DNA from: Macrostomum lignano
Lineage: Eukaryota
Length of the DNA stretch: 64,000 nt
Direction of reading: 5' to 3'
Assembly (NCBI GenBank): GCA_002269645.1
Contig: NIVC01001482.1
Location: 186,001-250,000 of the forward strand
The notes under the pieces: generated by a model
What the model was told of the DNA's origin: nothing
What the model saw: the letters and a program-made list of their open reading frames with translations, nothing else
The model's database searches: none
Position numbers and translations under genes: made by a program
Shown: in pieces, positions 1-64,000 of the stretch
Layout of the letters: the number at the start of each line of letters is the position of its first letter
Numbering within the stretch: position 1 is the stretch's first letter

Positions 1-266
1 ACAGCAGCGCAGACAGGTGACAGCTCAGTCTCGTCGAATTTCTGCCTGTCGGTTTCTTCTGAGCGATGCTGTCGCTTCTTCTGCTGTTGCTGCAACTGCG
101 GAGCTTTGATCCGAACTGCGCCGAAATTTCTAGGCGCAGCTCGTTCGTGTCGGTCGTGCAGTTCAGCCTGGGTGGCTCGATGAGCGTCCAGATCTGTGAC
201 TGTCCAGTCCCAGGGCTTGGCTGCCGCGGCTGGGGCCTTGGCTGCTACTGACTGCGGCTTGACTGG
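1..266 (-). CDS. SPICE1: Exon of a SPICE1/CCDC52-like (spindle and centriole-associated protein) gene, continuing beyond the left edge
   Basis: Open minus-strand frame after acceptor ctgacacttcag (AG at 268-267) reads PVKPQSVAAKAPAAAAKPWDWTVTDLDAHRATQAELHDRHERAAPRN..., resembling the remembered SPICE1 N-terminal motif [24 protein letters not shown]. Upstream coding exon/start not located. Confidence 0.6.
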
Positions 267-296
267 CTGAAGTGTCAGTTTTATGCTCTTCACATA

Positions 297-582
297 CATA
301 CATGCGCAACCTCCAAAATTCGGTTGGCCATACGACTTAGTTTTAACAAAAATGCGACGTAGTTTTTGGCCAAAAATGCGACACATGTAAAAAACCCTAA
401 AGCAAAATTAACGCAACTTTGGGTAAACGGCAGGAGTAACTATGACTGTCTTATTAAGTCAAAATGCCTCGTCAGCTACTTAGTACTACTACTTTGGTAT
501 TTTTTTGGGTGGGCATTTTTGCGACTTCCTTGGTTGGCCGCCAAATCGGTCGGCCGCATCGGCCGACTGTTGGGCATGTATG
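297..582. mobile_element. hAT-type MITE, copy 1 (carries 28S rRNA-like fragment)
   Basis: TIR CATACATGCGCAAC (297-310) versus reverse complement of 569-582 CATACATGCCCAAC; perfect 8-bp TSD TTCACATA at 289-296 and 583-590; second copy at 16600-16877. Confidence 0.9.
421..485 (+). other. 28S rRNA-derived fragment (helix 69-71 region, R2/I-PpoI target) inside the MITE; not a functional rRNA gene
   Basis: GGGTAAACGGCAGGAGTAACTATGACTGTCTTA-ttaagtca-AAATGCCTCGTCAGCTACTTAGT versus remembered eukaryotic 28S GGGTAAACGGCGGGAGTAACTATGACTCTCTTA-AGGTAGCC-AAATGCCTCGTCATCTAATTAGT: 31/33 and 21/23 matches either side of a scrambled 8-nt core. Confidence 0.8.
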
Positions 583-1289
583 TTCACATAGCACTGAGGC
601 CATTCTGATAATTCCATTGATTCCTGAGCACATACAAACATGCCAATACTATACAAAGACATGTACTCATACACAGACTCACATAGGGTGCACAGCCATC
701 CTGACTTTCTAATTGCCAGGCATGTACACTCTCCGTGCCTTGGGGGGTTTGCCTTCTAGAATATAAATTGCAAATAAACCTATAAAATCCAAATTAATAT
801 ATATGTATAGATATGAACATGAACTAGACTCTACAGGTTACAATGCAAGAGTTGGACATTTGCCAGTAGTAATCAGTCTAATTTCTATTATACCACTTAT
901 TAGGTTTAATAGACATACAAAGCAGACATAAATAAAGGGATTTTTTTATTATTTTGCTTCATTATAGCCAATGCATTTTTTATAGATAACAATCTAGTGC
1001 AATTTAAAATTGGTTAGGGCCTAAAACATTGGCATATCAATATTCAAGTATCTTTATTTCTTTTTATTGGTACATTTTTGTATTTTTTAATAACAATGCT
1101 GCCAAATTTAATATTATGATGGCAAATTTAGGTTTTATCCAAAATTTACTAAAAATAGCTTGCTAATTATTATTTCTATAAGTGAAAAAAAGATAAAAAC
1201 AATTGAAATTTATATATCAACAATGGTATAGCCAGGAATTTCAATTGGGGGGGGGGGCAGGTTGGCCTGGCTAGCCATGCCTTATGCCA

Positions 1290-2600
1290 TTGCCACTTTT
1301 GGCACCACAAGCACTCATTTTAGTGTTGCAGGCACTCATTTTAGTGCTGCAGGCAACTCATTTTAGTGCCACAGGCACTCATTTTGGCACCACAAGCACT
1401 CATTTTGGCACTGCAGGCACTCATTTTAGCGTTGCAAGCACTCATTTTGCAACCGTAGGCACTCATTTTGGCGCTGCAGGCACTCATTTTAGTGTTGCAG
1501 GCACTCATTTTAGTGCTGCAGGCAACTCATTTTAGTGCCACAGGCACTCATTTTGGCACCACAAGCACTCATTTTGGCACTGCAGGCACTCATTTTAGCG
1601 TTGCAAGCACTCATTTTGCAACCATAGGCACTCATTTTGGCGCTGCAGGCACTCATTTTAGTGTTGCAGGCACTCATTTTAGTGCTGCAGGCAACTCATT
1701 TTAGTGCCACAGGCACTCATTTTGGCACCACAAGCACTCATTTTGGCACTGCAGGCACTCATTTTAGCGTTGCAAGCACTCATTTTGCAACCGTAGGCAC
1801 TCATTTTGGCGCTGCAGGCACTCATTTTAGTGTTGCAGGCACTCATTTTAGTGCTGCAGGCAACTCATTTTAATGCCACAGGCACTCATTTTGGCACCAC
1901 AAGCACTCATTTTGGCACTGCAGGCACTCATTTTAGCGTTGCAAGCACTTATTTTGCAACCGTAGGCACTCATTTTGGCGCTGCAGGCACTCATTTTAGT
2001 GTTGCAGGCACTCATTTTAGTGCTGCAGGCAACTCATTTTAGTGCCACAGGCACTCATTTTGGCACCACAAGCACTCATTTTGGCACTGCAGGCACTCAT
2101 TTTAGCGTTGCAAGCACTCATTTTGCAACCGTAGGCACTCATTTTGGCGCTGCAGGCACTCATTTTAGTGTTGCAGGCACTCATTTTAGTGCTGCAGGCA
2201 ACTCATTTTAGTGCCACAGGCACTCATTTTGGCACCACAAGCACTCATTTTGGCACTGCAGGCACTCATTTTAGCGTTGCAAGCACTCATTTTGCAACCG
2301 TAGGCACTCATTTTGGCGCTGCAGGCACTCATTTTAGTGTTGCAGGCACTCATTTTAGTGCTGCAGGCAACTCATTTTAGTGCCACAGGCACTCATTTTG
2401 GCACCACAAGCACTCATTTTGGCACTGCAGGCACTCATTTTAGCGTTGCAAGCACTCATTTTGCAACCGTAGGCACTCATTTTGGCGCTGCAGGCACTCA
2501 TTTTAGTGTTGCAGGCACTCATTTTAGTGCTGCAGGCAACTCATTTTAGTGCCACAGGCACTCATTTTGGCACCACAAGCACTCATTTTGGCACTGCAAG
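1290..2600. repeat. 21-bp satellite organised as a 169-bp higher-order repeat (about 7.7 copies)
   Basis: Subunit GCACTCATTTT(A/G)G(T/C)GCTGCAG; identical ORFs recur at 1468, 1637, 1806, 1975, 2144, 2313 and 2482 (169-bp period). Confidence 0.95.
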
Positions 2601-2701
2601 CACTCAATTGCCTCCTGGTTTTTGGTATCTATTGTATGAATACCCAACCCCACCCCTAGGCGATTAGAGGGGGGGCCATGGCCCCCCCAGCCCCCCTGGC
2701 T

Positions 2702-4224
2702 GGCGCATGACCAAGATGGCCACACACTAAGATGGCCACAGCTCTGAATGGCTGCTTGGATAGGAATAGGTCTATATATTTCCTCATTTCCTATTGGCTG
2801 TGATTGGGGTGGGGTATGACCTAGCTTCAAGTCTCAGAGAAGACAGAAGGGTTGATAATAGTTCTCGCTGAGTTGTCGTCATGAAGACGAAGTGTTGCCT
2901 GTTTGTCTCAGGAACTGTCACATCCTGCAAATGAAACTGGGCAGGTACATGTCTAGGATAAACTTGGAAATGTACGTCAACAGGTTCCATAGGGCGATTT
3001 CTTTTTTGCGTCTGTAATTAGCATTGCGACTCAATGACTCAATACTAAGCACCTCCTGCACTTCAGGTGAAAATTCTCTTACTCTCTCCTCTGCGATAAT
3101 TCTAGCAGAGGTAAACAACATGCACTTTGCTCCCTCCTTTGCTGCCTTTCTCTTCTGAGCTGGCTGATCAACTGGATCGCATGTGTGCAGAGCAAGGGCT
3201 TCTATGTTTCCATCAGCACGGCGGACTGCGGAGCCATGACAGTGCAGTGATAAATGCTTAGTGCAGCAATAGTACATGTTGCCATTTTGCCGTGTTTTTT
3301 CATCTATCAGATGGCCAAGGTCTTGTTGGGCATACTGCACTAGAAGGTCTTTTCCGTGACTGCATCCTGCACCTGTAAGAACCTCAAAGGGCTGGGGAGA
3401 TGGGCTGCGGGGTGGTGCAAGCTCTGCTGGAGGAATTTGAATGGATTCTTCCAGAGCTGGATCAGGGTCATTGAAATCTGGATACTGGTAAAGAAAATTT
3501 TCTGCTTGTGCCGGAATCAAATGCACTGGTTCTGGATTTTCAGCAGGCAGAGGAACAGCCGCTGGTCTAGAATTCGGGGCTTGTACATCAGTACATGTAC
3601 CACTGCAGCATCTGCAGCTTGAGACACTGCTAAGTTACCTGTAGGAGCCTGTCTATTGTATTGATTGCAAAGCCAGAAAAACTCACTGACATTTCTCATT
3701 GCAGAATACTGATCAATTGTGATGCGACTATCACATGCACGGTGCTGCCAATTCAAGCATTGAGAACACTCAATTGCTTCTTGTCTATCGCAAACTGGCT
3801 GCAGACAGACTACACATGGATATGCACCTGCCATTTTTTATCTAGGTGCTTAGACTGCTATCAGTGAATGAGACATGAATTTTGAACAGGGCATGAAATT
3901 TACCTAGTTTTTATCCCTTTAAACAAGTAAATTAGTCTCGACCAATAAGAGAAATGGAAAAAAGCTACACCAGATTTTATATGAAGAAGAGATTTGTTTA
4001 ATACAAAATATGTTTACACCTCTTAGGGGCCTACTATAAGTAGGAAATTAAGACACGTAACCATTTTTGTCTTTAGCCCTGCAATATACTAATAAAATTT
4101 TGACTGCCAGTCTAAACCCCCCCATTGCAACCCTACATATCCCCACCCAAAGCTATCCAATAGTAAACCAGCTATCATTTTCCGTGACCCCCTATCCTAG
4201 CTGTGGCCATCTTGGTCTTACACC
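2702..4224 (-). mobile_element. Internally deleted Mutator (MULE)-like DNA transposon
   Basis: TIRs GGCGCATGACCAAGATGGCC versus GGTGTAAGACCAAGATGGCC (reverse complement of right end), with patchy similarity extending about 100 bp; degenerate 8-9 bp TSD (cctggct/cttggct); coding remnants inside. Confidence 0.75.
2840..3834 (-). pseudogene. PHD finger + FLYWCH-like finger + N-terminal part of MULE transposase, frameshifted and truncated
   Basis: 3517-3834: CVVC..CSQC..HRAC..WLCNQY (PHD, last Cys lost). 2918-3526: YYCCTKHLSLHCHG..HTC then LSRNANYRR. Frameshift near 2990 into PMEPVDVHF..VPAQF..RQHFVFMTTTQRELL, typical of the region just before the MULE catalytic Asp; DDE core absent. Confidence 0.7.
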
Positions 4225-6104
4225 TCTTGGCTATGCCATTGTATATCCAATGAAATATATGTATTTTTTCTATGAAATAAAAGTATTCCTAGGCCTGTTA
4301 TACAACAAATGGCAAAGTAACTAAAAGTTATAGGCATATGCTTTTGAAATTTTCCATTTTTAAAATATATATATGAATTTTGTTACAAAATGATTAATGT
4401 CAATGACTATTAGGACAATATTTAAAAATGTATAAGGCCTATACAAGAATATAAATTGTTTTGATGTTTTGTATATTTTGTTATGAAACAAAAAACAAAG
4501 AAAAAACACTATTTTTTTAGGCCTAATTTATATATTATAAATATATTGACTATTGTATATTGCATAGACTATGTTTAAAATTTGCTTAAGAAATGACCTT
4601 TTTATTTAAAATCTAATTTCTATTTCTGATCTAAATTAGATTTTGCTTATTAAACAGAATTTATATTATTTAAATATTTGAAATGTCATTTATATTATCT
4701 TATTTCTTTAATTTCAATTTCAGATTAGTCAAGCTTTAGGCTAGCCTATATAGGCCTATTATACTTGTTTTTAGATATTTTAATTCATTGGCATTACTAT
4801 TAAGACCATGAATAAGTCATAGGCCTGGGCCTTTTAGTCAAACAGTATTATTTTATCTAATAGAGAGATTTCATTTTTAGACGATTTTGCTTAGTTTTTA
4901 TGAAAACAAGACATGGCAAACAGGTCTACTAAATAAATAATTTAGCCTTTAATGTCAAGACAATAGCATTGATAGCAATAGCTAGGCCTGGTGACTTCCA
5001 AAGAAAAAGCACAAAAAGACAAATTTATATTTTCCAGAGCCCATGAAATTAAGTTTTTAATAAAATAAAATCCTAGACCCACTAGAAACAACTCTCAAAC
5101 TGCTTCACATTTCCATTTTATAAGTTACAGTTTTATGCTATATTATAATTTGCATAGGCCCACAATACAATACATGCATGCAAAATTCGTGGATAACTAT
5201 ATTATAACGGTTTGACAATTCTGTAATTCAAATCTACTCGTAGTTTACTTATTTAAAATTTAGTCAAGATACTATTCCTTAGCTGTTATAATTATGTGCG
5301 GAATTCATTCTAGGCTTTTAATAATCGATTTTTTTGTTTAATTGGATCTCTTTTACAAGAAATTCGACTCCTTAAGTCTTAATTTCTGTAAGACAAGAAA
5401 GAGTATGGCAGCCGAGCCTTGGACGAGCCTTTCAAATGTCAATCAAATTAACATTTGAAAACCGCAGCACGTTGTGATAAATAATCAGAGCAGATCAGTT
5501 TACGCATTTCATAGTAAGACAGGACGATTTCTAAATAAATCGTCCAGGCCTGACAGGCGTAGCTGCTCAACATATGCTACTAATAGTAGCGCACCTAGTC
5601 TCCTTCGCCTTCGCTAAGTGAATCTAAAGCTTACCGGACTCGCTACACTATTTAAATTTCAACCAACCACTCAGTGCAAAAATTAAATATTATGTGTTCT
5701 TCGAGAAAATTATAATGCCAAAAATGACACCTACACATGTTTTTAGGCCTCTGCTGCCAAAAAATTAATGTATTTTCATAATAGAGTAAAGATGAGATCA
5801 TTGGCGTGTAGTATGTGTATATGTGTTTTATATTTAGATCAAATCGTTTCACAGACCGCAATAGGTACTATCGAGTGTACTGTGCGGAGGCCATAATTTC
5901 ATTCGAAAGTGGAACAATTATCGTGGACATAAAATTTATAAACTAATGTACATAGTTTATAGTATACGTGTATATGTCCTTATTGTTCAATTATCAAATC
6001 TTACTAAGTCTGCAATAAGCAGCAACAAATAAATTCATAAACTACAAAGTACAGTATGTGCTGTTCTGGTTTCTTCTCTCAGCTATAATAACATGCTTTA
6101 GCAA

Positions 6105-7615
6105 CTTTGATCTCTCTCACACAGCTGAGCAGTTAGACTCTCACACAGCTGAGCAGTTAAACTCTCTCACAGCTTTGCAGTTAGACTCTCACAGCTGAGC
6201 AGTTAGACTCTCACACAGCTGAGCAGTTAGACTCTCACACAGCTGAGCAGTTAGACTCTCACACAGCTGAGCAGTTAGACTCTCACACAGCTGAGCAGTT
6301 AGACTCTCTCACAGCTGAGCAGTTAGACTCTCACACAGCTGAGCAGTTAGACTCTCACACAGCTGAGCAGTTAGACTCTCACACAGCTGAGCAGTTAGAC
6401 TCTCACACAGCTGAGCAGTTAGACTCTCACACAGCTGAGAAGTTAGACTCTCTCACAGCTTTGCAGTTAGACTCTCACACAGCTGAGCAGTTAGACTCTC
6501 TCACAGCTTTGCAGTTAGACTCTCACACAGCTTTGCAGTTAGACTCTCACACAGCTGAGCAGTTAGACTCTCACACAGCTGAGCAGTTAGACTCTCACAC
6601 AGCTGAGCAGTTAGACTCTCACACAGCTGAGCAGTTAGACTCTCACACAGCTGAGCAGTTAGACTCTCACACAGCTGAGCAGTTAGACTCTCACACAGCT
6701 GAGCAGTTAGACTCTCTCACAGCTGAGCAGTTAGACTCTCTCACAGCTGAGCAGTTAGACTCTCACAGCTGAGCAGTTAGACTCACAGCTGAGCAGTTAG
6801 ACTCACAGCTGAGCAGTTAGACTCACAGCTGAGCAGTTAGACTCTCACACAGCTGAGCAGTTAGACTCTCACACAGTTGAGCAGTTAGACTCTCACACAG
6901 CTGAGCAGTTAGACTCTCACACAGCTGAGCAGTTAGACTCTCACACAGCTGAGCAGTTAGACTCTCACACAGCTGAGAAGTTAGACTCTCTCACAGCTTT
7001 GCAGTTAGACTCTCACACAGCTTTGCAGTTAGACTCTCACACAGCTGAGCAGTTAGACTCTCACACAGCTTTGCAGTTAGACTCTCACACAGCTTTGCAG
7101 TTAGACTCTCACACAGCTGAGCAGTTAGACTCTCACACAGCTGAGCAGTTAGACTCTCACACAGCTGAGCAGTTAGACTCTCACACAGCTGAGCAGTTAG
7201 ACTCTCACACAGCTGAGCAGTTAGACTCTCACACAGCTGAGCAGTTAGACTCTCTCACAGCTGAGCAGTTAGACTCTCTCACAGCTGAGCAGTTAGACTC
7301 TCACAGCTGAGCAGTTAGACTCACAGCTGAGCAGTTAGACTCACAGCTGAGCAGTTAGACTCACAGCTGAGCAGTTAGACTCTCACAAAGCTGAGCAGTT
7401 AGACTCTCACACAGTTGAGCAGTTAGACTCTCACACAGCTGAGCAGTTAGACTCTCACACAGCTGAGCAGTTAGACTCTCACACAGTTGAGCAGTTAGAC
7501 TCTCACACAGCTGAGCAGTTAGACTCTCACACAGCTGAGCAGTTAGACTCTCACACAGCTGAGCAGTTAGACTCTCTCACAGCTTTGCAGTTAGACTCTC
7601 ACACAGCTTTGCAGT
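6105..7615. repeat. 24-bp minisatellite (with 20/22-bp variants and an internal ~538-bp duplication)
   Basis: Unit ACAGCTGAGCAGTTAGACTCTCAC; variant pattern repeats at 6461 and 6999. Confidence 0.95.
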
Positions 7616-8697
7616 TAGGGTTTATTTATTTATTTATTTAGAAACCGATATAAAGTCTCTATCAATCAACTATAGTTGCGGGCAACTATATGAATTTACG
7701 GTATGCCCTCAACAATTTTACCAGCAGTATCTGTAAGTATTCTTTCATATGATTGACAATTGTGCTTTGAAGGGCAGGGCAGAAAAATGGTATCATATTT
7801 TACATGTAGACTCATTCAAATGAAGATTTTGTTCAATACGTTGTGAATACGCCCGCCCCCTGTCGCTGCCATGCCATAAAAAACTGCACGCAGCACCTGC
7901 AGTGGTCTCTGTGCCCCCCCCCCCTGAGCCCCTGCACTTGAATTGCAGCTGTACTGGAATTTCCAAGCTATATGTTTTAAACTCAAAACAAATTCTGAAT
8001 TCGCATAATAAAAGAGGTTAGTGGGGGTTAGGGGTGGGCTTCGGTATGCGACTAAGCGTGCTGCATAGGGCCACTGCATGGGGTGTTGGAGGGGCGGTTC
8101 GTAGCTTAGCAACTATCGATTAGCCTAAAGCTCCAATTGAGTGAGAGAGTTAGTTGATAGCAGCGTGAGAAAGAGGGGGGGGGCACAGGGCGCATTTTTC
8201 TGCTTTGAAAAACTGGATCTTCTAATTTTGGAAAGCTAATCATCACGCGGAGCTATGTACAGTACAATAGTAGTTACAGTCTGCCGGGGTGAGGGGTTGG
8301 CTAATTCTACTGCGGGCAGCTGCAGGTCTGTGTTCAAGGATTTCTAGCTCAGACTATTAGAGAGGCAGAGAGAATTTCGGTCTGGGACGGACGGCCGTCT
8401 CAGCGATCGCGCGCCCTGGCGTGCACACGGCACAGAGGAGAGAAGGGGCTATGTGGCTGAGCTAAGCCTGCCGCTATCTCCCCCCGGAGGGGGGCAGGGC
8501 TTGCTAGTCTTAATACAACATTTCTGCGCGTATATGGGCGGTGGGGGGGGGGTGTTTTTTCAATGCGGCAGCAGCAGCTGCGCCTGTAGTGGTATGCCTG
8601 TGCGCACATTCTATACTCTAGCCTGCAGTCTGCACCCCCCTCCCCTTGCAGTGGTCCGTGGGCGTTGTTAACAATATGCAGTCCGCGCTTTACACAC

Positions 8698-8816
8698 TAT
8701 AAAACAGCCCCAAACCGCTCTAACGACGGCGTCTGTCTCTCTAGCTCTTTCTATCAACATAAAGATTTCTGCCTTTCTGGCGACTCATAACGATACTTGA
8801 TGGCTTGAAGGTGAGA
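8698..8816 (+). promoter_or_regulatory. Putative TATA promoter and short non-coding first exon
   Basis: TATAAAA at 8698-8704 downstream of a GC-rich block, and donor AAG|GTGAGA at 8811; downstream partner exon unknown. Confidence 0.35.
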
Positions 8817-9281
8817 TTTCGAATAATTATATAGCTTTGAACTAGTTAGTAAATACCCATCGGTCTACAAAGATTGCAATTGCTTCGTACCAGGTACTGC
8901 GTTTGTACTGTTTAAAAAGCTGATCATTAGCACTTTTTTGGCAAAATCAGCCTTGCTAAAGCAGTCTAACTATATAAATGCATGATCTGGTATGCAAGAC
9001 GCGATCTGTATTCAACCACTTCCTTCCAAAAGTACATGTCATTTTTCTTTTTGAAACCGCAACTTGTTATTACACTATGCTATACCATATCCATATACGG
9101 AAGTGTGACAAAATTCAAATTTTACTAATAAATATACTGATAATTTGCCCAGGCAGCACATTCAGTTTGGCATAAGTTTACTTACACAAGATTTGAAGTG
9201 TTTTTGGTGCAGACTCTTTTCTTCCTAAAATATGATTTCACACTACAGCTATTTCAGCCACTGCCTTCGCCCCCATTCTCA

Positions 9282-9662
9282 TCGCCCCCTCTCTATGCCC
9301 TCCATCTCTATGCTCTCCCTCTCTATGCCCTCCCTCTCTATGCTCTCCCTCTCTATGCCCTCACTCTCTATGCTCTCCCTCTCTATGCTCTCCCTCTCTA
9401 TGCCCTCCATCTCTATGCCCTCCCTCTCTATGCTCTCCCTCTCTATGCCCTCCATCTCTATGCTCTCCCTCTCTATGCTCTCCCTCTCTATGCCCTCTCT
9501 CTCTATGCTCTCTCTCTCTATGCCCTACCTCTCTATGCCCTCCCTCTCTATGCCCTCCCTCTCTATGCCCTCCCTCTCTATGCCCTCCCTCTCTATGCCC
9601 TCCCTCTCTATGCTCTCCCTCTCTATGCCCTCCCTCTCTATGCCCTCCCTCTCTATGCCTCT
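9282..9662. repeat. 15-bp pyrimidine-rich minisatellite
   Basis: Unit CCCTCTCTATGC(C/T)CT. Confidence 0.95.
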
Positions 9663-10074
9663 CTCCAACAGCCGTGTCTGACTCCCGGTGATCTATGTGA
9701 CAAATGCAGACACAGTACACTCACACCCTCGATTGCAATCTTCATTCTCTTCTATTGCAAGCAGCCGCAGCTTCCATATTAGGCAATCTGAGGCGTATTA
9801 GTTAAATAGCATCCAACCGAAGCCAAGTTCTTTTAAAACTGAATTGCATTGCCGGAAATGGCGAATATTTACGGAAAAATGGCTGGCCGGAAATATACAA
9901 ACAAATTTGCATATTTCATTTCTTTATCAATTCATTTCCATCTCTTAATTGTATAAGTGTATAGCTAGCAAGCACCACTAAGCCCTTGGTAACTAGCAGG
10001 CGCCATCATCAGTATGCAACATTCTTGCAGGCCACACACATTTCTATAAGAATTATTCTGCGTTAACTCAGCCT

Positions 10075-10645
10075 GTCTCCAGTCATTCATTCCAGTCTGT
10101 CTGTATGTCTGTCCCCAATATCCACTCCTGTCTGTCTCCATTATCTACTCCTGTCTGTCCCCATTATCCACTCCTGTCTGTCCCCATTATCCTTTCCTGT
10201 CTGTCCCCATTATCCACTCCTGTCTGTCCCCATTATCCCCTCCTGTCTGTCCCCATTATCCTCTCCTGTCTGTCCCCATTATCCACTCCTGTCTATCCCC
10301 ATTATCCACTCTTCTCCGTCCCCATTATCCTTTCCTGTCTGTCCCCATTATCCACTCCTGTCTGTCCCCATTATCCACTCCTGTCTGTCCCCATTATCCA
10401 CTCCTGTCTGTCCCCATTATCCACTCCTGTCTGTCTCCATTATCCACTCCTGTCTGTCTCCATTATCCACTTCTGTCTGTCCCCAATATCCACTCTTCTC
10501 TGTCCCATTATCCAATCCTGTCTGTCCCCATTATCCACTCCTGTCTGTCCCCATTATCCACTCCTGTCTGTCCCCATTATCCACTCTTGTCTGTTTCCAT
10601 TATCCACTCCTTTCTGTCCCCATTATCCATTCCTGTCTGTCTCCT
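10075..10645. repeat. 23-bp minisatellite
   Basis: Unit CCCCATTATCCACTCCTGTCTGT. Confidence 0.95.
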
Positions 10646-10854
10646 GACACGAAGATGGTGTCAGAAGCGCTAAGGATGAAGTCAGCAACACAGGCTATCT
10701 AGCATGTAGATATTTTTTATGCAAATTATTAATAAACAACCATAAGCTGAGACTAACTCTAATATAATTACATATTGAAAGCAATCAAAGCAGAGATTTC
10801 CCGACAGTCGCAAAAAGCACTTCGAACGGCACCGCTAGGGTGCAGAGGCCGGGT

Positions 10855-11176
10855 CGCCAATAAAGCAAAGTCCGGATATGAAAGTATTCCAACATCGAAC
10901 TGTAAGGCTCAGGGTAGCTTAAAATTGTTTTCAAACTGCATTCTCAATGATCTGCGCACATGAAGTTAAAAATGGCGGAAGCAATGGCTTGAGAAGGTTC
11001 GCATCAGACAGGAACCGACAAAAATCGAGAGACTTCCCTTGTCGAAAAATGGGATAAATAAGACCGGTCTCAGAGCTGAAACAGACTGCAGTTTACATCG
11101 AGCTCAATCAGCTTTAAGCTTCTGAAAGGACAACAATAACTTTTATTAAAGAGTCGAACTCAGCGTCGAGGTAAGC
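10855..11176 (+). promoter_or_regulatory. Probable housekeeping promoter and non-coding exon 1 of the CK1-alpha gene
   Basis: CCAAT box near 10857, YY1-like AAAATGGCGG near 10969, strong donor GAG|GTAAGC at 11171; candidate acceptor TGCCTAG at 15571 just upstream of the CK1 ATG. Linkage is inferred. Confidence 0.5.
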
Positions 11177-11613
11177 TGCTTTGTCTGTTGTCTCTGTCTT
11201 GGAATAATTTATTAGTTACTTAAGAATTATTTTAGTATATTAGACTAGCAATCTGCGTCCCCCGTTTGGGAGGCAACAGAGAAAGGTATAAAATTTTTGA
11301 ACTACTTACTGCATGTAGAAAGTAGATTGTGAACCTTAGGCAATGTGAAGGAGGCTGTATTTTGGTTTTTGGCGTTGTGAAATTTACGCGATATGAAACT
11401 TAGGCCATTTAGGCAATCCCCTATGAGTATTACAATTCTCCCCAAGAGTCAAAGCATTTTTGCGATCCCCCCCCCCGGAATCCTTGACTTCTTACCTTGA
11501 CTTACCTTAATCCTTGACTTCTTGCTTTGACTTCTCCAGCAATTCCCTAAAGAATTTTTGCCCCCGAAGCCTCGCGCTCATATTTTCCCGCAAAAAATTT
11601 CTCACCGCAGAAG

Positions 11614-12576
11614 ATGGCCTACAGCTACACATACGGCACCAACCCGTGCGGTCTGTACTACTCCGCTCCGGGGCCCTACGTTCAGTGCGCCGCGTCCTAC
11701 GCCTCTGTGCCTTGCGTGCAGGCGCCAGCGTACACTCTGGCTGCTCCAGCCTGCGCCCCGGCTGCGGCAGCCGCGCCCTGCGCCGTCGCTGCGCCAGCCT
11801 GCGCGCCAGCCTGCGCGCCAGCCTGCGCGCCAGCCTGCGCGCCAACCGTGACCTGCAGCCAGCCGTGTGGCAAGTCGTGCAGCTCCACCGAGCAGAAGGT
11901 GAGCACATATCGCTGGCACCCCTGTCCAATTTCCGAAGGTCGAACTTTAAAAGGATGATGCAAAAACGTACTGGTTCAGGTTGAAAAAAATTAACGTTTT
12001 TTTATCTTTGAAGTTGCATTTTTTCTTTAGTGAATAGACGAAAAAATTACCCCTTTCCTCTCCCCCTCTCTTCTCCATTCTATTACCTCTCCTCTTCTCC
12101 TCTCGTCTATTCTCGCCTTCTCTGGTCTCCTCTCCCCTTCCCTGCTCTCCTCTCCTCTCCCCTGCTCTCCTCTCCTCTCCCCTGCTCTCCTCTCCTCTCC
12201 TCTCCTCTCCCCTCCCCTGCTCTCCTCTCCTCTCCCCTCCCCTGCTCTCCTCTCCTCTCCCCTCCCCTGCTCTCCTCTCCTCTCCCCTCCCCTGCTCTCC
12301 TCTCTTCTCCCCTCCCCTGCTCTCCTATCTTCTCCCCTCCCCTGCCCTCCTCTCCTCTCCCCTCCCCTGCTCTTCTTTCCTCTCCCCTCCCCTGCTCTCC
12401 TCTCCCCTCCTCTCTTTTTGAAATTTCCAATCTGTGTTGCGTACAATCATTTAATCATCAAGTCGCCACTCTTACAGAGGACCTACCTGACTACCACTAA
12501 AGTGTGCGACCAGCCAGCCAAGACCACCTGCTATTACGACACGAAATCTTACAAGGGCGGCCGTCCGTGCTACTAG
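11614..12576 (+). CDS. Cys-Ala-Pro repeat protein A (127 aa, Tyr-rich N-terminus, 2 coding exons)
   Basis: Exons 11614-11898 (MAYSYTYGTNPCG...APACAPACAP...PCGKSCSSTEQK, donor GTGAGC) and 12478-12576 (RTYLTTTKVCDQPAKTTCYYDTKSYKGGRPCY*). The phase-0 intron position and both exon ends are conserved with paralogs B and C. Confidence 0.85.
12050..12415. repeat. CT-rich low-complexity repeat in the intron of CAP gene A
   Basis: (CTCTC/CCCCTG)n run between the two exons. Confidence 0.9.
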
Positions 12577-13211
12577 AAAAAAGCGAGATCTGGCCATGAC
12601 AACCAGCAAGAATGCAGAAAGGATCTCAGGCTGACAACCAGCCACTATGAACTGAACATTAACAGCTTGCTTTACTCCTGGACCACAACAAATGATAGCT
12701 TCACTCCCGCGAGCCAGCACTCCGACTGAGCGCTCACAAAAATATTGTCATTTATTCCGGTCAAATCTAAGAACATTTTGAAAAAATAAGTCCAACTTTT
12801 TGATACACAAGATTACTGTTCTATTAGACTTTTAGATACTAATTGGCCTTTGGTTGTCTCCTCGTGTGGCTGCTTGATTTCGTATTATTTTACGTCTATT
12901 AAACAGCTCTCACTTAGGCAGAATATTGCTGTCACCTGTCAAACTAGAATAAAGTTTCCTTATTTAAATCCTTTTAAGGTTTTCAAATTTGCCCTCAGTA
13001 AAATATTCTGCATGATGCAGTAGGTCCCAACTTACCTTAGGACTAACCAAACTTATAAATCATGTAACAGCTTATGGAATAGAGTTAGGCTATTAAGTTT
13101 AGGCTTAATTGTTTAAAACATCGTTATTGCAATATTTTACTACTCACAGTAACACTAAAGACATCTGGCTCCTGATTTCAGAGCATCATCTTCAACTAAC
13201 CAGCAGTCAGC

Positions 13212-13640
13212 ATGTCGTTCTGCAGCACCCAGGTCTCCTGCGCTCCTTCATGCAGCCCATGTGCTCCGGCCTGCGCTCCGTGTGCCCCGGCCTGCGCTCC
13301 CTGTGCTCCGGCCTGCGCTCCCTGTGCTCCGGCCTGCGCTCCCTGTGCTCCGGCCTGCGCTCCCTGTGCCCCGGCCTGCGCTCCCTGTGCTCCGGCGTGC
13401 AATCCTTGCGGAAAGACCTGCTGCGTTACTGAGCAGAAGGTAATTAAGCATGCAGTGTCAATAAACTAACATGCACGGTCATTACTGAATGGCCTCTAAA
13501 GTACATCTGAAGCGTTTGCATCGAAAATTTGAAACAAACCAAAGGCGCACAATCAACATTTTCAGCGAACCTACACCACCACGACAAAGGTGTGTGACGA
13601 CCCGCCCAAGACCACGTGCACCTACAAGCCCTGCTGCTAG
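13212..13640 (+). CDS. Cys-Ala-Pro repeat protein B (100 aa)
   Basis: Exons 13212-13439 (MSFCSTQVSCAPSCSP(CAPACAP)n..CNPCGKTCCVTEQK) and 13566-13640 (RTYTTTTKVCDDPPKTTCTYKPCC*). Upstream TATTTAAA at 12961, TCAGT near 12995, and a putative 5'UTR intron at 13020-13181. Confidence 0.88.
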
Positions 13641-14380
13641 CTGCATGCCGCTGAGAACTCCAGTTCTTCGAAATCTACTAGCTTCTTTCTTTGGACTACA
13701 GTAACACTGCAATTCAGTTTTTAACACAGTCACGAAACGCACTTTAAACAATAAGAACTTCTTGAATAAGAAACAAATTCACGGCACATTTTTAAGACCC
13801 ATGACTTTTAGATCTACTCTTTCACTCTTAAAAAATGGATTAAAAGCCTATAAAAATAGTCAATTCACTGTCAAACGTGTTTTAAATTACTCCCTTTCAC
13901 TTTAAATACTATTTAGAAGTAGAATCTGAATCCGAACGCTTGCAACCAATTCCCTCAAAATACACTGAAAATGCGATGCTATATTCATCACAGTGCACAG
14001 CAGTTGTCCTAACGTTATAATATTTTTTTTACTTTCATCTGACCCCTTTGCTCAGCAGACAGAATGTGTCTAAATAACTTAACAGCTAGCATACTTAGTA
14101 TATGGACTGTCATACTACTAGAATAGGCGTTCCTTATTTAAGTCCTTTTTAAAGTTTTCAAATTTTCCCTCAGTAAAATATTCTGCATGATGCAGTAGGT
14201 CCCAACTTACCTAGGACTAACCAAACTCATAAATCATTTAACAGCTTATTTTTAGTATATTGGATTAGCGATTGTTTAAAACATCTTTACTGCGATATTT
14301 TACTCGTACTACTCACAGTAGCACTAACGGCATCTGTCTCCTGATTTCAGAGCATCATCTTCAACTAACCAGCAGTCAGC

Positions 14381-14814
14381 ATGTCGTTCTGCAGCACCCA
14401 GGTCTCCTGCGCTCCTTCATGCAGCCCATGTGCTCCGGCCTGCGCTCCGTGTGCTCCGGTCTGTGCTCCGTGTGCCCCGGTCTGCGCTCCGTGTGCTCCG
14501 GCCTGCGCTCCGTGTGCCCCGGCCTACACTCCGTGTGCCCCGGCCTGCACTCCGTGTGCCCCGGCCTGCGCTCCCTGTGCCCCGGCGTGCAATCCTTGCG
14601 GAAAGACCTGCTGTGCTACTGAGCAGAAGGTGTGTCAATACTGCAACCTACGAGTAACATGCAAGATCGTTACTGGCTGAAGCTTCCGCATTGAGAAATT
14701 GAAAAAGAAAACAAAGACACGCACCCTCAAAATTTTCAGCGAACCTACACCACCACGACAAATGTGTGTGACGAGCCGCCACAGACCACGTGCACCTACA
14801 AACCGTGCTGTTAG
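14381..14814 (+). CDS. Cys-Ala-Pro repeat protein C (107 aa), recent duplicate of B
   Basis: Exons 14381-14629 and 14740-14814 (RTYTTTTNVCDEPPQTTCTYKPCC*); the promoter, 5'UTR intron and 3'UTR are duplicated relative to gene B. Confidence 0.88.
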
Positions 14815-15685
14815 CTGCCGCTGAGAACTCCATTTCTTCGAAGTCTGCTATAGCTACCTTCTTTCTTTGAACTACAATAACTGAAATTAAGTTTTTAAAG
14901 CAATTCGATACGCAATTTTACTCTTTCAATTCTACAAAAACAGTCAATTGATGGTCAAAACTAGTTTTGAAATTTTCTCTTTCACGTTTGACCAACTGGT
15001 ACATTAGTTTAATTTATTAATATTAAATTATTAATTTAGTGCAAAATTTATTTTAAATACAATGAAACTGCAGACAGCATTCATCACTTTGTATCAGCTA
15101 TCCTAACGTTACATTGATTTATTTATCTTATATTATTTTTATTGTATAAAAACCGAGGTGCTTTCTAGCTCCTTCAAATATTATTGACTTATAAAGAAAC
15201 CCGTTAAATGAAAGCAAATGTCAGTTAAAACAATGATATAAACTCGTAACTGTAGTTGCTTGACAAAAGATTATAATTTAGTATTTATCTGTGAAACAAA
15301 GTTATCTTTTGCTCTGAGGAGTAATTATAGTTTAAAACATGGTAACAGCGTATATTTCAAAACATACACACAGATGATTGAAATACTTACTATAGTATCG
15401 TCTCGTCTATTGCGTGAGATGACTGATAAGCCTAGTTGCATATTTTCTTATACAAACAAGTCTACATAAGAAAAGTCATCACGTCAACGGCGAAAAAATC
15501 ACCAACAGTCTTGGTTTTTAATTCTACATAAACAATTGACTTTTGAGCCTACTGGTGATTTGCTTGCCTAGAAGATTTGCTATAATAGATTTTTCAGCCT
15601 TTCAATATTTTTAGTAATGGTCTTTTATTATGGCAGCCTGATCTAATTATTAAAGATAATATTCATTCTCTTTTGTTATTAAAAC

Positions 15686-18600
15686 ATGGCCAGCAGTGCC
15701 AGCAACAAGGAATTTATTGTAAATCAGAAGTATCGTCTAATAAAGAAAATTGGAAGTGGATCTTTTGGAGAAATATATCTTGGTGTAAACCAAACCAATG
15801 GAGAAGTAAGCAATCCTTGTTTTGTTTTTTACAAACAAAAAATCCAAATCACACAAGTTTAGCTTTAACTAACAAATGAATTCTTTAATAATAATAGGCC
15901 TAGTTTATTAAAAAAAACCACAACACATTGCTCACTAAAATTAAAAACTAGGTAAACCTAGGAAATGATGTTAGAGACTTTGTAATTAGTGAGAGTCCCA
16001 TGACTTGCCAATGTTATGTATGCAAATAGCAAATTTGAACAAAAATAGTTTTTTGCAAATAAGTAATTGTGAAATGCAATTTTGTGTAAAAGAAATTGAA
16101 AGCTAAAATAAAAAATATTTATTAATATTATAGTTATACCATAGGTTAGGAAGTGACATGTTATAAGGATCTAGCCAGCCACTAACTAGAGTCTAACATA
16201 TGAGTAATAATAACTCAAACAAGGTAGAATACTCTTATTTTCTAATTTTCTAATTAAGCATAGAATTTTATATTTTAATAACTGTATTTTTAATGTTTGT
16301 ATAAATAAGCAAGCTACAAGCTGGGAGAATAAGTCTGAGACACTATGGTATAACTAAGCTAAGCTTCATAAATCTATAGTCATGGTAGTGCTTAGTCTTA
16401 GCCTCTATTCATAGCTAGTTTTTGTAGAAGCAATTGGTATAATTTGGCAAACTAGTTGTTTTAGCAATTCAAAAGTTAGTATAGAGTCTAGAGAGAGTAA
16501 AAAGAATAAAGATTAGACATTTAATCCCTTCCTTATTTATAGTAAATTTTCCCAATGAAGTCCCTGTGAAACTATCTGCATCGCATGTCATTTCCCATAC
16601 ATGCATGCGCAACCTCCAAAATTTGGTCCGCCATGCAACTTAGTTTTAACAAAAATCCGACATAGTTTTTGGCCAAAAATGCAACTTACATGTAAAAAAA
16701 ACCCTAAAGCAAAATTAACACAACTTTGGGTAAACAACAAGAGTAACTATGACTGTCTTATTAAGTTAAAATGCCTTGTCAGCTACTTAGTACTACTACT
16801 TTGGTAGCGACTTCCTTGATTGGCCGCCAAATCAGTCGGCCGGATCGGCCAACTGGGCCAACTGTTGCACATGTATGTTCCCATATCTTCTAGATATCAT
16901 CGCAATTCTATTCTGGCTAATTCTCATAGTCTCCCATTCTTATGCAACTTCTAAAATGTCTCTGTTTAAAAATGTAATTGATAAAGGCATACAACCCCAC
17001 CTCACATAAAAGCATACAACCCCTTTAAAGTGGAAGCAGACTTTTAGGGTGGCCTGCACTTGCCCTTTGCACTGCTATCCTTGAGCACTTATGGCTTTTT
17101 GTAAGAGTGCAGCTATCTACAACTGCTATACTCCACCACACTTTGATAACAATGTAATTCCCTAATTTCTTAGCCTAAACCCTAAGTCCTATTCCTAATA
17201 GTTCCTACAATAGTCCCTAAATGACAGTTGATTACTATCTTTATACATGTACACTAGGATTTCCCAGTATACAACAAGGGTCTTACCATTTTTCAGTGTA
17301 TATCAAGGTATATTGCAATATACATAATAGTAGATACATTGTGTCAAATGACAATTTTTTAATATTAGCACACAAACCCAGTATACAAATAAGGTCTCAT
17401 CATTTTTTGGCATTTAACCTGGCATACACTAATATATAATCCAAACTATAGCAGTCATAAAAAGAAAAGTTTATACGAAGGGTGCGCAAAAAGTTTTGGC
17501 AACTGGGTTCCCAATTGCAGATAAATTGTTAGTAAATCTTAAAACGTTATTAAAGTCCTTCAATGTAATCTCCGCCACGTTCTATGCATTTCTGGTGACG
17601 GCGGATCCATGCCTCGAAGGCAGCGCGGTACTCTGAAGCTGGCATGGTGTTCAGCTCTGAATTAATGCAGCGAGCCAGGTCTTGGGGCCACTGAAAATGG
17701 CATCCAGCCATGCGTTCGGTCAGCTTTGGGAATGCCCAGAAGTCGCAGGGTGCCAAATCAGGACTGTACAGAGGGTGCGGTATCACTTTGAGCTTGTTAT
17801 CGGCCAAAAAGCTCGTTGTCATGGCCGCAGTGTGGCTGGAGGCATTGTCGTGGTGCAAGTGAATTCTGCCACTTTGGAGGCGGGTTGGCTGCTTTTCCAT
17901 GACTGAAGCCACGACTTTAGGCAAAACCTCGCCAGTATAGAACGTGGCATTGACGTTCTGTCCATTTGGCACCATAACAACTGTCTCTGGCCCGTTGATG
18001 CTGAAAAAGACGACGAACATCTGCTTCCTTAAGCAAAACCCTGGGCGCAGAACAGTTGGACAGTCTTTATCGGAACCAATCCAAACCTTGTTTTGGTTCT
18101 TGTGAAGCACTTGGAAGTAGTAGAACCACTTCTCATCACCAGTCACGACATCAGTAAGTCGTTTAGTGCCACCTTCGCCAAAGCATCACAGAAATTCTTG
18201 GCTGCATCGAACCCTCTCCTGCTTCTGCTCTGCTGTCAGTGCATGAGGTACCCAACGGGCCGTGACCTTGCAGAGGCCAAGATGGTCATGCAAGATGGTT
18301 CGGACACTGCCATCAGAAATGCCAATTGTCTGGCTAAGTAGTGCAACAGTGATATTGCGATCTTCGTCCACCAGCTGTCGCACAGCAACAATGTTCTGCT
18401 CGGTCACGGATGTCATTGGCCTCCTAGAACGAGGGCTGTCGGTCATGGAGCGTCAACCAGCACTGACCAATTCAATCCAACGGGCGACGGTGCGGTACGA
18501 AGGGGCTTGATCTGCTACAACTTGGACTAGCTTGGCATGAATTTTGGTGGCGTTTTCTCCAAGCTGCGATCGCATGAAAACATAAAATCTCCACTGATCA

Positions 18601-20278
18601 GCAGTGATATTTTCCATTTGAAGGCTGAAAACGAGACTGTACGTTAATCAAAATGCTCTAGGAAGCAAAAAAATCAATGCAATGAGCTGAAAACTTATGG
18701 ACAAACGCAAAATATGGTCATATTTATGAGATTAAAAAATGGCTACATTTAAACGTTTATTTAAAAAGTTATGAGCCAGTTGCCAAGACTTTTTGCGCAC
18801 CCCTCGTATATTATTAGTTTATATTATGTTATAATTTTCATTTTCCTCTAAATATTTTTCTTAATACTGTATTCCTAAATCTTTATATATATGCTAGATT
18901 TTTCTAGTGTATAATGGACCTGAAAATATGCTTGGCATATAAAATCTAGTGTATCACAATAGTTCACTATTGTAAATTTGTGCCATTTCATCACACTCTT
19001 AAATCCATTATACAATAGACCAAAAAGTGACTTCCTACACTGTAAATTCAAGTTTACACCAAAAAACAAATGTTTTTATGATATAATATATCAGAAATTA
19101 TTAAAGAAACATTGCAACAATAAAGGCCCCTTTTCAAAGGCTGCCAAAATTGAATATAAAATGCCGAAATTGAATGCAGTTTGCTGAATTTGAATATCAG
19201 TTTGTCTAAATAGAAACTTGAATTGCTAAAATTTAATGTAGTTTATCAAAATTGGTTTTTGGTTTGTCAAATTTGAATGTAGTGTAGATGTGCAGCCATA
19301 GCCAAAATGAAAGCCAGTTTGCCAAAATTAAATGTAGTTTTATCAAAAAAGAATGCAAAAAGGTGTAGTTCCAATATATGGTGCATGGAGCAATGTTTCC
19401 TAACTTTGGATTGGACATAGATAGGCCTATTAGTTAAAAAATAATAAAAACTTGTTGGAAATATTTATAAAGAATAAGTTTGTGAGCAAAAATGATTATA
19501 ATGCTTAATAGGCAAAATATTTTACAAAAATGTTGAAAATTTTAAATGCAAAAAGTTTTGTAACTTTTTTATTACTTTTCTTTTTATAGGAAACCTTTCT
19601 TATAGGTTACTTGGGGTCCATTTTTAAAGCCTAAGTTGAGTTTTTACCCAAAGGCTAAAAGTAATGGCTAGTAATAATAAGTCTAAGTTATGAATTTTTT
19701 GTGTAAGCTAATTTAGGTAATTTAAACAAAAAGCTATAAAACTCTTATTTGGCAATTAGAAATCAGTCTATAATCATATATAGGCTTCTTGTGGATAGAT
19801 ATTTCTTATAAAATAGCATTTTCATAGCATTTCATTGCTCTATTAGTTTAGGTGTAATCTAGAGATTTCCATTTCTTTGAAATGGTCTACTTTGGAATTA
19901 CTCAGTAGAGGTCCTAAAATCCTAGGAATTCTAATAATCATTATTAAAGTAGTTTGACTGTTAATGCTCTATATGTGCAGTTGAACAAAGATTGAAATTC
20001 AGTATTAGAGGCTGCAAAGTCATTAACAAACAGCTTTGTAGATAAATTGCAAATCTCTAATATAATATACTATACAAATATCCATTTGACTGTTTATAAA
20101 ACTCAGCAAAATACACGCGTTTCTTCCTTTTATTTCTAAGGAAATTGCTGTCAAACTGGAGAGTCAGAAGGCGCGCCATCCGCAGCTTCTGTATGAAAGC
20201 AAACTGTACAAGCTGCTGCAGGGCGGCATTGGCATTCCACATGTGCGGTGAGTCTGAGGGATCTTGGCGCTGTTGTGC

Positions 20279-20330
<52 letters not shown>

Positions 20331-20474
20331 CTTCTGTCTGTCTGTCCTGTCTGTCTGTCTGTCTGTCCTTCTGTCTGTCTGTCCTTCTGTCTGTCTGTCC
20401 TTCTGTCTGTCTGTCTGTCCTTCTGTCTGTCTGTCCTTCTGTCTGTCTGTCTGTCCTTCTGTCTGTCTGTCCTT

Positions 20475-20505
<31 letters not shown>

Positions 20506-20524
20506 ACTGTCTGTCTGTCTGTTT

Positions 20525-20557
<33 letters not shown>

Positions 20558-22854
20558 ACTGTCTGTCTGTCTGTCTGACTGTCTGTCTGTCTGTCTGTCT
20601 GTCTGCCTGTTTGTCTGTCTGTCTGCCTGTCTGTCTGTCTGACTGTCTGTCTGTCTGTCTGTCTGCCTGTTTGTCTGTCTGTCTGTCTGCCTGTCTGTCT
20701 ATCTGTCTGTCTGTCTGCCTGACACTCCCTGTCCATTGTCCTGAACCCGTGCCCACTCTGTCTCCCCGCCCTCGCAGCTGGTTCGGTGTAGAGAAGGACT
20801 ACAACGTGCTGGTGATGGACCTGCTGGGCCCCAGCCTGGAGGACCTGTTCAGCTTCTGCTCTCGCCGGTTCACTATGAAGACCGTGCTGATGCTGGCCGA
20901 CCAGATGATCAACCGCATCGAGTACGTGCACAACAAGAACTTCATTCACCGCGACATCAAGCCGGACAACTTCCTCATGGGAATCGGGCGTCACTGCAAC
21001 AAGGTGAGTCTGAGGGTGCAAATAATCCCATTCCCCAGCTTAATTATCCCCAATCCTTAACCAAAAATCCCAATCCCCAACCCAATAATCCAAATCCCCA
21101 ACCCAATAATCCAAATCCCCAACCCAATAATCTAAATCCCCAACCCAATTATCCAAATCCCCAACACAATAATCCAAATCCCCAAACCCAATAATCCAAA
21201 TCCCCAACCCAATTATCCAAATCCCCAACCCAATAACCCAAATCCCCAACACAATAATCCAAATCCCCAAACCCAATAATCCAAATCCCCAACCCAATTA
21301 TCCAAATCCCCAACCCAATAACCCAAATCCCCAACACAATAATCCAAACCCCCAACCCTATAATCCAAATCCCCAACCCAAGTATCCAAATCCTCAACCC
21401 AATAACCCAAATCCCCAATGCAATAATCCAAGTCCTTAACCCAATAATCCAAATCCCAAACCCAATAACCCAAATCCCTAACGCAATAATCCAAGTCCCA
21501 ACCCAATAACCCAAATCCCCAACACAATAATCCAAACCCCCAACCCTATAATCCAAGTCCTTAACCCAATAATCCAAATCCCAAACCCAATAACCCAAAT
21601 CCCCAATGCAATAATCCAAGTCCTTAACCCAATAATCCAAATCCCAAACCCAATAACCCAAATCCCCAACGCAATAATCCAAGTCCCAACCCAATAATCC
21701 GAATTCCTTATTCCCATTGAAGAATCTGAATTCCTTAACTAAGAAATCCTATAAATCGATTTCCGCCCCGCCCGCGCCAGGTGTTCATCATTGACTTCGG
21801 ATTGGCTAAAAAGTTTCGCGATAGTCGTTCCGGAAAGCACATCCCTTACCGGTGAGCATATGATTAGTCATCAAGAGATCTGTTATCTAAAAATGATTAA
21901 TGAATTAGTCTGGTATAAAATGTCCCGAACTCAATTCCCGCAGCGAGGACAAGAACCTCACTGGCACGGCCCGCTACGCTTCAATCAATGCTCACCTGGG
22001 CATCGAACAGTCCAGACGCGATGACATGGAAGCGCTTGGCTACGTGCTGATGTACTTTAATAGGGGCTCGCTACCGTGGCAGGGACTGCAGGTGAAATCC
22101 TTTCCGGCTTTGTTTCATTCATCTACGTTGCTTCATATTCACCGATTATTGCTCATCTCCATTGCTCATAGTTTCGTAAATCTAAGGCTTCATAGTTTCA
22201 TATTCATTACTCTTTTTACTCATAGCTTTTATCTATGGTCATGGCTAGAAAACCCATGGTCATAGCTTATAGATCTATGATCATAGCTCATAAATGTATG
22301 GTCAAAGCTCATAGATCTATGGTCATAGTTTATTAATCCATGATCATTGGTCATAAATCCATGGTCATTGGTCATAAATCCATGGTCATTGGTCATAAAT
22401 CCATGGTCATAGCTCATAGATCTATGGTCATAGTTCATTAATCCATGATCATTGGTAATAAATCATAGCTCATAAATCCCGGCTCATAGCTTATGTCTCA
22501 CAGTTCATCACTATATACTATCTTAATTCCCAATCCCAAAGCCTCAATTCCCATAACTCCCAACCGCAGGCCAACACCAAGAAGCAGAAGTACCAGAAGA
22601 TCAGCGAGAAGAAGATGTCAACGCCAGTCGAGTCCCTGTGCAAAGGCTTCCCGGCCGAGTTCACCATGTACTTGAACTATTGCCGCGGCCTTCGATTCGA
22701 GGAGGCTCCCGACTATATGTACCTCAGACAGCTCTTCCGGATCCTGTTCCGCACTCTCAATCACCAGTTCGACTACACCTTTGACTGGACTCTGCTCAAA
22801 CAGCGGAGCAGCGCAGCCGCCACCGCCGCCTCCGCTTCGGGCGCCGCTCAGTGA
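15686..22854 (+). CDS. CSNK1A1: Casein kinase I alpha (about 318 aa, 6 coding exons)
   Basis: Exons 15686-15805, 20141-20247, 20778-21003, 21781-21851, 21944-22091, 22570-22854, all GT-AG with consistent phases. Motifs [100 protein letters not shown]. Confidence 0.97.
16600..16877. mobile_element. hAT-type MITE, copy 2 (28S-like fragment at about 16728-16791), in CK1 intron
   Basis: TIRs CATGCATGCGCAAC and (reverse complement) CATACATGTGCAAC; perfect 8-bp TSD TTCCCATA at 16592-16599 and 16878-16885; colinear with 297-582. Confidence 0.9.
17476..18806 (-). mobile_element. Full-length mariner (DD34D) transposon in CK1 intron
   Basis: About 31-bp TIRs CGA(A/G)GGGTGCGCAAAAAGT(T/C)TTGGCAACTGG, TA target duplications on both sides, 1331 bp long. 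Confidence 0.96.
17550..18617 (-). pseudogene. Mariner transposase (355 codons) with two in-frame TGA stops and no frameshift
   Basis: [16 protein letters not shown]...; [21 protein letters not shown] and [10 protein letters not shown] with 34-residue D-D spacing; stops at 18453-18455 and 18186-18188. Confidence 0.93.
20275..20720. repeat. (TGTC)n microsatellite in CK1 intron
   Basis: Direct inspection. Confidence 0.97.
21025..21700. repeat. CCCAA(T/C)-rich minisatellite in CK1 intron
   Basis: Units such as CCCAATAATCCAAATCCCCAA. Confidence 0.93.
22240..22500. repeat. Degenerate ~20-bp repeat in CK1 intron
   Basis: ATCCATGGTCATTGGTCATAA-like units. Confidence 0.85.
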
Positions 22855-22944
22855 CGTTCGGGCTCTGTGTAGGTTTTTAACCCAGTGCTGGATTCAGCGG
22901 CTTGGGTTGCTCTTTTGCGATGTAGAATAAGTGCAAGATTGTAA

Positions 22945-23760
22945 GGGTTAGTGTGGGATTTTAAGGATTAGTGTGGGAATTTAAGGATTAGTGTGGGAAT
23001 TTAAGGATTAGTGTGGGATTTTCAGGATTAGTATGGGATTTTCAGGATTAGTGTGGGATTTTTAGGAATAGTTTGGGAATTTAAGATTTGTGTGGGAATT
23101 TAAGGATTAGTGTGGGATTTTCAGGATTAGTATGGGATTTTCAGGATTAGTGTGGGATTTTTAGGAATAGTTTGGGAATTTAAGGATTCGTGTGGGATTT
23201 TAAGGATTCGTGTGGGATTTTAAGGATTCGTGTGGGATTTTAAGGGTTAGTGTGAGATTTTAAGAATTCGTGTGGGATTTTAAGGGTTAGTGTGGGAATT
23301 TAAGGATAAGTGTGGGATTTAAAAAAATTAGTGTGGGATTTTCAGGATTAGTATGGGATTTTCAGGATTAGTGTGGGATTTTTAGGAATAGTTTGGGAAT
23401 TTAAGGATTAGTGTGGGATTTTAAGGATTCGTGTGGGATTTTAAGGATTAGTGTGGGATTTTAAAGATTAGAGTGGGATTTTAGGATTAGTGTGGGATTT
23501 TAAGGATTAGTGTGGGATTTTAAAAATTAGTGTGGGATTTTCAGGATTAGTGTGGGATTTTATAAATTTGTGTGGGATTTTAAGGATTAGTGTGGGATTT
23601 TATAAATTAGTGTGGGATTTTAAGGATTCGTGTAGGATTTTATAAATTAGTGTATAAGGATTAGTGTGGGATTTTATAAATTAGTGTGGGAATTTTAAGG
23701 ATTAGTGTGGGAATTTTAAAGACTAGTGTGGGATTTTAAGGATTAGTGTGGAATTTAAAG
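22945..23760. repeat. 20-bp minisatellite downstream of the CK1 stop codon
   Basis: Unit TTTAAGGATTAGTGTGGGAT. Confidence 0.95.
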
Positions 23761-25219
23761 AAATATTTATTATTTATAATTTTATTAGCTAGTACAGATA
23801 AAGTAATCTATAGAGTTTTCTGTAAGATTAAGAGTTCTGATTTAATGGATACGGCATTACAATGTTATCAGACTGAATAAAATGCCCTTAAATAATTAGC
23901 AACTAATAACAACCGATCATTTCAGATTGCGAGCAGCCAACCAATAGACAGACAGTCAGCTGAGTTGAGCTGAGTTGAACAACGGACTCTCAATGCCCCG
24001 CAACTTTTTAATTGAATTACCAATTAAAACCCCCATCCCCTTGTTGATTGACGCTTGTTCGCTTCGAACCAAATTAAAGCTCTCTTAGGCTCTCGTTGCG
24101 AGAAGATTCGTTTTTAAGTAATAATTGTTTCCGTACTTGCGTAATGTGTTGCTTTCTTTTGTAGCTCGTATGCCTATCAATTCTTCGTAATAAGCATAGA
24201 TAATATATAACTTAGATTGTTAGTCACTCTCTTGAGAGTTACTACTCTCAGGTCAGTAGTAGAATTTGCGTGTGCAAAGATAAGTTCTCATCGGTGCGTT
24301 AAATTAAATTGGAAAGAGAAAAAACTATGTATTTGTACATGAGTTTTTTGAATGACTGGGGTCTAGACACCATCCGCTGATGCAAATCTGGCTGAAATTA
24401 ACTATTTCGTTGAGTTTGTACTACTTACATCTGGACCTAAGAGTAGTGCATCAATTAAATTTGGTGAAGTGACAAATCTAGGCATATATATTATCTGTGC
24501 TAATAAGTAATGAATATTTTTCTATGCAGTTTTCTTATTGTTTTAAATTCAACTTTTTCCCAGGCCTTGTAGGGCCGGATTCTGAAACCCTCGCTACGAA
24601 GCTAAAAGAGGTTTATTGTTTTTGTTCTTTCTTTTAGTTGCAAAATCCCCGTCAACCTACTATTAGTAATAAAAGAGATTCCAAATATCAGTAAACTTTA
24701 TAAAATAGCGCGCACCTAGCCTACTTGAAGTAGGATTGTGGAAATGTTTCTATTGTCAAACAAACTCTACAGTAGTTTATTTATTATTAATTAATATTGT
24801 TGTCTATCCTCTGCACAAGCACACAGACTTTATTATTTAGGGGTCTATTCTTATAGAAAGATAGTTGTTTTTTATGGTTTAATAGCCGTCTTTACTTTTA
24901 TTAAATGTACTATTACTGCGTTTGATGCTGCAAACCTGTTGTTTAATAACTCCATAAAAATGCTGTTTTAGTAAGGTTATTATATGACTATGCTCCTATT
25001 ATATTACTATAGTCGTATGTGTAGCCAGTGAAAAATTATTTCAAAATAATAATACATTGATGCAACTGGCAACAAGCGGCAAGTTCACTTGCTTTACGCA
25101 AAGTTTAATAATAAATCTGTATTATAATATTATTATTTATTCTGTGAATTGCTACCTGGGTCTTATTAATGTTTCTGCTTTCATTATAGACCTGAGATCT
25201 GACTCTGATTCTTGGAGAG

Positions 25220-26220
25220 AATTGGGTAGGTTGTGAGAGAATTGGGTAGGCTGTGAGAGAATTGGGTAGGTTGTGAGAGAATAGGGTAGTCTGTGAGAGT
25301 ATTGGGTAGGTTGTGAGTGAATTGGGTAGGTTGTGAGAGAATTGGATAGGTTGTGAGAGAATTGGATAAGTTGTGAGAGAATTGGATAGGTTGTGAGAGA
25401 ATTGGATAAGTTGTGAGAGAATTGGATAAATTGTGAGAGAATTGGATAAGTTGTGAGAGAATTGGATAGGTTGTGAGAGAATTGGATAGGTTGTGAGAGA
25501 ATTGGGTAGCCTGTGAGAGTATTGGGTAGGTTGTGAGTGAATTGGATAGGTTGTGAGAGAATTGGATAAGTTGTGAGAGAATTGGATAGGTTGTGAGAGA
25601 ATTGGATAAATTGTGAGAGAATTGGATAATTTGTGAGAGAATTGGATAAGTTGTGAGAGAATTGGATAAGTTGTGAGAGAATTGGATAAGTTGTGAGAGA
25701 ATTGGCTAGGTTGTGGGAGAATTATGTAAGTTGTGAGTGAATTGGGTAGCCTGTGAGAGTATTGGGTAGGCTGTGGGAGAATTATGTGGGTTGTAAGTGA
25801 ATTGGGTAGTCTCTGAGAGTATTGGGTAGGTTGTGAGTGAATTGGGTAGCCTGTGAGAGTATTGGGTAGGTTGTGAGAGAATTGGATAAGTTGTGAGAGA
25901 ATTGGATAGGTTGTGAGAGAATTGGGTAGGTTGTGAGAGAATTGGGTAAGTTGTGAGAGAATTGAGTAGGCTGTGAGAGAATTGGGTAGGTTGTAAGAGA
26001 ATTAGGTAGGCTGTGGGAGAATTGGGTAGGCTGTGAAAGAATTGGGTAGGTTGTGAGAGAATTGGGTAGGCTGTGAGAGAATTGAGTAGGCTGTGGGAGA
26101 ATTGAGTACGCTGTGGTAGAATTGAGTAGGCTATGAGAGAATTGGGTAGCCTGTGAGAGAATCGGGTAGCCTGTGAGGGAATTGGGTAGACTATGACAGA
26201 ATTTGGTAGGTTGTGACGTG
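25220..26220. repeat. 20-bp minisatellite
   Basis: Unit GTGAGAGAATTGG(G/A)TAGGTT. Confidence 0.95.
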
Positions 26221-26718
26221 AAAGAAATGGAAAAAAAGTCGGCTATGAGAGAATTGGTTAGGCTTTGAGCTAACATTGAGGTCTAGACCTCAACAGTTCC
26301 CCATGGCAACAGGTTAGGAACATAAAACAGGTTTGTACTGTATTTTGGACAAAACTTAGCTGAATCGGGCTATTTTGCAGTTTTCTTGGAAATACCGAGG
26401 ACACGAATTCGCGGAAAAAATATCGTATGATTCAGTACCTAATTTTATTATTGGTTAGAATTGTGCATTAACTTTGCTAAGTACAAGTTCTATTTTTAGC
26501 CTTTATTATACATACATACAGACAACTCATTTTTAGTATATAGGATGTACACGCATTACAGTCTTGCACTGTACAATCTTATTACCGTGTTATAACACTC
26601 TTAAAACTGGCTTATATGCCTTGGTTGTGACCAAATTGGATTAGGCTTCGTCTTGGTTTCTGGTTTAATTGGTGTTTGAGCTGGATAAAATAGTTAATTT
26701 TTATCTTCCACACTTGGA

Positions 26719-29700
26719 ATGGAAAATTTGATTCAACTGTTAGTCCGCGGCTTCAAAGGCAACATCATGACTATAGATATTCACAAGGTGAGCTTGCTAG
26801 GCTCTACATGTACTTTTATACTGTTTTTGTCCTTCAGCTGGACCCCTCCTCTCCTTCAGCTGGACCCCCCTCTCCTTCAGCTGGACCCCTTCTCCTTCAG
26901 CTGGACCCCCTCTCCTTCAGCTGGACCCCTCCTCTCCTTCAGCTGGACCCCCCTCTCCTTCAGCTGGACCCCCTCTCCTTCAGCTGGACCCCTCCTCTCC
27001 TTCAGCTGGACCCCCCTCTCCTTCAGCTGGACCCCCTCTCCTTCAGCTGGACCCCCTCTCCTTCAGCTGGACCCTCTCCTTCAGCTGGACCCTCTCCTTC
27101 AGCTGGACCCTCTCACCTTCAGCTGGACCCCCTCTCCTTCAGCTGGACCCCCTCCTCTCCTTCAGCTGGACCCCCTCCTCTCCTTCAGCTGGACCCCCTC
27201 TCCTTCAGCTGAACCCCCTCCTCTCCTTCAGCTGGACCCTCTCACCTTCAGCTGGACCCCCTCTCCTTCAGCTGGACCCCCTCCTCTCCTTCAGCTGGAC
27301 CCCCTCCTCTCCTTCAGCTGGACCCCCTCCTCTCCTTCAGCTGGACCCCCTCTCCTTCAGCTGAACCCCCTCCTCTCCTTCAGCTGGACCCTCTCACCTT
27401 CAGCTGGACCCCCTCTCCTTCAGCTGGACCCCCTCCTCTCCTTCAGCTGGACCCCCTCCTCTCCTTCAGCTGGACCCCCTCTCTTTCAGCTGGACCCCCT
27501 CCTCTCCTTCAGCTGGACCCCCTCCTCTCCTTCAGCTGGACCCCCTCCTCTCCTTCAGCTGGACCCCCTCCTCTCCTTCAGCTGGACCCCCTCTCCTTCA
27601 GCTGGACCCCCTCTCCTTCAGCTGGACCCCCTCCTCTCCTTCAGCTGGACCCCCTCCTCTCCTTCAGCTGGACCCCTCCTCTCCTTCAGCTGGACCCCCT
27701 CTCCTTCAGCTGGACCCCCTCTCCTTCAGCTGGACCCCCTCCTCTCCTTCAGCTGGACCCCCTCCTCTCTTTCAGCTGTAACCCCGTCCTGGCATATTTT
27801 CTAATAAATGAGTACAAGTCGAAATACAAAAGTGCTCAAATCGTTCAATATTCATGATTTAAATTTTAAGCACGCAACATTGGCGAATGGCGCCCCCACA
27901 AGACACCCAACATTGGCGCCCCTAAGGATTGCGGCCCCCCCCCCCCCAAAACAAAATCCTGAGTACGCCACTGCGTCCTGCTACATTCATTTCGATCCAA
28001 TACCGGTACCGCCGGTACGATACATTCCACACCCACCGCGCCGCTCTTGCGCAGGATGCCCAGATCAAGGATCTGTTTCGCAAGCTGGAGGATAAGACAG
28101 GACTCAAGCCGGGTGCCTACCAGATGGTCTACACGAGCAAGACTATCGACTTTGAGCAGCACAAGGACAAGCACCTGACCGAGTTTCACCTGGAGAATCA
28201 CTCCAATCTCTGCATGGTGCTGCGTCTGCACGGCGGATCCAAGGTAAGTTCACTCCGAAGCGAGAGCACTCTCCGACGCCACGTGCCAAAGGGAGAACCC
28301 GGTGGAAGAATCCCGGTGGCAGAATCCCGGTAGGAGAATCCCGTTGGCAGAATCCCTGTGAGAGAATCCCTGTGAAAGAATCCCGGTGGGAGAATCCGGG
28401 TGAAATAATCCCGGTGGGGGAATCCCGGTGGAAGAATCCGGGTGAAATAATCCCGGTGAAATAATCCCGGTGAAAGACTCCCGGTAGGAGAATCCGGGTG
28501 AAAGAATCCCGGTGGGGGAATCCCGGTGGAAGAATCCGGGTGAAATAATCCCGGTGAAATAATCCCGGTGAAAGACTCCCGGTAGGAGAATCCGGGTGAA
28601 AGAATCCCGGTGGGGGAATCCCGGTGGAAGAATCCGGGTGAAATAATCCCGGTGGGGGAATCCCGGTTGAAGAATCCGGGTGAAATAACCCCGGTGGGGG
28701 AATCCCGGTGGGTGAATCCCGGTGGGGGAATCCCGGTGGGTGAATCCCGGTGGCCGAATCCCGGTGGAAGAATCCTGTTGAGAGAAGGTAGAAAAGTTCT
28801 AGCCAGAGAATCTCACGGACCGGGAAAAATTTTGTGCTTACAGGAGCTGGACGACTGCGTTGAGCTCACCGACCTGCCGGACATGATCACCTGGGACGAT
28901 GACAAGGACGGCAAGCGGGCGAAGATGCCCTGCGGCCACGCCATCGGCCCGGACAGCCTCACCAGCTATTGCCACAGTCTGCTGGATACGGGGCGCTACC
29001 GGTTCCTCTGCCCCTGGGTGGACCCCGCCAACGCGGGCGTCGGCTGCCCCGCCGAGTGGGACTTCGTGATCGTGCGACGGCTGGCCGTGCTCACCGACGC
29101 TGAGAAGCGCGAGTTTGAGCGCAAAATCTCTGAGAACTACCTGCGACGGGCGGTCAATATTCAGGTAAGTATTGGCAGAGAAACGCTAGGCCTATAAGGT
29201 ACAAAAACACACAGACAGACAACCAGACACCCAGAAATCCAAATGGACACTAAGACACCCAAATGGACATTAAGACACCCAAATGGACACTAAGACACCC
29301 AGATGGACGCTAAGACATCCAAATGGACACTAAGACACCCAAATGGACCCTAAGACACCCAAATGGACACTAAGACATCCAAATGGACACCAAGACACCC
29401 AAATGGACACTAAGACATCCAAATGGACACTAAGCCATCCAAATGGACACTAAGACACCCAAATGGACACTAAGACATCCAAATGGACACTAAGACACCC
29501 AGATGGACACTAAGCCATCCAAATGGACACTAAGACATCCAAATGGACACTAAGACACCCAGATGGACACTAAGACATCCAAATGGACACTAAGACATCC
29601 AAATGGACACTAAGACACCCAAATGGACACTAAGACACCCACCCAAATGGACACCAAGACACCCAAATGGACACTAAGACACCCAGATGGACACTAAGAC

Positions 29701-31947
29701 ATCCAAATGGACACTAAGACATCCAAATGGACACTAAGACACCCAAATGGACACTAAGACACCCACCCAAATGGACACCAAGACACCCAAATGGACACTA
29801 AGACATCCAAATGGACACTAAGCCATCCAAATGGACACTAAGACACCCAAATGGACACTAAGACATCCAAATGGACACTAAGACACCCAGATGGACACTA
29901 AGCCATCCAAATGGACACTAAGACATCCAAATGGACACTAAGACACCCAGATGGACACTAAGACATCCAAATGGACACTAAGACATCCAAATGGACACTA
30001 AGACACCCAGATGGACACTAAGACATCCAAATGGACACTAAGACACCCAGATGGACACTAAGACATCCAAATGGACACTAAGACATCCAAATGGACACTA
30101 AGACACCCAGATGGACACTAAGACATCCAAATGGACACTAAGACACCCAGATGGACACTAAGACATCCAAATGGACACTAAGACACCCAAATGGACCCTA
30201 AGACACCCAAATGGACACTAAGACATCCAAATGGACACCAAGACACCCAAATGGACACTAAGACATCCAAATGGACACTAAGCCATCCAAATGGACACTA
30301 AGACACCCAAATGGACACTAAGACATCCAAATGGACACTAAGACACCCAGATGGACACTAAGCCATCCAAATGGACACTAAGACATCCAAATGGACACTA
30401 AGACACCCAGATGGACACTAAGACATTCAAATGGACACTAAGACATCCAAATGGACACTAAGACACCCAAATGGACACTAAGACACCCACCCAAATGGAC
30501 ACCAAGACACCCAAATGGACACTAAGACATCCAAATGGACACTAAGCCATCCAAATGGACACTAAGACACCCAAATGGACACTAAGACACCCAGATGGAC
30601 ACTAAGACATCCAAATGGACACTAAGACACCCAGATGGACACTAAGACATCCAAATGGACACTAAGACATCCAAATGGACACTAAGACACCCAGATGGAC
30701 ACTAAGACATCCAAATGGACACTAAGACACCCAGATGGACACTAAGACATCCAAATGGACACTAAGACACCCAGATGGACACTAAGACATCCAAATGGAC
30801 ACTAAGACATCCAAATAGATGGGCACTAAGGCATTCAGACAGATGGACACTGAGACACCCAGAAAGACAGATGGACACTGAGACACCCAGAAAGACAGAT
30901 GGACACTGAGACACCCAGAAAGACAGATGGACACTGAGACACCCAGAAAGACAGATGGACACTGAGACACCCAGAAAGACAGATGGACACTGAGACACCC
31001 AGAAAGACAGATGGACACTGAGACACCCAGAAAGACAGATGGACACTGAGACACCCAGAAAGACAGATGGACACTGAGACACCCAGAAAGACAGATGGAC
31101 ACTGAGACACCCAGAAAGACAGATGGACACTGAGACACCCAGAAAGACAGATGGACACTGAGACACCCAGAAAGACAGATGGACACTGAGACACCCAGAA
31201 AGACAGATGGACACTGAGACACCCAGAAAGACAGATGGACACTGAGACACCCAGAAAGACAGATGGACACTGAGACACCCAGAAAGACAGATGGACACTG
31301 AGACACCCAGAAAGACAGATGGACACCCGGACAGACAGATAGCCACTAACACATTCAGACTCGCTCTCAACCCCGCAGGAGTGCCCAGGCTGCAGGTCGT
31401 TCTGCCAGCGCCGCAGCGCTCGCGATCGCAGAATGATCTGTCCGGTGTGCTCGGAGCCGGACAAGGGGCGGCTGTTCGAGTTCTGCTGGTACTGCTTGAA
31501 CAAGTGGCGCACCCCGGGAACGACCAAGTGCGGCAACGACATCTGCTCGGGCAAGGACCCTCGGATCGCCATTCTGGCCGCGGCGAAGGTCAAGACGATC
31601 GTCGGCGTGCCCGGTAGGTCACCGAGGCAATTAGCAATTCTTTATAAACCTAAACCTGTGCCATTCGAAATTCTCATGGAATAACAACAGACTCGTTAAA
31701 GTAGCGTTAAAGTGCAATTTTTATAACCATAATCTCGTCTCCAGACGTGCCCGGCCGCCGCGCCTGCATCAAGTGCGGCATGATCATTGAGCACGTGACC
31801 GCCTGCAAGCACATGAAGTGCGTCTGCGACCAAGAGTTCTGCTTCATCTGCTTGAAGCCGAAGAACGACAGGGGCAACTGGCAGTGCGGCAGCTACAGGG
31901 AGCCGTGCGCTGTGGCGCCGAGGCAAACCGAGGTGCCCGGGGAGTGA
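26719..31947 (+). CDS. Ubiquitin-like domain + RBR (RING1-IBR-RING2) E3 ligase, paralog 1 (about 338 aa)
   Basis: Exons 26719-26787, 28055-28243, 28844-29164, 31379-31613, 31745-31947 splice in frame. Ubl MENLIQLLVRGFKGNIMTIDIHK..VLRLHGG; partial RING1 MPCGHAI..FLCP; IBR ECPGC..CPVC..FCWYC; RING2 CIKCG..ACKHMKCVCDQEFCFIC. AATAAA at 31983. Confidence 0.9.
26830..27785. repeat. 19-22 bp minisatellite in RBR1 intron 1
   Basis: Unit CCTTCAGCTGGACCCC(CTC)TCT. Confidence 0.95.
27800..27972 (-). mobile_element. One terminus of a CAGTGGCGTA-type MITE adjoining the minisatellite
   Basis: Minus strand reads CAGTGGCGTACTCAGGATTTT...poly-G, the same architecture as the ends at 1221 and 61474; the other terminus was not found. 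Confidence 0.55.
28295..28780. repeat. ATCCCGGTG-based minisatellite in RBR1 intron 2
   Basis: Repeated GAATCCCGGTG / AATCCGGGTG units. Confidence 0.92.
29205..31335. repeat. Compound minisatellite in RBR1 intron 3: 20-bp units switching to related 28-bp units near 30840
   Basis: AAATGGACACTAAGACA(C/T)CC, then AGATGGACACTGAGACACCCAGAAAGAC. Confidence 0.96.
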
Positions 31948-32014
31948 GGCGCATCTCTGCTGGCGTGACTGATGCGGCGGAGAATAAAGACTTTGAGATG
32001 GAACACTTGATGGA

Positions 32015-35000
32015 GCTGGTGATGGGAGATCTGTATGAGATTGAGGATCTGTGGGAGATGGGAGCTGAGATTGGGGATCTGTGGGAGATGGGGGCTGAGA
32101 TTGGGGATCTGTGGGAGATGGGAGCTGAGATTGGGGAACTGTGGGAGATGGGGGCTGAGATTGGGGATCTGTGGGAGATGGGGGCTGAGATTGGGGATCT
32201 GTGGGAGATGGGAGTTGAGATTGGGGATCTGTGGGAGATGGGGGCTGAGATTGGGGAACTGTGGGAGATGGGGGCTGAGATTGGAGATCTGTGGGAGATG
32301 GGGGCTGAGATTGGGGATCTGTGGGAGATGGGAGTTGAGATTGGGGATCTGTGGGAGATGGGGGCTGAGATTGGGGATCTGTGGGAGATGGGAGCTGAGA
32401 TTGGGGATCTGTGGGAGATGGGGGCTGAGATTGGGGATCTGTGGGAGATGGGGGCTGAGATTGGGGATCTGTGGGAGATGGGGGCTGAGATTGGGGATCT
32501 GTGGGAGATGGGGGCTGAGATTGGGGATCTGTGGGAGATGGGAGCTGAGATTGGGGATCTGTGGGAGATGGGGGCTGAGATTGGGGATCTGTGGGAGATG
32601 GGGGCTGAGATTGGGGATCTGTGGGAGATGGGGGCTGAGATTGGGGATCTGTGGGAGATGGGGGCTGAGATTGGAGATCTGTGGGAAATGGGAGCTGAGA
32701 TTGGGGATCTGTGGGAGATGGGGGCTGAGATTGGGGATCTGTGGGAGATGGGAGCTGAGATTGGGGATCTGTGGGAGATGGGAGCTGAGATTGGGGATCT
32801 GTGGGAGATGGGAGCTGAGATTGGGGATCTGTGGGAGATGGGGGCTGAGATTGGGGATCTGTGGGAGATGGGGGCTAGGATTGGGGATCTGTGGGAGATG
32901 GGGGCTGAGATTGGGGATCTGTGGGAGATGGGGGCTGAGATTGGGGATCTGTGGGAGATGGGAGCTGAGATTGGGGATCTGTGGGAGATGGGGGCTGAGA
33001 TTGGGGATCTGTGGGAGATGGGGGCTGAGATTGGGGATCTGTGGGAGATGGGGGCTGAGATTGGGGATCTGTGGGAGATGGGAGCTGAGATTGGGGATCT
33101 GTGGGAGATGGGGGCTGAGATTGGGGATCTGTGGGAGATGGGGGCTAGGATTGGGGATCTGTGGGAGATGGGGGCTGAGATTGGGGATCTGTGGGAGATG
33201 GGAGCTGAGATTGGGGAACTGTGGGAGATGGGGGCTGAGATTGGGGATCTGTGGGAGATGGGGGCTGAGATTGGGGATCTGTGGGAGATGGGGGCTGAGA
33301 TTGGGGATCTGTGGGAGATGGGAGTTGAGATTGGGGATCTGTGGGAGATGGGGGCTGAGATTGGGGATCTGTGGGAGATGGGAGCTGAGATTGGGGATCT
33401 GTGGGAGATGGGGGCTGAGATTGGGGATCTGTGGGAGATGGGGGCTGAGATTGGGGATCTGTGGGAGATGGGGGCTGAGATTGGGGATCTGTGGGAGATG
33501 GGGGCTGAGATTGGGGATCTGTGGGAGATGGGGGCTGAGATTGGGGATCTGTGGGAGATGGGGGCTGAGATTGGGGATCTGTGGGAGATGGGAGCTGAGA
33601 TTGGGGATCTGTGGGAGATGGGGGCTGAGATTGGGGATCTGTGGGAGATGGGGGCTGAGATTGGGGATCTGTGAAAGATGGGGGCTGAGATTGGGGATCT
33701 GTGGGAGATGGGGGCTGAGATTGGGGATCTGTGGGAGATGGGGGCTGAGATTGGGGATCTGTGGGAGATGGGGGCTGAGATTGGGGATCTGTGGGAGATG
33801 GGGGCTGAGATTGGGGATCTGTGGGAGATGGGGGCTGAGATTGGGGATCTGTGGGAGATGGGGGCTGAGATTGGGGATCTGTGGGAGATGGGGGCTGAGA
33901 TTGGGGATCTGTGGGAGATGGGAGCTGAGATTGGGGATCTGTGGGAGATGGGGGCTGAGATTGGGGATCTGTGGGAGATGGGGGCTGAGATTGGGGATCT
34001 GTGGGAGATGGGGGCTGAGATTGGGGATCTGTGGGAGATGAGGGCTGAGATTGGGGATCTGTGGGAGATGAGGGCTGAGATTGGGGATCTGTGGGAGATG
34101 GGAGCTGAGATTGGGGATCTGTGGGAGATGGGGGCTGAGATTGGGGATCTGTGGGAGATGGGGGCTGAGATTGGGGATCTGTGGGAGATGGGAGCTGAGA
34201 TTGGGGATCTGTGGGAGATGGGGGCTGAGATTGGGGATCTGTGGGAGATGGGGGCTGAGATTGGGGATCTGTGGGAGATGGGGGCTGAGATTGGGGATCT
34301 GTGGGAGATGGGAGCTGAGATTGGGGATCTGTGGGAGATGGGGGCTGAGATTGGGGATCTGTGGGAGATGGGGGCTGAGATTGGGGATCTGTGGGAGATG
34401 GGGGCTGAGATTGGGGATCTGTGGGAGATGGGGGCTGAGATTGGGGATCTGTGGGAGATGGGGGCTGAGATTGGGGATCTGTGGGAGATGGGGGCTGAGA
34501 TTGGGGATCTGTGGGAGATGGGGGCTGAGATTGGGGATCTGTGGGAGATGGGGGCTGAGATTGGGGATCTGTGGGAGATGGGGGCTAGGATTGGAGATCT
34601 GTGGGAAATGGGAGCTGAGATTGGGGATCTGTGGGAGATGGGGGCTGAGATTGGGGATCTGTGGGAGATGGGAGCTGAGATTGGGGATCTGTGGGAGATG
34701 GGGGCTGAGATTGGGGATCTGTGGGAGATGGGAGTTGAGATTGGGGATCTGTGGGAGATGGGGGCTGAGATTGGGGATCTGTGGGAGATGGGAGCTGAGA
34801 TTGGGGATCTGTGGGAGATGGGGGCTGAGATTGGGGATCTGTGGGAGATGGGGGCTAGGATTGGGGATCTGTGGGAGATGGGGGCTGAGATTGGGGATCT
34901 GTGGGAGATGGGGGCTGAGATTGGGGATCTGTGGGAGATGGGAGCTGAGATTGGGGATCTGTGGGAGATGGGGGCTGAGATTGGGGATCTGTGGGAGATG

Positions 35001-35790
35001 GGGGCTGAGATTGGGGATCTGTGGGAGATGGGGGCTGAGATTGGAGATCTGTGGGAAATGGGAGCTGAGATTGGGGATCTGTGGGAGATGGGGGCTGAGA
35101 TTGGGGATCTGTGGGAGATGGGAGCTGAGATTGGGGATCTGTGGGAGATGGGGGCTGAGATTGGGGATCTGTGGGAGATGGGAGCTGAGATTGGGGAACT
35201 GTGGGAGATGGGGGCTGAGATTGGGGATCTGTGGGAGATGGGGGCTGAGATTGGGGATCTGTGGGAGATGGGGGCTGAGATTGGGGATCTGTGGGAGATG
35301 AGGGCTGAGATTGGGGATCTGTGGGAGATGGGGGCTGAGATTGGGGATCTGTGGGAGATGGGGGCTGAGATTGGAGATCTGTGGGAGATGGGGGCTGAGA
35401 TTGGGGATCTGTGGGAGATGGGGGCTGAGATTGGGGATCTGTGGGAGATGGGGGCTGAGATTGGGGATCTGTGGGAGATGGGGGCTGAGATTGGGGATCT
35501 GTGGGAGATGGGAGCTGAGATTGGGGATCTGTGGGAGATGGGGGCTGAGATTGGGGATCTGTGGGAGATGGGGGCTGAGATTGGGGATCTGTGGGAGATG
35601 GGGGCTGAGATTGGGGATCTGTGGGAGATGGGGGCTGAGATTGGGGATCTGTGGGAGATGGGGCTGAGATTGGGGATCTGTGGGAGATGGGGGCTGAGAT
35701 TGGGGATCTGTGGGAGATGGGGGCTGAGATTGGGGATCTGTGGGAGATGGGGGCTGAGATTGGGGATCTGTGGGAGATGGGGGCTGGTGA
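32015..35790. repeat. 30-bp G-rich minisatellite, about 125 copies
   Basis: Unit GAGATTGGGGATCTGTGGGAGATGGGGGCT, beginning just after the RBR1 polyA signal. Confidence 0.98.
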
Positions 35791-36585
35791 TGGCAAATCA
35801 TCGAGTAAATTTTTTTTCAGTAAAAATCACCCAAGTAAAAATCAATATATATATATATTTTTTATTAGTTTTGAAGTGTTACGGTTGTACATGTGTGACC
35901 CGTGTGTTTTTAATTTTTTAGTTGACTGTTTGATGTGACTTTAAGTAATTGCATCTGCTCGTACTTGCGTATTTGAATTTTACTATTTATATTCCGGTGC
36001 ATCAAGAGACAAAGCGATAAATAAATTAAACTGTAACCGTCTTTAATTCCATTAAAATTCGCGTTTTAGTTCGAGTCGAAATTTGCTCTCAAAAAGGAAA
36101 CTTTGAGTTAGTCATTTTTTCAAATCATCTGTTAAGCAGAACTGGTCGCGGTTAGTACGCAGTTGATATGCTTATATTTAAGGTGGGTTGCTCAGTGGTC
36201 CCGGGTTCGATTCGTTGTGACCCCACTGCAGCGGAGGGCAGCAGATCTGAACTGCGATAGAAATTCAGGGAAAGAGAGCTGCGTTGCCCCACATCGCCAG
36301 TGCTGTACAATCGTTGTACCTACATCCGTGATTGTAGTGGCTCTTAAAGTGTACATCCTAGCTTGTTGTGTTTGAGCTATGGAGCTACGAACAGTCTTAT
36401 TTGATAATGGAATGTACATTAGCAGTAGCAGACAGATGGTACCTAGTAACAGGCCAGAAAACTGTGCAAAGAAAGGCATTTATACCGAGAAAGCTAGGAC
36501 CCAGGCTTTTAGTTGAGTCAAACTGGCAATCTGAGTTAATACATGTAAGTTTTCCTTTGACTTGTACTTGATAAGCTTGGTAAAA

Positions 36586-39500
36586 ATGGATAATTTATTA
36601 CAGATTTTCGTGAAGGATTTCAACAGCCGCACAGAGACAGTTAGCATTCTCAAGGTAAGAATGATAAGCACCTACCATTGTTTGTACTTACCTATATGAG
36701 GAAAACAATTAGGACCAGAGCTAGTGAGCAGTTTCAGTTCACAGGCAAACCCCGTTCTAACAAAGGATTATCCGTGCTCTCTTAGTCTAACATATCCAGT
36801 GCCAACCCCGTAACGATGTGAAAGAAAAATGAAGCAATGCACTCTCCACGACCTAGGATGCTCAGATCAAGGATCTGTTTCGCAAGCTGGAGGACAAGAC
36901 GGGACTCGAACCTGGCACCTACCAGATGGTCTACGCGAGCAAGACTATCGACTTTGAACAGCACAAAGACAAGCATCTGTCCGACTTTCACTTGGAGAAT
37001 CACGCCAATCTCCACATGGTGCTGCGTCTACCAGGTGGCTCAAGACTGAGAGTGAGTAATACCTGTACCTGTTCATCACAGAATTTGGTATCGCTTCTGA
37101 ACTTCTTAAATTCCGATATTTGCACGCAACTATAATTCTGTGTCAAGGAGCTGGGCGACTGCGTTGAGCTCACCGAGGAGCCGGACATGATCACCTGGGA
37201 CGACGACAAAGACAACTTGCGAGTCAAAATGCCCTGCGGCCACGCCATCGGACCGGACAGCCTCACCATGTACTGTCGCAGCCTGCTGGACTCCGGCCTC
37301 TACCGCTTCCTCTGCCCCTGGCTGGACCCGAACGATTCCAGAGTTGGCTGCCCCGTCGAATGGGACTTCGTCGTTATACGACGGCTGGCCGTGCTTAGCG
37401 ACGAGGAGAGGCAAGAGTTTGAACGAAAGATTTCCGAGAACTACTTGCGACGGGCGGTGAATATTCAGGTACAAGCGTAAGAAACGTTCGATTACAAGAA
37501 ACTTAATACTTTATAGAAATGCAAGATTGTCAGCTGACAGATATCCCGTGACGCCGCAAACGTTAACAGCGTGTTTTCTGTTGCAACTGGCAGCTTTAAA
37601 AGTGATTCATTTCCGAACGGTTCCTCACACAGGAGTGCCCGAGCTGTCACTCCTACTGCAAGCGCGTCAGCTCGCGCGATCGTCGCGTGGTCTGCCCCGC
37701 CTGTTCCAGCGGAGGCAGGCAGCGTTTCGAGTTCTGCTGGTACTGCTTGAACAAGTGGCGCAGTGCTGGCACGGACAAGTGCGGCAATGACATCTGCTCC
37801 GGCAAGGACCCTCGGATCGCCATTCTGGCCGCGGCGCCGGTCAAAGAGATTGTCGGCGTGAAGGGTCAGTTGGCCTGCAGGGGGGATGCACTTGTATGAC
37901 GTAGTACGGCGTATGGCGCGGATGCTTAGTTCATTTTCAGGGGCTTTGACTACGCAGGCAGCCAGCGAGTAGGCAAGTAGTCGTTCACATTCTGCTCACC
38001 AAAGTGTACAGCTGCCATGACTTTCTCATTATCAGAAATTCTGTACACTCTGTGCCTTAGGGATTGGCCCTCATAGTTGAGGAACGCACGGCCAAGTCTT
38101 AGACCAATTTTTTGTGCACGAGCCCCAAATTAACAGTAGAACTTAAGGAGGGAGGACTTTTCACCGTCGGGGCGTCGGGGTGATGACGGAATGCTTGAGA
38201 GACCAGCTGAGGATGTCCTGCAGTTTAGGCTTGCCCACTGTCGAGGATCCAGAAGCTCCGCCTGCGTGAAGGCCAGTGACCAACGAAGTCAGAGCTGATG
38301 CAGACGCATGTGGTTGACGTCCTGATGAAATCTGGAGGTGTATCAAGGCCGCTCTGAGGCGCAGTGCTGATTGGCACACACGGTGTGTATTGAACTCACT
38401 AGCGCTTTTACGACGCTAGAAAAAATCTGACCTTCTGGCAAAATCGTTGAATATCTCGACGGTCTGGAGGGCTGGCGACTTGATTCTTGTTTGAGAAGGT
38501 TTACAACAGAAAGTTAGCCCGTGCTCATAAATTTCGTGTGCCTGCGTGGTTCCCTTACGGCGCAGCAAAAAATTGTCAGGGGATTCCCCCCTTGGTAGTT
38601 CGACGGGCGGAAGAAATGGCTTGTTGGCTTGTTAATGAGGCCGCGCTCAAAATCGAACCCAGGGTGTTTGGTGGGAGAATCGAGGGCGTTAACCGCTGAG
38701 CTGCTCTGCCAAAGAATACGCCCGCAGACACTACGTAATATTCGTCTTCAGACCGTGTTAGACTGTGTTAGATCAATTAACCCTGAGTCCAAAATCCCGA
38801 CATGAAGCATAAAGCCAAGTTTCGAAATCGAACGACTTCGAACCACTGGTCCCCCTTCTCGACTTGAGGCAAACCCTCTGCTGTAGGGAGACAAGCATTA
38901 AAGCTAAGGGAGGTGGCATTAAATACATGGTATATATTCCCCATTTATTTTGTTGTCTAGCGGGCAAAAGCAAGAGGTGTCTCGTTTATTGACCGAGGCG
39001 AAGCCGAGGTCAATGATCGAGACACCGAGTGCTTTTGGCCCTAGACAGCTAAATGAGTGGGGAATATGATATGTATCCCCCGTTCGTTGTCTATGGTTGT
39101 TGTCTCGAATTTATCAGCCCGCGGGGCAGCGGGAAATAAATGATTTATTCACCTAGGGAAATAAATGAAAACATGCGTCACATAGACACTCGCCCGGGGC
39201 AAAAGGGGGATACATGTATGAAGCGGCTCGCGTGGGGCGAGATGAAGACCGCTTGTCCTTTAATAATGTGCTGCGGCTGGGCCTTTTACGGCTCGAGTTT
39301 ATTTGGGCCATAGACAGTTTGAGCAGCAGTGGCTGGCTCTGTCAAAAGTACATGTGTCCACTACACAACCCCCCAGAGCCAGACAATGTTGCTCTTGCAT
39401 TGTGCTCGCTGGGAGCTCAGCTGCTGTGGTAAACGGCTGGGTCAGCTGCGATTACTTTGCCACTGGAAGCGATGGAACGCAATGGAAGCGACTGGGTTAG

Positions 39501-40507
39501 AAAAGGGTCACCGGCAGTGGATGACCGGGTTTCCACTGCCGGTGACCCTTTGGCGGGTGTTCAGGGACGGTTCAAAAGTGTGAGCACTTTGCTGCTGATA
39601 GATCGAGCTGCGGGCCGGTGGCGTTGTGGACCAGTTGAGGTCATAGGCACCAGCATCCTTGAGGCCGAGGGCAGCGGCAGCAGTGGATGGTTGTGCTGAT
39701 GATGATGCTGCTGGTACGTATGCCATTGTGGTGATCCGTCGGTAGCGTGGTGGGGCCTGCAGCGCAGAAAAGTGCACCGATGCTTCGTCCGACGTGTCCG
39801 CCTGTGCTGCTGGGACAAGGCGTTGCTGAGGTGAGCCGCATCGACGTCGCAGCGTCGGGTGGGGCGTTGCAAGCAAACTCTGGCAGGCGAGAGCCCCTTA
39901 CCCGGAGTGCACTGCTCACCTATTGCATAACCGCAGTGACCAGGAATCAGTCATGGTCACTTTGATGCGGCTCCAGTCAGAACCGCTGAGCCGGATGCAG
40001 GGATCGAGGTGGCCGATGGCTTTGGCTGGACTCGGAAGACCTGGTGGCCGAAACTGTGACGAGGCAGCGGGCGAAAAGCTTGAAATACTCAGCTACGGCT
40101 GATTATGTCGGGCTCACCACTGAAGAGGCTCGCGTGCGGCGAGATGAAGACCGCTTGTCCTTTAATAAAGTGCTGCGGCTCGGGCCTTTTACGGCTCTAG
40201 TTTATTTGGGCGATAGACAGTTTGAGCAGCAGTGGCTGGCTCTGTCAAAAGTACATGTGTCCACTACATGTAGTAATGTGTTATCCCCAAAATCACGCAT
40301 CCAGACGTGCCCGGTCGCCGCGCCTGCATCCACTGCGGCATGATCATCGAGCACGTTCGTTTTTGCAAGCACATGAAGTGCATCTGCGGCCAAGAGTTCT
40401 GCTTTATCTGCTTAAAGCCGAAGAACAGCGAGGGCAACTGGCAGTGCGGCAGCTTCAACGCCCCGTGTACAATTGCTCCAAGGCAAACTCAGGTGCCCGG
40501 AGAATGA
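36586..40507 (+). CDS. Ubiquitin-like domain + RBR E3 ligase, paralog 2 (about 339 aa)
   Basis: Exons 36586-36654, 36857-37051, 37148-37468, 37633-37864, 40305-40507 with the same intron positions as paralog 1. Ubl MDNLLQIFVKDFNSRTETVSILK..VLRLPGG; RING2 FCKHMKC. AATAAA near 40526. Confidence 0.9.
38923..39218. mobile_element. Palindromic non-autonomous element (long hairpin plus second inverted pair)
   Basis: Imperfect hairpin 38923-39076 centred on CCGAGGCGAAGCCGAGG, then ATGTATCCCCC...GGGGGATACAT; family not determined. Confidence 0.6.
39219..40268 (-). mobile_element. Miniature non-autonomous LTR retroelement (TRIM-like) in RBR2 intron 4
   Basis: Direct repeats 39219-39365 and 40121-40268 (about 147 bp, TG...CA); 4-bp TSD TGTA; on the minus strand a PBS TGGTGAGCCCGACATAAT next to the 5' LTR and a poly-G PPT before the 3' LTR. 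Confidence 0.85.
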
Positions 40508-40799
40508 GGCACTTCTTAAAATACTAATAAATAAAATAAATAGCATCGATGCTTTGGATGGTGTAAAACAATCAATATGTTTGTTTTCAAATCAATAAAA
40601 AGCTAGTTAGATCACAGTGCAGTGGCTAGAACCTGTTAGACTTACATTTAGTTTAGTCCTAAGCCGATTATTTTACCTGGTAGGATCTAAACAAAATATT
40701 AGAAAGTCTTGAAATATTAATTTCTGGCTTAATGTCTCTCGAGTCTCATCAGTTAAGTCGCACTTTTGTTAAAATTGAACAGGAAAATATTTATATGCA

Positions 40800-41955
40800 T
40801 CTCAGTTGGTCAAGATCTCTCGTAGGATCGTTTGGTTAATGTCTCTCGTGAGGTCTCAATTCTCAGTTGGTTAATGTCTCTCGTGAGGTCTCAATTCTCA
40901 GTTGGTTAATGTCTCTCGTGAGGTCTGAATTCTCAGTTGGTTAATGTCTCTCGTGAGGTCTCAATTCTCAGTTGGTTAATGTCTCTCGTGAGGTCTCAAT
41001 TCTCAGTTGGTTAATGTCTCTCGTGAGGTCTCAATTCTCAGTTGGTTAATGTCTCTCGTGAGGTCTGAATTCTCAGTTGGTTAATGTCTCTCGTGAGGTC
41101 TCAATTCTCAGTTGGTTAATGTCTCTCGTGAGGTCTCAATTCTCAGTTGGTTAATGTCTCTCGTGAGGTCTCAATTCTCAGTTGGTTAATGTCTCTCGTG
41201 AGGTCTGAATTCTCAGTTGGTTAATGTCTCTCGTGAGGTCTCAATTCTCAGTTGGTTAATGTCTCTCGTGAGGTCTCAATTCTCAGTTGGTTAATGTCTC
41301 TCGTGAGGTCTCAATTCTCGGTTGGTTAATGTCTCTCGTGAGGTCTCAATTCTCGGTTGGTTAATGTCTCTCGTGAGGTCTCAATTCTCAGTTGGTTAAT
41401 GTCTCTCGTGAGGTCTCAATTCTCAGTTGGTTAATGTCTCTCGTGAGGTCTCAATTCTCAGTTGGTTAATGTCTCTCGTGAGGTCTCAATTCTCAGTTGG
41501 TTAATGTCTCTCGTGAGGTCTGAATTCTCAGTTGGTTAATGTCTCTCGTGAGGTCTCAATTCTCAGTTGGTTAATGTCTCTCGTGAGGTCTCAATTCTCA
41601 GTTGGTTAATGTCTCTCGTGAGGTCTCAATTCTCGGTTGGTTAATGTCTCTCGTGAGGTCTCAATTCTCGGTTGGTTAATGTCTCTCGTGAGGTCTCAAT
41701 TCTCAGTTGGTTAATGTCTCTCGTGAGGTCTCAATTCTCAGTTGGTTAATGTCTCTCGTGAGGTCTCAATTCTCAGTTGGTTAATGTCTCTCGTGAGGTC
41801 TCAATTCTCAGTTGGTTAATGTCTCTCGTGAGGCCTCAATTCTCAGTTGGTTAATGTCTCTCGTGAGGTCTCAATTCTCAGTTGGTTAATGTCTCTCGTA
41901 AGGCCTCAATTCTCATTCTCAAGGCCTCAATTCTCATGTCTCTCGTGAGGTCTGG
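40800..41955. repeat. 35-bp minisatellite, about 32 copies
   Basis: Unit TCTCAGTTGGTTAATGTCTCTCGTGAGGTCTCAAT. Confidence 0.97.
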
Positions 41956-42767
41956 TGCGGGGCTGCAGTGCATACTCTGCTGTCATTCGAAGTTGCTTAA
42001 TTACAAGTATTTTTAGAATTCGAAGCTTGCATTTTACAGAGCTAGAAAGCTACAACTTTAGCATATTACGTATGAGCTAAATTTAGAAATCAAGTGTGCA
42101 GCTTTAATGATTTAGTACCTAGTCGTCTTTAAACTGTGGTTATCCATTTATGGTTTGCCATGTAAGTCTAAACAACTTAAAGAAAGTTGCTTCAAATCAT
42201 TCTCTATACACTTCAATAATCATACTGGATAGTACCCTGTCTGGATAATTTTTGCAATGCTTGATATTAGTAGGAGACACTGCTACAAGTTCAGTAACTC
42301 ACTGTACGATTTCATTTAACCAGTTTGGCTGTACCAATTAGTGATTACAGATGGCTCTAGTGCTGCACTGGATTCACGGGGCTGAGACAGACTTATGCGC
42401 CTTTTCGAGCTTGTGAAAGAATTATTGCTTTAGTTTCTTTGATGTTCTGCTAATATCCTTAGCTGTAATTTATTAATCTCTGTGTACTACTGCAAACCTA
42501 GAAGCACCAGTAGTGTATTTCTTGCGCTATTGTAAAATAATAAAAACACATGTAATGCGGGTTTTTAATGGTAAAATTTTTAATCATACTAAACACGTTG
42601 CGATGCTACTTTACAGCTAAATAGCCAAATCCAATTTATTTGCTACCGGCTTGCCTATAAAATCAATTTTTTTAACATATCCAAGTTGAAATGCAGAGCA
42701 TTGCAAGCAGATTCAGTTCCATAGATGAAAAACGCATCAAGCACCACTGTAAGTAGTATGAGCTTCT

Positions 42768-44784
42768 TTATCTCTTGCGCTTTCTAGTTCCCTGTCCGGA
42801 TTTAGCAGGAGGCCTTTCAGCTTCGAGCTTCTTCGATTCAACCTCGCCATCAGCGGCGGCGTCGGCAGGTGTCTCAGTCGATAATGACGCCGGCTTGACC
42901 TCATCAACAATGGCGGGCGACTTCAAATGCTGGAATCTGGCCAAGTCTGCAGCGAACAAGACGGTGTGCGCCCAGCCGGCGTGCGGCTGCCACAGGCTGG
43001 GGAAGAAGTCGCTAATTGATTGATAGGCCGACTCGGTCAGGCTCTTTGTGGAGGCTGGTAGGCCGTACAGGCTGCGAGCGATTCGCATCACGTGCACATC
43101 CACTGGCACCAGGTGCAGCTGGTCCAGCGACATCAGGCAGACGCAATCGGCCACTTTACGGCCAACCCCGGTGAATTCTTTGGTGAGGCAGCGTCGGATC
43201 TCGTCTGGCTGCGCCGAGCCGCGCAGGCTGTGCAGCCAATCGGCGCCGCCCAGGTCGAGCAGCCGCCTGGCGCTCTCGACTACAAATTTGGCGCGATAGC
43301 CGAAGCCCAACTCGCGGAGGCGCGGTTCCGCCTCTGGTGAGCACAGGGCCGACAGCTGCAGAGCGGCGGGGCGAGGCGCGAGGCATGCAACAGTGGAGCT
43401 GTTGGGGTGGTGGGTGCTGCTGCCCTGGATTCCTGCGACTGATGATGGGGTGGTGGGTGCTGTTGCCCTGGATTCCTGCGACTGATGATGGGGTGGTGGG
43501 TGCTGCTGCCCTGGATTCCCGCGACTGATGATGGGGTGGTGGGTGCTGCTGCCCTGGATTCCTGCGACTGATGATGGGGTGGTGGGTGCTGTTGCCCTGG
43601 ATTCCTGCGACTGATGATGGGGTGGTGGGTGCTGCTGCCCTGGATTCCCGCGACTGATGATGGGGTGGTGGGTGCTGCTGCCCTGGATTCCTGCGACTGA
43701 TGATGGGGTGGTGGGTGCTGCTGCCCTGGATTCCTAGGGCTGATAGGGTAGGCTATAACCTCCTAGATTCCCGGTGCTCACCTGGGGAAAGCCGTGGTAC
43801 TCGCGGCCGTCAACAATGCAAATTTGCTGGCCAAAATGTTTGCACAATTTCTCAACCAGCTGACTAATCCGGGCAATATTGTTGTTAGACGAGCAGATGA
43901 AGCTGAATAAATTCTCCAGCGGTTGCTGACGTAACAGGCGCACGCGGACGTCAGGGAACTGGCTGCATACTGAGCGGAACACCGGGTCCGAAGCGCTCCA
44001 ACCAGCGTACAGGCTCTCCAGGGTGGGACCGTTCAATCGGAGATAGTCCTCCAGCACCTGCTGGTCCGAGGCGGCGCTGGTGGATGGCGGATAGACCTGC
44101 GGATAGTAGGGGACAGGCGAATGCTGAGAATATGGGAGTCAGGGTGTGACTGTTTGATCAGGCTGGAGATCTGGGATTCCGCTAGCCGATGACTGGGGAT
44201 CTGGGATCTCAGGATTTTTTATCTTAGGATCTGAAATCTCAGTATCCGGAAACTCCGGATCTTTGATCTCAGGATCTCTGTTTGATCTCAGGAACTGGAA
44301 TCGCGGGATCTGGGATCTCAGGATCTGGAATCTCACGATGAGATGGGATCTCACGATCTGGGATCTCACGATTTTTGATCTTAGGATCTCGAATCTCAGG
44401 ATCTGGGACCTCAGGATCTGGGATCTCGGGATCTGGGATCTCGGATCTGGAAACCCAGGATCTGAAAGCTCAGGATCTGGAATCTCAGGATCTGGTATCT
44501 CAGGTTGCAACGAAAGATAAAATAGTCACTATCACATCACGACACACCTGAAACTCGATGCACGCCTCATTGGGCCGCCGCAGAAGCCACACCTTATCGG
44601 CGTGAACCCCGGCCCAGTAGCCGTCCTGTTCCAGCTGGCGCCAGCGGAAGCTCTGCCCGCAGGCCAGAGTGACGCCAAGGTTCAGCTCGGAAGCCGGACA
44701 GGAGAGCGAGTGCCAGGCGTTGCCCGAGCTGGCAAAAACCTTCGGCGCAGCATCTGCCGCCGCCTTTTTCAGCTTTCTCAACAT
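42768..44784 (-). CDS. OGG1: 8-oxoguanine DNA glycosylase/AP lyase (about 379 aa, 3 exons)
   Basis: Exons 44784-44548, 44096-43782, 43355-42768. Motifs ELNLGVTLACGQSFRW, LLRQQPLENLFSFICSSNNNIARI, LGFGYRAK, HhH-GPD FTGVGRKVADCVCLMSLD..VPVDVH, AGWAHTVLF; C-terminal NLS-like RKRKR. Confidence 0.96.
43390..43738. repeat. 43-bp minisatellite in OGG1 intron 2
   Basis: Unit GATGATGGGGTGGTGGGTGCTG(C/T)TGCCCTGGATTCC(T/C)GCGACT. Confidence 0.95.
44150..44505. repeat. Degenerate GGATCT-based repeat in OGG1 intron 1
   Basis: Repeated CTCAGGATCTGG-like units. Confidence 0.85.
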
Positions 44785-44864
44785 GCATTGGATTGATATG
44801 AGTCAGTGATAACACAGATACAACAATCGTAGTAATAATTCATCAATTTTTAGACGCATTTCAG

Positions 44865-45245
44865 ACTATCTTTAGAACAAAAATCGATAGATTTCCCTTT
44901 GAACAACCTAGAAGGCAGTCATTCGCTATGGTTTTCCGTGCTATTTTTAGAACCAAATCGATAGATTTCCCTTTACACAGCCCAGAAGGCAGTCCCACGC
45001 AAAGGTTTTCCGTGCTATTTTTAGAACCAAATCGATAGATTTCCCTTTACACAGCCCAGAAGGCAGTCCCACGCAAAGGTTTTTCGTGCTATTTTTAGAA
45101 CCAAATCAATGGATTTCCCTTTACACAACCTAGAAGGCAGTTCCTCACTAAGGTTTTCCGTGCTATTTTTAGAACCAAAATCGATAGATTTCCCTTTACA
45201 CAGCCCGAAGGAAGCACTTCGCTATGGTTTCCCGGGTTATTTTTA
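44865..45245. repeat. ~74-bp tandem repeat (about 5 copies) immediately upstream of OGG1
   Basis: Unit CTATTTTTAGAACCAAATCGATAGATTTCCCTTTACACAGCCCAGAAGGCAGT...GGTTTTCCGTG. Confidence 0.9.
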
Positions 45246-46009
45246 GAACAAGAAATTCTCACTTTTCAGTGATATTTTTTCTTTAATTATGCAATTTTTT
45301 ACACTTTTGCAAGCGATTTTTTTGCAGGGAATTCCCTTAAAATCTTTACGAACTAGGCAAGATGGCCCCTCAAAACTGTTAAGTACCTGCTGACAACCTA
45401 ATAATAAATGAATGAGTAAATAACAAGACAAAAGACTGACCAATTATGTCAAACTGCAAAGAATTCTTAAAGAAATGACAGTTGAAAGAAATGACTCAAT
45501 AGAAAAAGCACAAAAGATTTTCAAGTTTTTTAATCATAAATAATATACATTATTGCAAATTTGTTGAACAAGAACTGTACTGGTTTCTATACTCAAGTTT
45601 TAGTAGTCTATTTAGCAAATGTGCGCTTATCTATAATTGCGCAAATAACAATGAATTAGGCGTGTATTGATAGAACAGCCATCATTAGGGATTGCTTTTA
45701 GAATTTAAAATAGGAGATAACGGAAACAAAGAGAGGAATCTGAAACATCTTTGGCTGCTAATATGAAATAGGGGCACTTTGGATTTGCCAAAAGCTTTGT
45801 TATAAACAATGTAATAGATAAAGCTTACTGCTATGAGGTACGTACTGCAATATTGCAAAATCTATCGGAACACGAGATTCTAACATTCAGTTATCAATAT
45901 CGAATGATGAAGCGTCGCTCAGCCAGGAGGCAGCATTTCGGATCTGTATGGGTCAAAAGTTTGAAGATTCTGGGAAACATTTCTGAAACCTCTAGATCGA
46001 TATTTTTAA

Positions 46010-47925
46010 CACCTGTAGATCGTGATTGCTTAACCTGTAGATATCAGGATTGCTTAACCTCTAGAGATCAGGATTGCTTAACCTCTAGATATCAGGATTG
46101 CTTAACCTCTAGATATCAGGATTGTTTAACCTCTAGATATCAGGATTGTTTAACCTCTAGATATCAGGATTGCTTAACCTCTAGATATCAGGATTGCTTA
46201 ACCTCTAGATATCAGGATTGCTTAACCTCTAGATATCAGGATTGTTTAACCTGTAGATATCAGGATTGTTTAACCTCTAGATATCAGGATTGCTTAACCT
46301 CTAGATATCAGGATTGTTTAACCTGTAGATATCAGGATTGCTTAACCTCTAGAGATCAGGATTGCTTAACCTCTAGATATCAGGATTGTTTAACCTCTAG
46401 ATATCAGGATTGCTTAACCTCTAGATATCAGGATTGCTTAACCTCTAGATATCAGGATTGCTTAACCTCTAGATATCAGGATTGTTTAACCTGTAGATAT
46501 CAGGATTGCTTAACCTCTAGATATCAGGATTGCTTAACCTCTAGATATCAGGATTGTTTAACCTGTAGATATCAGGATTGCTTAACCTCTAGAGATCAGG
46601 ATTGCTTAACCTCTAGATATCAGGATTGTTTAACCTCTAGATATCAGGATTGCTTAACCTCTAGAGATCAGGATTGCTTAACCTCTAGAGATCAGGATTG
46701 CTTAACTTCTAGATGCCAGGATTGTTTAACCTCTAGAGATCAGGATTGCTTAACCTCTAGAGATCAGGATTGCTTAACCTCTAGATATCAGGATTGTTTA
46801 ACCTCTAGATATCAGGATTGCTTAACCTCTAGATATCAGGATTGTTTAACCTGTAGATATCAGGATTGCTTAACCTCTAGAGATCAGGATTGTTTAACCT
46901 GTAGATATCAGGATTGTTTAACCTCTAGATATCAGGATTGCTTAACCTCTAGGATTGCTTAACCTGTAGATATCAGGATTGCTTAACCTCTAGAGATCAG
47001 GATTGCTTAACCTCTAGATATCAGGATTGCTTAACCTCTAGATATCAGGATTGTTTAACCTGTAGATATCAGGATTGCTTAACCTCTAGAGATCAGGATT
47101 GCTTAACCTCTAGATATCAGGATTGCTTAACCTCTAGATATCAGGATTGCTTAACCTCTAGATATCAGGATTGCTTAACCTGTAGATATCAGGATTGCTT
47201 AACCTGTAGATATCAGGATTGCTTAACCTCTAGATATCAGGATTGCTTAACCTCTAGATATCAGGATTGCTTAACCTCTAGATATCAGGATTGCTTAACC
47301 TCTAGATATCAGGATTGTTTAACCTGTAGATATCAGGATTGCTTAACCTCTAGAGATCAGGATTGCTTAACCTCTAGATATCAGGATTGCTTAACCTCTA
47401 GAGATCAGGATTGCTTAACCTCTAGAGATCAGGATTGCTTAACTTCTAGATGCCAGGATTGTTTAACCTCTAGAGATCAGGATTGCTTAACCTCTAGAGA
47501 TCAGGATTGCTTAACCTCTAGATATCAGGATTGTTTAACCTCTAGATATCAGGATTGTTTAACCTCTAGAGATCAGGATTGCTTAACTTCTAGATGCCAG
47601 GATTGCTTAACCTCTAGATATCAGGATTGCTTAACCTCTAGGATTGCTTAACCTGTAGATATCAGGATTGCTTAACCTCTAGAGATCAGGATTGCTTAAC
47701 TTCTAGATGCCAGGATTGTTTAACCTCTAGAGATCAGGATTGCTTAACCTCTAGAGATCAGGATTGCTTAACCTCTAGAGATCAGGATTGCTTAACCTCT
47801 AGAGATCAGGATTGCTTAACCTCTAGAGATCAGGATTGCTTAACCTCTAGAGATCAGGATTGCTTAACCTCTAGAGATCAGGATTGTTTAACCTGTAGAG
47901 ATCAGGATTGCTTAACCTCAAGATT
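46010..47925. repeat. 24-bp minisatellite, about 80 copies
   Basis: Unit TTAACCT(C/G)TAGA(T/G)ATCAGGATTG(C/T). Confidence 0.97.
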
Positions 47926-48744
47926 GCTATTTTGAAAAGAACAAATAAACCATTAAATTGTTTTCATTCGCTAAATAAGGAAGCTAAAAAACATATCTGA
48001 ATATTGGGGATTAACATTTATCAATAACAAATATTAGCTCAGCAATGTGTAACTACATGAAGCAGTGGGCAAACACGAAGGAACAGTGTAAATTATTCTA
48101 ACAAAAATGCACCATTCGGTCTAACATTTGTACTAAACTCAAAGTTTTTCTTTATAATATCCAGCTTCCTTACCTTACAAGATAATTCTTATATAGTGAA
48201 CTACAATTGCCAATTATTAAATTGATCTCAATCTCAATAAAGCATCAGTCAAAGTCCATCAGCTGTGGGGAATGTCAAATTTTGATTGATGCTATCTACA
48301 TCTCAAAACATAATAAATTTAGATACAGAAACACAATATAAGAGCGTACTAATGACAAGGGCATTGATCATGCAACACTAACAAGCGGATGTACAGGGAG
48401 ACAATCCATCCTGCTATCCAAATACTTATACAAAATATTAGAAAACATAATTTATATCAAATAGGGGTTGACTGAACCAATTTGACAAGCCTAATACATG
48501 CAAAACTGTTCACGTCGATTGTAAACTTTTAAATTATTACTACAAATAACAATATATAACATGATAATTAATATTATTATCAATAATTTTAGAGGTTAAC
48601 AAACAAAACAAGTCTGCAGAGCAGTCGCAAAGTTAGACTGTGAAATAAGTTAGCAGAATGTTTAAAGAACAAAAACTAAGGAATCACCAAGCTCGACGTA
48701 GATAAGAATGAGCGAACTGTGCAACCGTGAATGCGGGAACCGTG

Positions 48745-48745
48745 A

Positions 48746-48780
<35 letters not shown>

Positions 48781-48782
48781 AC

Positions 48783-48858
<76 letters not shown>

Positions 48859-48887
48859 AAACGACAGACAGACAGACAGACAGACAC

Positions 48888-48934
<47 letters not shown>

Positions 48935-48961
48935 CACAGACAGAGAGACAGACAGACAGAC

Positions 48962-48992
<31 letters not shown>

Positions 48993-48993
48993 C

Positions 48994-49044
<51 letters not shown>

Positions 49045-49077
49045 CACAGACAGACAGACAGACACACAGACAGACAC

Positions 49078-49140
<63 letters not shown>

Positions 49141-49163
49141 CACAGACAGATAGACACACAGAC

Positions 49164-49202
<39 letters not shown>

Positions 49203-49205
49203 CAG
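48745..49205. repeat. (GACA)n microsatellite
   Basis: Direct inspection. Confidence 0.97.
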
Positions 49206-50049
49206 ACAAGCAATAAAAACAGTGAGTCAAGTAGGAGGGAAAGACGCAGTTCTCAAGCAGTACACAGCAGACACAGAGCAGGAGCAAAAATACTTATTAT
49301 CAGTAGTCGCCTCTCTTCTACAATATTGGAAGTGCCGCAGGCTAAGGCAGCGTAGGACATCGACAAAAATCAGTCGCTCACTTCGGCTCCTTCCTCAGCA
49401 TCTGCTGGTAGTACAGCGGCCTCTGAAAAGATTAATTTTAGACAGAGGAGGTCGTTAGAGAGACAAATAATTGCCAAATTTATGGCTACTTTTATAAGCT
49501 ATGAAATTCATCACTACTCATTGTAGCTTCAATTGCCACCGCAATGAATTAATTTATCAACTGCACAAAAAAACAAATCAAGTATTAAATCGCTTTACTA
49601 CTTATTAACAGTAGTTATAGCCCTATTTAACAGTTAAAATTTAACTTGCCACTGTTACAGCGGCAATCAAAATCTGATTAAGAATTGATTGAATCAGACG
49701 CTACCAGTACACAAATCAAGGTCATTCGAATCCAATGCTATATACATAGTATTATATATTATTACTAATAGCTTCAATTCCGACGACCATAGCAAAGTGA
49801 CATAACCGATTTGCGCGACTTTGCTAATCCGGATTTTCGTTTCTGGCGACGACAAAAAAGTTGAAGAGAGAATAAAACTTGATAAGTGGATAATGATCAC
49901 GCACCCATGTTATTAAGCACTCTATTGTTAGCGAACGGCCCAGTATTAGACTCATTAATTAGAAACATAATGAGAAGTTATTTAGCACGAGCTCTAAAAC
50001 ACACTCAAAGTTAGAACACTAATGATTGTTGACTGCATCACTAACTATA

Positions 50050-53000
50050 TTAACAATAACTGTTGTCTCCATTTTCTGATTGAGAATCCGGATTAACAAC
50101 ATCATCTGACTGTTGTTGTTGTTGCTTTTGCTGCTGTTGTTGCTGCTTCCAGAAGGCAGACGAGCGAGCGGCGGCGGCGGCTCCACGCCCGCCTCTTGCT
50201 CCGCCTCGTCGGCTCCGTTTCCACGTGTGCTGATGCTGATGGCGCTGTAAAGCAGTGCGCTACTGTGCGAGCAACAGTGTCTATGGGGTGAAGCTGGACA
50301 CTGAGGATTCGAGCATCTGAAGCATCTGAGCACTTCCTGACCGATGCTTCAGGATTGGCTACTCCCTAACCAGATGCTTCAGGATTGGCTACTCCCTAAC
50401 CAGATGTTTCAGTATTGGCTACTCCCTAACCAGATGCTTCAGGATTGGCTACTCCCTAACCAGATGTTTCAGGATTGGCTACTCCCTAACCAGATGTTTC
50501 AGTATTGGCTACTCCCTAACCAGATGCTTCAGGATTGGCTACTTCCTAACCAGATGCTTCAGGATTGGCTACTCCCTAACCAGATGCTTCAGTATTGGCT
50601 ACTCCCTAACCAGATGCTTCAGGATTGGCTACTTCCTAACCAGATGCTTCAGGATTGGCTACTCCCTAACCAGATGTTTCAGGATTGGCTACTCCCTAAC
50701 CAGATGCTTCAGTATTGGCTACTCCCTAACCAGATGCTTCAGGATTGGCTACTTCCTAACCAGATGCTTCAGGATTGGCTACTCCCTAACCAGATGCTTC
50801 AGGATTGGCTAAAATGATGCTTCAGCATTGGCTACTTCCTAACCAGATGCTTCAGGATTGGCTAAAATGATGCTTCAGCATTGGCTACTTCCTAACCAGA
50901 TGCTTCAGGATTGGCTAAAATGATGCTACCCATTACAGTTGAAGAGAAACCTACATGCACAGAACCGGCAGCAGAGGAGGCTCCGGCTCGCTGCATCGAC
51001 TGCTGCTGCTGCTGCTGCTGCAACTGTGGAATGCCATGCAGACTGTACGGATGATGCTGCAAGTGCATTGGCGCCATCATGCCGGCCTGGTTGGCTGCGG
51101 CAAACTGCTGCTGCTGCTGCTGGTGATGCCGCTGCTGATTCAAGTAAGCGGCGGCTGCAGCGGCGGCAGCGGCCGAATGCGACTGCTGCGGCTGCGGAGG
51201 CGGGCTGGCCACCAAAGGCGCCGGAGGACTGACAACATACCTGCGAGTCTTCTCCATCTCTAGATCCTCCAGCTGCTGGGTGAGCGCCAGTTTCTGTTGG
51301 ATAGCCATTCGCAGCAGGGAATTAAGCGTCTTCTTCTCCTCTTCGGCGGCCTGCACCTGACGCTGCAGTTCGTCCATCTGGGTGACGTACTCCTCGCAGC
51401 GCTGAGCAAACATCGCCCGCAGGCTGGCAAACGTGGCGGCGTCTTCTTTTAAAGCGCGAAGTTCGCCGCGCAGTTTGAGCATAGTATCAGTTACTAGGCA
51501 CTTCTCGTTCTCGTATTTCTGTTTGAGATTGGCCAGCGCCACCTCCGCTGTGTTCTTATTGGTCTTGAGCACGCCTCGCAGAGCGGCAATCTGCTCTCGC
51601 TTGGCTAGCAGCACCGCCCGCAGCTTGGCATTCTGATCCCGCAGCTCCGCCATGTGCTCTGCCTCCGCTTCGCTGCCAACGTCGCCGCCGCCGTGTTCGC
51701 CGACGCCGCCGTTGCCACCGTCGCTGTTGGAGCTGCTTCTCCGTTCCAGCGCTTCAGCAAGATGTCGACGCAACAGACGGAGCAGGTCGCACTGCCGCTG
51801 CTGCTCCTGGGCCAGCTGTTCGGCCGCGTCCGCTGCCGTTGTGGCCGCCGCCACGGTGCCGGCATTGTCGACGTCTTCGTTTGTTGGCGTCGTTGGCGCC
51901 TCGTCGGCTGGGACCGAAGCTTCGAGACTCGGCTGCAGAAGGGAAGAAGGCAATGCAATAATCATTTCTCAGGTGGCGAAATCACACTTGAGATATCAGA
52001 CACTCAAACAGAGAAATCACTAACAGGATCTCTAATATCAATAGAATCTTGATAATCATCATTCCAGCCGGGGAAATCACTAATAGAACCTAGATAATCA
52101 TCATTCCAGTCGGAGAAATCACTAATAGAACTTAGATAATCATCATTCCAGTCGGAGAAATCACTAATAGAACCTAGATAATCATCATTCCAGTCGGAGA
52201 AATCACTAATAGAACCTAGATAATCATCATTCCAGTCGGAGAAATCACTAATAGAACCTAGATAATCATCATTCCAGTCGGGGAAATCACTAATAGAACC
52301 TAGATAATCATCATTCCAGTCGGAGATATCACTAATAGAACCCAGATAATCATCATTCCAGTCGGAGAAATCACTAATAGAACTTAGATAATCATCATTC
52401 CAGTCGGAGAAATCACTAATAGAACTTAGATAATCATCATTCCAGTCGGAGAAATCACTAATAGAACCCAGATAATCATCATTCCAGTCGGGGAAATCAC
52501 TAATAGAACCCAGATAATCATCATTCCAGCCGGGGAAATCACTAATAGAACCTAGATAATCATCATTCCAGTCGGAGAAATCACTAATAGAACCTAGATA
52601 ATCATCATTCCAGTCGGAGAAATCACTAATAGAACCTAGATAATCATCATTCCAGTCGGAGAAATCACTAATAGAACCCAGATAATCATCATTCCAGTCG
52701 GAGAAATCACTAATAGAACCTAGATAATCATCATTCCAGTCGGAGAAATCACTAATAGAACCTAGATAATCATCATTCCAGTCGGGAAACTCAGCAAGCC
52801 ACTCACCAAGCAAGCCGAGGCCAGTTCACCCAATCGTTTAGCAGGCTCTGCGCTATCCCTGGCGCAAGCGGCCACGTAGTCTTGCGCCAATTCAGTCAGC
52901 AGCCTGGCGCCTTCGACAAAACCGGCGCGCAAGCGACTGGCCGCAGCGGCGGCGCGTTTATCAGCGGCGCCAAGGCGATCGCGCAGATTGGCGGCTGCGC

Positions 53001-56000
53001 TCTCCTCGGCCGCGCACTTGTCTCTTAGCTGCATCAGCTCGGACACCAGTTCGGCTTCTTTGCGCGGCTCCGGGCCGGACAGCAGGTCTTCGCGTTCCTG
53101 GCGTCGCTTCAACTCCAACTGTAGCGAGGCAATCTGGCGCAGGGCCACCTGGTACTTGTGCTCCAGGACGCTGCGCTGCTGCTGCTTCGGGTCCGCGGTG
53201 CCGTCCGTCTCGGCGCTGGCCGCCGCTGCCGCTGCTGCGGCTTCCGCCGCCGCCGCCTCGGCTTCGAGAGTCTCCAGACGGGGCCGCAGCTCGGCCAGCT
53301 CGCGCTGAAGCCGTTCGGCTAAGCCGGCAGATTCGGCCTCGCTCCGTCTGGCAGTTTCCAGCTCCGACTCGACGTGGCGAAGCCGCTCCGACCACTGCCG
53401 ATCGGCGGATTGGCGCAGCTCGCTCAGCAGGTCGCCGCCGCTGACCGACTGCTGGGCCGACTCGTCCGCCTCTTCATCCGGTGACGCCGCCGAGCCTGGC
53501 GCTGCCGGCTCCACTACCGCTGCCGCGTCCGCGTGCCCGACCTCGTCGACTTCTTCAACATCGTCGGGTTCCTCGTAGCTTGGAGCGGCGCGCGCATGTT
53601 GGTCCTCGCTAGTTGCCGCCGCTGTTGCCTGAGCCTGCTGCTTGTGCTTTTGCTGCGGTTGCTGCTGCTGCTGCTGCTGCTTTGACGGGGCCGGCTTCTA
53701 CAGATTAATGGAGACATTTTATCATACTACTGCACTGATAAGTACTACTTTTTGCTTATCAGGAGTTTCACTGGATTTAAGCGTGGAACTAGGGGCTTAT
53801 GAACTAGACAGTAGACACACACTATAAGTCAGTTCCATATTCTATAAAAATATTCATAATTCCAATAATAAATATCCTGACAGATGGTGGCAAGTGGCAT
53901 TAATGGAGTGCGCTACACAGATGCTTGATAATACAGCCTATTTTTACTCCAAATAATCATTTAATTGCTGGCATATTGATTCGGTCTGCATTCGCGATAT
54001 CTGATGGGAGGAAAGGCCGAGATAGTACTAAATATATGTTAATTTGCGGCACTTGCTAAGTTGCTAATCTGTAACTGTAACTATGGATGGATGGATGGAT
54101 GGATGGATGGATGGATGGATGGATGGATGGGTGGGTGGATGGATGGATGGGTGGATGGATGGATGGGTGGGTGGATGGGTGGATGGATGGATGGGTGGAT
54201 GGATGGATGGATGGGTGGATGGATGGATGGGTGAATGGATGGATCGATAGATGGATGGGTGGATGGGTGGATGGATGGATGGATGGGTGGGTGGATGGAT
54301 GGATGGATGGGTGGGTGGATGGGTGGATGGATGGATGGGTGGATGGATGGATGGATGGGTGGATGAATGGATGGGTGAATGGATGGATGAATGGATGGAT
54401 GGGTGGATGGGTGAATGGATGAATGGATGGATGGATGGATGGGTGGATGGATGGATGGATGGATGGGTGGATGGATGGATGGGTGGATGGATGGATGGGT
54501 GGATGGGTGGATGGATGGATGGGTGGATGGGTGAATGGATGAATGGATGGATGGATGGATGGGTGGATGGATGGATGGGTGGATGGATGGGTGGATGGAT
54601 GGATGGGTGGATGGATGGATGGATGGATGGATGGATGGATGGATGGATGGGTGGATAGATGGATGGATGGATGGGTGGATGGATGGATGGATGGGTGGAT
54701 GGATGGGTGAATGGATCGATGGATGGGTGGATGGATGGATGGATGGATGGATGGATGGATGGATGGATGGATGGGTGGATAGATGGATGGGTGGATGGGT
54801 GGATAGATGGATGGATGGATGGGTGGATAGATGGATGGATGGATGGGTGGATAGATGGATGGATGGATGGGTGGATAGATGGATGGATGGATGGGTGGAT
54901 AGATGGATGGATGGATGGGTGGATAGATGGATGGGTGGATGGGTGGATGGATGGATGGATGGATGGATGGATGGATGGATGGATGGATGGATGGATGGAT
55001 GGGTGGATAGATGGATGGATGGATGGATGGATGGATGGATGGATGGATGGATGGATGGATGGATGGATGGATGGATGGGTGGATGGATCGATGGATGGGT
55101 GGATGGATGGATGGGTGGATGGGTGGATGGGTGGATGGATGGATGGGTGGATGGGTGGATGGGTGGATGGATCGATGGATGGGTGGATGGATGGATGGAT
55201 GGGTGGATGGGTGGATGGGTGGATGGATGGATGGGTGGATGGATGGATGGATAGATGGATGGATGGGTGGATGGGTAGATGACTAGATGGATGGATGGAT
55301 GGATGGGTGGATGGGTAGATGACTAGATGGATGGATGGATGGATGGATGGGTGGATGGGTAGATGACTAGATGGATGGATGGATGGGTGGATGGATGGAT
55401 GGGTGGATGGGTGGGTGGATGGATGGGTGGATGGATGGATGGATGGATGGGTGGATGGATGGATGGATGGATGGGTGGATGGATGCAGTAGAAATGCATC
55501 AGCCAGACTTGTGAACAGTCAAGTCTCAAAGAATTAAACACAAGAATCAGCCAGTTAATTAATTACACAAGCCGCTAAACTTATCCATCAGTAATCAAAA
55601 TTAATTAACGAATTCGCCACAGTTTTGAATAACAAGCAGCCGCAGGTGAATCCAACCCACCTGTTTAGCCCCGGTCGCGGCGGCAACAACTGCAGTGGCC
55701 GAATTGAAAGACGATTCCAGATTCCGCGACAAGTTGCTCAGCTGCATCAGGCTGTCGGTGTTCAGCCGGGTGTCTAGCTCCCTCCGCAGAGAGTGCTTGG
55801 CCTCCCGTTCCATCTGCAGAGACTCCAGCGCCTCAGCTAGATTTCGCTCGGAGATGGAGCGCAGTTTTCCAGCCTCCTCTAGCTGGCTGGCTAGAATCTC
55901 AGTCTCCTCAGCTAGGCGCTTGCAGTCGTGCTGCATCAGGTGATAATCCACCAGCATTCGCTTGGCCTCCTGCAGCTGCTTCTGCAGTCCAATGTTGTCT

Positions 56001-57790
56001 TCTTCGAGCTCCGAGTAGTCAGCCTGACAGCGAGTCTCTCTAGCTTTGGTCTCTTTCAACTCGTCGCGCAGCAGTTTCTTATCGGCTTCGAGGCGTCGGA
56101 TTGACTCGGTTAGGCTGGCCGCCTCCTCGGTGAGCCGGTCCGCGTCTGCCTGCTTTCGTTCCAGCTGGATTGTGCGCGACTTCAGCTCCGACTCCAGCTC
56201 GCTGATGGCCGCCTGAAGGCCCTGCTCGCGGCTGGCTGACTCGCTGATCAGAGTGTCCTCGTCTGCTTGGCCTTCTTGGGCCTGCCGCTTCTGGTGCAGC
56301 TTGCGCTGTTGCAGAGCCTTGGAATCGGGTAGATTGAAGAGTTTGTAGTCAGTTATTGAAGATAGAATTGGATCCTGATCTCAAAGTCCAAAAAATCCTA
56401 TAGATTTGGGCTTTTTGTATCATAGTGTGTGTCATGACACATCAACTTTCATTATGGCATCTTAAATTTTCATTTTTTATAGTTTCTATTTTGGATTTTG
56501 GATTTATCAATAATTTTATAACTATTGAGATTTGTGGGATTTTAATAATTTTTTATGTTATCAAATTGTATCATCTATAAAAATGAAATCTATAGACTTC
56601 TGCAACTTCTATAAGTCAGGCTTAGTAATAAAATTGGCAAAGTATTGTTTAATTGTTTGATTAATTCCAACTAGTATCCTAGTTTTCAGTTTGACATCTT
56701 AAATTTAGATCTAGGATATCAAAGTCTATCCAAATAGTACTATGATTCTATTGCTTAAAATAGCTAGTCTATAAATATTATATTAGACTAGTCACACTAA
56801 TACTGGTAAAAAATACTAGTTAATTACTTCTTAATCTAAAGACTAAATATAAATAGTATAGAATTGATAAAAAAGTTGATGAATCTTTATATTTTAAATT
56901 AGATTTATTCTATTTCTATTTAGCTTGAAAAAAATTAAAAAGCTACTAAGATTACTAACAACTGATATTAATAAACTAAAGTAATGTCATTTCAAATTTA
57001 TTCTTCTAGATCTTTAAACTAGATAGCCAGTTTTTTTATGTTTTTATTTTATAAATAAAATCATATATAATCATAATAGATCATATATTAAAATATTTAA
57101 TTTAAAGATGCTCAACTAATTTCATATGACTTCATATTTAATTTATTATTTAAAATCTAAATAAAATTTTATTCTAATGGCTAAACTAAACCTAATATTA
57201 ATAAGTATTATTGTATACTAGTATTAATGTATATAAGACAATATAAAAAAATCTATTAGTTATTATATCTTATAAATATATATATATATTGTACCTAAAA
57301 CTCATATAATGAAGCCAGAAGCCTTGAAACTAGATAGACTCTAGATATACTAGAACTAAGGATTTAATATAAATCCTAATAATCCTAATAATAACATTAA
57401 TTATTATCATTGATTGAGTTTTGACCTTGTCCTTGTCTTTGGCTTAATGACATTGTTTACAATGATTAGGACTACGACTATTAGCATAAGCCACATAGCT
57501 GATTTAAAAAAACAAGAAATGGTGGAATATAAAAAAGTATAGGCATATCGAATACAGGTAAAAAATTAACATACCTCCCTTGCCAGCTCTAGCTCTTGTT
57601 TTAAAATATCAGCATGATTTTCTGTCTCTGCTAAGGACTGTTTGAGGCGTCCAATTTCTTCTAAAAGTGCGAGGCCATGTTGAGCAGCCTGTATTTTTTC
57701 ATTCACTGCACTATCGAGTTCATTCTGTAACCTTGTATTTTCTTCCTTTGTCGATGCCAGTTCACACCTCAAATCATCTTCAACTGTCAT
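50050..57790 (-). CDS. BICD: Bicaudal-D family dynein adaptor (3' exon structure uncertain)
   Basis: Exons 57790-57575, 56317-55661, 53697-52807, 51932-(51241, 50937 or 50892), possible last exon 50244-50050. Motifs [113 protein letters not shown]. Confidence 0.93.
50343..50920. repeat. 30-bp minisatellite at the BICD 3' end
   Basis: Unit CAGATG(C/T)TTCAG(G/T)ATTGGCTACT(C/T)CCTAAC. Confidence 0.95.
52015..52790. repeat. 42-bp minisatellite in BICD intron
   Basis: Unit AATCACTAATAGAACCTAGATAATCATCATTCCAGTCGGAGA. Confidence 0.96.
54085..55485. repeat. (GGAT/GGGT)n microsatellite in BICD intron
   Basis: Direct inspection. Confidence 0.97.
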
Positions 57791-58409
57791 GCTGACTGTC
57801 GCGTCGGTTCAAAATATGATGCAAGACTATCAAGACTGAAATGATATTTATTTGTTATTTGTCAAATAAATATTAAAAATCTATGCTCAAAAATTCAACT
57901 ACAGCAGTAAAAACACTATAAAAATCTAACTGAAAGGTAAAACGCCAGCCAGCTAACCCAACTTGTTTGTTTGCAGAAGACCTGAATAAAAACTTTAGAT
58001 TGTTCAGTGATTTTCTATGTTAAATTTTTGTGATGAACCATTAGATTACTTAAACAAAATTATAAGCAGACTTAAAGCCAAATTAAAAAATCTATAACTT
58101 AGATTTTACTTTACAATATTTATTTCGATTTAAGTTACCTTTGAGAAACCTATAACGCTTTAAACTTTTATCTTTTAAAGTTGAACTCTAAGAATGCACA
58201 AGTTTCGCATGCATTATACTGATGCTTGGCTTTTCTGAGTCTTGGAAGCTAAGGCTACCAGCTGATATAATAGTTCATGTTGTTCTCAATTCCATTCCAC
58301 TAAATTTTTTGTCTAATGTGCCTAAGCCTACGCATGACTGCCCTTCTGGGTCCGCTTCGCTGCCCCCCTCCCAAGCGAAACGCGCGCCCAGGAGTCCCTG
58401 ATGACTGCG

Positions 58410-58725
58410 GGCTATAGGGAGAGAGGATAGGGAATAGAGAAGAGAAATACGAGCGTAGGAGAAAGGAGAGTTGAAGGAATAAAGGAGAAGAGAGTAGACG
58501 AGAAGAGAGATAAAATAGGAGAGTAGAGAAGGGAAGGGAGAAGAGTATGGAGAGGAAACGGGAGATGAGAGGAGAGGAGAGAGGTGAGGAGAGGATAGGG
58601 GAGGAGAAGATAGGAAAGGAGAGGAGAGAGAGGAGAGGAGAGGAGAGGAGAGGAGAGGAGAGGAGAGGAGACGACAGTAGAATATGAGAAGAGAGAGGTG
58701 AGGGAAGAGAGCTGAGAAGAGACAC
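58410..58725. repeat. AG-rich low-complexity tract
   Basis: (GAGAG/GGAGA)n. Confidence 0.85.
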
Positions 58726-58734
58726 AAACATCGA

Positions 58735-58827
58735 GCGGGCTATTGTGAAGATTCAAAGGACCTAAGGGCCGGATAGAGAGGCTTTGCGGGCCACATTTGG
58801 CCCTCAGGCCGGAGTTTGCCAACCCCT
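58735..58827 (+). mobile_element. Right terminus of a hAT/Charlie-like MITE
   Basis: GCGGGCCACATTTGGCCCTCAGGCCGGAGTTTGCCAACCCCTG resembles remembered Charlie-type ends; left end not found. Confidence 0.5.
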
Positions 58828-59463
58828 GTTTTACTCGTAGTATTCAGCCCTTTTAGCGCTCGTACTTTGGCGTCTCTGGTCGAAATTGCGAGTCCGCCGC
58901 AATCCCAAGACTAAAACCGCTGCTGGCGCTGCAACTAAAAGCACTAAAATGCCGTCAGATAACAGAATAAAGAGACAGCGCCAAGAGAAACTGAAGGAGG
59001 CAGCCAAGAGATCCAGAAAATTACTGGTCTTGCCCTGGCAATTTTCGTTCATTTGAGATATTTACTAAATTAATTGATAGTGCAGTGCAGTTGCGCAATG
59101 TTTGAATTAGTTCAAAAGTCGAACATTTTTCAGACTTTTGGCCACTTCCAACACAGAATTGAATAATGGCCTGGTTGTCACGATTAATCGTCACAAACTG
59201 ACATAACAGCAGGAGTTAGGGTGCCCTTAGAAAAAAAAAATCATGTGCAATGTGCCCTCCCACCAATAGCCCCCCCCCCACTTTGAAATATGTTCCGACA
59301 CCGCTGTACATAACGTAAGTACTTAATTTGAATATGCATCTTCGTCAAAATCAATAAATGCATAAAAACAGAATGCCGAACAAATAACAAATATCTCATT
59401 CGACAGTAAGTACTGGCCCCGTCGAGCTCCTCCTCGCTCGAAGCATACAAAGGTACATGTAAC

Positions 59464-59510
59464 CAAGGACCACTAGAAGTTACCGTAACGGTAACTTCTA
59501 GTGGTCCTTG
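59464..59510. repeat. Perfect 47-bp palindrome (23-bp arms, 1-nt centre)
   Basis: CAAGGACCACTAGAAGTTACCGT-A-ACGGTAACTTCTAGTGGTCCTTG. Confidence 0.95.
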
Positions 59511-59779
59511 CATGTAACATGTTCGTACAAATTGTACATGTATAGTGCATGCATGTATATCTGCTGTACATGCAGGAACATCGGCGCAAAGGGGGAAGGG
59601 ACAACATCCCCCCAGCAGAAATTATTGAGAAAGCTAATTTTTCGAGAGGCTGTGTTTTCTAGCACCCCAGCCTCATCTTCTACATACATGTACGTTTCCT
59701 GTTTTCATCGTAACCAAATGCACACCTAAAAATTGTTGACGGAGGAGTACTCGTCCCGTTGGAAAAGTTATGCACCTGT

Positions 59780-60770
59780 GTAGGCATAAAAAGTGAGCGA
59801 GGTGCACAAAAGAGGCACTTTAGTGGCCTATTTTGTGTGTGCTTTGGAAATGCACCTGAGTGCACCTTTTATGCCTAAATGTCACCAATATTTTTGAAAA
59901 GAGGCATGAAAGGTGTACAATCGGTGAAGTGGTCAGGCAGTAGGTGAATTCTCAATTTTGATTGGTTGCGGCGGTAGGGGCAGTAAAGGGGCACTGGAGG
60001 TGCGCAAAAGGTGAACAGCAGGCTCACAAGTGAGGCACAGCAGGTGCAGGAAAGGTGCTGAAGGGGCGCAGAAAGTGCACAAAAGGTGAATTAGAGGTGC
60101 AAAAGGTGTACATGTGCAGCGTAAATATGTATACAGGTGCATTTCCAAAACACGCTCGAAATAGACCCCTAAAGTGCCTCTTTTGTGCACCTCGCTCACC
60201 TTCCGCATTAAGAATTCGTAACAAAAATTAACTGAGAGTTACATACTCGTACATTGCACGCACACATTAAACATAGAAAAGCTTTATTTACACCTATACT
60301 AATCGCTGCTATCCCCTTCCTGATCCTGACAAACCACGAAAGCAAACATTTCCTATACTGATAAGTTTTAATGACTTTCAAATACTCAGGAAACGCTCCG
60401 AAAAGTGATGAAAAGTTTTGCATTAGTGAGGAAAAGTTTTGATTCTGTTCAAAGAATAGTAAGGAAAAGTAGCAAAGAACTTTCACAAGTTGGAACGCCC
60501 CTTGCATTGCTTCTACGCCTAAAGTGCCCACTGTGCACCTTTTATTCACCTTTCGTGCCTCCAATGCACACTATGCACCTTTAATGCACCCAACTCTCCT
60601 ATGACACCTGTGCCCCTACCGCCTATTTCGTGCCTTAAATTTACCTCCTGACCCTGCAGAGGCACTCAGGTGAACACGCGGTGCACAAGTGGCACAAAAT
60701 AAGCATAAAAGAGGCGAAAGTGAGGCAGAAGGTGCAAAACTCTTCACCTTTCATGCCTACTTTAAAAACT
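59780..60770. repeat. Nested inverted-repeat (foldback-like) region
   Basis: About 59784-59858 is inverted at 60135-60208; AGGCATGAAAGGTG (about 59900) and GCGGTAGGGGCA (about 59969) are inverted near 60745 and 60612; recurring AGGTGCA/TGCACCT motif. Confidence 0.7.
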
Positions 60771-61473
60771 CAAAATCCAGCGGGCGTACTTGAAAGAAGT
60801 TATTTAGACAGGTATAAAGTAAAAGAGAGCTAAATTTGGAATTTTCAGGACGTAGAATCTCGCATATGGCGCCAACAAAACTTTTCATTTATAAATCTTT
60901 TTTGTCATTTGCCAACCCAATAATTACATGTAAGGGATTCCCCTGTACTCGCATACCCCCACCCTGATCAGTTCCGACCCAACGACTACCGAGAACATTT
61001 TACCGGTTACAACAGCAGAAGCATTTCGACCTTTTTGTAGCCGAATCGTATTGCCAATAGACGTTGTAGCCCTAGGACGTAACCGCTGAGGCTGACCGGC
61101 GAGGCGCGATGTGGTGGAAGGTGCGTACTCGGCGTTTTTCGACTGGCCGCGGATAGTGACCCGATGCGGCCGGATTCTATTAGTAGGGCAGCCTATAGTT
61201 GCGGCCTGCCATGCCATGCAGAGCTGGAGTCGCCGACGGCGCAACAGGTCGGTTGAACAGCTGGTCATGTCGAAGCGGTGAAAAAGTGCCGCACTGGTGA
61301 CTTACTCGTTGTCACAGCTGTGTAGCAACTTTTATATACATATATATCGGAAATCGGTGCGTTGAACACAAATTAAAACACCTGTAGGGTCTTCTTGAAA
61401 TCTAAGAAGCTAACAGTCAGGAACGCTGGGGCATGTCCATTGATCCTAATGAGGCCTCATCGATGACTCGAAA

Positions 61474-62508
61474 CAGCGTCGCCATGGATTTTATGGTGGG
61501 GGGGGGGGGGACAAAACCAAGAATTCTACACAGAATGCACATAACTAAATTCCTACATGTACATTATTTTCACTCATTCACTCATTGCACTCATTATTTT
61601 CAGAAATCAGTGTTGTCAGCACGATCATTTTTGCACCACAGACATTCATTTTGGCGCTGCAGGCACTCATTTTGGCACTGCAGGCACTCATTTTAGGGCC
61701 GCATGCACTCATTTTAGCGCCGCATGCACTCATTTTAGGGCCGCATGCACTCATTTTAGCGCCGCATGCACTCATTTTAGCGCCGCATGCACTCATTTTA
61801 GCGCCGCATGCACTCATTTTAGCGCCGCAAGCACTCATTTTAGCGCCGCAAGCACTCATTTTAGCGCCGCATGCACTCATTTTAGCGCCGCATGCACTCA
61901 TTTTAGCGCCGCATGCACTCATTTTGGCGCCGCAGACACTCATTTTGGCGCCGCAGACACTCATTTTGGCGCTGCAGGCACTCATTTTGGCACTGCAGGC
62001 ACTCATTTTAGCGCCGCAGGCACTCATTTTGGCACTGCAGGCACTCATTTTAGCGCCGCATGCACTCATTTTAGCGCCGCATGCACTCATTTTAGGGCCG
62101 CATGCACTCATTTTAGCGCCGCATGCACTCATTTTAGCGCCGCATGTACTCATTTTAGCGCCGCATGCACTCATTTTAGCGCCGCATGCACTCATTTTAG
62201 CGCTGCAGGCACTCATTCTAGCGCCACAGGCAATCATTTTACCACCGCATGCTCTCACTTTAGCGCCGCAAGCACTCATTTTTTGGCGCTGCAGGCACTC
62301 ATTTTGGTGCCGCAAGCACTCATTTTTTGACGTCGCAGGCACTCATTTTGGCGCTGCAGGCGCTATGTTTGGTCGCCCTTCAGCAAAATTATTGATTTCC
62401 ATATCGGGTCACAAGGTGGGGTGGGGGACACAGAGCATTGGCATGTCTTCCATATCTTTTACTGGGGGACATGTCCCGCCAGTCCCCCCCCCGGTAGCGA
62501 CGCCCCTA
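61474..62508. mobile_element. Satellite-carrying MITE (8-bp TSD) with the same 21-bp satellite as 1290-2600
   Basis: Ends CAGCGTCGCCATGG and (reverse complement) TAGGGGCGTCGCTACCGG; flanks ACTCGAAA (61466-61473) and ACTCTAAA (62509-62516); array GCACTCATTTTAGCGCCGCAT at about 61645-62365. Confidence 0.78.
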
Positions 62509-64000
62509 ACTCTAAAAAGAATTATACAAGTTGGGTGTCGCCCTACCAGAATGCGCGCATTCCATCATCAGCCTGCATTGCGACCTCTCCCTACGATCGA
62601 TGTGAGATATGTATTACTTTTCAGTAGTACTAAACGTATTCTACACTAGACTTATCTATTGTAACTCAGTGTTTGTTGACAGAAGCTTGCCGAGGTATAA
62701 GGAATTAGGAAATTCGCACATTTGCCATCACCTGTTGCATGGCTCAGGTGAACTACACCGTGCTTGCTTACGTAACGAGGCGGCGTGATTAACAAAACCT
62801 ATTTACAAACTGATGGCTTGTTCGTCTAACCATTAGCGCGTATTGGTTGCATGACCTTTATAACATGCAAAATTGCAAGGCCAATACAACAATATTTAAT
62901 AGAATTGACAAGGTGTGAATAACAAACACACGGATTTTCGATTAATCAACACAGCTTCCATATCAGACTGAGTCCATTGTAGCCTTTAAAATTTCCCGAC
63001 TCAAGCTCGATCCGCGCAAATGTGCTAATTAGCATTGAAAGGTCAAGCTTTCGATTCACAATGGTATTTAGTAAGGATCTGAGATTATTGCCAAGCCAAA
63101 CCTGCAGGGGTTGCAATTTACTAAAACCTACAGCTCTATGTTATAGAAAAATTCTATATCAGCTGGTAGGTAAAAATAAAAACCTCAACAGACTGATAGT
63201 CATCTTTACTCAACCTGCATCAACAGACAATAAGTAAGGCAGTAGGCGAAGCAACAAAAGCTTTGTATAAAATGTATAGATGCACACAGGTGCTTCGCCT
63301 TGGGTGGGCCTGTGGCCTCTTCCAGCCTCTATATAAGTCCACAGACGGTCGTCTGTCTACCAAGTCTTCTAGCCTAAAGCTAGTAATAGGCTTCAATGAG
63401 GGCTGATACAGATCTAGCAGTGGCTTGCCTGCCTACTCTGGCTTCGTATTTGAGCAGAAGCATAGGGATTTGTTGCTACTTTGAGTAAAAGAAGCTCGCG
63501 CGGGGGGTTGTTGAGAATGTGCCCGTGTGACAAGCAGAGAGAATAGAGATCTTCGAAATTGTTAATGTCAAGAGTTGAGATTACGATCAAGTCTCGCATG
63601 CATATAGAAGTCTTAATGGGTCTTCTTGTGTGTATCGCTCCATTTTTCTATTCTTTATCTTTATTCATATTGACTGAAGCATTGCTATAAAATGAAGGCT
63701 TATAAGTCCCCTATAGACTTGAGTTGGTCAGACCGGTTTGTTCTGTGCCGTCATCTGTCTATGAATGCGCTCTGACTGCTATCGGATTGAAAATTAACTG
63801 CGGAATCGTCAGTATAATGTAGAGAATAGGAGAGATAGATTAGAGGAGAGTAGGCAGAAAAATGATGATGGATAGATGAGGAGGGGTGGATAGATAAAAA
63901 ATGAATCAATATGAGATAGATGGATAGATTTAAAACTGAATGGATGAAGAGGTAAATGGATCGATAAGGAAATGGACGGATAGATTTGGATCTGGATGGA

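What the first reader, a model, noticed from the sequence alone, without database searches (positions are those of the whole stretch)
11614..14814. Cluster of three small Cys-Ala-Pro repeat proteins: candidate novel structural protein family
Seen: three spliced paralogs (127, 100, 107 aa) with (CAP-A-CAP)n cores, a conserved PCGK(S/T)C..TEQK|RTY.TTT.VCD.P..TTC.Y C-terminal module split by the same phase-0 intron, no signal peptide, and terminal PCC in B and C. Established: Cys-X-Pro triplet repeats mark disulfide-crosslinked sperm-tail proteins (Drosophila Mst87F CGP family, mammalian ODF1), and Cys-rich repeats mark keratin-associated proteins. Inference: these are intracellular crosslinking structural proteins (sperm accessory structures, stylet or epidermal hardening) or metal binders. 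I recognise no known family, and the non-repeat C-terminal module may be an undescribed domain.
Basis: partly seen in the sequence, partly recalled or inferred. Interest (0 to 1): 0.8.

Follow-up and report, generated by a model that had tools for sequence, protein, structure and literature searches.

The report
Orphan flatworm Cys-Ala-Pro repeat genes
Three neighbouring small genes of the flatworm Macrostomum lignano really do encode cysteine-alanine-proline repeat proteins with a shared tail that has no detectable relative in any other organism, but their role, most likely as cross-linking building blocks of a hardened cell structure, is untested.

Summary
Three two-exon genes lie on the + strand (A 127 aa, B 100 aa, C 107 aa). 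Each has a GT..AG phase-0 intron between TEQK and RTY. Each has a CAP-repeat core (CAPA units in A, CAPACAP heptads in B and C) and a shared cysteine-bearing C-terminal module.

They are real genes under selection. Between B and C the exons are 91-100% identical and the intron 67%. B-C dN/dS is about 0.2. Between A and B synonymous sites are saturated, yet the module is kept.

The organism is Macrostomum lignano or a very close relative. Gene A is 98% identical to UniProt A0A1I8IME0, an 'uncharacterized protein' of the same length. B and C are absent from the protein collection.

An exhaustive profile search of the module against 1.84 billion representative proteins found only that one entry. 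Pfam gives only sub-threshold hits to the Drosophila male-specific sperm protein family (MSSP). PDB gives only periodicity artefacts. AlphaFold predicts disorder.

So this is a lineage-restricted family that resembles Mst87F, ODF1 and keratin-associated proteins by convergence, not homology. A role as an intracellular disulfide cross-linker in sperm or stylet is plausible but has no expression evidence. A metal-binding role is not excluded. Interest is modest.

The parts
11614..11898 (+). Gene A exon 1. It encodes a Tyr-rich N-terminus, a CAPA repeat (12-bp array at 11791-11844) and the first half of the module (...CSQPCGKSCSSTEQK).
   Evidence: 98% identical at protein level to UniProt A0A1I8IME0
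11899..12477 (+). Gene A intron: 579 nt, GTGAGC...TTACAG, phase 0. It contains a 25-bp CT-rich minisatellite at 12096-12414.
12478..12576 (+). Gene A exon 2: RTYLTTTKVCDQPAKTTCYYDTKSYKGGRPCY followed by a TAG stop.
12943..13211 (+). Conserved upstream region of B (putative promoter and 5' UTR). It is 89.5% identical to the C upstream region and holds the palindrome CTGCATCATGCAG at 13008-13020, TATA-like sites, and a TTTCAG acceptor-like site 30 nt before the ATG.
13212..13439 (+). Gene B exon 1: MSFCSTQVSCAPSCSP, then 7 CAPACAP heptads (21-bp array at 13260-13400), then PCGKTCCVTEQK.
13440..13565 (+). Gene B intron: 126 nt, GTAATT...TTTCAG, phase 0. It is only 67% identical to the C intron.
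13566..13640 (+). Gene B exon 2: RTYTTTTKVCDDPPKTTCTYKPCC followed by a TAG stop.
14117..14380 (+). Conserved upstream region of C, the counterpart of 12943-13211. The palindrome lies at 14183-14195.
14381..14629 (+). Gene C exon 1: 8 heptads (21-bp array at 14429-14590), some degenerate (CAPVCAP, CAPAYTP, CAPACTP).
14630..14739 (+). Gene C intron: 110 nt, GTGTGT...TTTCAG, phase 0.
14740..14814 (+). Gene C exon 2: RTYTTTTNVCDEPPQTTCTYKPCC followed by a TAG stop.

Best explanation
Shown: a tandem cluster of three two-exon genes forms a Macrostomum-restricted ('orphan') family. They encode small proteins of 10-13 kDa with 12-24% Cys. None has a recognisable signal peptide, and the one protein modelled (A) is predicted to be disordered. 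Each has a Cys-Ala-Pro repeat core and a conserved C-terminal module carrying 5-7 cysteines. B and C are a recent tandem duplicate and A is an old paralogue. The coding sequence is under purifying selection.

Inferred: the proteins are made in the cytoplasm as flexible, proline-kinked chains that display a thiol every 3-4 residues. When the cell structure they fill matures and oxidises, these thiols form many intermolecular disulfides, and the terminal CC of B and C acts as an extra cross-linking end. That would harden an intracellular matrix, in the way Mst87F-type proteins, ODF1 and keratin-associated proteins work. In this animal the most likely sites are the sperm (bristles or shaft) or the intracellularly formed copulatory stylet. 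The tissue and the chemistry are not shown.
For: Gene reality:
- Canonical phase-0 introns sit at the same codon in all three genes.
- Between B and C the exons are 91-100% identical, the upstream region 89.5% and the intron 67%.
- B-C dN/dS outside the repeat is 0.21. The A-B module has dN 0.17 with saturated dS, and 12 synonymous against 7 non-synonymous codon differences.
- Variation among repeat units is concentrated at third codon positions (18 of 27 differences). A encodes CAP with different codons and a different unit length (12 bp against 21 bp), so the composition is kept at the protein level.
- An independent 127-aa UniProt model exists for A.

Intracellular location:
- An in-frame stop lies 15 nt upstream of the ATG in B and C, and there is no hydrophobic N-terminus.

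Cross-linker analogy:
- Cys makes up 24% of B and 23% of C, spaced every 3-4 residues, and pI is near neutral.
- The only Pfam signal is sub-threshold MSSP, the Drosophila sperm-tail Cys-Gly-Pro family.
- AlphaFold predicts no fold, as expected for a matrix protein.

Weak priors:
- 54% of germline-enriched M. lignano genes are Macrostomum-specific (PMC5816591).
- Flatworm stylets form intracellularly (Bruggemann 1986, as cited in PMC4398949).
Against: - No expression, localisation or proteomic data for these genes could be reached, and spliced transcripts were not seen directly.
- The MSSP hit is below threshold and driven by composition.
- The same composition (high Cys, C-x2-C and C-x3-C spacing, small size, no signal peptide) also fits a metal-thiolate protein.
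- A has an acceptor-like CAG 3 nt before its ATG, so an upstream coding exon cannot be excluded for A.
- The AlphaFold run used only 4 sequences, so low confidence is not proof of disorder.
Confidence: 0.4

Rival explanations
1. Metallothionein-like metal binders or thiol buffers. The regularly spaced cysteines would chelate Zn, Cu or Cd in thiolate clusters in the cytoplasm, and the tandem repeat expansion would raise capacity.
For: - B and C are small, lack a signal peptide, have 23-24% Cys with C-x2-C and C-x3-C spacing, and have few aromatic residues.
- Modular repeat growth is typical of metallothioneins (own knowledge).
- There are very weak PDB hits to cytosolic copper storage proteins (E 0.2-0.9).
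Against: - No metallothionein Pfam family appears even at E<=10.
- There are no C-x-C motifs.
- The content of about 20% Pro and 20% Ala is atypical.
- Paralogue A has 13 Tyr and only 12% Cys.
- The copper storage protein hits are not significant.
Confidence: 0.15
2. Secreted structural proteins (eggshell, rhabdite, adhesive or seminal material) that enter the secretory pathway through an unrecognised signal or a missed 5' exon.
For: - Acceptor-like sites lie just upstream of each ATG.
- A's reading frame is open across its candidate acceptor.
- Tyr-rich plus Cys-rich composition recalls tanned extracellular materials (own knowledge).
- The C-x3-C spacing with a terminal CC recalls cnidarian minicollagen Cys-rich domains (own knowledge).
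Against: - In B and C an in-frame TAA lies between the candidate acceptor and the ATG, so no N-terminal extension is possible.
- No hydrophobic core is present: the best 10-residue Kyte-Doolittle (KD) hydropathy mean is 1.2-1.8, and those stretches are broken by Pro.
- The UniProt model of A also starts at MAYSY.
Confidence: 0.1
3. Non-functional or barely functional young ORFs riding on minisatellites in a genome full of them.
For: - The window carries dozens of minisatellites, several with periods divisible by 3, giving long open frames.
- The other frames of the CAP arrays are also open.
- B and C are not in any protein collection.
Against: - Exons are far better conserved than the intron.
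- dN/dS is 0.2, and the module is conserved despite saturated dS.
- Intron position and phase are conserved.
- CAP is encoded by different codons and unit lengths in A than in B and C.
Confidence: 0.05

Closest known systems
Drosophila Mst84D/Mst87F male-specific sperm proteins (Pfam PF03940, MSSP)
   Same: Both are small, signal-less proteins built of Cys-X-Pro triplets, encoded in a tandem gene cluster. MSSP is the only Pfam family with any signal (19.2 and 15.9 bits).
   Different: The scores fall below the 21.2-bit cut-off. The repeat here is Cys-Ala-Pro, not Cys-Gly-Pro, and B and C have a single Gly. The PCGK...TEQKRTY...VCD...TTC module has no counterpart. The similarity is compositional, so there is no evidence of homology.
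Mammalian ODF1 and keratin-associated (high-sulfur) proteins
   Same: Both are cytoplasmic Cys/Pro-rich repeat proteins thought to harden an intracellular structure through disulfides. A also has a Tyr-rich region that recalls high-Gly/Tyr keratin-associated proteins (own knowledge).
   Different: No Pfam hit to Keratin_B2, other keratin-associated families or the alpha-crystallin domain of ODF1 appears at E<=10. The repeat units differ and the lineages are unrelated.
RNA polymerase II CTD heptads (best PDB sequence hits)
   Same: Both are heptad repeats with two prolines spaced 3 and 4 residues apart, and B aligns in register with YSPTSPS arrays (E 2.5e-22). This suggests a similar extended, turn-rich, disordered chain.
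   Different: Only the prolines match. The Cys positions align to Ser, Thr or Tyr. This is a periodicity and low-complexity artefact, not homology, and the C-terminal module has no PDB hit.
UniProt A0A1I8IME0 (Macrostomum lignano, uncharacterized protein)
   Same: It is 127 aa long, 98% identical to gene A, and has the same exon structure. It is the same gene or a homeologous copy.
   Different: There are two substitutions (V to I, and A to T in the repeat). It carries no annotation, and no B- or C-type entry exists.

Membership tests
Pfam PF03940 MSSP (Mst84D/Mst87F) | Whole-protein score at or above the Pfam gathering threshold (21.2 bits) | tested here: not met
   C scores 19.2 bits, B scores 15.9 bits and A has no hit.
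Pfam PF03940 MSSP (Mst84D/Mst87F) | Cys-Gly-Pro tripeptide repeats | tested here: not met
   The repeats are Cys-Ala-Pro, and B and C each contain one Gly.
Pfam PF03940 MSSP (Mst84D/Mst87F) | Testis-specific, post-meiotically translated sperm-tail component | not testable with these tools
   No expression data were reachable.
Keratin-associated proteins / ODF1 | Match to the Keratin_B2-type or other keratin-associated protein Pfam families, or to the ODF1 alpha-crystallin domain | tested here: not met
   None is listed at E<=10.
Metallothioneins | Match to a metallothionein family profile | tested here: not met
   No metallothionein family appears in the Pfam scan at E<=10.
Metallothioneins | High Cys content in C-x-C, C-x-x-C or CC motifs, few aromatic residues, metal-thiolate clusters | tested here: inconclusive
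   B and C have 23-24% Cys with C-x2-C, C-x3-C and CC spacing but no C-x-C. A has 12% Cys and 13 Tyr. Metal binding is not testable here.
Cnidarian minicollagen Cys-rich domain | A C-x3-C-x3-C-x3-C-x3-CC domain flanking a collagen Gly-X-Y helix, with a signal peptide | tested here: not met
   A has C-x3-C spacing, and B and C have ...C-x3-CC. There are no Gly-X-Y repeats and no signal peptide. The family definition is from own knowledge.
The family defined here (A, B, C, A0A1I8IME0) | CAP repeat core plus the PCGKxC..TEQK|RTYxTTTxVCDxPxxTTCxY module, split by a phase-0 intron | tested here: met

The most novel reading that the evidence does not exclude
These proteins are the disulfide-cross-linked matrix of a flatworm hard part, either the intracellularly formed copulatory stylet or the stiff sperm bristles of Macrostomum. 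They would then be the first molecular components identified for platyhelminth sclerotised structures. The conserved C-terminal module would be a new small Cys-based (disulfide or zinc) assembly domain.
Probability: 0.2. Interest if true: 0.6.

Novelty: new variant of a known kind. Interest (0 to 1): 0.3.

Why it matters
If the cross-linker reading is right, the cluster gives concrete candidate genes for the material of the Macrostomum stylet or sperm bristles. The Macrostomum papers searched here gave no molecular composition for either structure. The literature retrieved uses both traits in studies of sexual selection and sexual conflict. RNAi and transgenesis are established in this species, so the idea is cheap to test. 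It would also be another independent invention of Cys-X-Pro repeat hardening proteins, alongside those of insects and mammals. If the reading is wrong, this is one more taxonomically restricted low-complexity family of unknown role.

Tried and rejected
- Pfam scan at E<=10 gave only sub-threshold MSSP, DEC-1 and SARG noise.
- Word-indexed searches of 5.8 billion proteins with B and with the full-length profile found only A0A1I8IME0. The other hits were low-complexity bacterial or metagenomic proteins, for example P0002, a lipoprotein-like CEPAC repeat protein.
- The exhaustive HMMER search with the module profile gave one hit, the same protein.
- Exact look-up of A, B and C found none of them in the collection. 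No contig is on record for P0001.
- The metagenome contig scan with module patterns gave 115 pattern matches, none confirmed.
- PDB searches returned RPB1 CTD hits for the repeat, which I rejected as a proline-periodicity artefact, and nothing for the module.
- AlphaFold2 on the 4-sequence alignment gave pLDDT 35, so no fold search was worth running.
- Literature searches for the accession, the repeat strings, and Macrostomum plus stylet, cysteine or testis found nothing about this family.
- The supplements of the prostate ISH screen hold no matching sequence.
- Mlig-sperm1 and RNA815_7008 are unrelated genes.
- A protamine-like role was rejected: pI is 7.2-8.5 and each protein has only 4-8 basic residues.
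- I looked for a promoter shared between A and B/C and found only a marginal 23-nt motif.

Full report
**1. What is there**

| Gene | Exon 1 | Exon 2 | Length |
|---|---|---|---|
| A | 11614-11898 | 12478-12576 | 127 aa |
| B | 13212-13439 | 13566-13640 | 100 aa |
| C | 14381-14629 | 14740-14814 | 107 aa |

- Exon 1 lengths are 285, 228 and 249 nt, so every intron is phase 0. Each one falls between the codons for ...TEQK and RTY....
- All introns are GT..AG.
- A has a Tyr-rich N-terminus (13 Tyr in the whole protein) and a short CAPA array with a 12-bp period.
- B and C have 7-8 CAPACAP heptads with a 21-bp period.
- All three share the module PCGK(S/T)C..TEQK|RTY.TTT.VCD.P..TTC.Y. B and C end in KPCC and A ends in RPCY.
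- tblastn of the exon peptides against the whole window finds these three copies and nothing else above noise.

**2. Are they real genes or open frames on minisatellites?**

The window is crowded with minisatellites, and several give long open frames, so the question is fair. Four results say the genes are real.

- The B and C loci are a tandem duplicate (12943-13724 against 14117-14898). Within it the exons are 91-100% identical, the 269 bp upstream 89.5% and the intron only 67%.
- Outside the repeat, B-C dN/dS is 0.21. Between A and B the module has dN 0.17 while synonymous sites are saturated, with 12 synonymous against 7 non-synonymous codon differences in 31 codons.
- Among the 15 heptad units of B and C, 18 of 27 minor-variant bases sit at third codon positions.
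- A spells Cys-Ala-Pro with different codons (GCG CCA GCC TGC) and a different unit length from B and C (TGT GCT CCG GCC TGC GCT CCC). The amino-acid pattern is what is conserved, not the DNA repeat.

An independent gene model of the same length and exon structure exists for A (see section 3). Direct transcript evidence for the splice junctions could not be obtained with these tools.

**3. Organism and relatives**

- Searching B against 5.8 billion proteins returned one meaningful hit. It is UniProt A0A1I8IME0, 'Uncharacterized protein', Macrostomum lignano, 127 aa, 98% identical to A. The window is therefore M. lignano or a very close relative.
- The exact sequences of A, B and C are not in the 15-billion-protein collection, and no B- or C-type protein is present.
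- A profile of the C-terminal module, searched by full HMMER against 1.84 billion representative proteins, found only that same protein (E 1e-18) and nothing else at E<=0.001.
- The full-length profile also found nothing else credible.
- A metagenome contig scan with module patterns confirmed nothing.
- The family is therefore lineage-restricted as far as these collections show. They probably under-sample Macrostomum transcriptomes.

**4. Comparison with known families**

- Pfam lists nothing above threshold. The only notable signal is PF03940 MSSP, the Drosophila male-specific sperm protein family (Mst84D/Mst87F). C scores 19.2 bits and B 15.9 bits against a cut-off of 21.2. That family is built of Cys-Gly-Pro repeats, so the match is compositional.
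- No keratin-associated, ODF1 or metallothionein family appears even at E<=10.
- Against PDB sequences, B hits the RNA polymerase II CTD at E 2.5e-22. The alignment shows only the two prolines of each heptad in register, with Cys opposite Ser, Thr or Tyr. This is a periodicity artefact.
- The module has no PDB hit.
- AlphaFold2 on the 4-sequence alignment gives mean pLDDT 35 with no secondary structure. That fits disorder but is weak evidence given the shallow alignment. It gives no support to calling the module a folded 'domain'.

**5. Where the protein is made**

- In B and C an in-frame TAA lies 15 nt upstream of the ATG, downstream of the only acceptor-like site (TTTCAG). No N-terminal extension is possible.
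- None of the three has a hydrophobic N-terminal core.
- For A, an acceptor-like CAG lies 3 nt before the ATG and the frame is open across it. A missed upstream coding exon cannot be strictly excluded, although the UniProt model starts at the same Met.
- The proteins are 9.9-12.9 kDa with pI 7.2-8.5. Cys makes up 11.8% of A, 24% of B and 23.4% of C, spaced every 3-4 residues in the repeat.

**6. Most likely mechanism**

This section is inference. A cytoplasmic, proline-kinked, probably unfolded chain with a thiol every 3-4 residues and a terminal CC has two main plausible roles.

- It may be a substrate for dense intermolecular disulfide cross-linking when a structure matures. Drosophila Mst87F-type proteins, mammalian ODF1 and keratin-associated proteins work this way (established knowledge).
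- It may be a metal-thiolate binder.

I favour the cross-linker reading (about 0.4) for three reasons.

- Paralogue A is Tyr-rich and only 12% Cys, which is unlike a metallothionein.
- There are no C-x-C motifs.
- The Pro and Ala content is high.

In M. lignano the obvious intracellular hardened structures are the sperm bristles or shaft and the stylet. Flatworm stylets are reported to form intracellularly (Bruggemann 1986, cited in PMC4398949). Macrostomum-specific genes make up 54% of germline-enriched genes (PMC5816591). Both are only weak priors. None of the Macrostomum papers searched mentions this family or gives a molecular composition for stylet or bristles.

**7. Rivals**

| Rival | Confidence | Main point against |
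|---|---|---|
| Metallothionein-like binder | 0.15 | Not excluded; needs metal analysis |
| Secreted structural protein | 0.10 | Argued against by the upstream stop and the non-hydrophobic N-terminus |
| Non-functional ORFs on repeats | 0.05 | Argued against by the selection signals |

**8. Novelty and verdict**

- The claim 'no known family' is confirmed by exhaustive search.
- One member is already deposited as an uncharacterised protein, and B and C appear unannotated.
- The functional interpretation is reasonable but untested.
- The family is best described as a lineage-specific, convergent variant of the Cys-X-Pro repeat hardening proteins, with its own C-terminal module.
- Interest is 0.3. 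It is a real and tidy orphan family and a testable candidate in an RNAi-tractable animal, but nothing yet ties it to a structure or a phenotype.

Noticed in passing
window 1-64000 (e.g. 32036-35786, 6114-7618, 46024-47924, 29233-30816, 40832-41915): Minisatellite density is extreme, with dozens of arrays of 15-43-bp units. They include a 30-bp unit repeated 125 times (3.75 kb, 96% matches), and many create long spurious ORFs in several frames.
   Followed up: partly
window 1297-2606 and 61625-62358: The same 21-bp minisatellite family (core CACTCATTTTAGCGCYGCA) occurs at both ends of the window. The first array has a higher-order 169-bp period at 99% identity.
   Followed up: no
window 50892-56059, - strand: Exons of a Bicaudal-D homologue (Pfam BicD, E 1.7e-68 and 4.8e-29). 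Its introns appear to be filled by minisatellites at 52040-52789 (42-bp unit) and 54083-55485 (ATGGATGG).
   Followed up: partly
window 42768-43310, - strand: An ORF with a sub-threshold HhH-GPD base-excision repair match (21.4 bits against a 26.2 cut-off). By eye it looks like an OGG1-type glycosylase exon.
   Followed up: no
window 20611-21060, + strand: A protein kinase domain exon (Pfam Pkinase, E 1e-9), CK1-like by eye. It is flanked by a (CTGT)n microsatellite at 20278-20721 and a 21/42-bp minisatellite at 21021-21704.
   Followed up: no
window 17550-18146, - strand: A mariner/DDE-type transposase remnant, with sub-threshold DDE_3 and Transposase_1 hits.
   Followed up: no
window 27929-28333 and 28610-29197, + strand: A ubiquitin-like ORF ending in LRLHGG is followed by a Cys/His-containing ORF, with a 14/98-bp minisatellite (28291-28786) between them. 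Neither has a Pfam hit. They may be two exons of one gene.
   Followed up: no
window 13008-13020 and 14183-14195: A perfect palindrome CTGCATCATGCAG is conserved about 200 bp upstream of the ATG of both B and C, inside the well-conserved upstream block. It is a candidate regulatory site.
   Followed up: partly
window 11229-11252 and 14250-14272: A 23-nt motif TTTTAGTATATTRGAYTAGCRAT is shared upstream of A and C (20 of 23 identical). It is marginal against shuffles, where the best shuffle equals the observed score.
   Followed up: partly
window 12096-12414: The intron of gene A is mostly a 25-bp CT-rich minisatellite of about 13 copies, which explains why it is 579 nt long against 110-126 nt in B and C.
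   Followed up: no

What the first reader, a model, noticed from the sequence alone, without database searches (positions are those of the whole stretch)
26719..40507. Tandem Ubl-RBR ligases whose Ubl retains a di-glycine end: possible modifier-plus-ligase fusion system
Seen: both paralogs begin with a full beta-grasp Ubl ending VLRLHGG-SK or VLRLPGG-SRLR (ubiquitin is VLRLRGG), directly before RING1-IBR-RING2 with an intact catalytic CKHMKC motif. The Ubl N-termini differ strongly between paralogs while the RBR part is conserved. Established: ubiquitin and Ubl precursors are cleaved after GG by DUBs, and the Parkin Ubl lacks GG. Inference: cleavage could release a conjugatable lineage-specific Ubl plus a de-repressed E3, giving a self-contained modification module. 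Alternatively the GG is vestigial and the Ubl is autoinhibitory or proteasome-targeting.
Basis: partly seen in the sequence, partly recalled or inferred. Interest (0 to 1): 0.75.

Follow-up and report, generated by a model that had tools for sequence, protein, structure and literature searches.

The report
Ubiquitin-fused RBR ligase gene pair
Two neighbouring flatworm genes each encode a ubiquitin-like domain that keeps ubiquitin's cleavable Gly-Gly tail, fused to an RBR-type ubiquitin ligase; they belong to an ancient, widespread, unstudied family in which that tail is almost never lost, so the domain is probably cut off, though this is unproven.

Summary
Window 26719-31947 and 36586-40507 (+ strand) carry two five-exon paralogues (338 and 339 aa, 77% identical) from Macrostomum lignano. 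Each has a ubiquitin-fold domain ending LRLHGG-S or LRLPGG-S, a short flexible linker, and a RING1-like/IBR/RING2 module with the catalytic Cys.

- The residue after GG is small in 80% of members and never Pro.
- The linker beyond it varies freely, from 7 to about 190 residues.

- The Ubl is not lineage-specific. The family runs from ciliates, amoebae and fungi to cnidarians, molluscs, hemichordates and amphioxus.
- Vertebrate orthologues (zebrafish si:ch211-212k18.15) lack the Ubl and start where the invertebrate linker starts.
- "RING1" keeps only one of the two zinc sites.

My best reading is a ubiquitin-fusion-type precursor cut after GG (confidence about 0.5). Cleavage, and any conjugation of the released Ubl, remain untested. 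I found no paper on the family.

The parts
26719..26787 (+). par1 exon 1: Met plus the beta1-beta2 hairpin of the Ubl (MENLIQLLVRGFKGNIMTIDIHK)
   Evidence: It matches NCBI model P0001. This exon is the divergent one: 58% nucleotide identity to par2 exon 1.
28055..28243 (+). par1 exon 2: the rest of the Ubl, ending LRLHGG-SK. The Gly-Gly codons are 28232-28237.
   Evidence: The exon ends two codons after GG.
28844..29164 (+). par1 exon 3: linker, the PDMITWDDD motif, the single-zinc RING1-like domain (C116, H118, C142, C154) and the RING1-IBR helix
31379..31613 (+). par1 exon 4: IBR domain (C195, C198, C214, C217; C229, C232, C244, C249)
31745..31947 (+). par1 exon 5: RING2/Rcat with catalytic Cys292 (31804-31806) and His294, the conserved C-terminal tail APxQTxxPG, and the stop codon
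36586..36654 (+). par2 exon 1: Met plus the beta1-beta2 hairpin of the Ubl (MDNLLQIFVKDFNSRTETVSILK)
   Evidence: It matches P0003.
36857..37051 (+). par2 exon 2: the rest of the Ubl, ending LRLPGG-SRLR. The Gly-Gly codons are 37034-37039.
   Evidence: The Leu, Gly, Gly and Ser codons differ synonymously from par1.
37148..37468 (+). par2 exon 3: linker plus the RING1-like domain and helix
37633..37864 (+). par2 exon 4: IBR domain
40305..40507 (+). par2 exon 5: RING2/Rcat with catalytic Cys293 (40364-40366), and the stop codon

Best explanation
Shown:
- The window holds two tandem, intact paralogues from Macrostomum lignano, both under purifying selection.
- They belong to an ancient, uncharacterised RBR-type E3 family, named in databases 'DDB_G0292642-like', 'ARIH1/2-like' or si:ch211-212k18.15.
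- Each protein is a ubiquitin-derived beta-grasp domain that keeps the Arg72-Leu73-x-Gly75-Gly76 tail, then a small residue (Ser), then a flexible linker of unconstrained length.
- The linker leads into a catalytic module: a half-RING (zinc site II only), an IBR, and an Ariadne-like Rcat with the catalytic Cys and His.

Inferred mechanism:
1. The protein is made as a ubiquitin-fusion-type precursor, like UBA52, RPS27A or FAU.
2. A cellular deubiquitinase, probably of the USP or UCH type, cuts after Gly-Gly.
3. Cleavage yields a free Ubl with an exposed Gly-Gly and an RBR ligase whose N-terminus matches that of the Ubl-less vertebrate orthologues.
4. The ligase then works by the usual RBR route. 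An E2~Ub (or E2~Ubl) binds the RING1-like domain, the modifier passes to Cys292 as a thioester, and from there to a substrate.

Whether the freed Ubl is itself activated and conjugated, and whether its own ligase does so, is the most speculative step.
For: - Gene models and expression. dN/dS between the paralogues is 0.13-0.34 in every exon.
- Ubl identity: end-to-end alignment to ubiquitin; about 1.2-1.7 A to ubiquitin.
- Tail conservation: G83 and G84 are at least 90% conserved in a 40-sequence alignment spanning flatworms, hemichordates, amphioxus, cnidarians, molluscs, an annelid and Glomeromycota. GG is present in 126 of 128 complete Ubls and Arg72 in 121 of 128. R72 and L73 are 95% conserved, R42 84% and K48 86%, while R74 is free.
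- Within the window, the Leu73, Gly75, Gly76 and P1' Ser codons differ synonymously between the paralogues while the x residue changes (H versus P).
- P1' is small (S, A, G, T, V, M, C) in 104 of 130 members, against 22-28% at P2'-P10'. Pro is 0 of 130 at P1' against a 10.7% background.
- The linker varies from 7 to about 190 residues, including low-complexity expansions.
- AF2 gives pLDDT below 50 only at residues 82-85 (HGGS). pTM is 0.49 with the Ubl and 0.72 without it, so the Ubl is not docked.
- In the di-Ubl members, only the distal N-terminal Ubl keeps GG, and it abuts the next beta-grasp directly, as in polyubiquitin. The RBR-proximal Ubl has lost GG. These members are the ciliate Stylonychia P0199, eukprot/MetaClust protein P0232 (organism not given), and ENA proteins P0130 and P0180.
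- More than 100 vertebrate orthologues lack the Ubl and begin M-x(3-10)-EKxYDP..., the position of the invertebrate linker.
- Some vertebrate gene models fuse a USP-type deubiquitinase domain to this RBR: skate P0326 and elephant shrew P0169.
- RBR identity: Pfam IBR hits, an ARIH1/2 RING2 hit at E 2e-7, and Foldseek alignments of 226-250 columns to ARIH2, HHARI, Parkin, RNF216, HOIL-1 and HOIP.
Against: - There is no direct evidence of cleavage; everything rests on sequence conservation.
- The sequences are phylogenetically related, so the binomial p-values overstate significance.
- Divergent relatives keep a fused N-terminal region at the Ubl position that lacks GG: bivalve paralogues P0145 and P0202 (no ubiquitin-family Pfam hit), unnamed sequences of unknown organism P0152 and P0187, and the proximal Ubl of ciliates. 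This shows an N-terminal module can be kept uncleaved in cis.
- In several members the Ubl is internal, behind N-terminal extensions of 150-300 residues (P0081, P0115, P0251, P0104). That is unusual for a modifier precursor, though some of these may be chimeric gene models.
- In Macrostomum the Ubl is only 26-34% identical to ubiquitin and has lost the Arg42 equivalent (Gln). This weakens the case for activation by a ubiquitin E1.
- The commonest residue at the R74 position is Pro, which may hinder some deubiquitinases.
Confidence: 0.5

Rival explanations
1. The Ubl is a permanent, uncleaved regulatory domain, as in Parkin or HOIL-1. It either docks on the RBR core (autoinhibition or allosteric activation) or recruits partners or the proteasome. 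The LRLxGG tail is kept because it is read in cis, for example by lying in the donor-ubiquitin tail groove next to the Rcat cysteine as a pseudo-donor.
For: - Parkin is the top whole-protein structural match.
- Relatives with a GG-less fused N-terminal region at the Ubl position exist.
- The Ubl is internal in some members.
- The hydrophobic-patch positions (8, 44, 68, 70) stay hydrophobic.
- Loss of the Ubl in vertebrates is also compatible with loss of a regulatory domain.
Against: - Known integral Ubls (Parkin, HOIL-1) have lost GG (established knowledge).
- A cis-binding tail does not explain why P1' must be small and never Pro while the linker beyond it is free in sequence and length.
- In di-Ubl members the RBR-proximal Ubl has lost GG and the distal one keeps it. 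This is the opposite of what a tail that must reach the RBR would predict.
- AF2 shows no confident Ubl-RBR docking, and the tail is disordered.
Confidence: 0.3
2. The Ubl is cleaved but is not a modifier. It acts only as a co-translational folding or expression aid for a cysteine-rich zinc protein, as proposed for ubiquitin in the ribosomal-protein fusions. It is then degraded or idle.
For: - All the evidence for cleavage listed above applies here too.
- The Ubl evolves faster than the RBR. Five of the 8 differences between the window and the reference par1 fall in the 84-residue Ubl, and exon 1 is only 39% identical between the paralogues.
- The Arg42 equivalent is lost in Macrostomum.
- Vertebrates manage without the Ubl.
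Against: A pure chaperone would need only the fold and the cleavage site. Yet the K48, R42, V70 and S65 equivalents are 83-87% conserved family-wide, which suggests that partners read the Ubl surface.
Confidence: 0.25
3. The uncleaved N-terminal Ubl acts as a ubiquitin-fusion-degradation (UFD) type degron that keeps the ligase short-lived through ubiquitylation of the K48/K29 equivalents.
For: The K48 equivalent is 86% conserved, and K29 and K48 are present in both paralogues.
Against: A degron does not need Gly-Gly or a small P1'. UFD substrates are typically made experimentally by destroying the GG site (established knowledge).
Confidence: 0.07
4. The ligase charges itself. The Rcat Cys-His attacks its own Gly84-Ser85 bond like a cysteine protease, forms a Ubl~Cys292 thioester without E1 or E2, and passes the Ubl to a target in a single turnover. 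This is conceptually like the ciliate Ubl-BIL (BUBL) autoprocessing proteins.
For: All support is indirect. RING1 has lost zinc site I, so E2 binding is not assured. The GG tail and catalytic Cys are both nearly invariant. The linker is flexible.
Against: - No RBR is known to cleave peptide bonds.
- Ubl-less vertebrate orthologues keep the same half-RING1 and Rcat, so the module works without a fused Ubl.
- Linkers as short as 7 residues may not reach the Rcat.
Confidence: 0.03

Closest known systems
Parkin (Ubl-RING0-RBR E3)
   Same: An N-terminal ubiquitin-fold domain followed by RING1-IBR-Rcat with a Cys/His active site. It is the best whole-chain structural match. The Ser65 equivalent is conserved in the family (83%; par1 Ser, par2 Ala).
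   Different: The Parkin Ubl has no Gly-Gly and is not cleaved. Parkin has a RING0 domain and REP element and a canonical two-zinc RING1. Here there is no RING0, RING1 has one zinc site, and the Ubl keeps LRLxGG.
Ariadne subfamily (ARIH1/HHARI, ARIH2)
   Same: The closest Rcat by sequence (E 2e-7) and the top RBR-only structural matches.
   Different: There is no Ariadne autoinhibitory domain and no UBA-like or acidic N-terminus. The protein ends 12 residues after the last Rcat cysteine, with its own conserved APxQTxIPG tail. RING1 is degenerate.
Ubiquitin and Ubl fusion precursors (UBA52, RPS27A, FAU/FUBI-eS30, polyubiquitin)
   Same: An N-terminal ubiquitin-fold module ending in Gly-Gly, joined by a peptide bond to an unrelated protein, with a non-Pro P1'. 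Di-Ubl members join head to tail like polyubiquitin.
   Different: The partner is an E3 ligase rather than a ribosomal protein. A variable linker follows GG. The Ubl is a diverged paralogue of ubiquitin (26-59% identity). Processing is not demonstrated.
HOIL-1/RBCK1 (Ubl-NZF-RBR)
   Same: A Ubl followed by an RBR, with a full-length structural alignment of the RBR.
   Different: The HOIL-1 Ubl lacks GG and serves to bind HOIP. HOIL-1 has an NZF domain and a canonical RING1.
Ciliate BUBL proteins (Ubl fused to an intein-like autoprocessing domain)
   Same: A Ubl with a Gly-Gly end fused upstream of a domain carrying a nucleophilic cysteine. This is a precedent for E1-independent release or activation of a Ubl (recalled from the literature, not tested here).
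   Different: The downstream domain here is an RBR, not a Hint/BIL fold, and the cysteine is about 200 residues from the scissile bond.

Membership tests
RBR (RING1-IBR-RING2/Rcat) E3 ligases | RING1 is a C3HC4 cross-brace RING with eight zinc ligands (two sites) that binds the E2 | tested here: not met
   Only C116, H118, C142 and C154 (site II) are invariant. The first C-x2-C pair is absent family-wide. The positions of Parkin C260 and C263 are occupied by G-P-E-S. The conserved 'YC' cysteine aligns with a Parkin cysteine (C268 by my count) that I recall is not a zinc ligand. Pfam gives no RING hit above threshold, only a weak zf-RING_UBOX hit in 4 of 20 members. The fold still aligns with RING1 of known RBRs.
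RBR (RING1-IBR-RING2/Rcat) E3 ligases | An IBR domain with two zinc sites between the two RING-like domains | tested here: met
   Pfam IBR gives two stretches. C195, C198, C214, C217, C229, C232, C244 and C249 are invariant or nearly invariant.
RBR (RING1-IBR-RING2/Rcat) E3 ligases | An Rcat/RING2 with the catalytic cysteine, and a histidine two residues after it | tested here: met
   C292 is invariant and the motif is C-K-H-M. His is replaced by Gln in a few members. Pfam IBR scores E 4e-9 over residues 274-311, and the ARIH1 RING2 hit is E 2e-7.
RBR (RING1-IBR-RING2/Rcat) E3 ligases | Overall three-domain fold collinear with solved RBRs | tested here: met
   The RBR-only AF2 model has pLDDT 86 and pTM 0.72. 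Foldseek aligns 226-250 columns with ARIH2, HHARI, Parkin, RNF216, HOIL-1 and HOIP at probability 1.0.
RBR (RING1-IBR-RING2/Rcat) E3 ligases | E2-dependent formation of an E3~Ub thioester | not testable with these tools
   This needs biochemistry.
Cleavable ubiquitin/Ubl fusion precursors | A ubiquitin-fold module whose last two residues are Gly-Gly, followed by more polypeptide | tested here: met
   GG is present in 126 of 128 family Ubls.
Cleavable ubiquitin/Ubl fusion precursors | The P1' residue is compatible with deubiquitinase cleavage (not Pro) | tested here: met
   Pro is 0 of 130 at P1' and 1 of 130 at P2', against 8-14% at P3'-P10'. Ser accounts for 51% and Ala for 15% at P1'.
Cleavable ubiquitin/Ubl fusion precursors | Actual endoproteolytic processing after Gly-Gly | not testable with these tools
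   The only indirect support is the flexible tail and the Ubl-less vertebrate orthologues that start at the linker.
Conjugatable ubiquitin-like modifiers | Activation by an E1 and isopeptide attachment to targets through the C-terminal Gly | not testable with these tools
   The E1-contact arginines R42 and R72 are 84% and 95% conserved in the family, but R42 is Gln in both Macrostomum paralogues.
Parkin subfamily | RING0/UPD domain, REP element, and a Ubl without GG | tested here: not met
   Only 14-16 residues separate GG from the PDMITW motif that opens the RING1-like domain, and GG is present.
Ariadne subfamily | A C-terminal Ariadne domain after the Rcat | tested here: not met
   The protein ends at residue 338, 12 residues after C326.

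The most novel reading that the evidence does not exclude
The family encodes a previously unrecognised ubiquitin-like modifier system. A diverged ubiquitin paralogue is synthesised as a precursor fused to its own dedicated RBR ligase, released by cleavage after Gly-Gly, and conjugated to targets. On this reading the system is conserved from ciliates and fungi to hemichordates and amphioxus, and was remodelled in vertebrates, where the Ubl was lost and a USP domain was sometimes gained. The two Macrostomum paralogues, which differ mainly in the beta1-beta2 recognition hairpin, would then provide two distinguishable modifier flavours.
Probability: 0.2. Interest if true: 0.85.

Novelty: new variant of a known kind. 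Interest (0 to 1): 0.6.

Why it matters
All well-studied Ubl-RBR ligases (Parkin, HOIL-1) carry an uncleavable Ubl used for regulation. All well-studied cleavable ubiquitin fusions carry ribosomal proteins or more ubiquitin.

Here a near-invariant cleavage-type tail joins a ubiquitin paralogue to an E3 ligase. The arrangement has persisted across several eukaryotic supergroups (Alveolata, Amoebozoa, fungi, animals). If the Ubl is cleaved, this is a new class of ubiquitin-fusion precursor. It would deliver a Ubl and a ligase in 1:1 amounts, and possibly a new modifier system.

The module also shows that an RBR can work with a RING1 that has lost one zinc site. This bears on how RBRs engage E2s.

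The family survives in fish, amphibians, reptiles, monotremes and some placental mammals, including macaque. It occurs in tandem arrays in tenrec and apparently has no literature, so it is an open and easily testable target. Macrostomum lignano has RNAi and transgenesis, which makes the window's genes a practical entry point.

Tried and rejected
- Literature searches found nothing specific. I searched for DDB_G0292642, ch211-212k18.15, and Ubl/ubiquitin-fusion combined with RBR. The 2009 animal RBR classification (PubMed 19526189) is not held, so I cannot say whether this subfamily was named there.
- A homology search with the Ubl alone (residues 1-86), meant to find stand-alone or poly-Ubl genes, returned 'no candidate shares three words'. 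This is uninformative.
- I suspected from memory that the USP fused to the RBR in elephant shrew was USP18-like. The PDB search puts a related tenrec USP (P0288, similar to the N-terminal half of P0169) closest to USP8, USP47 and USP7, with USP18 far weaker, so I dropped the idea.
- Look-ups of the tenrec and skate USP isoforms for synteny failed because they are not on record. USP-RBR adjacency therefore rests on the fused gene models only.
- The RING1-like region alone gave no significant PDB or Pfam hit.
- I rejected positive selection as the cause of exon-1 divergence. Both dS and dN are raised there (pS 0.73 against about 0.4), which suggests an older or separate history for exon 1, for example gene conversion limited to exons 2-5. 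With only 13 synonymous sites, this is weak.
- A third copy in the window was excluded by tblastn.
- I did not build a phylogeny, so the number of independent GG or Ubl losses is not established.


Full report
**What is in the window**

The window is eukaryotic DNA with GT-AG introns packed with minisatellites. On the + strand I built two five-exon genes with identical exon phases.
- par1: 26719-26787, 28055-28243, 28844-29164, 31379-31613, 31745-31947 (338 aa).
- par2: 36586-36654, 36857-37051, 37148-37468, 37633-37864, 40305-40507 (339 aa).

They are 77% identical. tblastn finds no third copy in the window.

The models agree with the independent NCBI annotation of Macrostomum lignano.
- P0001 (BOX15_Mlig024150g1) has 8 substitutions against par1 and no indels.
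- P0003 (BOX15_Mlig023095g1) has 4 substitutions against par2.
- The reference contig shows the same tandem pair between a protein kinase gene and OGG1.
- A related species yields a 1311-nt RNA-seq contig with one uninterrupted 338-aa ORF, so Ubl and RBR sit on one mRNA.

dN/dS between the paralogues is 0.13-0.34 in every exon, so both are under purifying selection.

**Check of the observation**

Residues 1-84 align end to end with ubiquitin 1-76, including the LRLxGG tail. In the AF2 model they superpose on ubiquitin structures at 1.2-1.7 A. The tails are VLRLHGG-SK in par1 and VLRLPGG-SRLR in par2, and exon 2 ends just after them.

The C-terminal 250 residues are an RBR module.
- Pfam IBR hits two stretches.
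- A profile of this part finds the ARIH1/ARIH2 RING2 best (E 2e-7), then Parkin and RNF216.
- An RBR-only AF2 model (pLDDT 86, pTM 0.72) aligns over 226-250 columns with ARIH2, HHARI, Parkin, RNF216, HOIL-1 and HOIP.
- The catalytic cysteine (C292 in par1, C293 in par2) is invariant. It sits in C-K-H-M-x-C, with the His two residues downstream as in Parkin.

Exon 1 has 9 of 23 identical residues and 58% nucleotide identity. Exon 2 is about 89% identical in protein, and exons 2-5 are 78-85% identical in DNA.

Both pS (0.73) and dN (0.47) are raised in exon 1. This points to a separate or older history for that exon rather than positive selection, although there are only 13 synonymous sites.

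One correction is needed. 'RING1' is not a canonical RING.
- Across the family only C116, H118, C142 and C154 are invariant. These are the site II ligands of a cross-brace RING.
- The first C-x2-C pair is missing.
- A marginal alignment to Parkin puts G-P-E-S where Parkin has the site I ligands C260 and C263.
- The conserved 'YC' cysteine aligns with a Parkin cysteine (C268 by my count) that I recall is not a zinc ligand.
- A conserved acidic segment, PDMITWDDD, sits where zinc site I would be. By analogy with U-boxes, I infer that it replaces that site.

**The family**

The genes are not a flatworm novelty. The full-length search returned 131 homologues:
- hemichordates (Ptychodera, Saccoglossus, Glandiceps)
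- amphioxus
- cnidarians (Actinia, Montipora, Dendronephthya)
- molluscs
- an annelid
- Glomeromycota and Endogonales fungi

A profile of the RBR part found 319 clusters at E<=1e-30 among 1.84 billion representatives. Named members extend the range to a ciliate (Stylonychia), Archamoebae (Pelomyxa), a brachiopod (Lingula) and a sponge (Amphimedon). Database names are placeholders: 'DDB_G0292642-like', 'ARIH1-like', 'RBR-type E3'. I found no paper that mentions the Dictyostelium or zebrafish locus names.

**Is the Gly-Gly conserved?**

- In a 40-sequence alignment across phyla, V78, R80, L81, G83 and G84 are at least 90% conserved.
- Of 128 proteins with a complete family Ubl, 126 end in GG and 121 have Arg at the ubiquitin-72 position.
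- In 83 full-length Ubls aligned to ubiquitin, R72 and L73 are 95% conserved, V70 87%, K48 86%, R42 84% and S65 83%. R74 is free and Pro is the commonest residue there.
- The constraint extends exactly one residue past GG. P1' is S, A, G, T, V, M or C in 104 of 130 members (80%), against 22-28% at P2'-P10'.
- Pro is 0 of 130 at P1' and 1 of 130 at P2', against 8-14% further on. The naive p-value is about 1e-6 and is not corrected for shared ancestry.
- Beyond P1' the linker is free in sequence and ranges from 7 to about 190 residues, including low-complexity expansions in amphioxus and mussels.
- Inside the window, the Leu73, Gly75, Gly76 and Ser codons differ synonymously between the paralogues while the x residue changed.
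- AF2 gives pLDDT below 50 only for residues 82-85. It does not dock the Ubl on the RBR: pTM is 0.49 with the Ubl and 0.72 without.

**Informative relatives**

(i) Di-Ubl members: Stylonychia P0199, P0232, P0130 and P0180. Each has two ubiquitin-family domains. The distal one ends in LRGG or LLGG and abuts the next beta-grasp directly, as in polyubiquitin. The RBR-proximal one has lost GG. This fits a cleavable first unit plus a resident second unit. It argues against a tail that must reach the RBR in cis.

(ii) Vertebrates have the family but without the Ubl. More than 100 orthologues are only 262-300 aa long. They come from sharks, ray-finned fish (zebrafish si:ch211-212k18.15), coelacanth, amphibians, turtles, alligator, platypus, Afrotheria, Xenarthra, macaque and slow loris. 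They begin M-x(3-10)-EKxYDPxDxTLKFV..DEITGDDDP..RAEMSCGH, which is where the invertebrate or fungal linker starts. The mature ligase therefore does not need a fused Ubl. In tenrec the gene forms a tandem array.

(iii) Other N-terminal partners occur. These are a USP-type deubiquitinase domain (skate P0326, from a cluster of 23 sequences, and elephant shrew P0169), a macro domain (P0146), a kinase (Amphimedon P0161) and LRRs. The USP fusion is a weak 'Rosetta stone' link between this ligase and a GG-specific protease. A related tenrec USP (P0288) is closest to USP8, USP47 and USP7, not USP18.

(iv) Counter-examples exist. Bivalve paralogues (Solemya P0145, Mizuhopecten P0202) and unnamed sequences of unknown organism keep a fused N-terminal region at the Ubl position that lacks GG; the bivalve regions have no ubiquitin-family Pfam hit. 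A few members have the Ubl behind long N-terminal extensions.

**Most likely mechanism**

Shown: the architecture, the conservation pattern and the RBR catalytic residues.

Inferred: the protein is a ubiquitin-fusion-type precursor. A USP or UCH-type deubiquitinase cuts after Gly84. This frees a roughly 9.5-kDa Ubl with an exposed Gly-Gly, plus an RBR ligase equivalent to the vertebrate protein. The ligase then takes a modifier from an E2 bound to the half-RING, carries it on Cys292, and passes it to substrates.

My confidence that cleavage occurs is about 0.5. That the freed Ubl is conjugated: about 0.25. That its own ligase does this: about 0.1-0.15.

In Macrostomum the Ubl is more diverged than in other members (26% and 34% identity to ubiquitin, against a family median of 39% and a maximum of 59%). 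It has Gln at the R42 position. This lowers the odds that a ubiquitin E1 accepts it.

**Rivals**
- An integral regulatory Ubl of the Parkin/HOIL-1 kind, with the tail read in cis: 0.3.
- Cleaved, but only a folding aid and not a modifier: 0.25, as a sub-case of cleavage.
- A UFD-type degron: 0.07.
- Self-charging by the Rcat cysteine: 0.03.

**Comparison with known systems**

The protein works most like a hybrid of two known things. One is the Ubl-RBR ligases (Parkin, HOIL-1). The other is the cleavable ubiquitin fusions (UBA52, RPS27A, FAU).

It is a member of the RBR superfamily by IBR, Rcat and fold, but it fails the canonical RING1 criterion. It is not Parkin (no RING0, and GG is present). 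It is not Ariadne (no Ariadne domain). I rate it a new variant of a known kind.

**Limits**
- There is no biochemical evidence.
- The conservation statistics ignore phylogeny.
- I did not build a rooted tree.
- AF2 coordinates and PAE were not available for measuring the tail-to-Cys distance.
- The key 2009 review of animal RBR subfamilies could not be read.

Noticed in passing
window 32036-35786: A 3.75-kb array of a 30-nt minisatellite (125 copies, 96% matches, GC skew about +0.75) fills the spacer between the two paralogues. The reference M. lignano contig has only about 0.87 kb of it. Introns 1-3 of par1 are likewise filled with 14-43-nt minisatellites (26830-27778, 28291-28786, 29233-31326), which explains why par1 is 5.2 kb here and 3.0 kb in the reference.
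   Followed up: partly
window 38934-40120 (par2 intron 4): About 1.2 kb is present in the window but absent from the reference contig NIVC01000845.1. It carries one copy (39219-39365) of a roughly 150-nt direct repeat whose second copy (40121-40268) lies just upstream of exon 5. This is an insertion or duplication polymorphism of unknown nature.
   Followed up: partly
window 26719-26787 versus the reference protein P0001: Five of the 8 amino-acid differences between the window's par1 and the reference allele or homeologue fall in the 84-residue Ubl (positions 8, 16, 17, 50, 76). Two of these are hydrophobic-patch equivalents (L8 and H68 of ubiquitin). The Ubl surface appears to be the fast-evolving part of the gene.
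   Followed up: partly
window 17553-18185 (-): An open frame with mariner/Tc1-type transposase motifs (...[12 protein letters not shown]..., ...[13 protein letters not shown]). It is a probable transposon remnant.
   Followed up: no
window 20527-22851 (+): Exons of a casein-kinase-1-like protein kinase ([10 protein letters not shown]; [13 protein letters not shown]...). This is the upstream neighbour and matches the Pkinase gene on the reference contig. Its introns also hold minisatellites.
   Followed up: partly
window 42771-44802 (-): Exons of an 8-oxoguanine DNA glycosylase (OGG1; OGG_N and HhH-GPD on the reference contig). This is the downstream neighbour on the opposite strand. One exon-sized frame runs through a 43-nt tandem repeat (43403-43735).
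   Followed up: partly
relatives: P0146, P0326, P0169, L003/L004: The same RBR core is fused to a macro (ADP-ribose-binding) domain in an unnamed transcript family and to USP deubiquitinase domains in skate and elephant shrew. It forms a tandem array with about 10-kb spacing in tenrec. This pattern is reminiscent of fast-evolving, possibly immunity-related gene families.
   Followed up: partly
window 50895-51968 (-) and 55604-56380 (-): Long open frames encoding coiled-coil-like, Glu/Leu/Lys-rich sequence, probably exons of another gene. A strong GC-skew block at 54-56 kb suggests another minisatellite.
   Followed up: no
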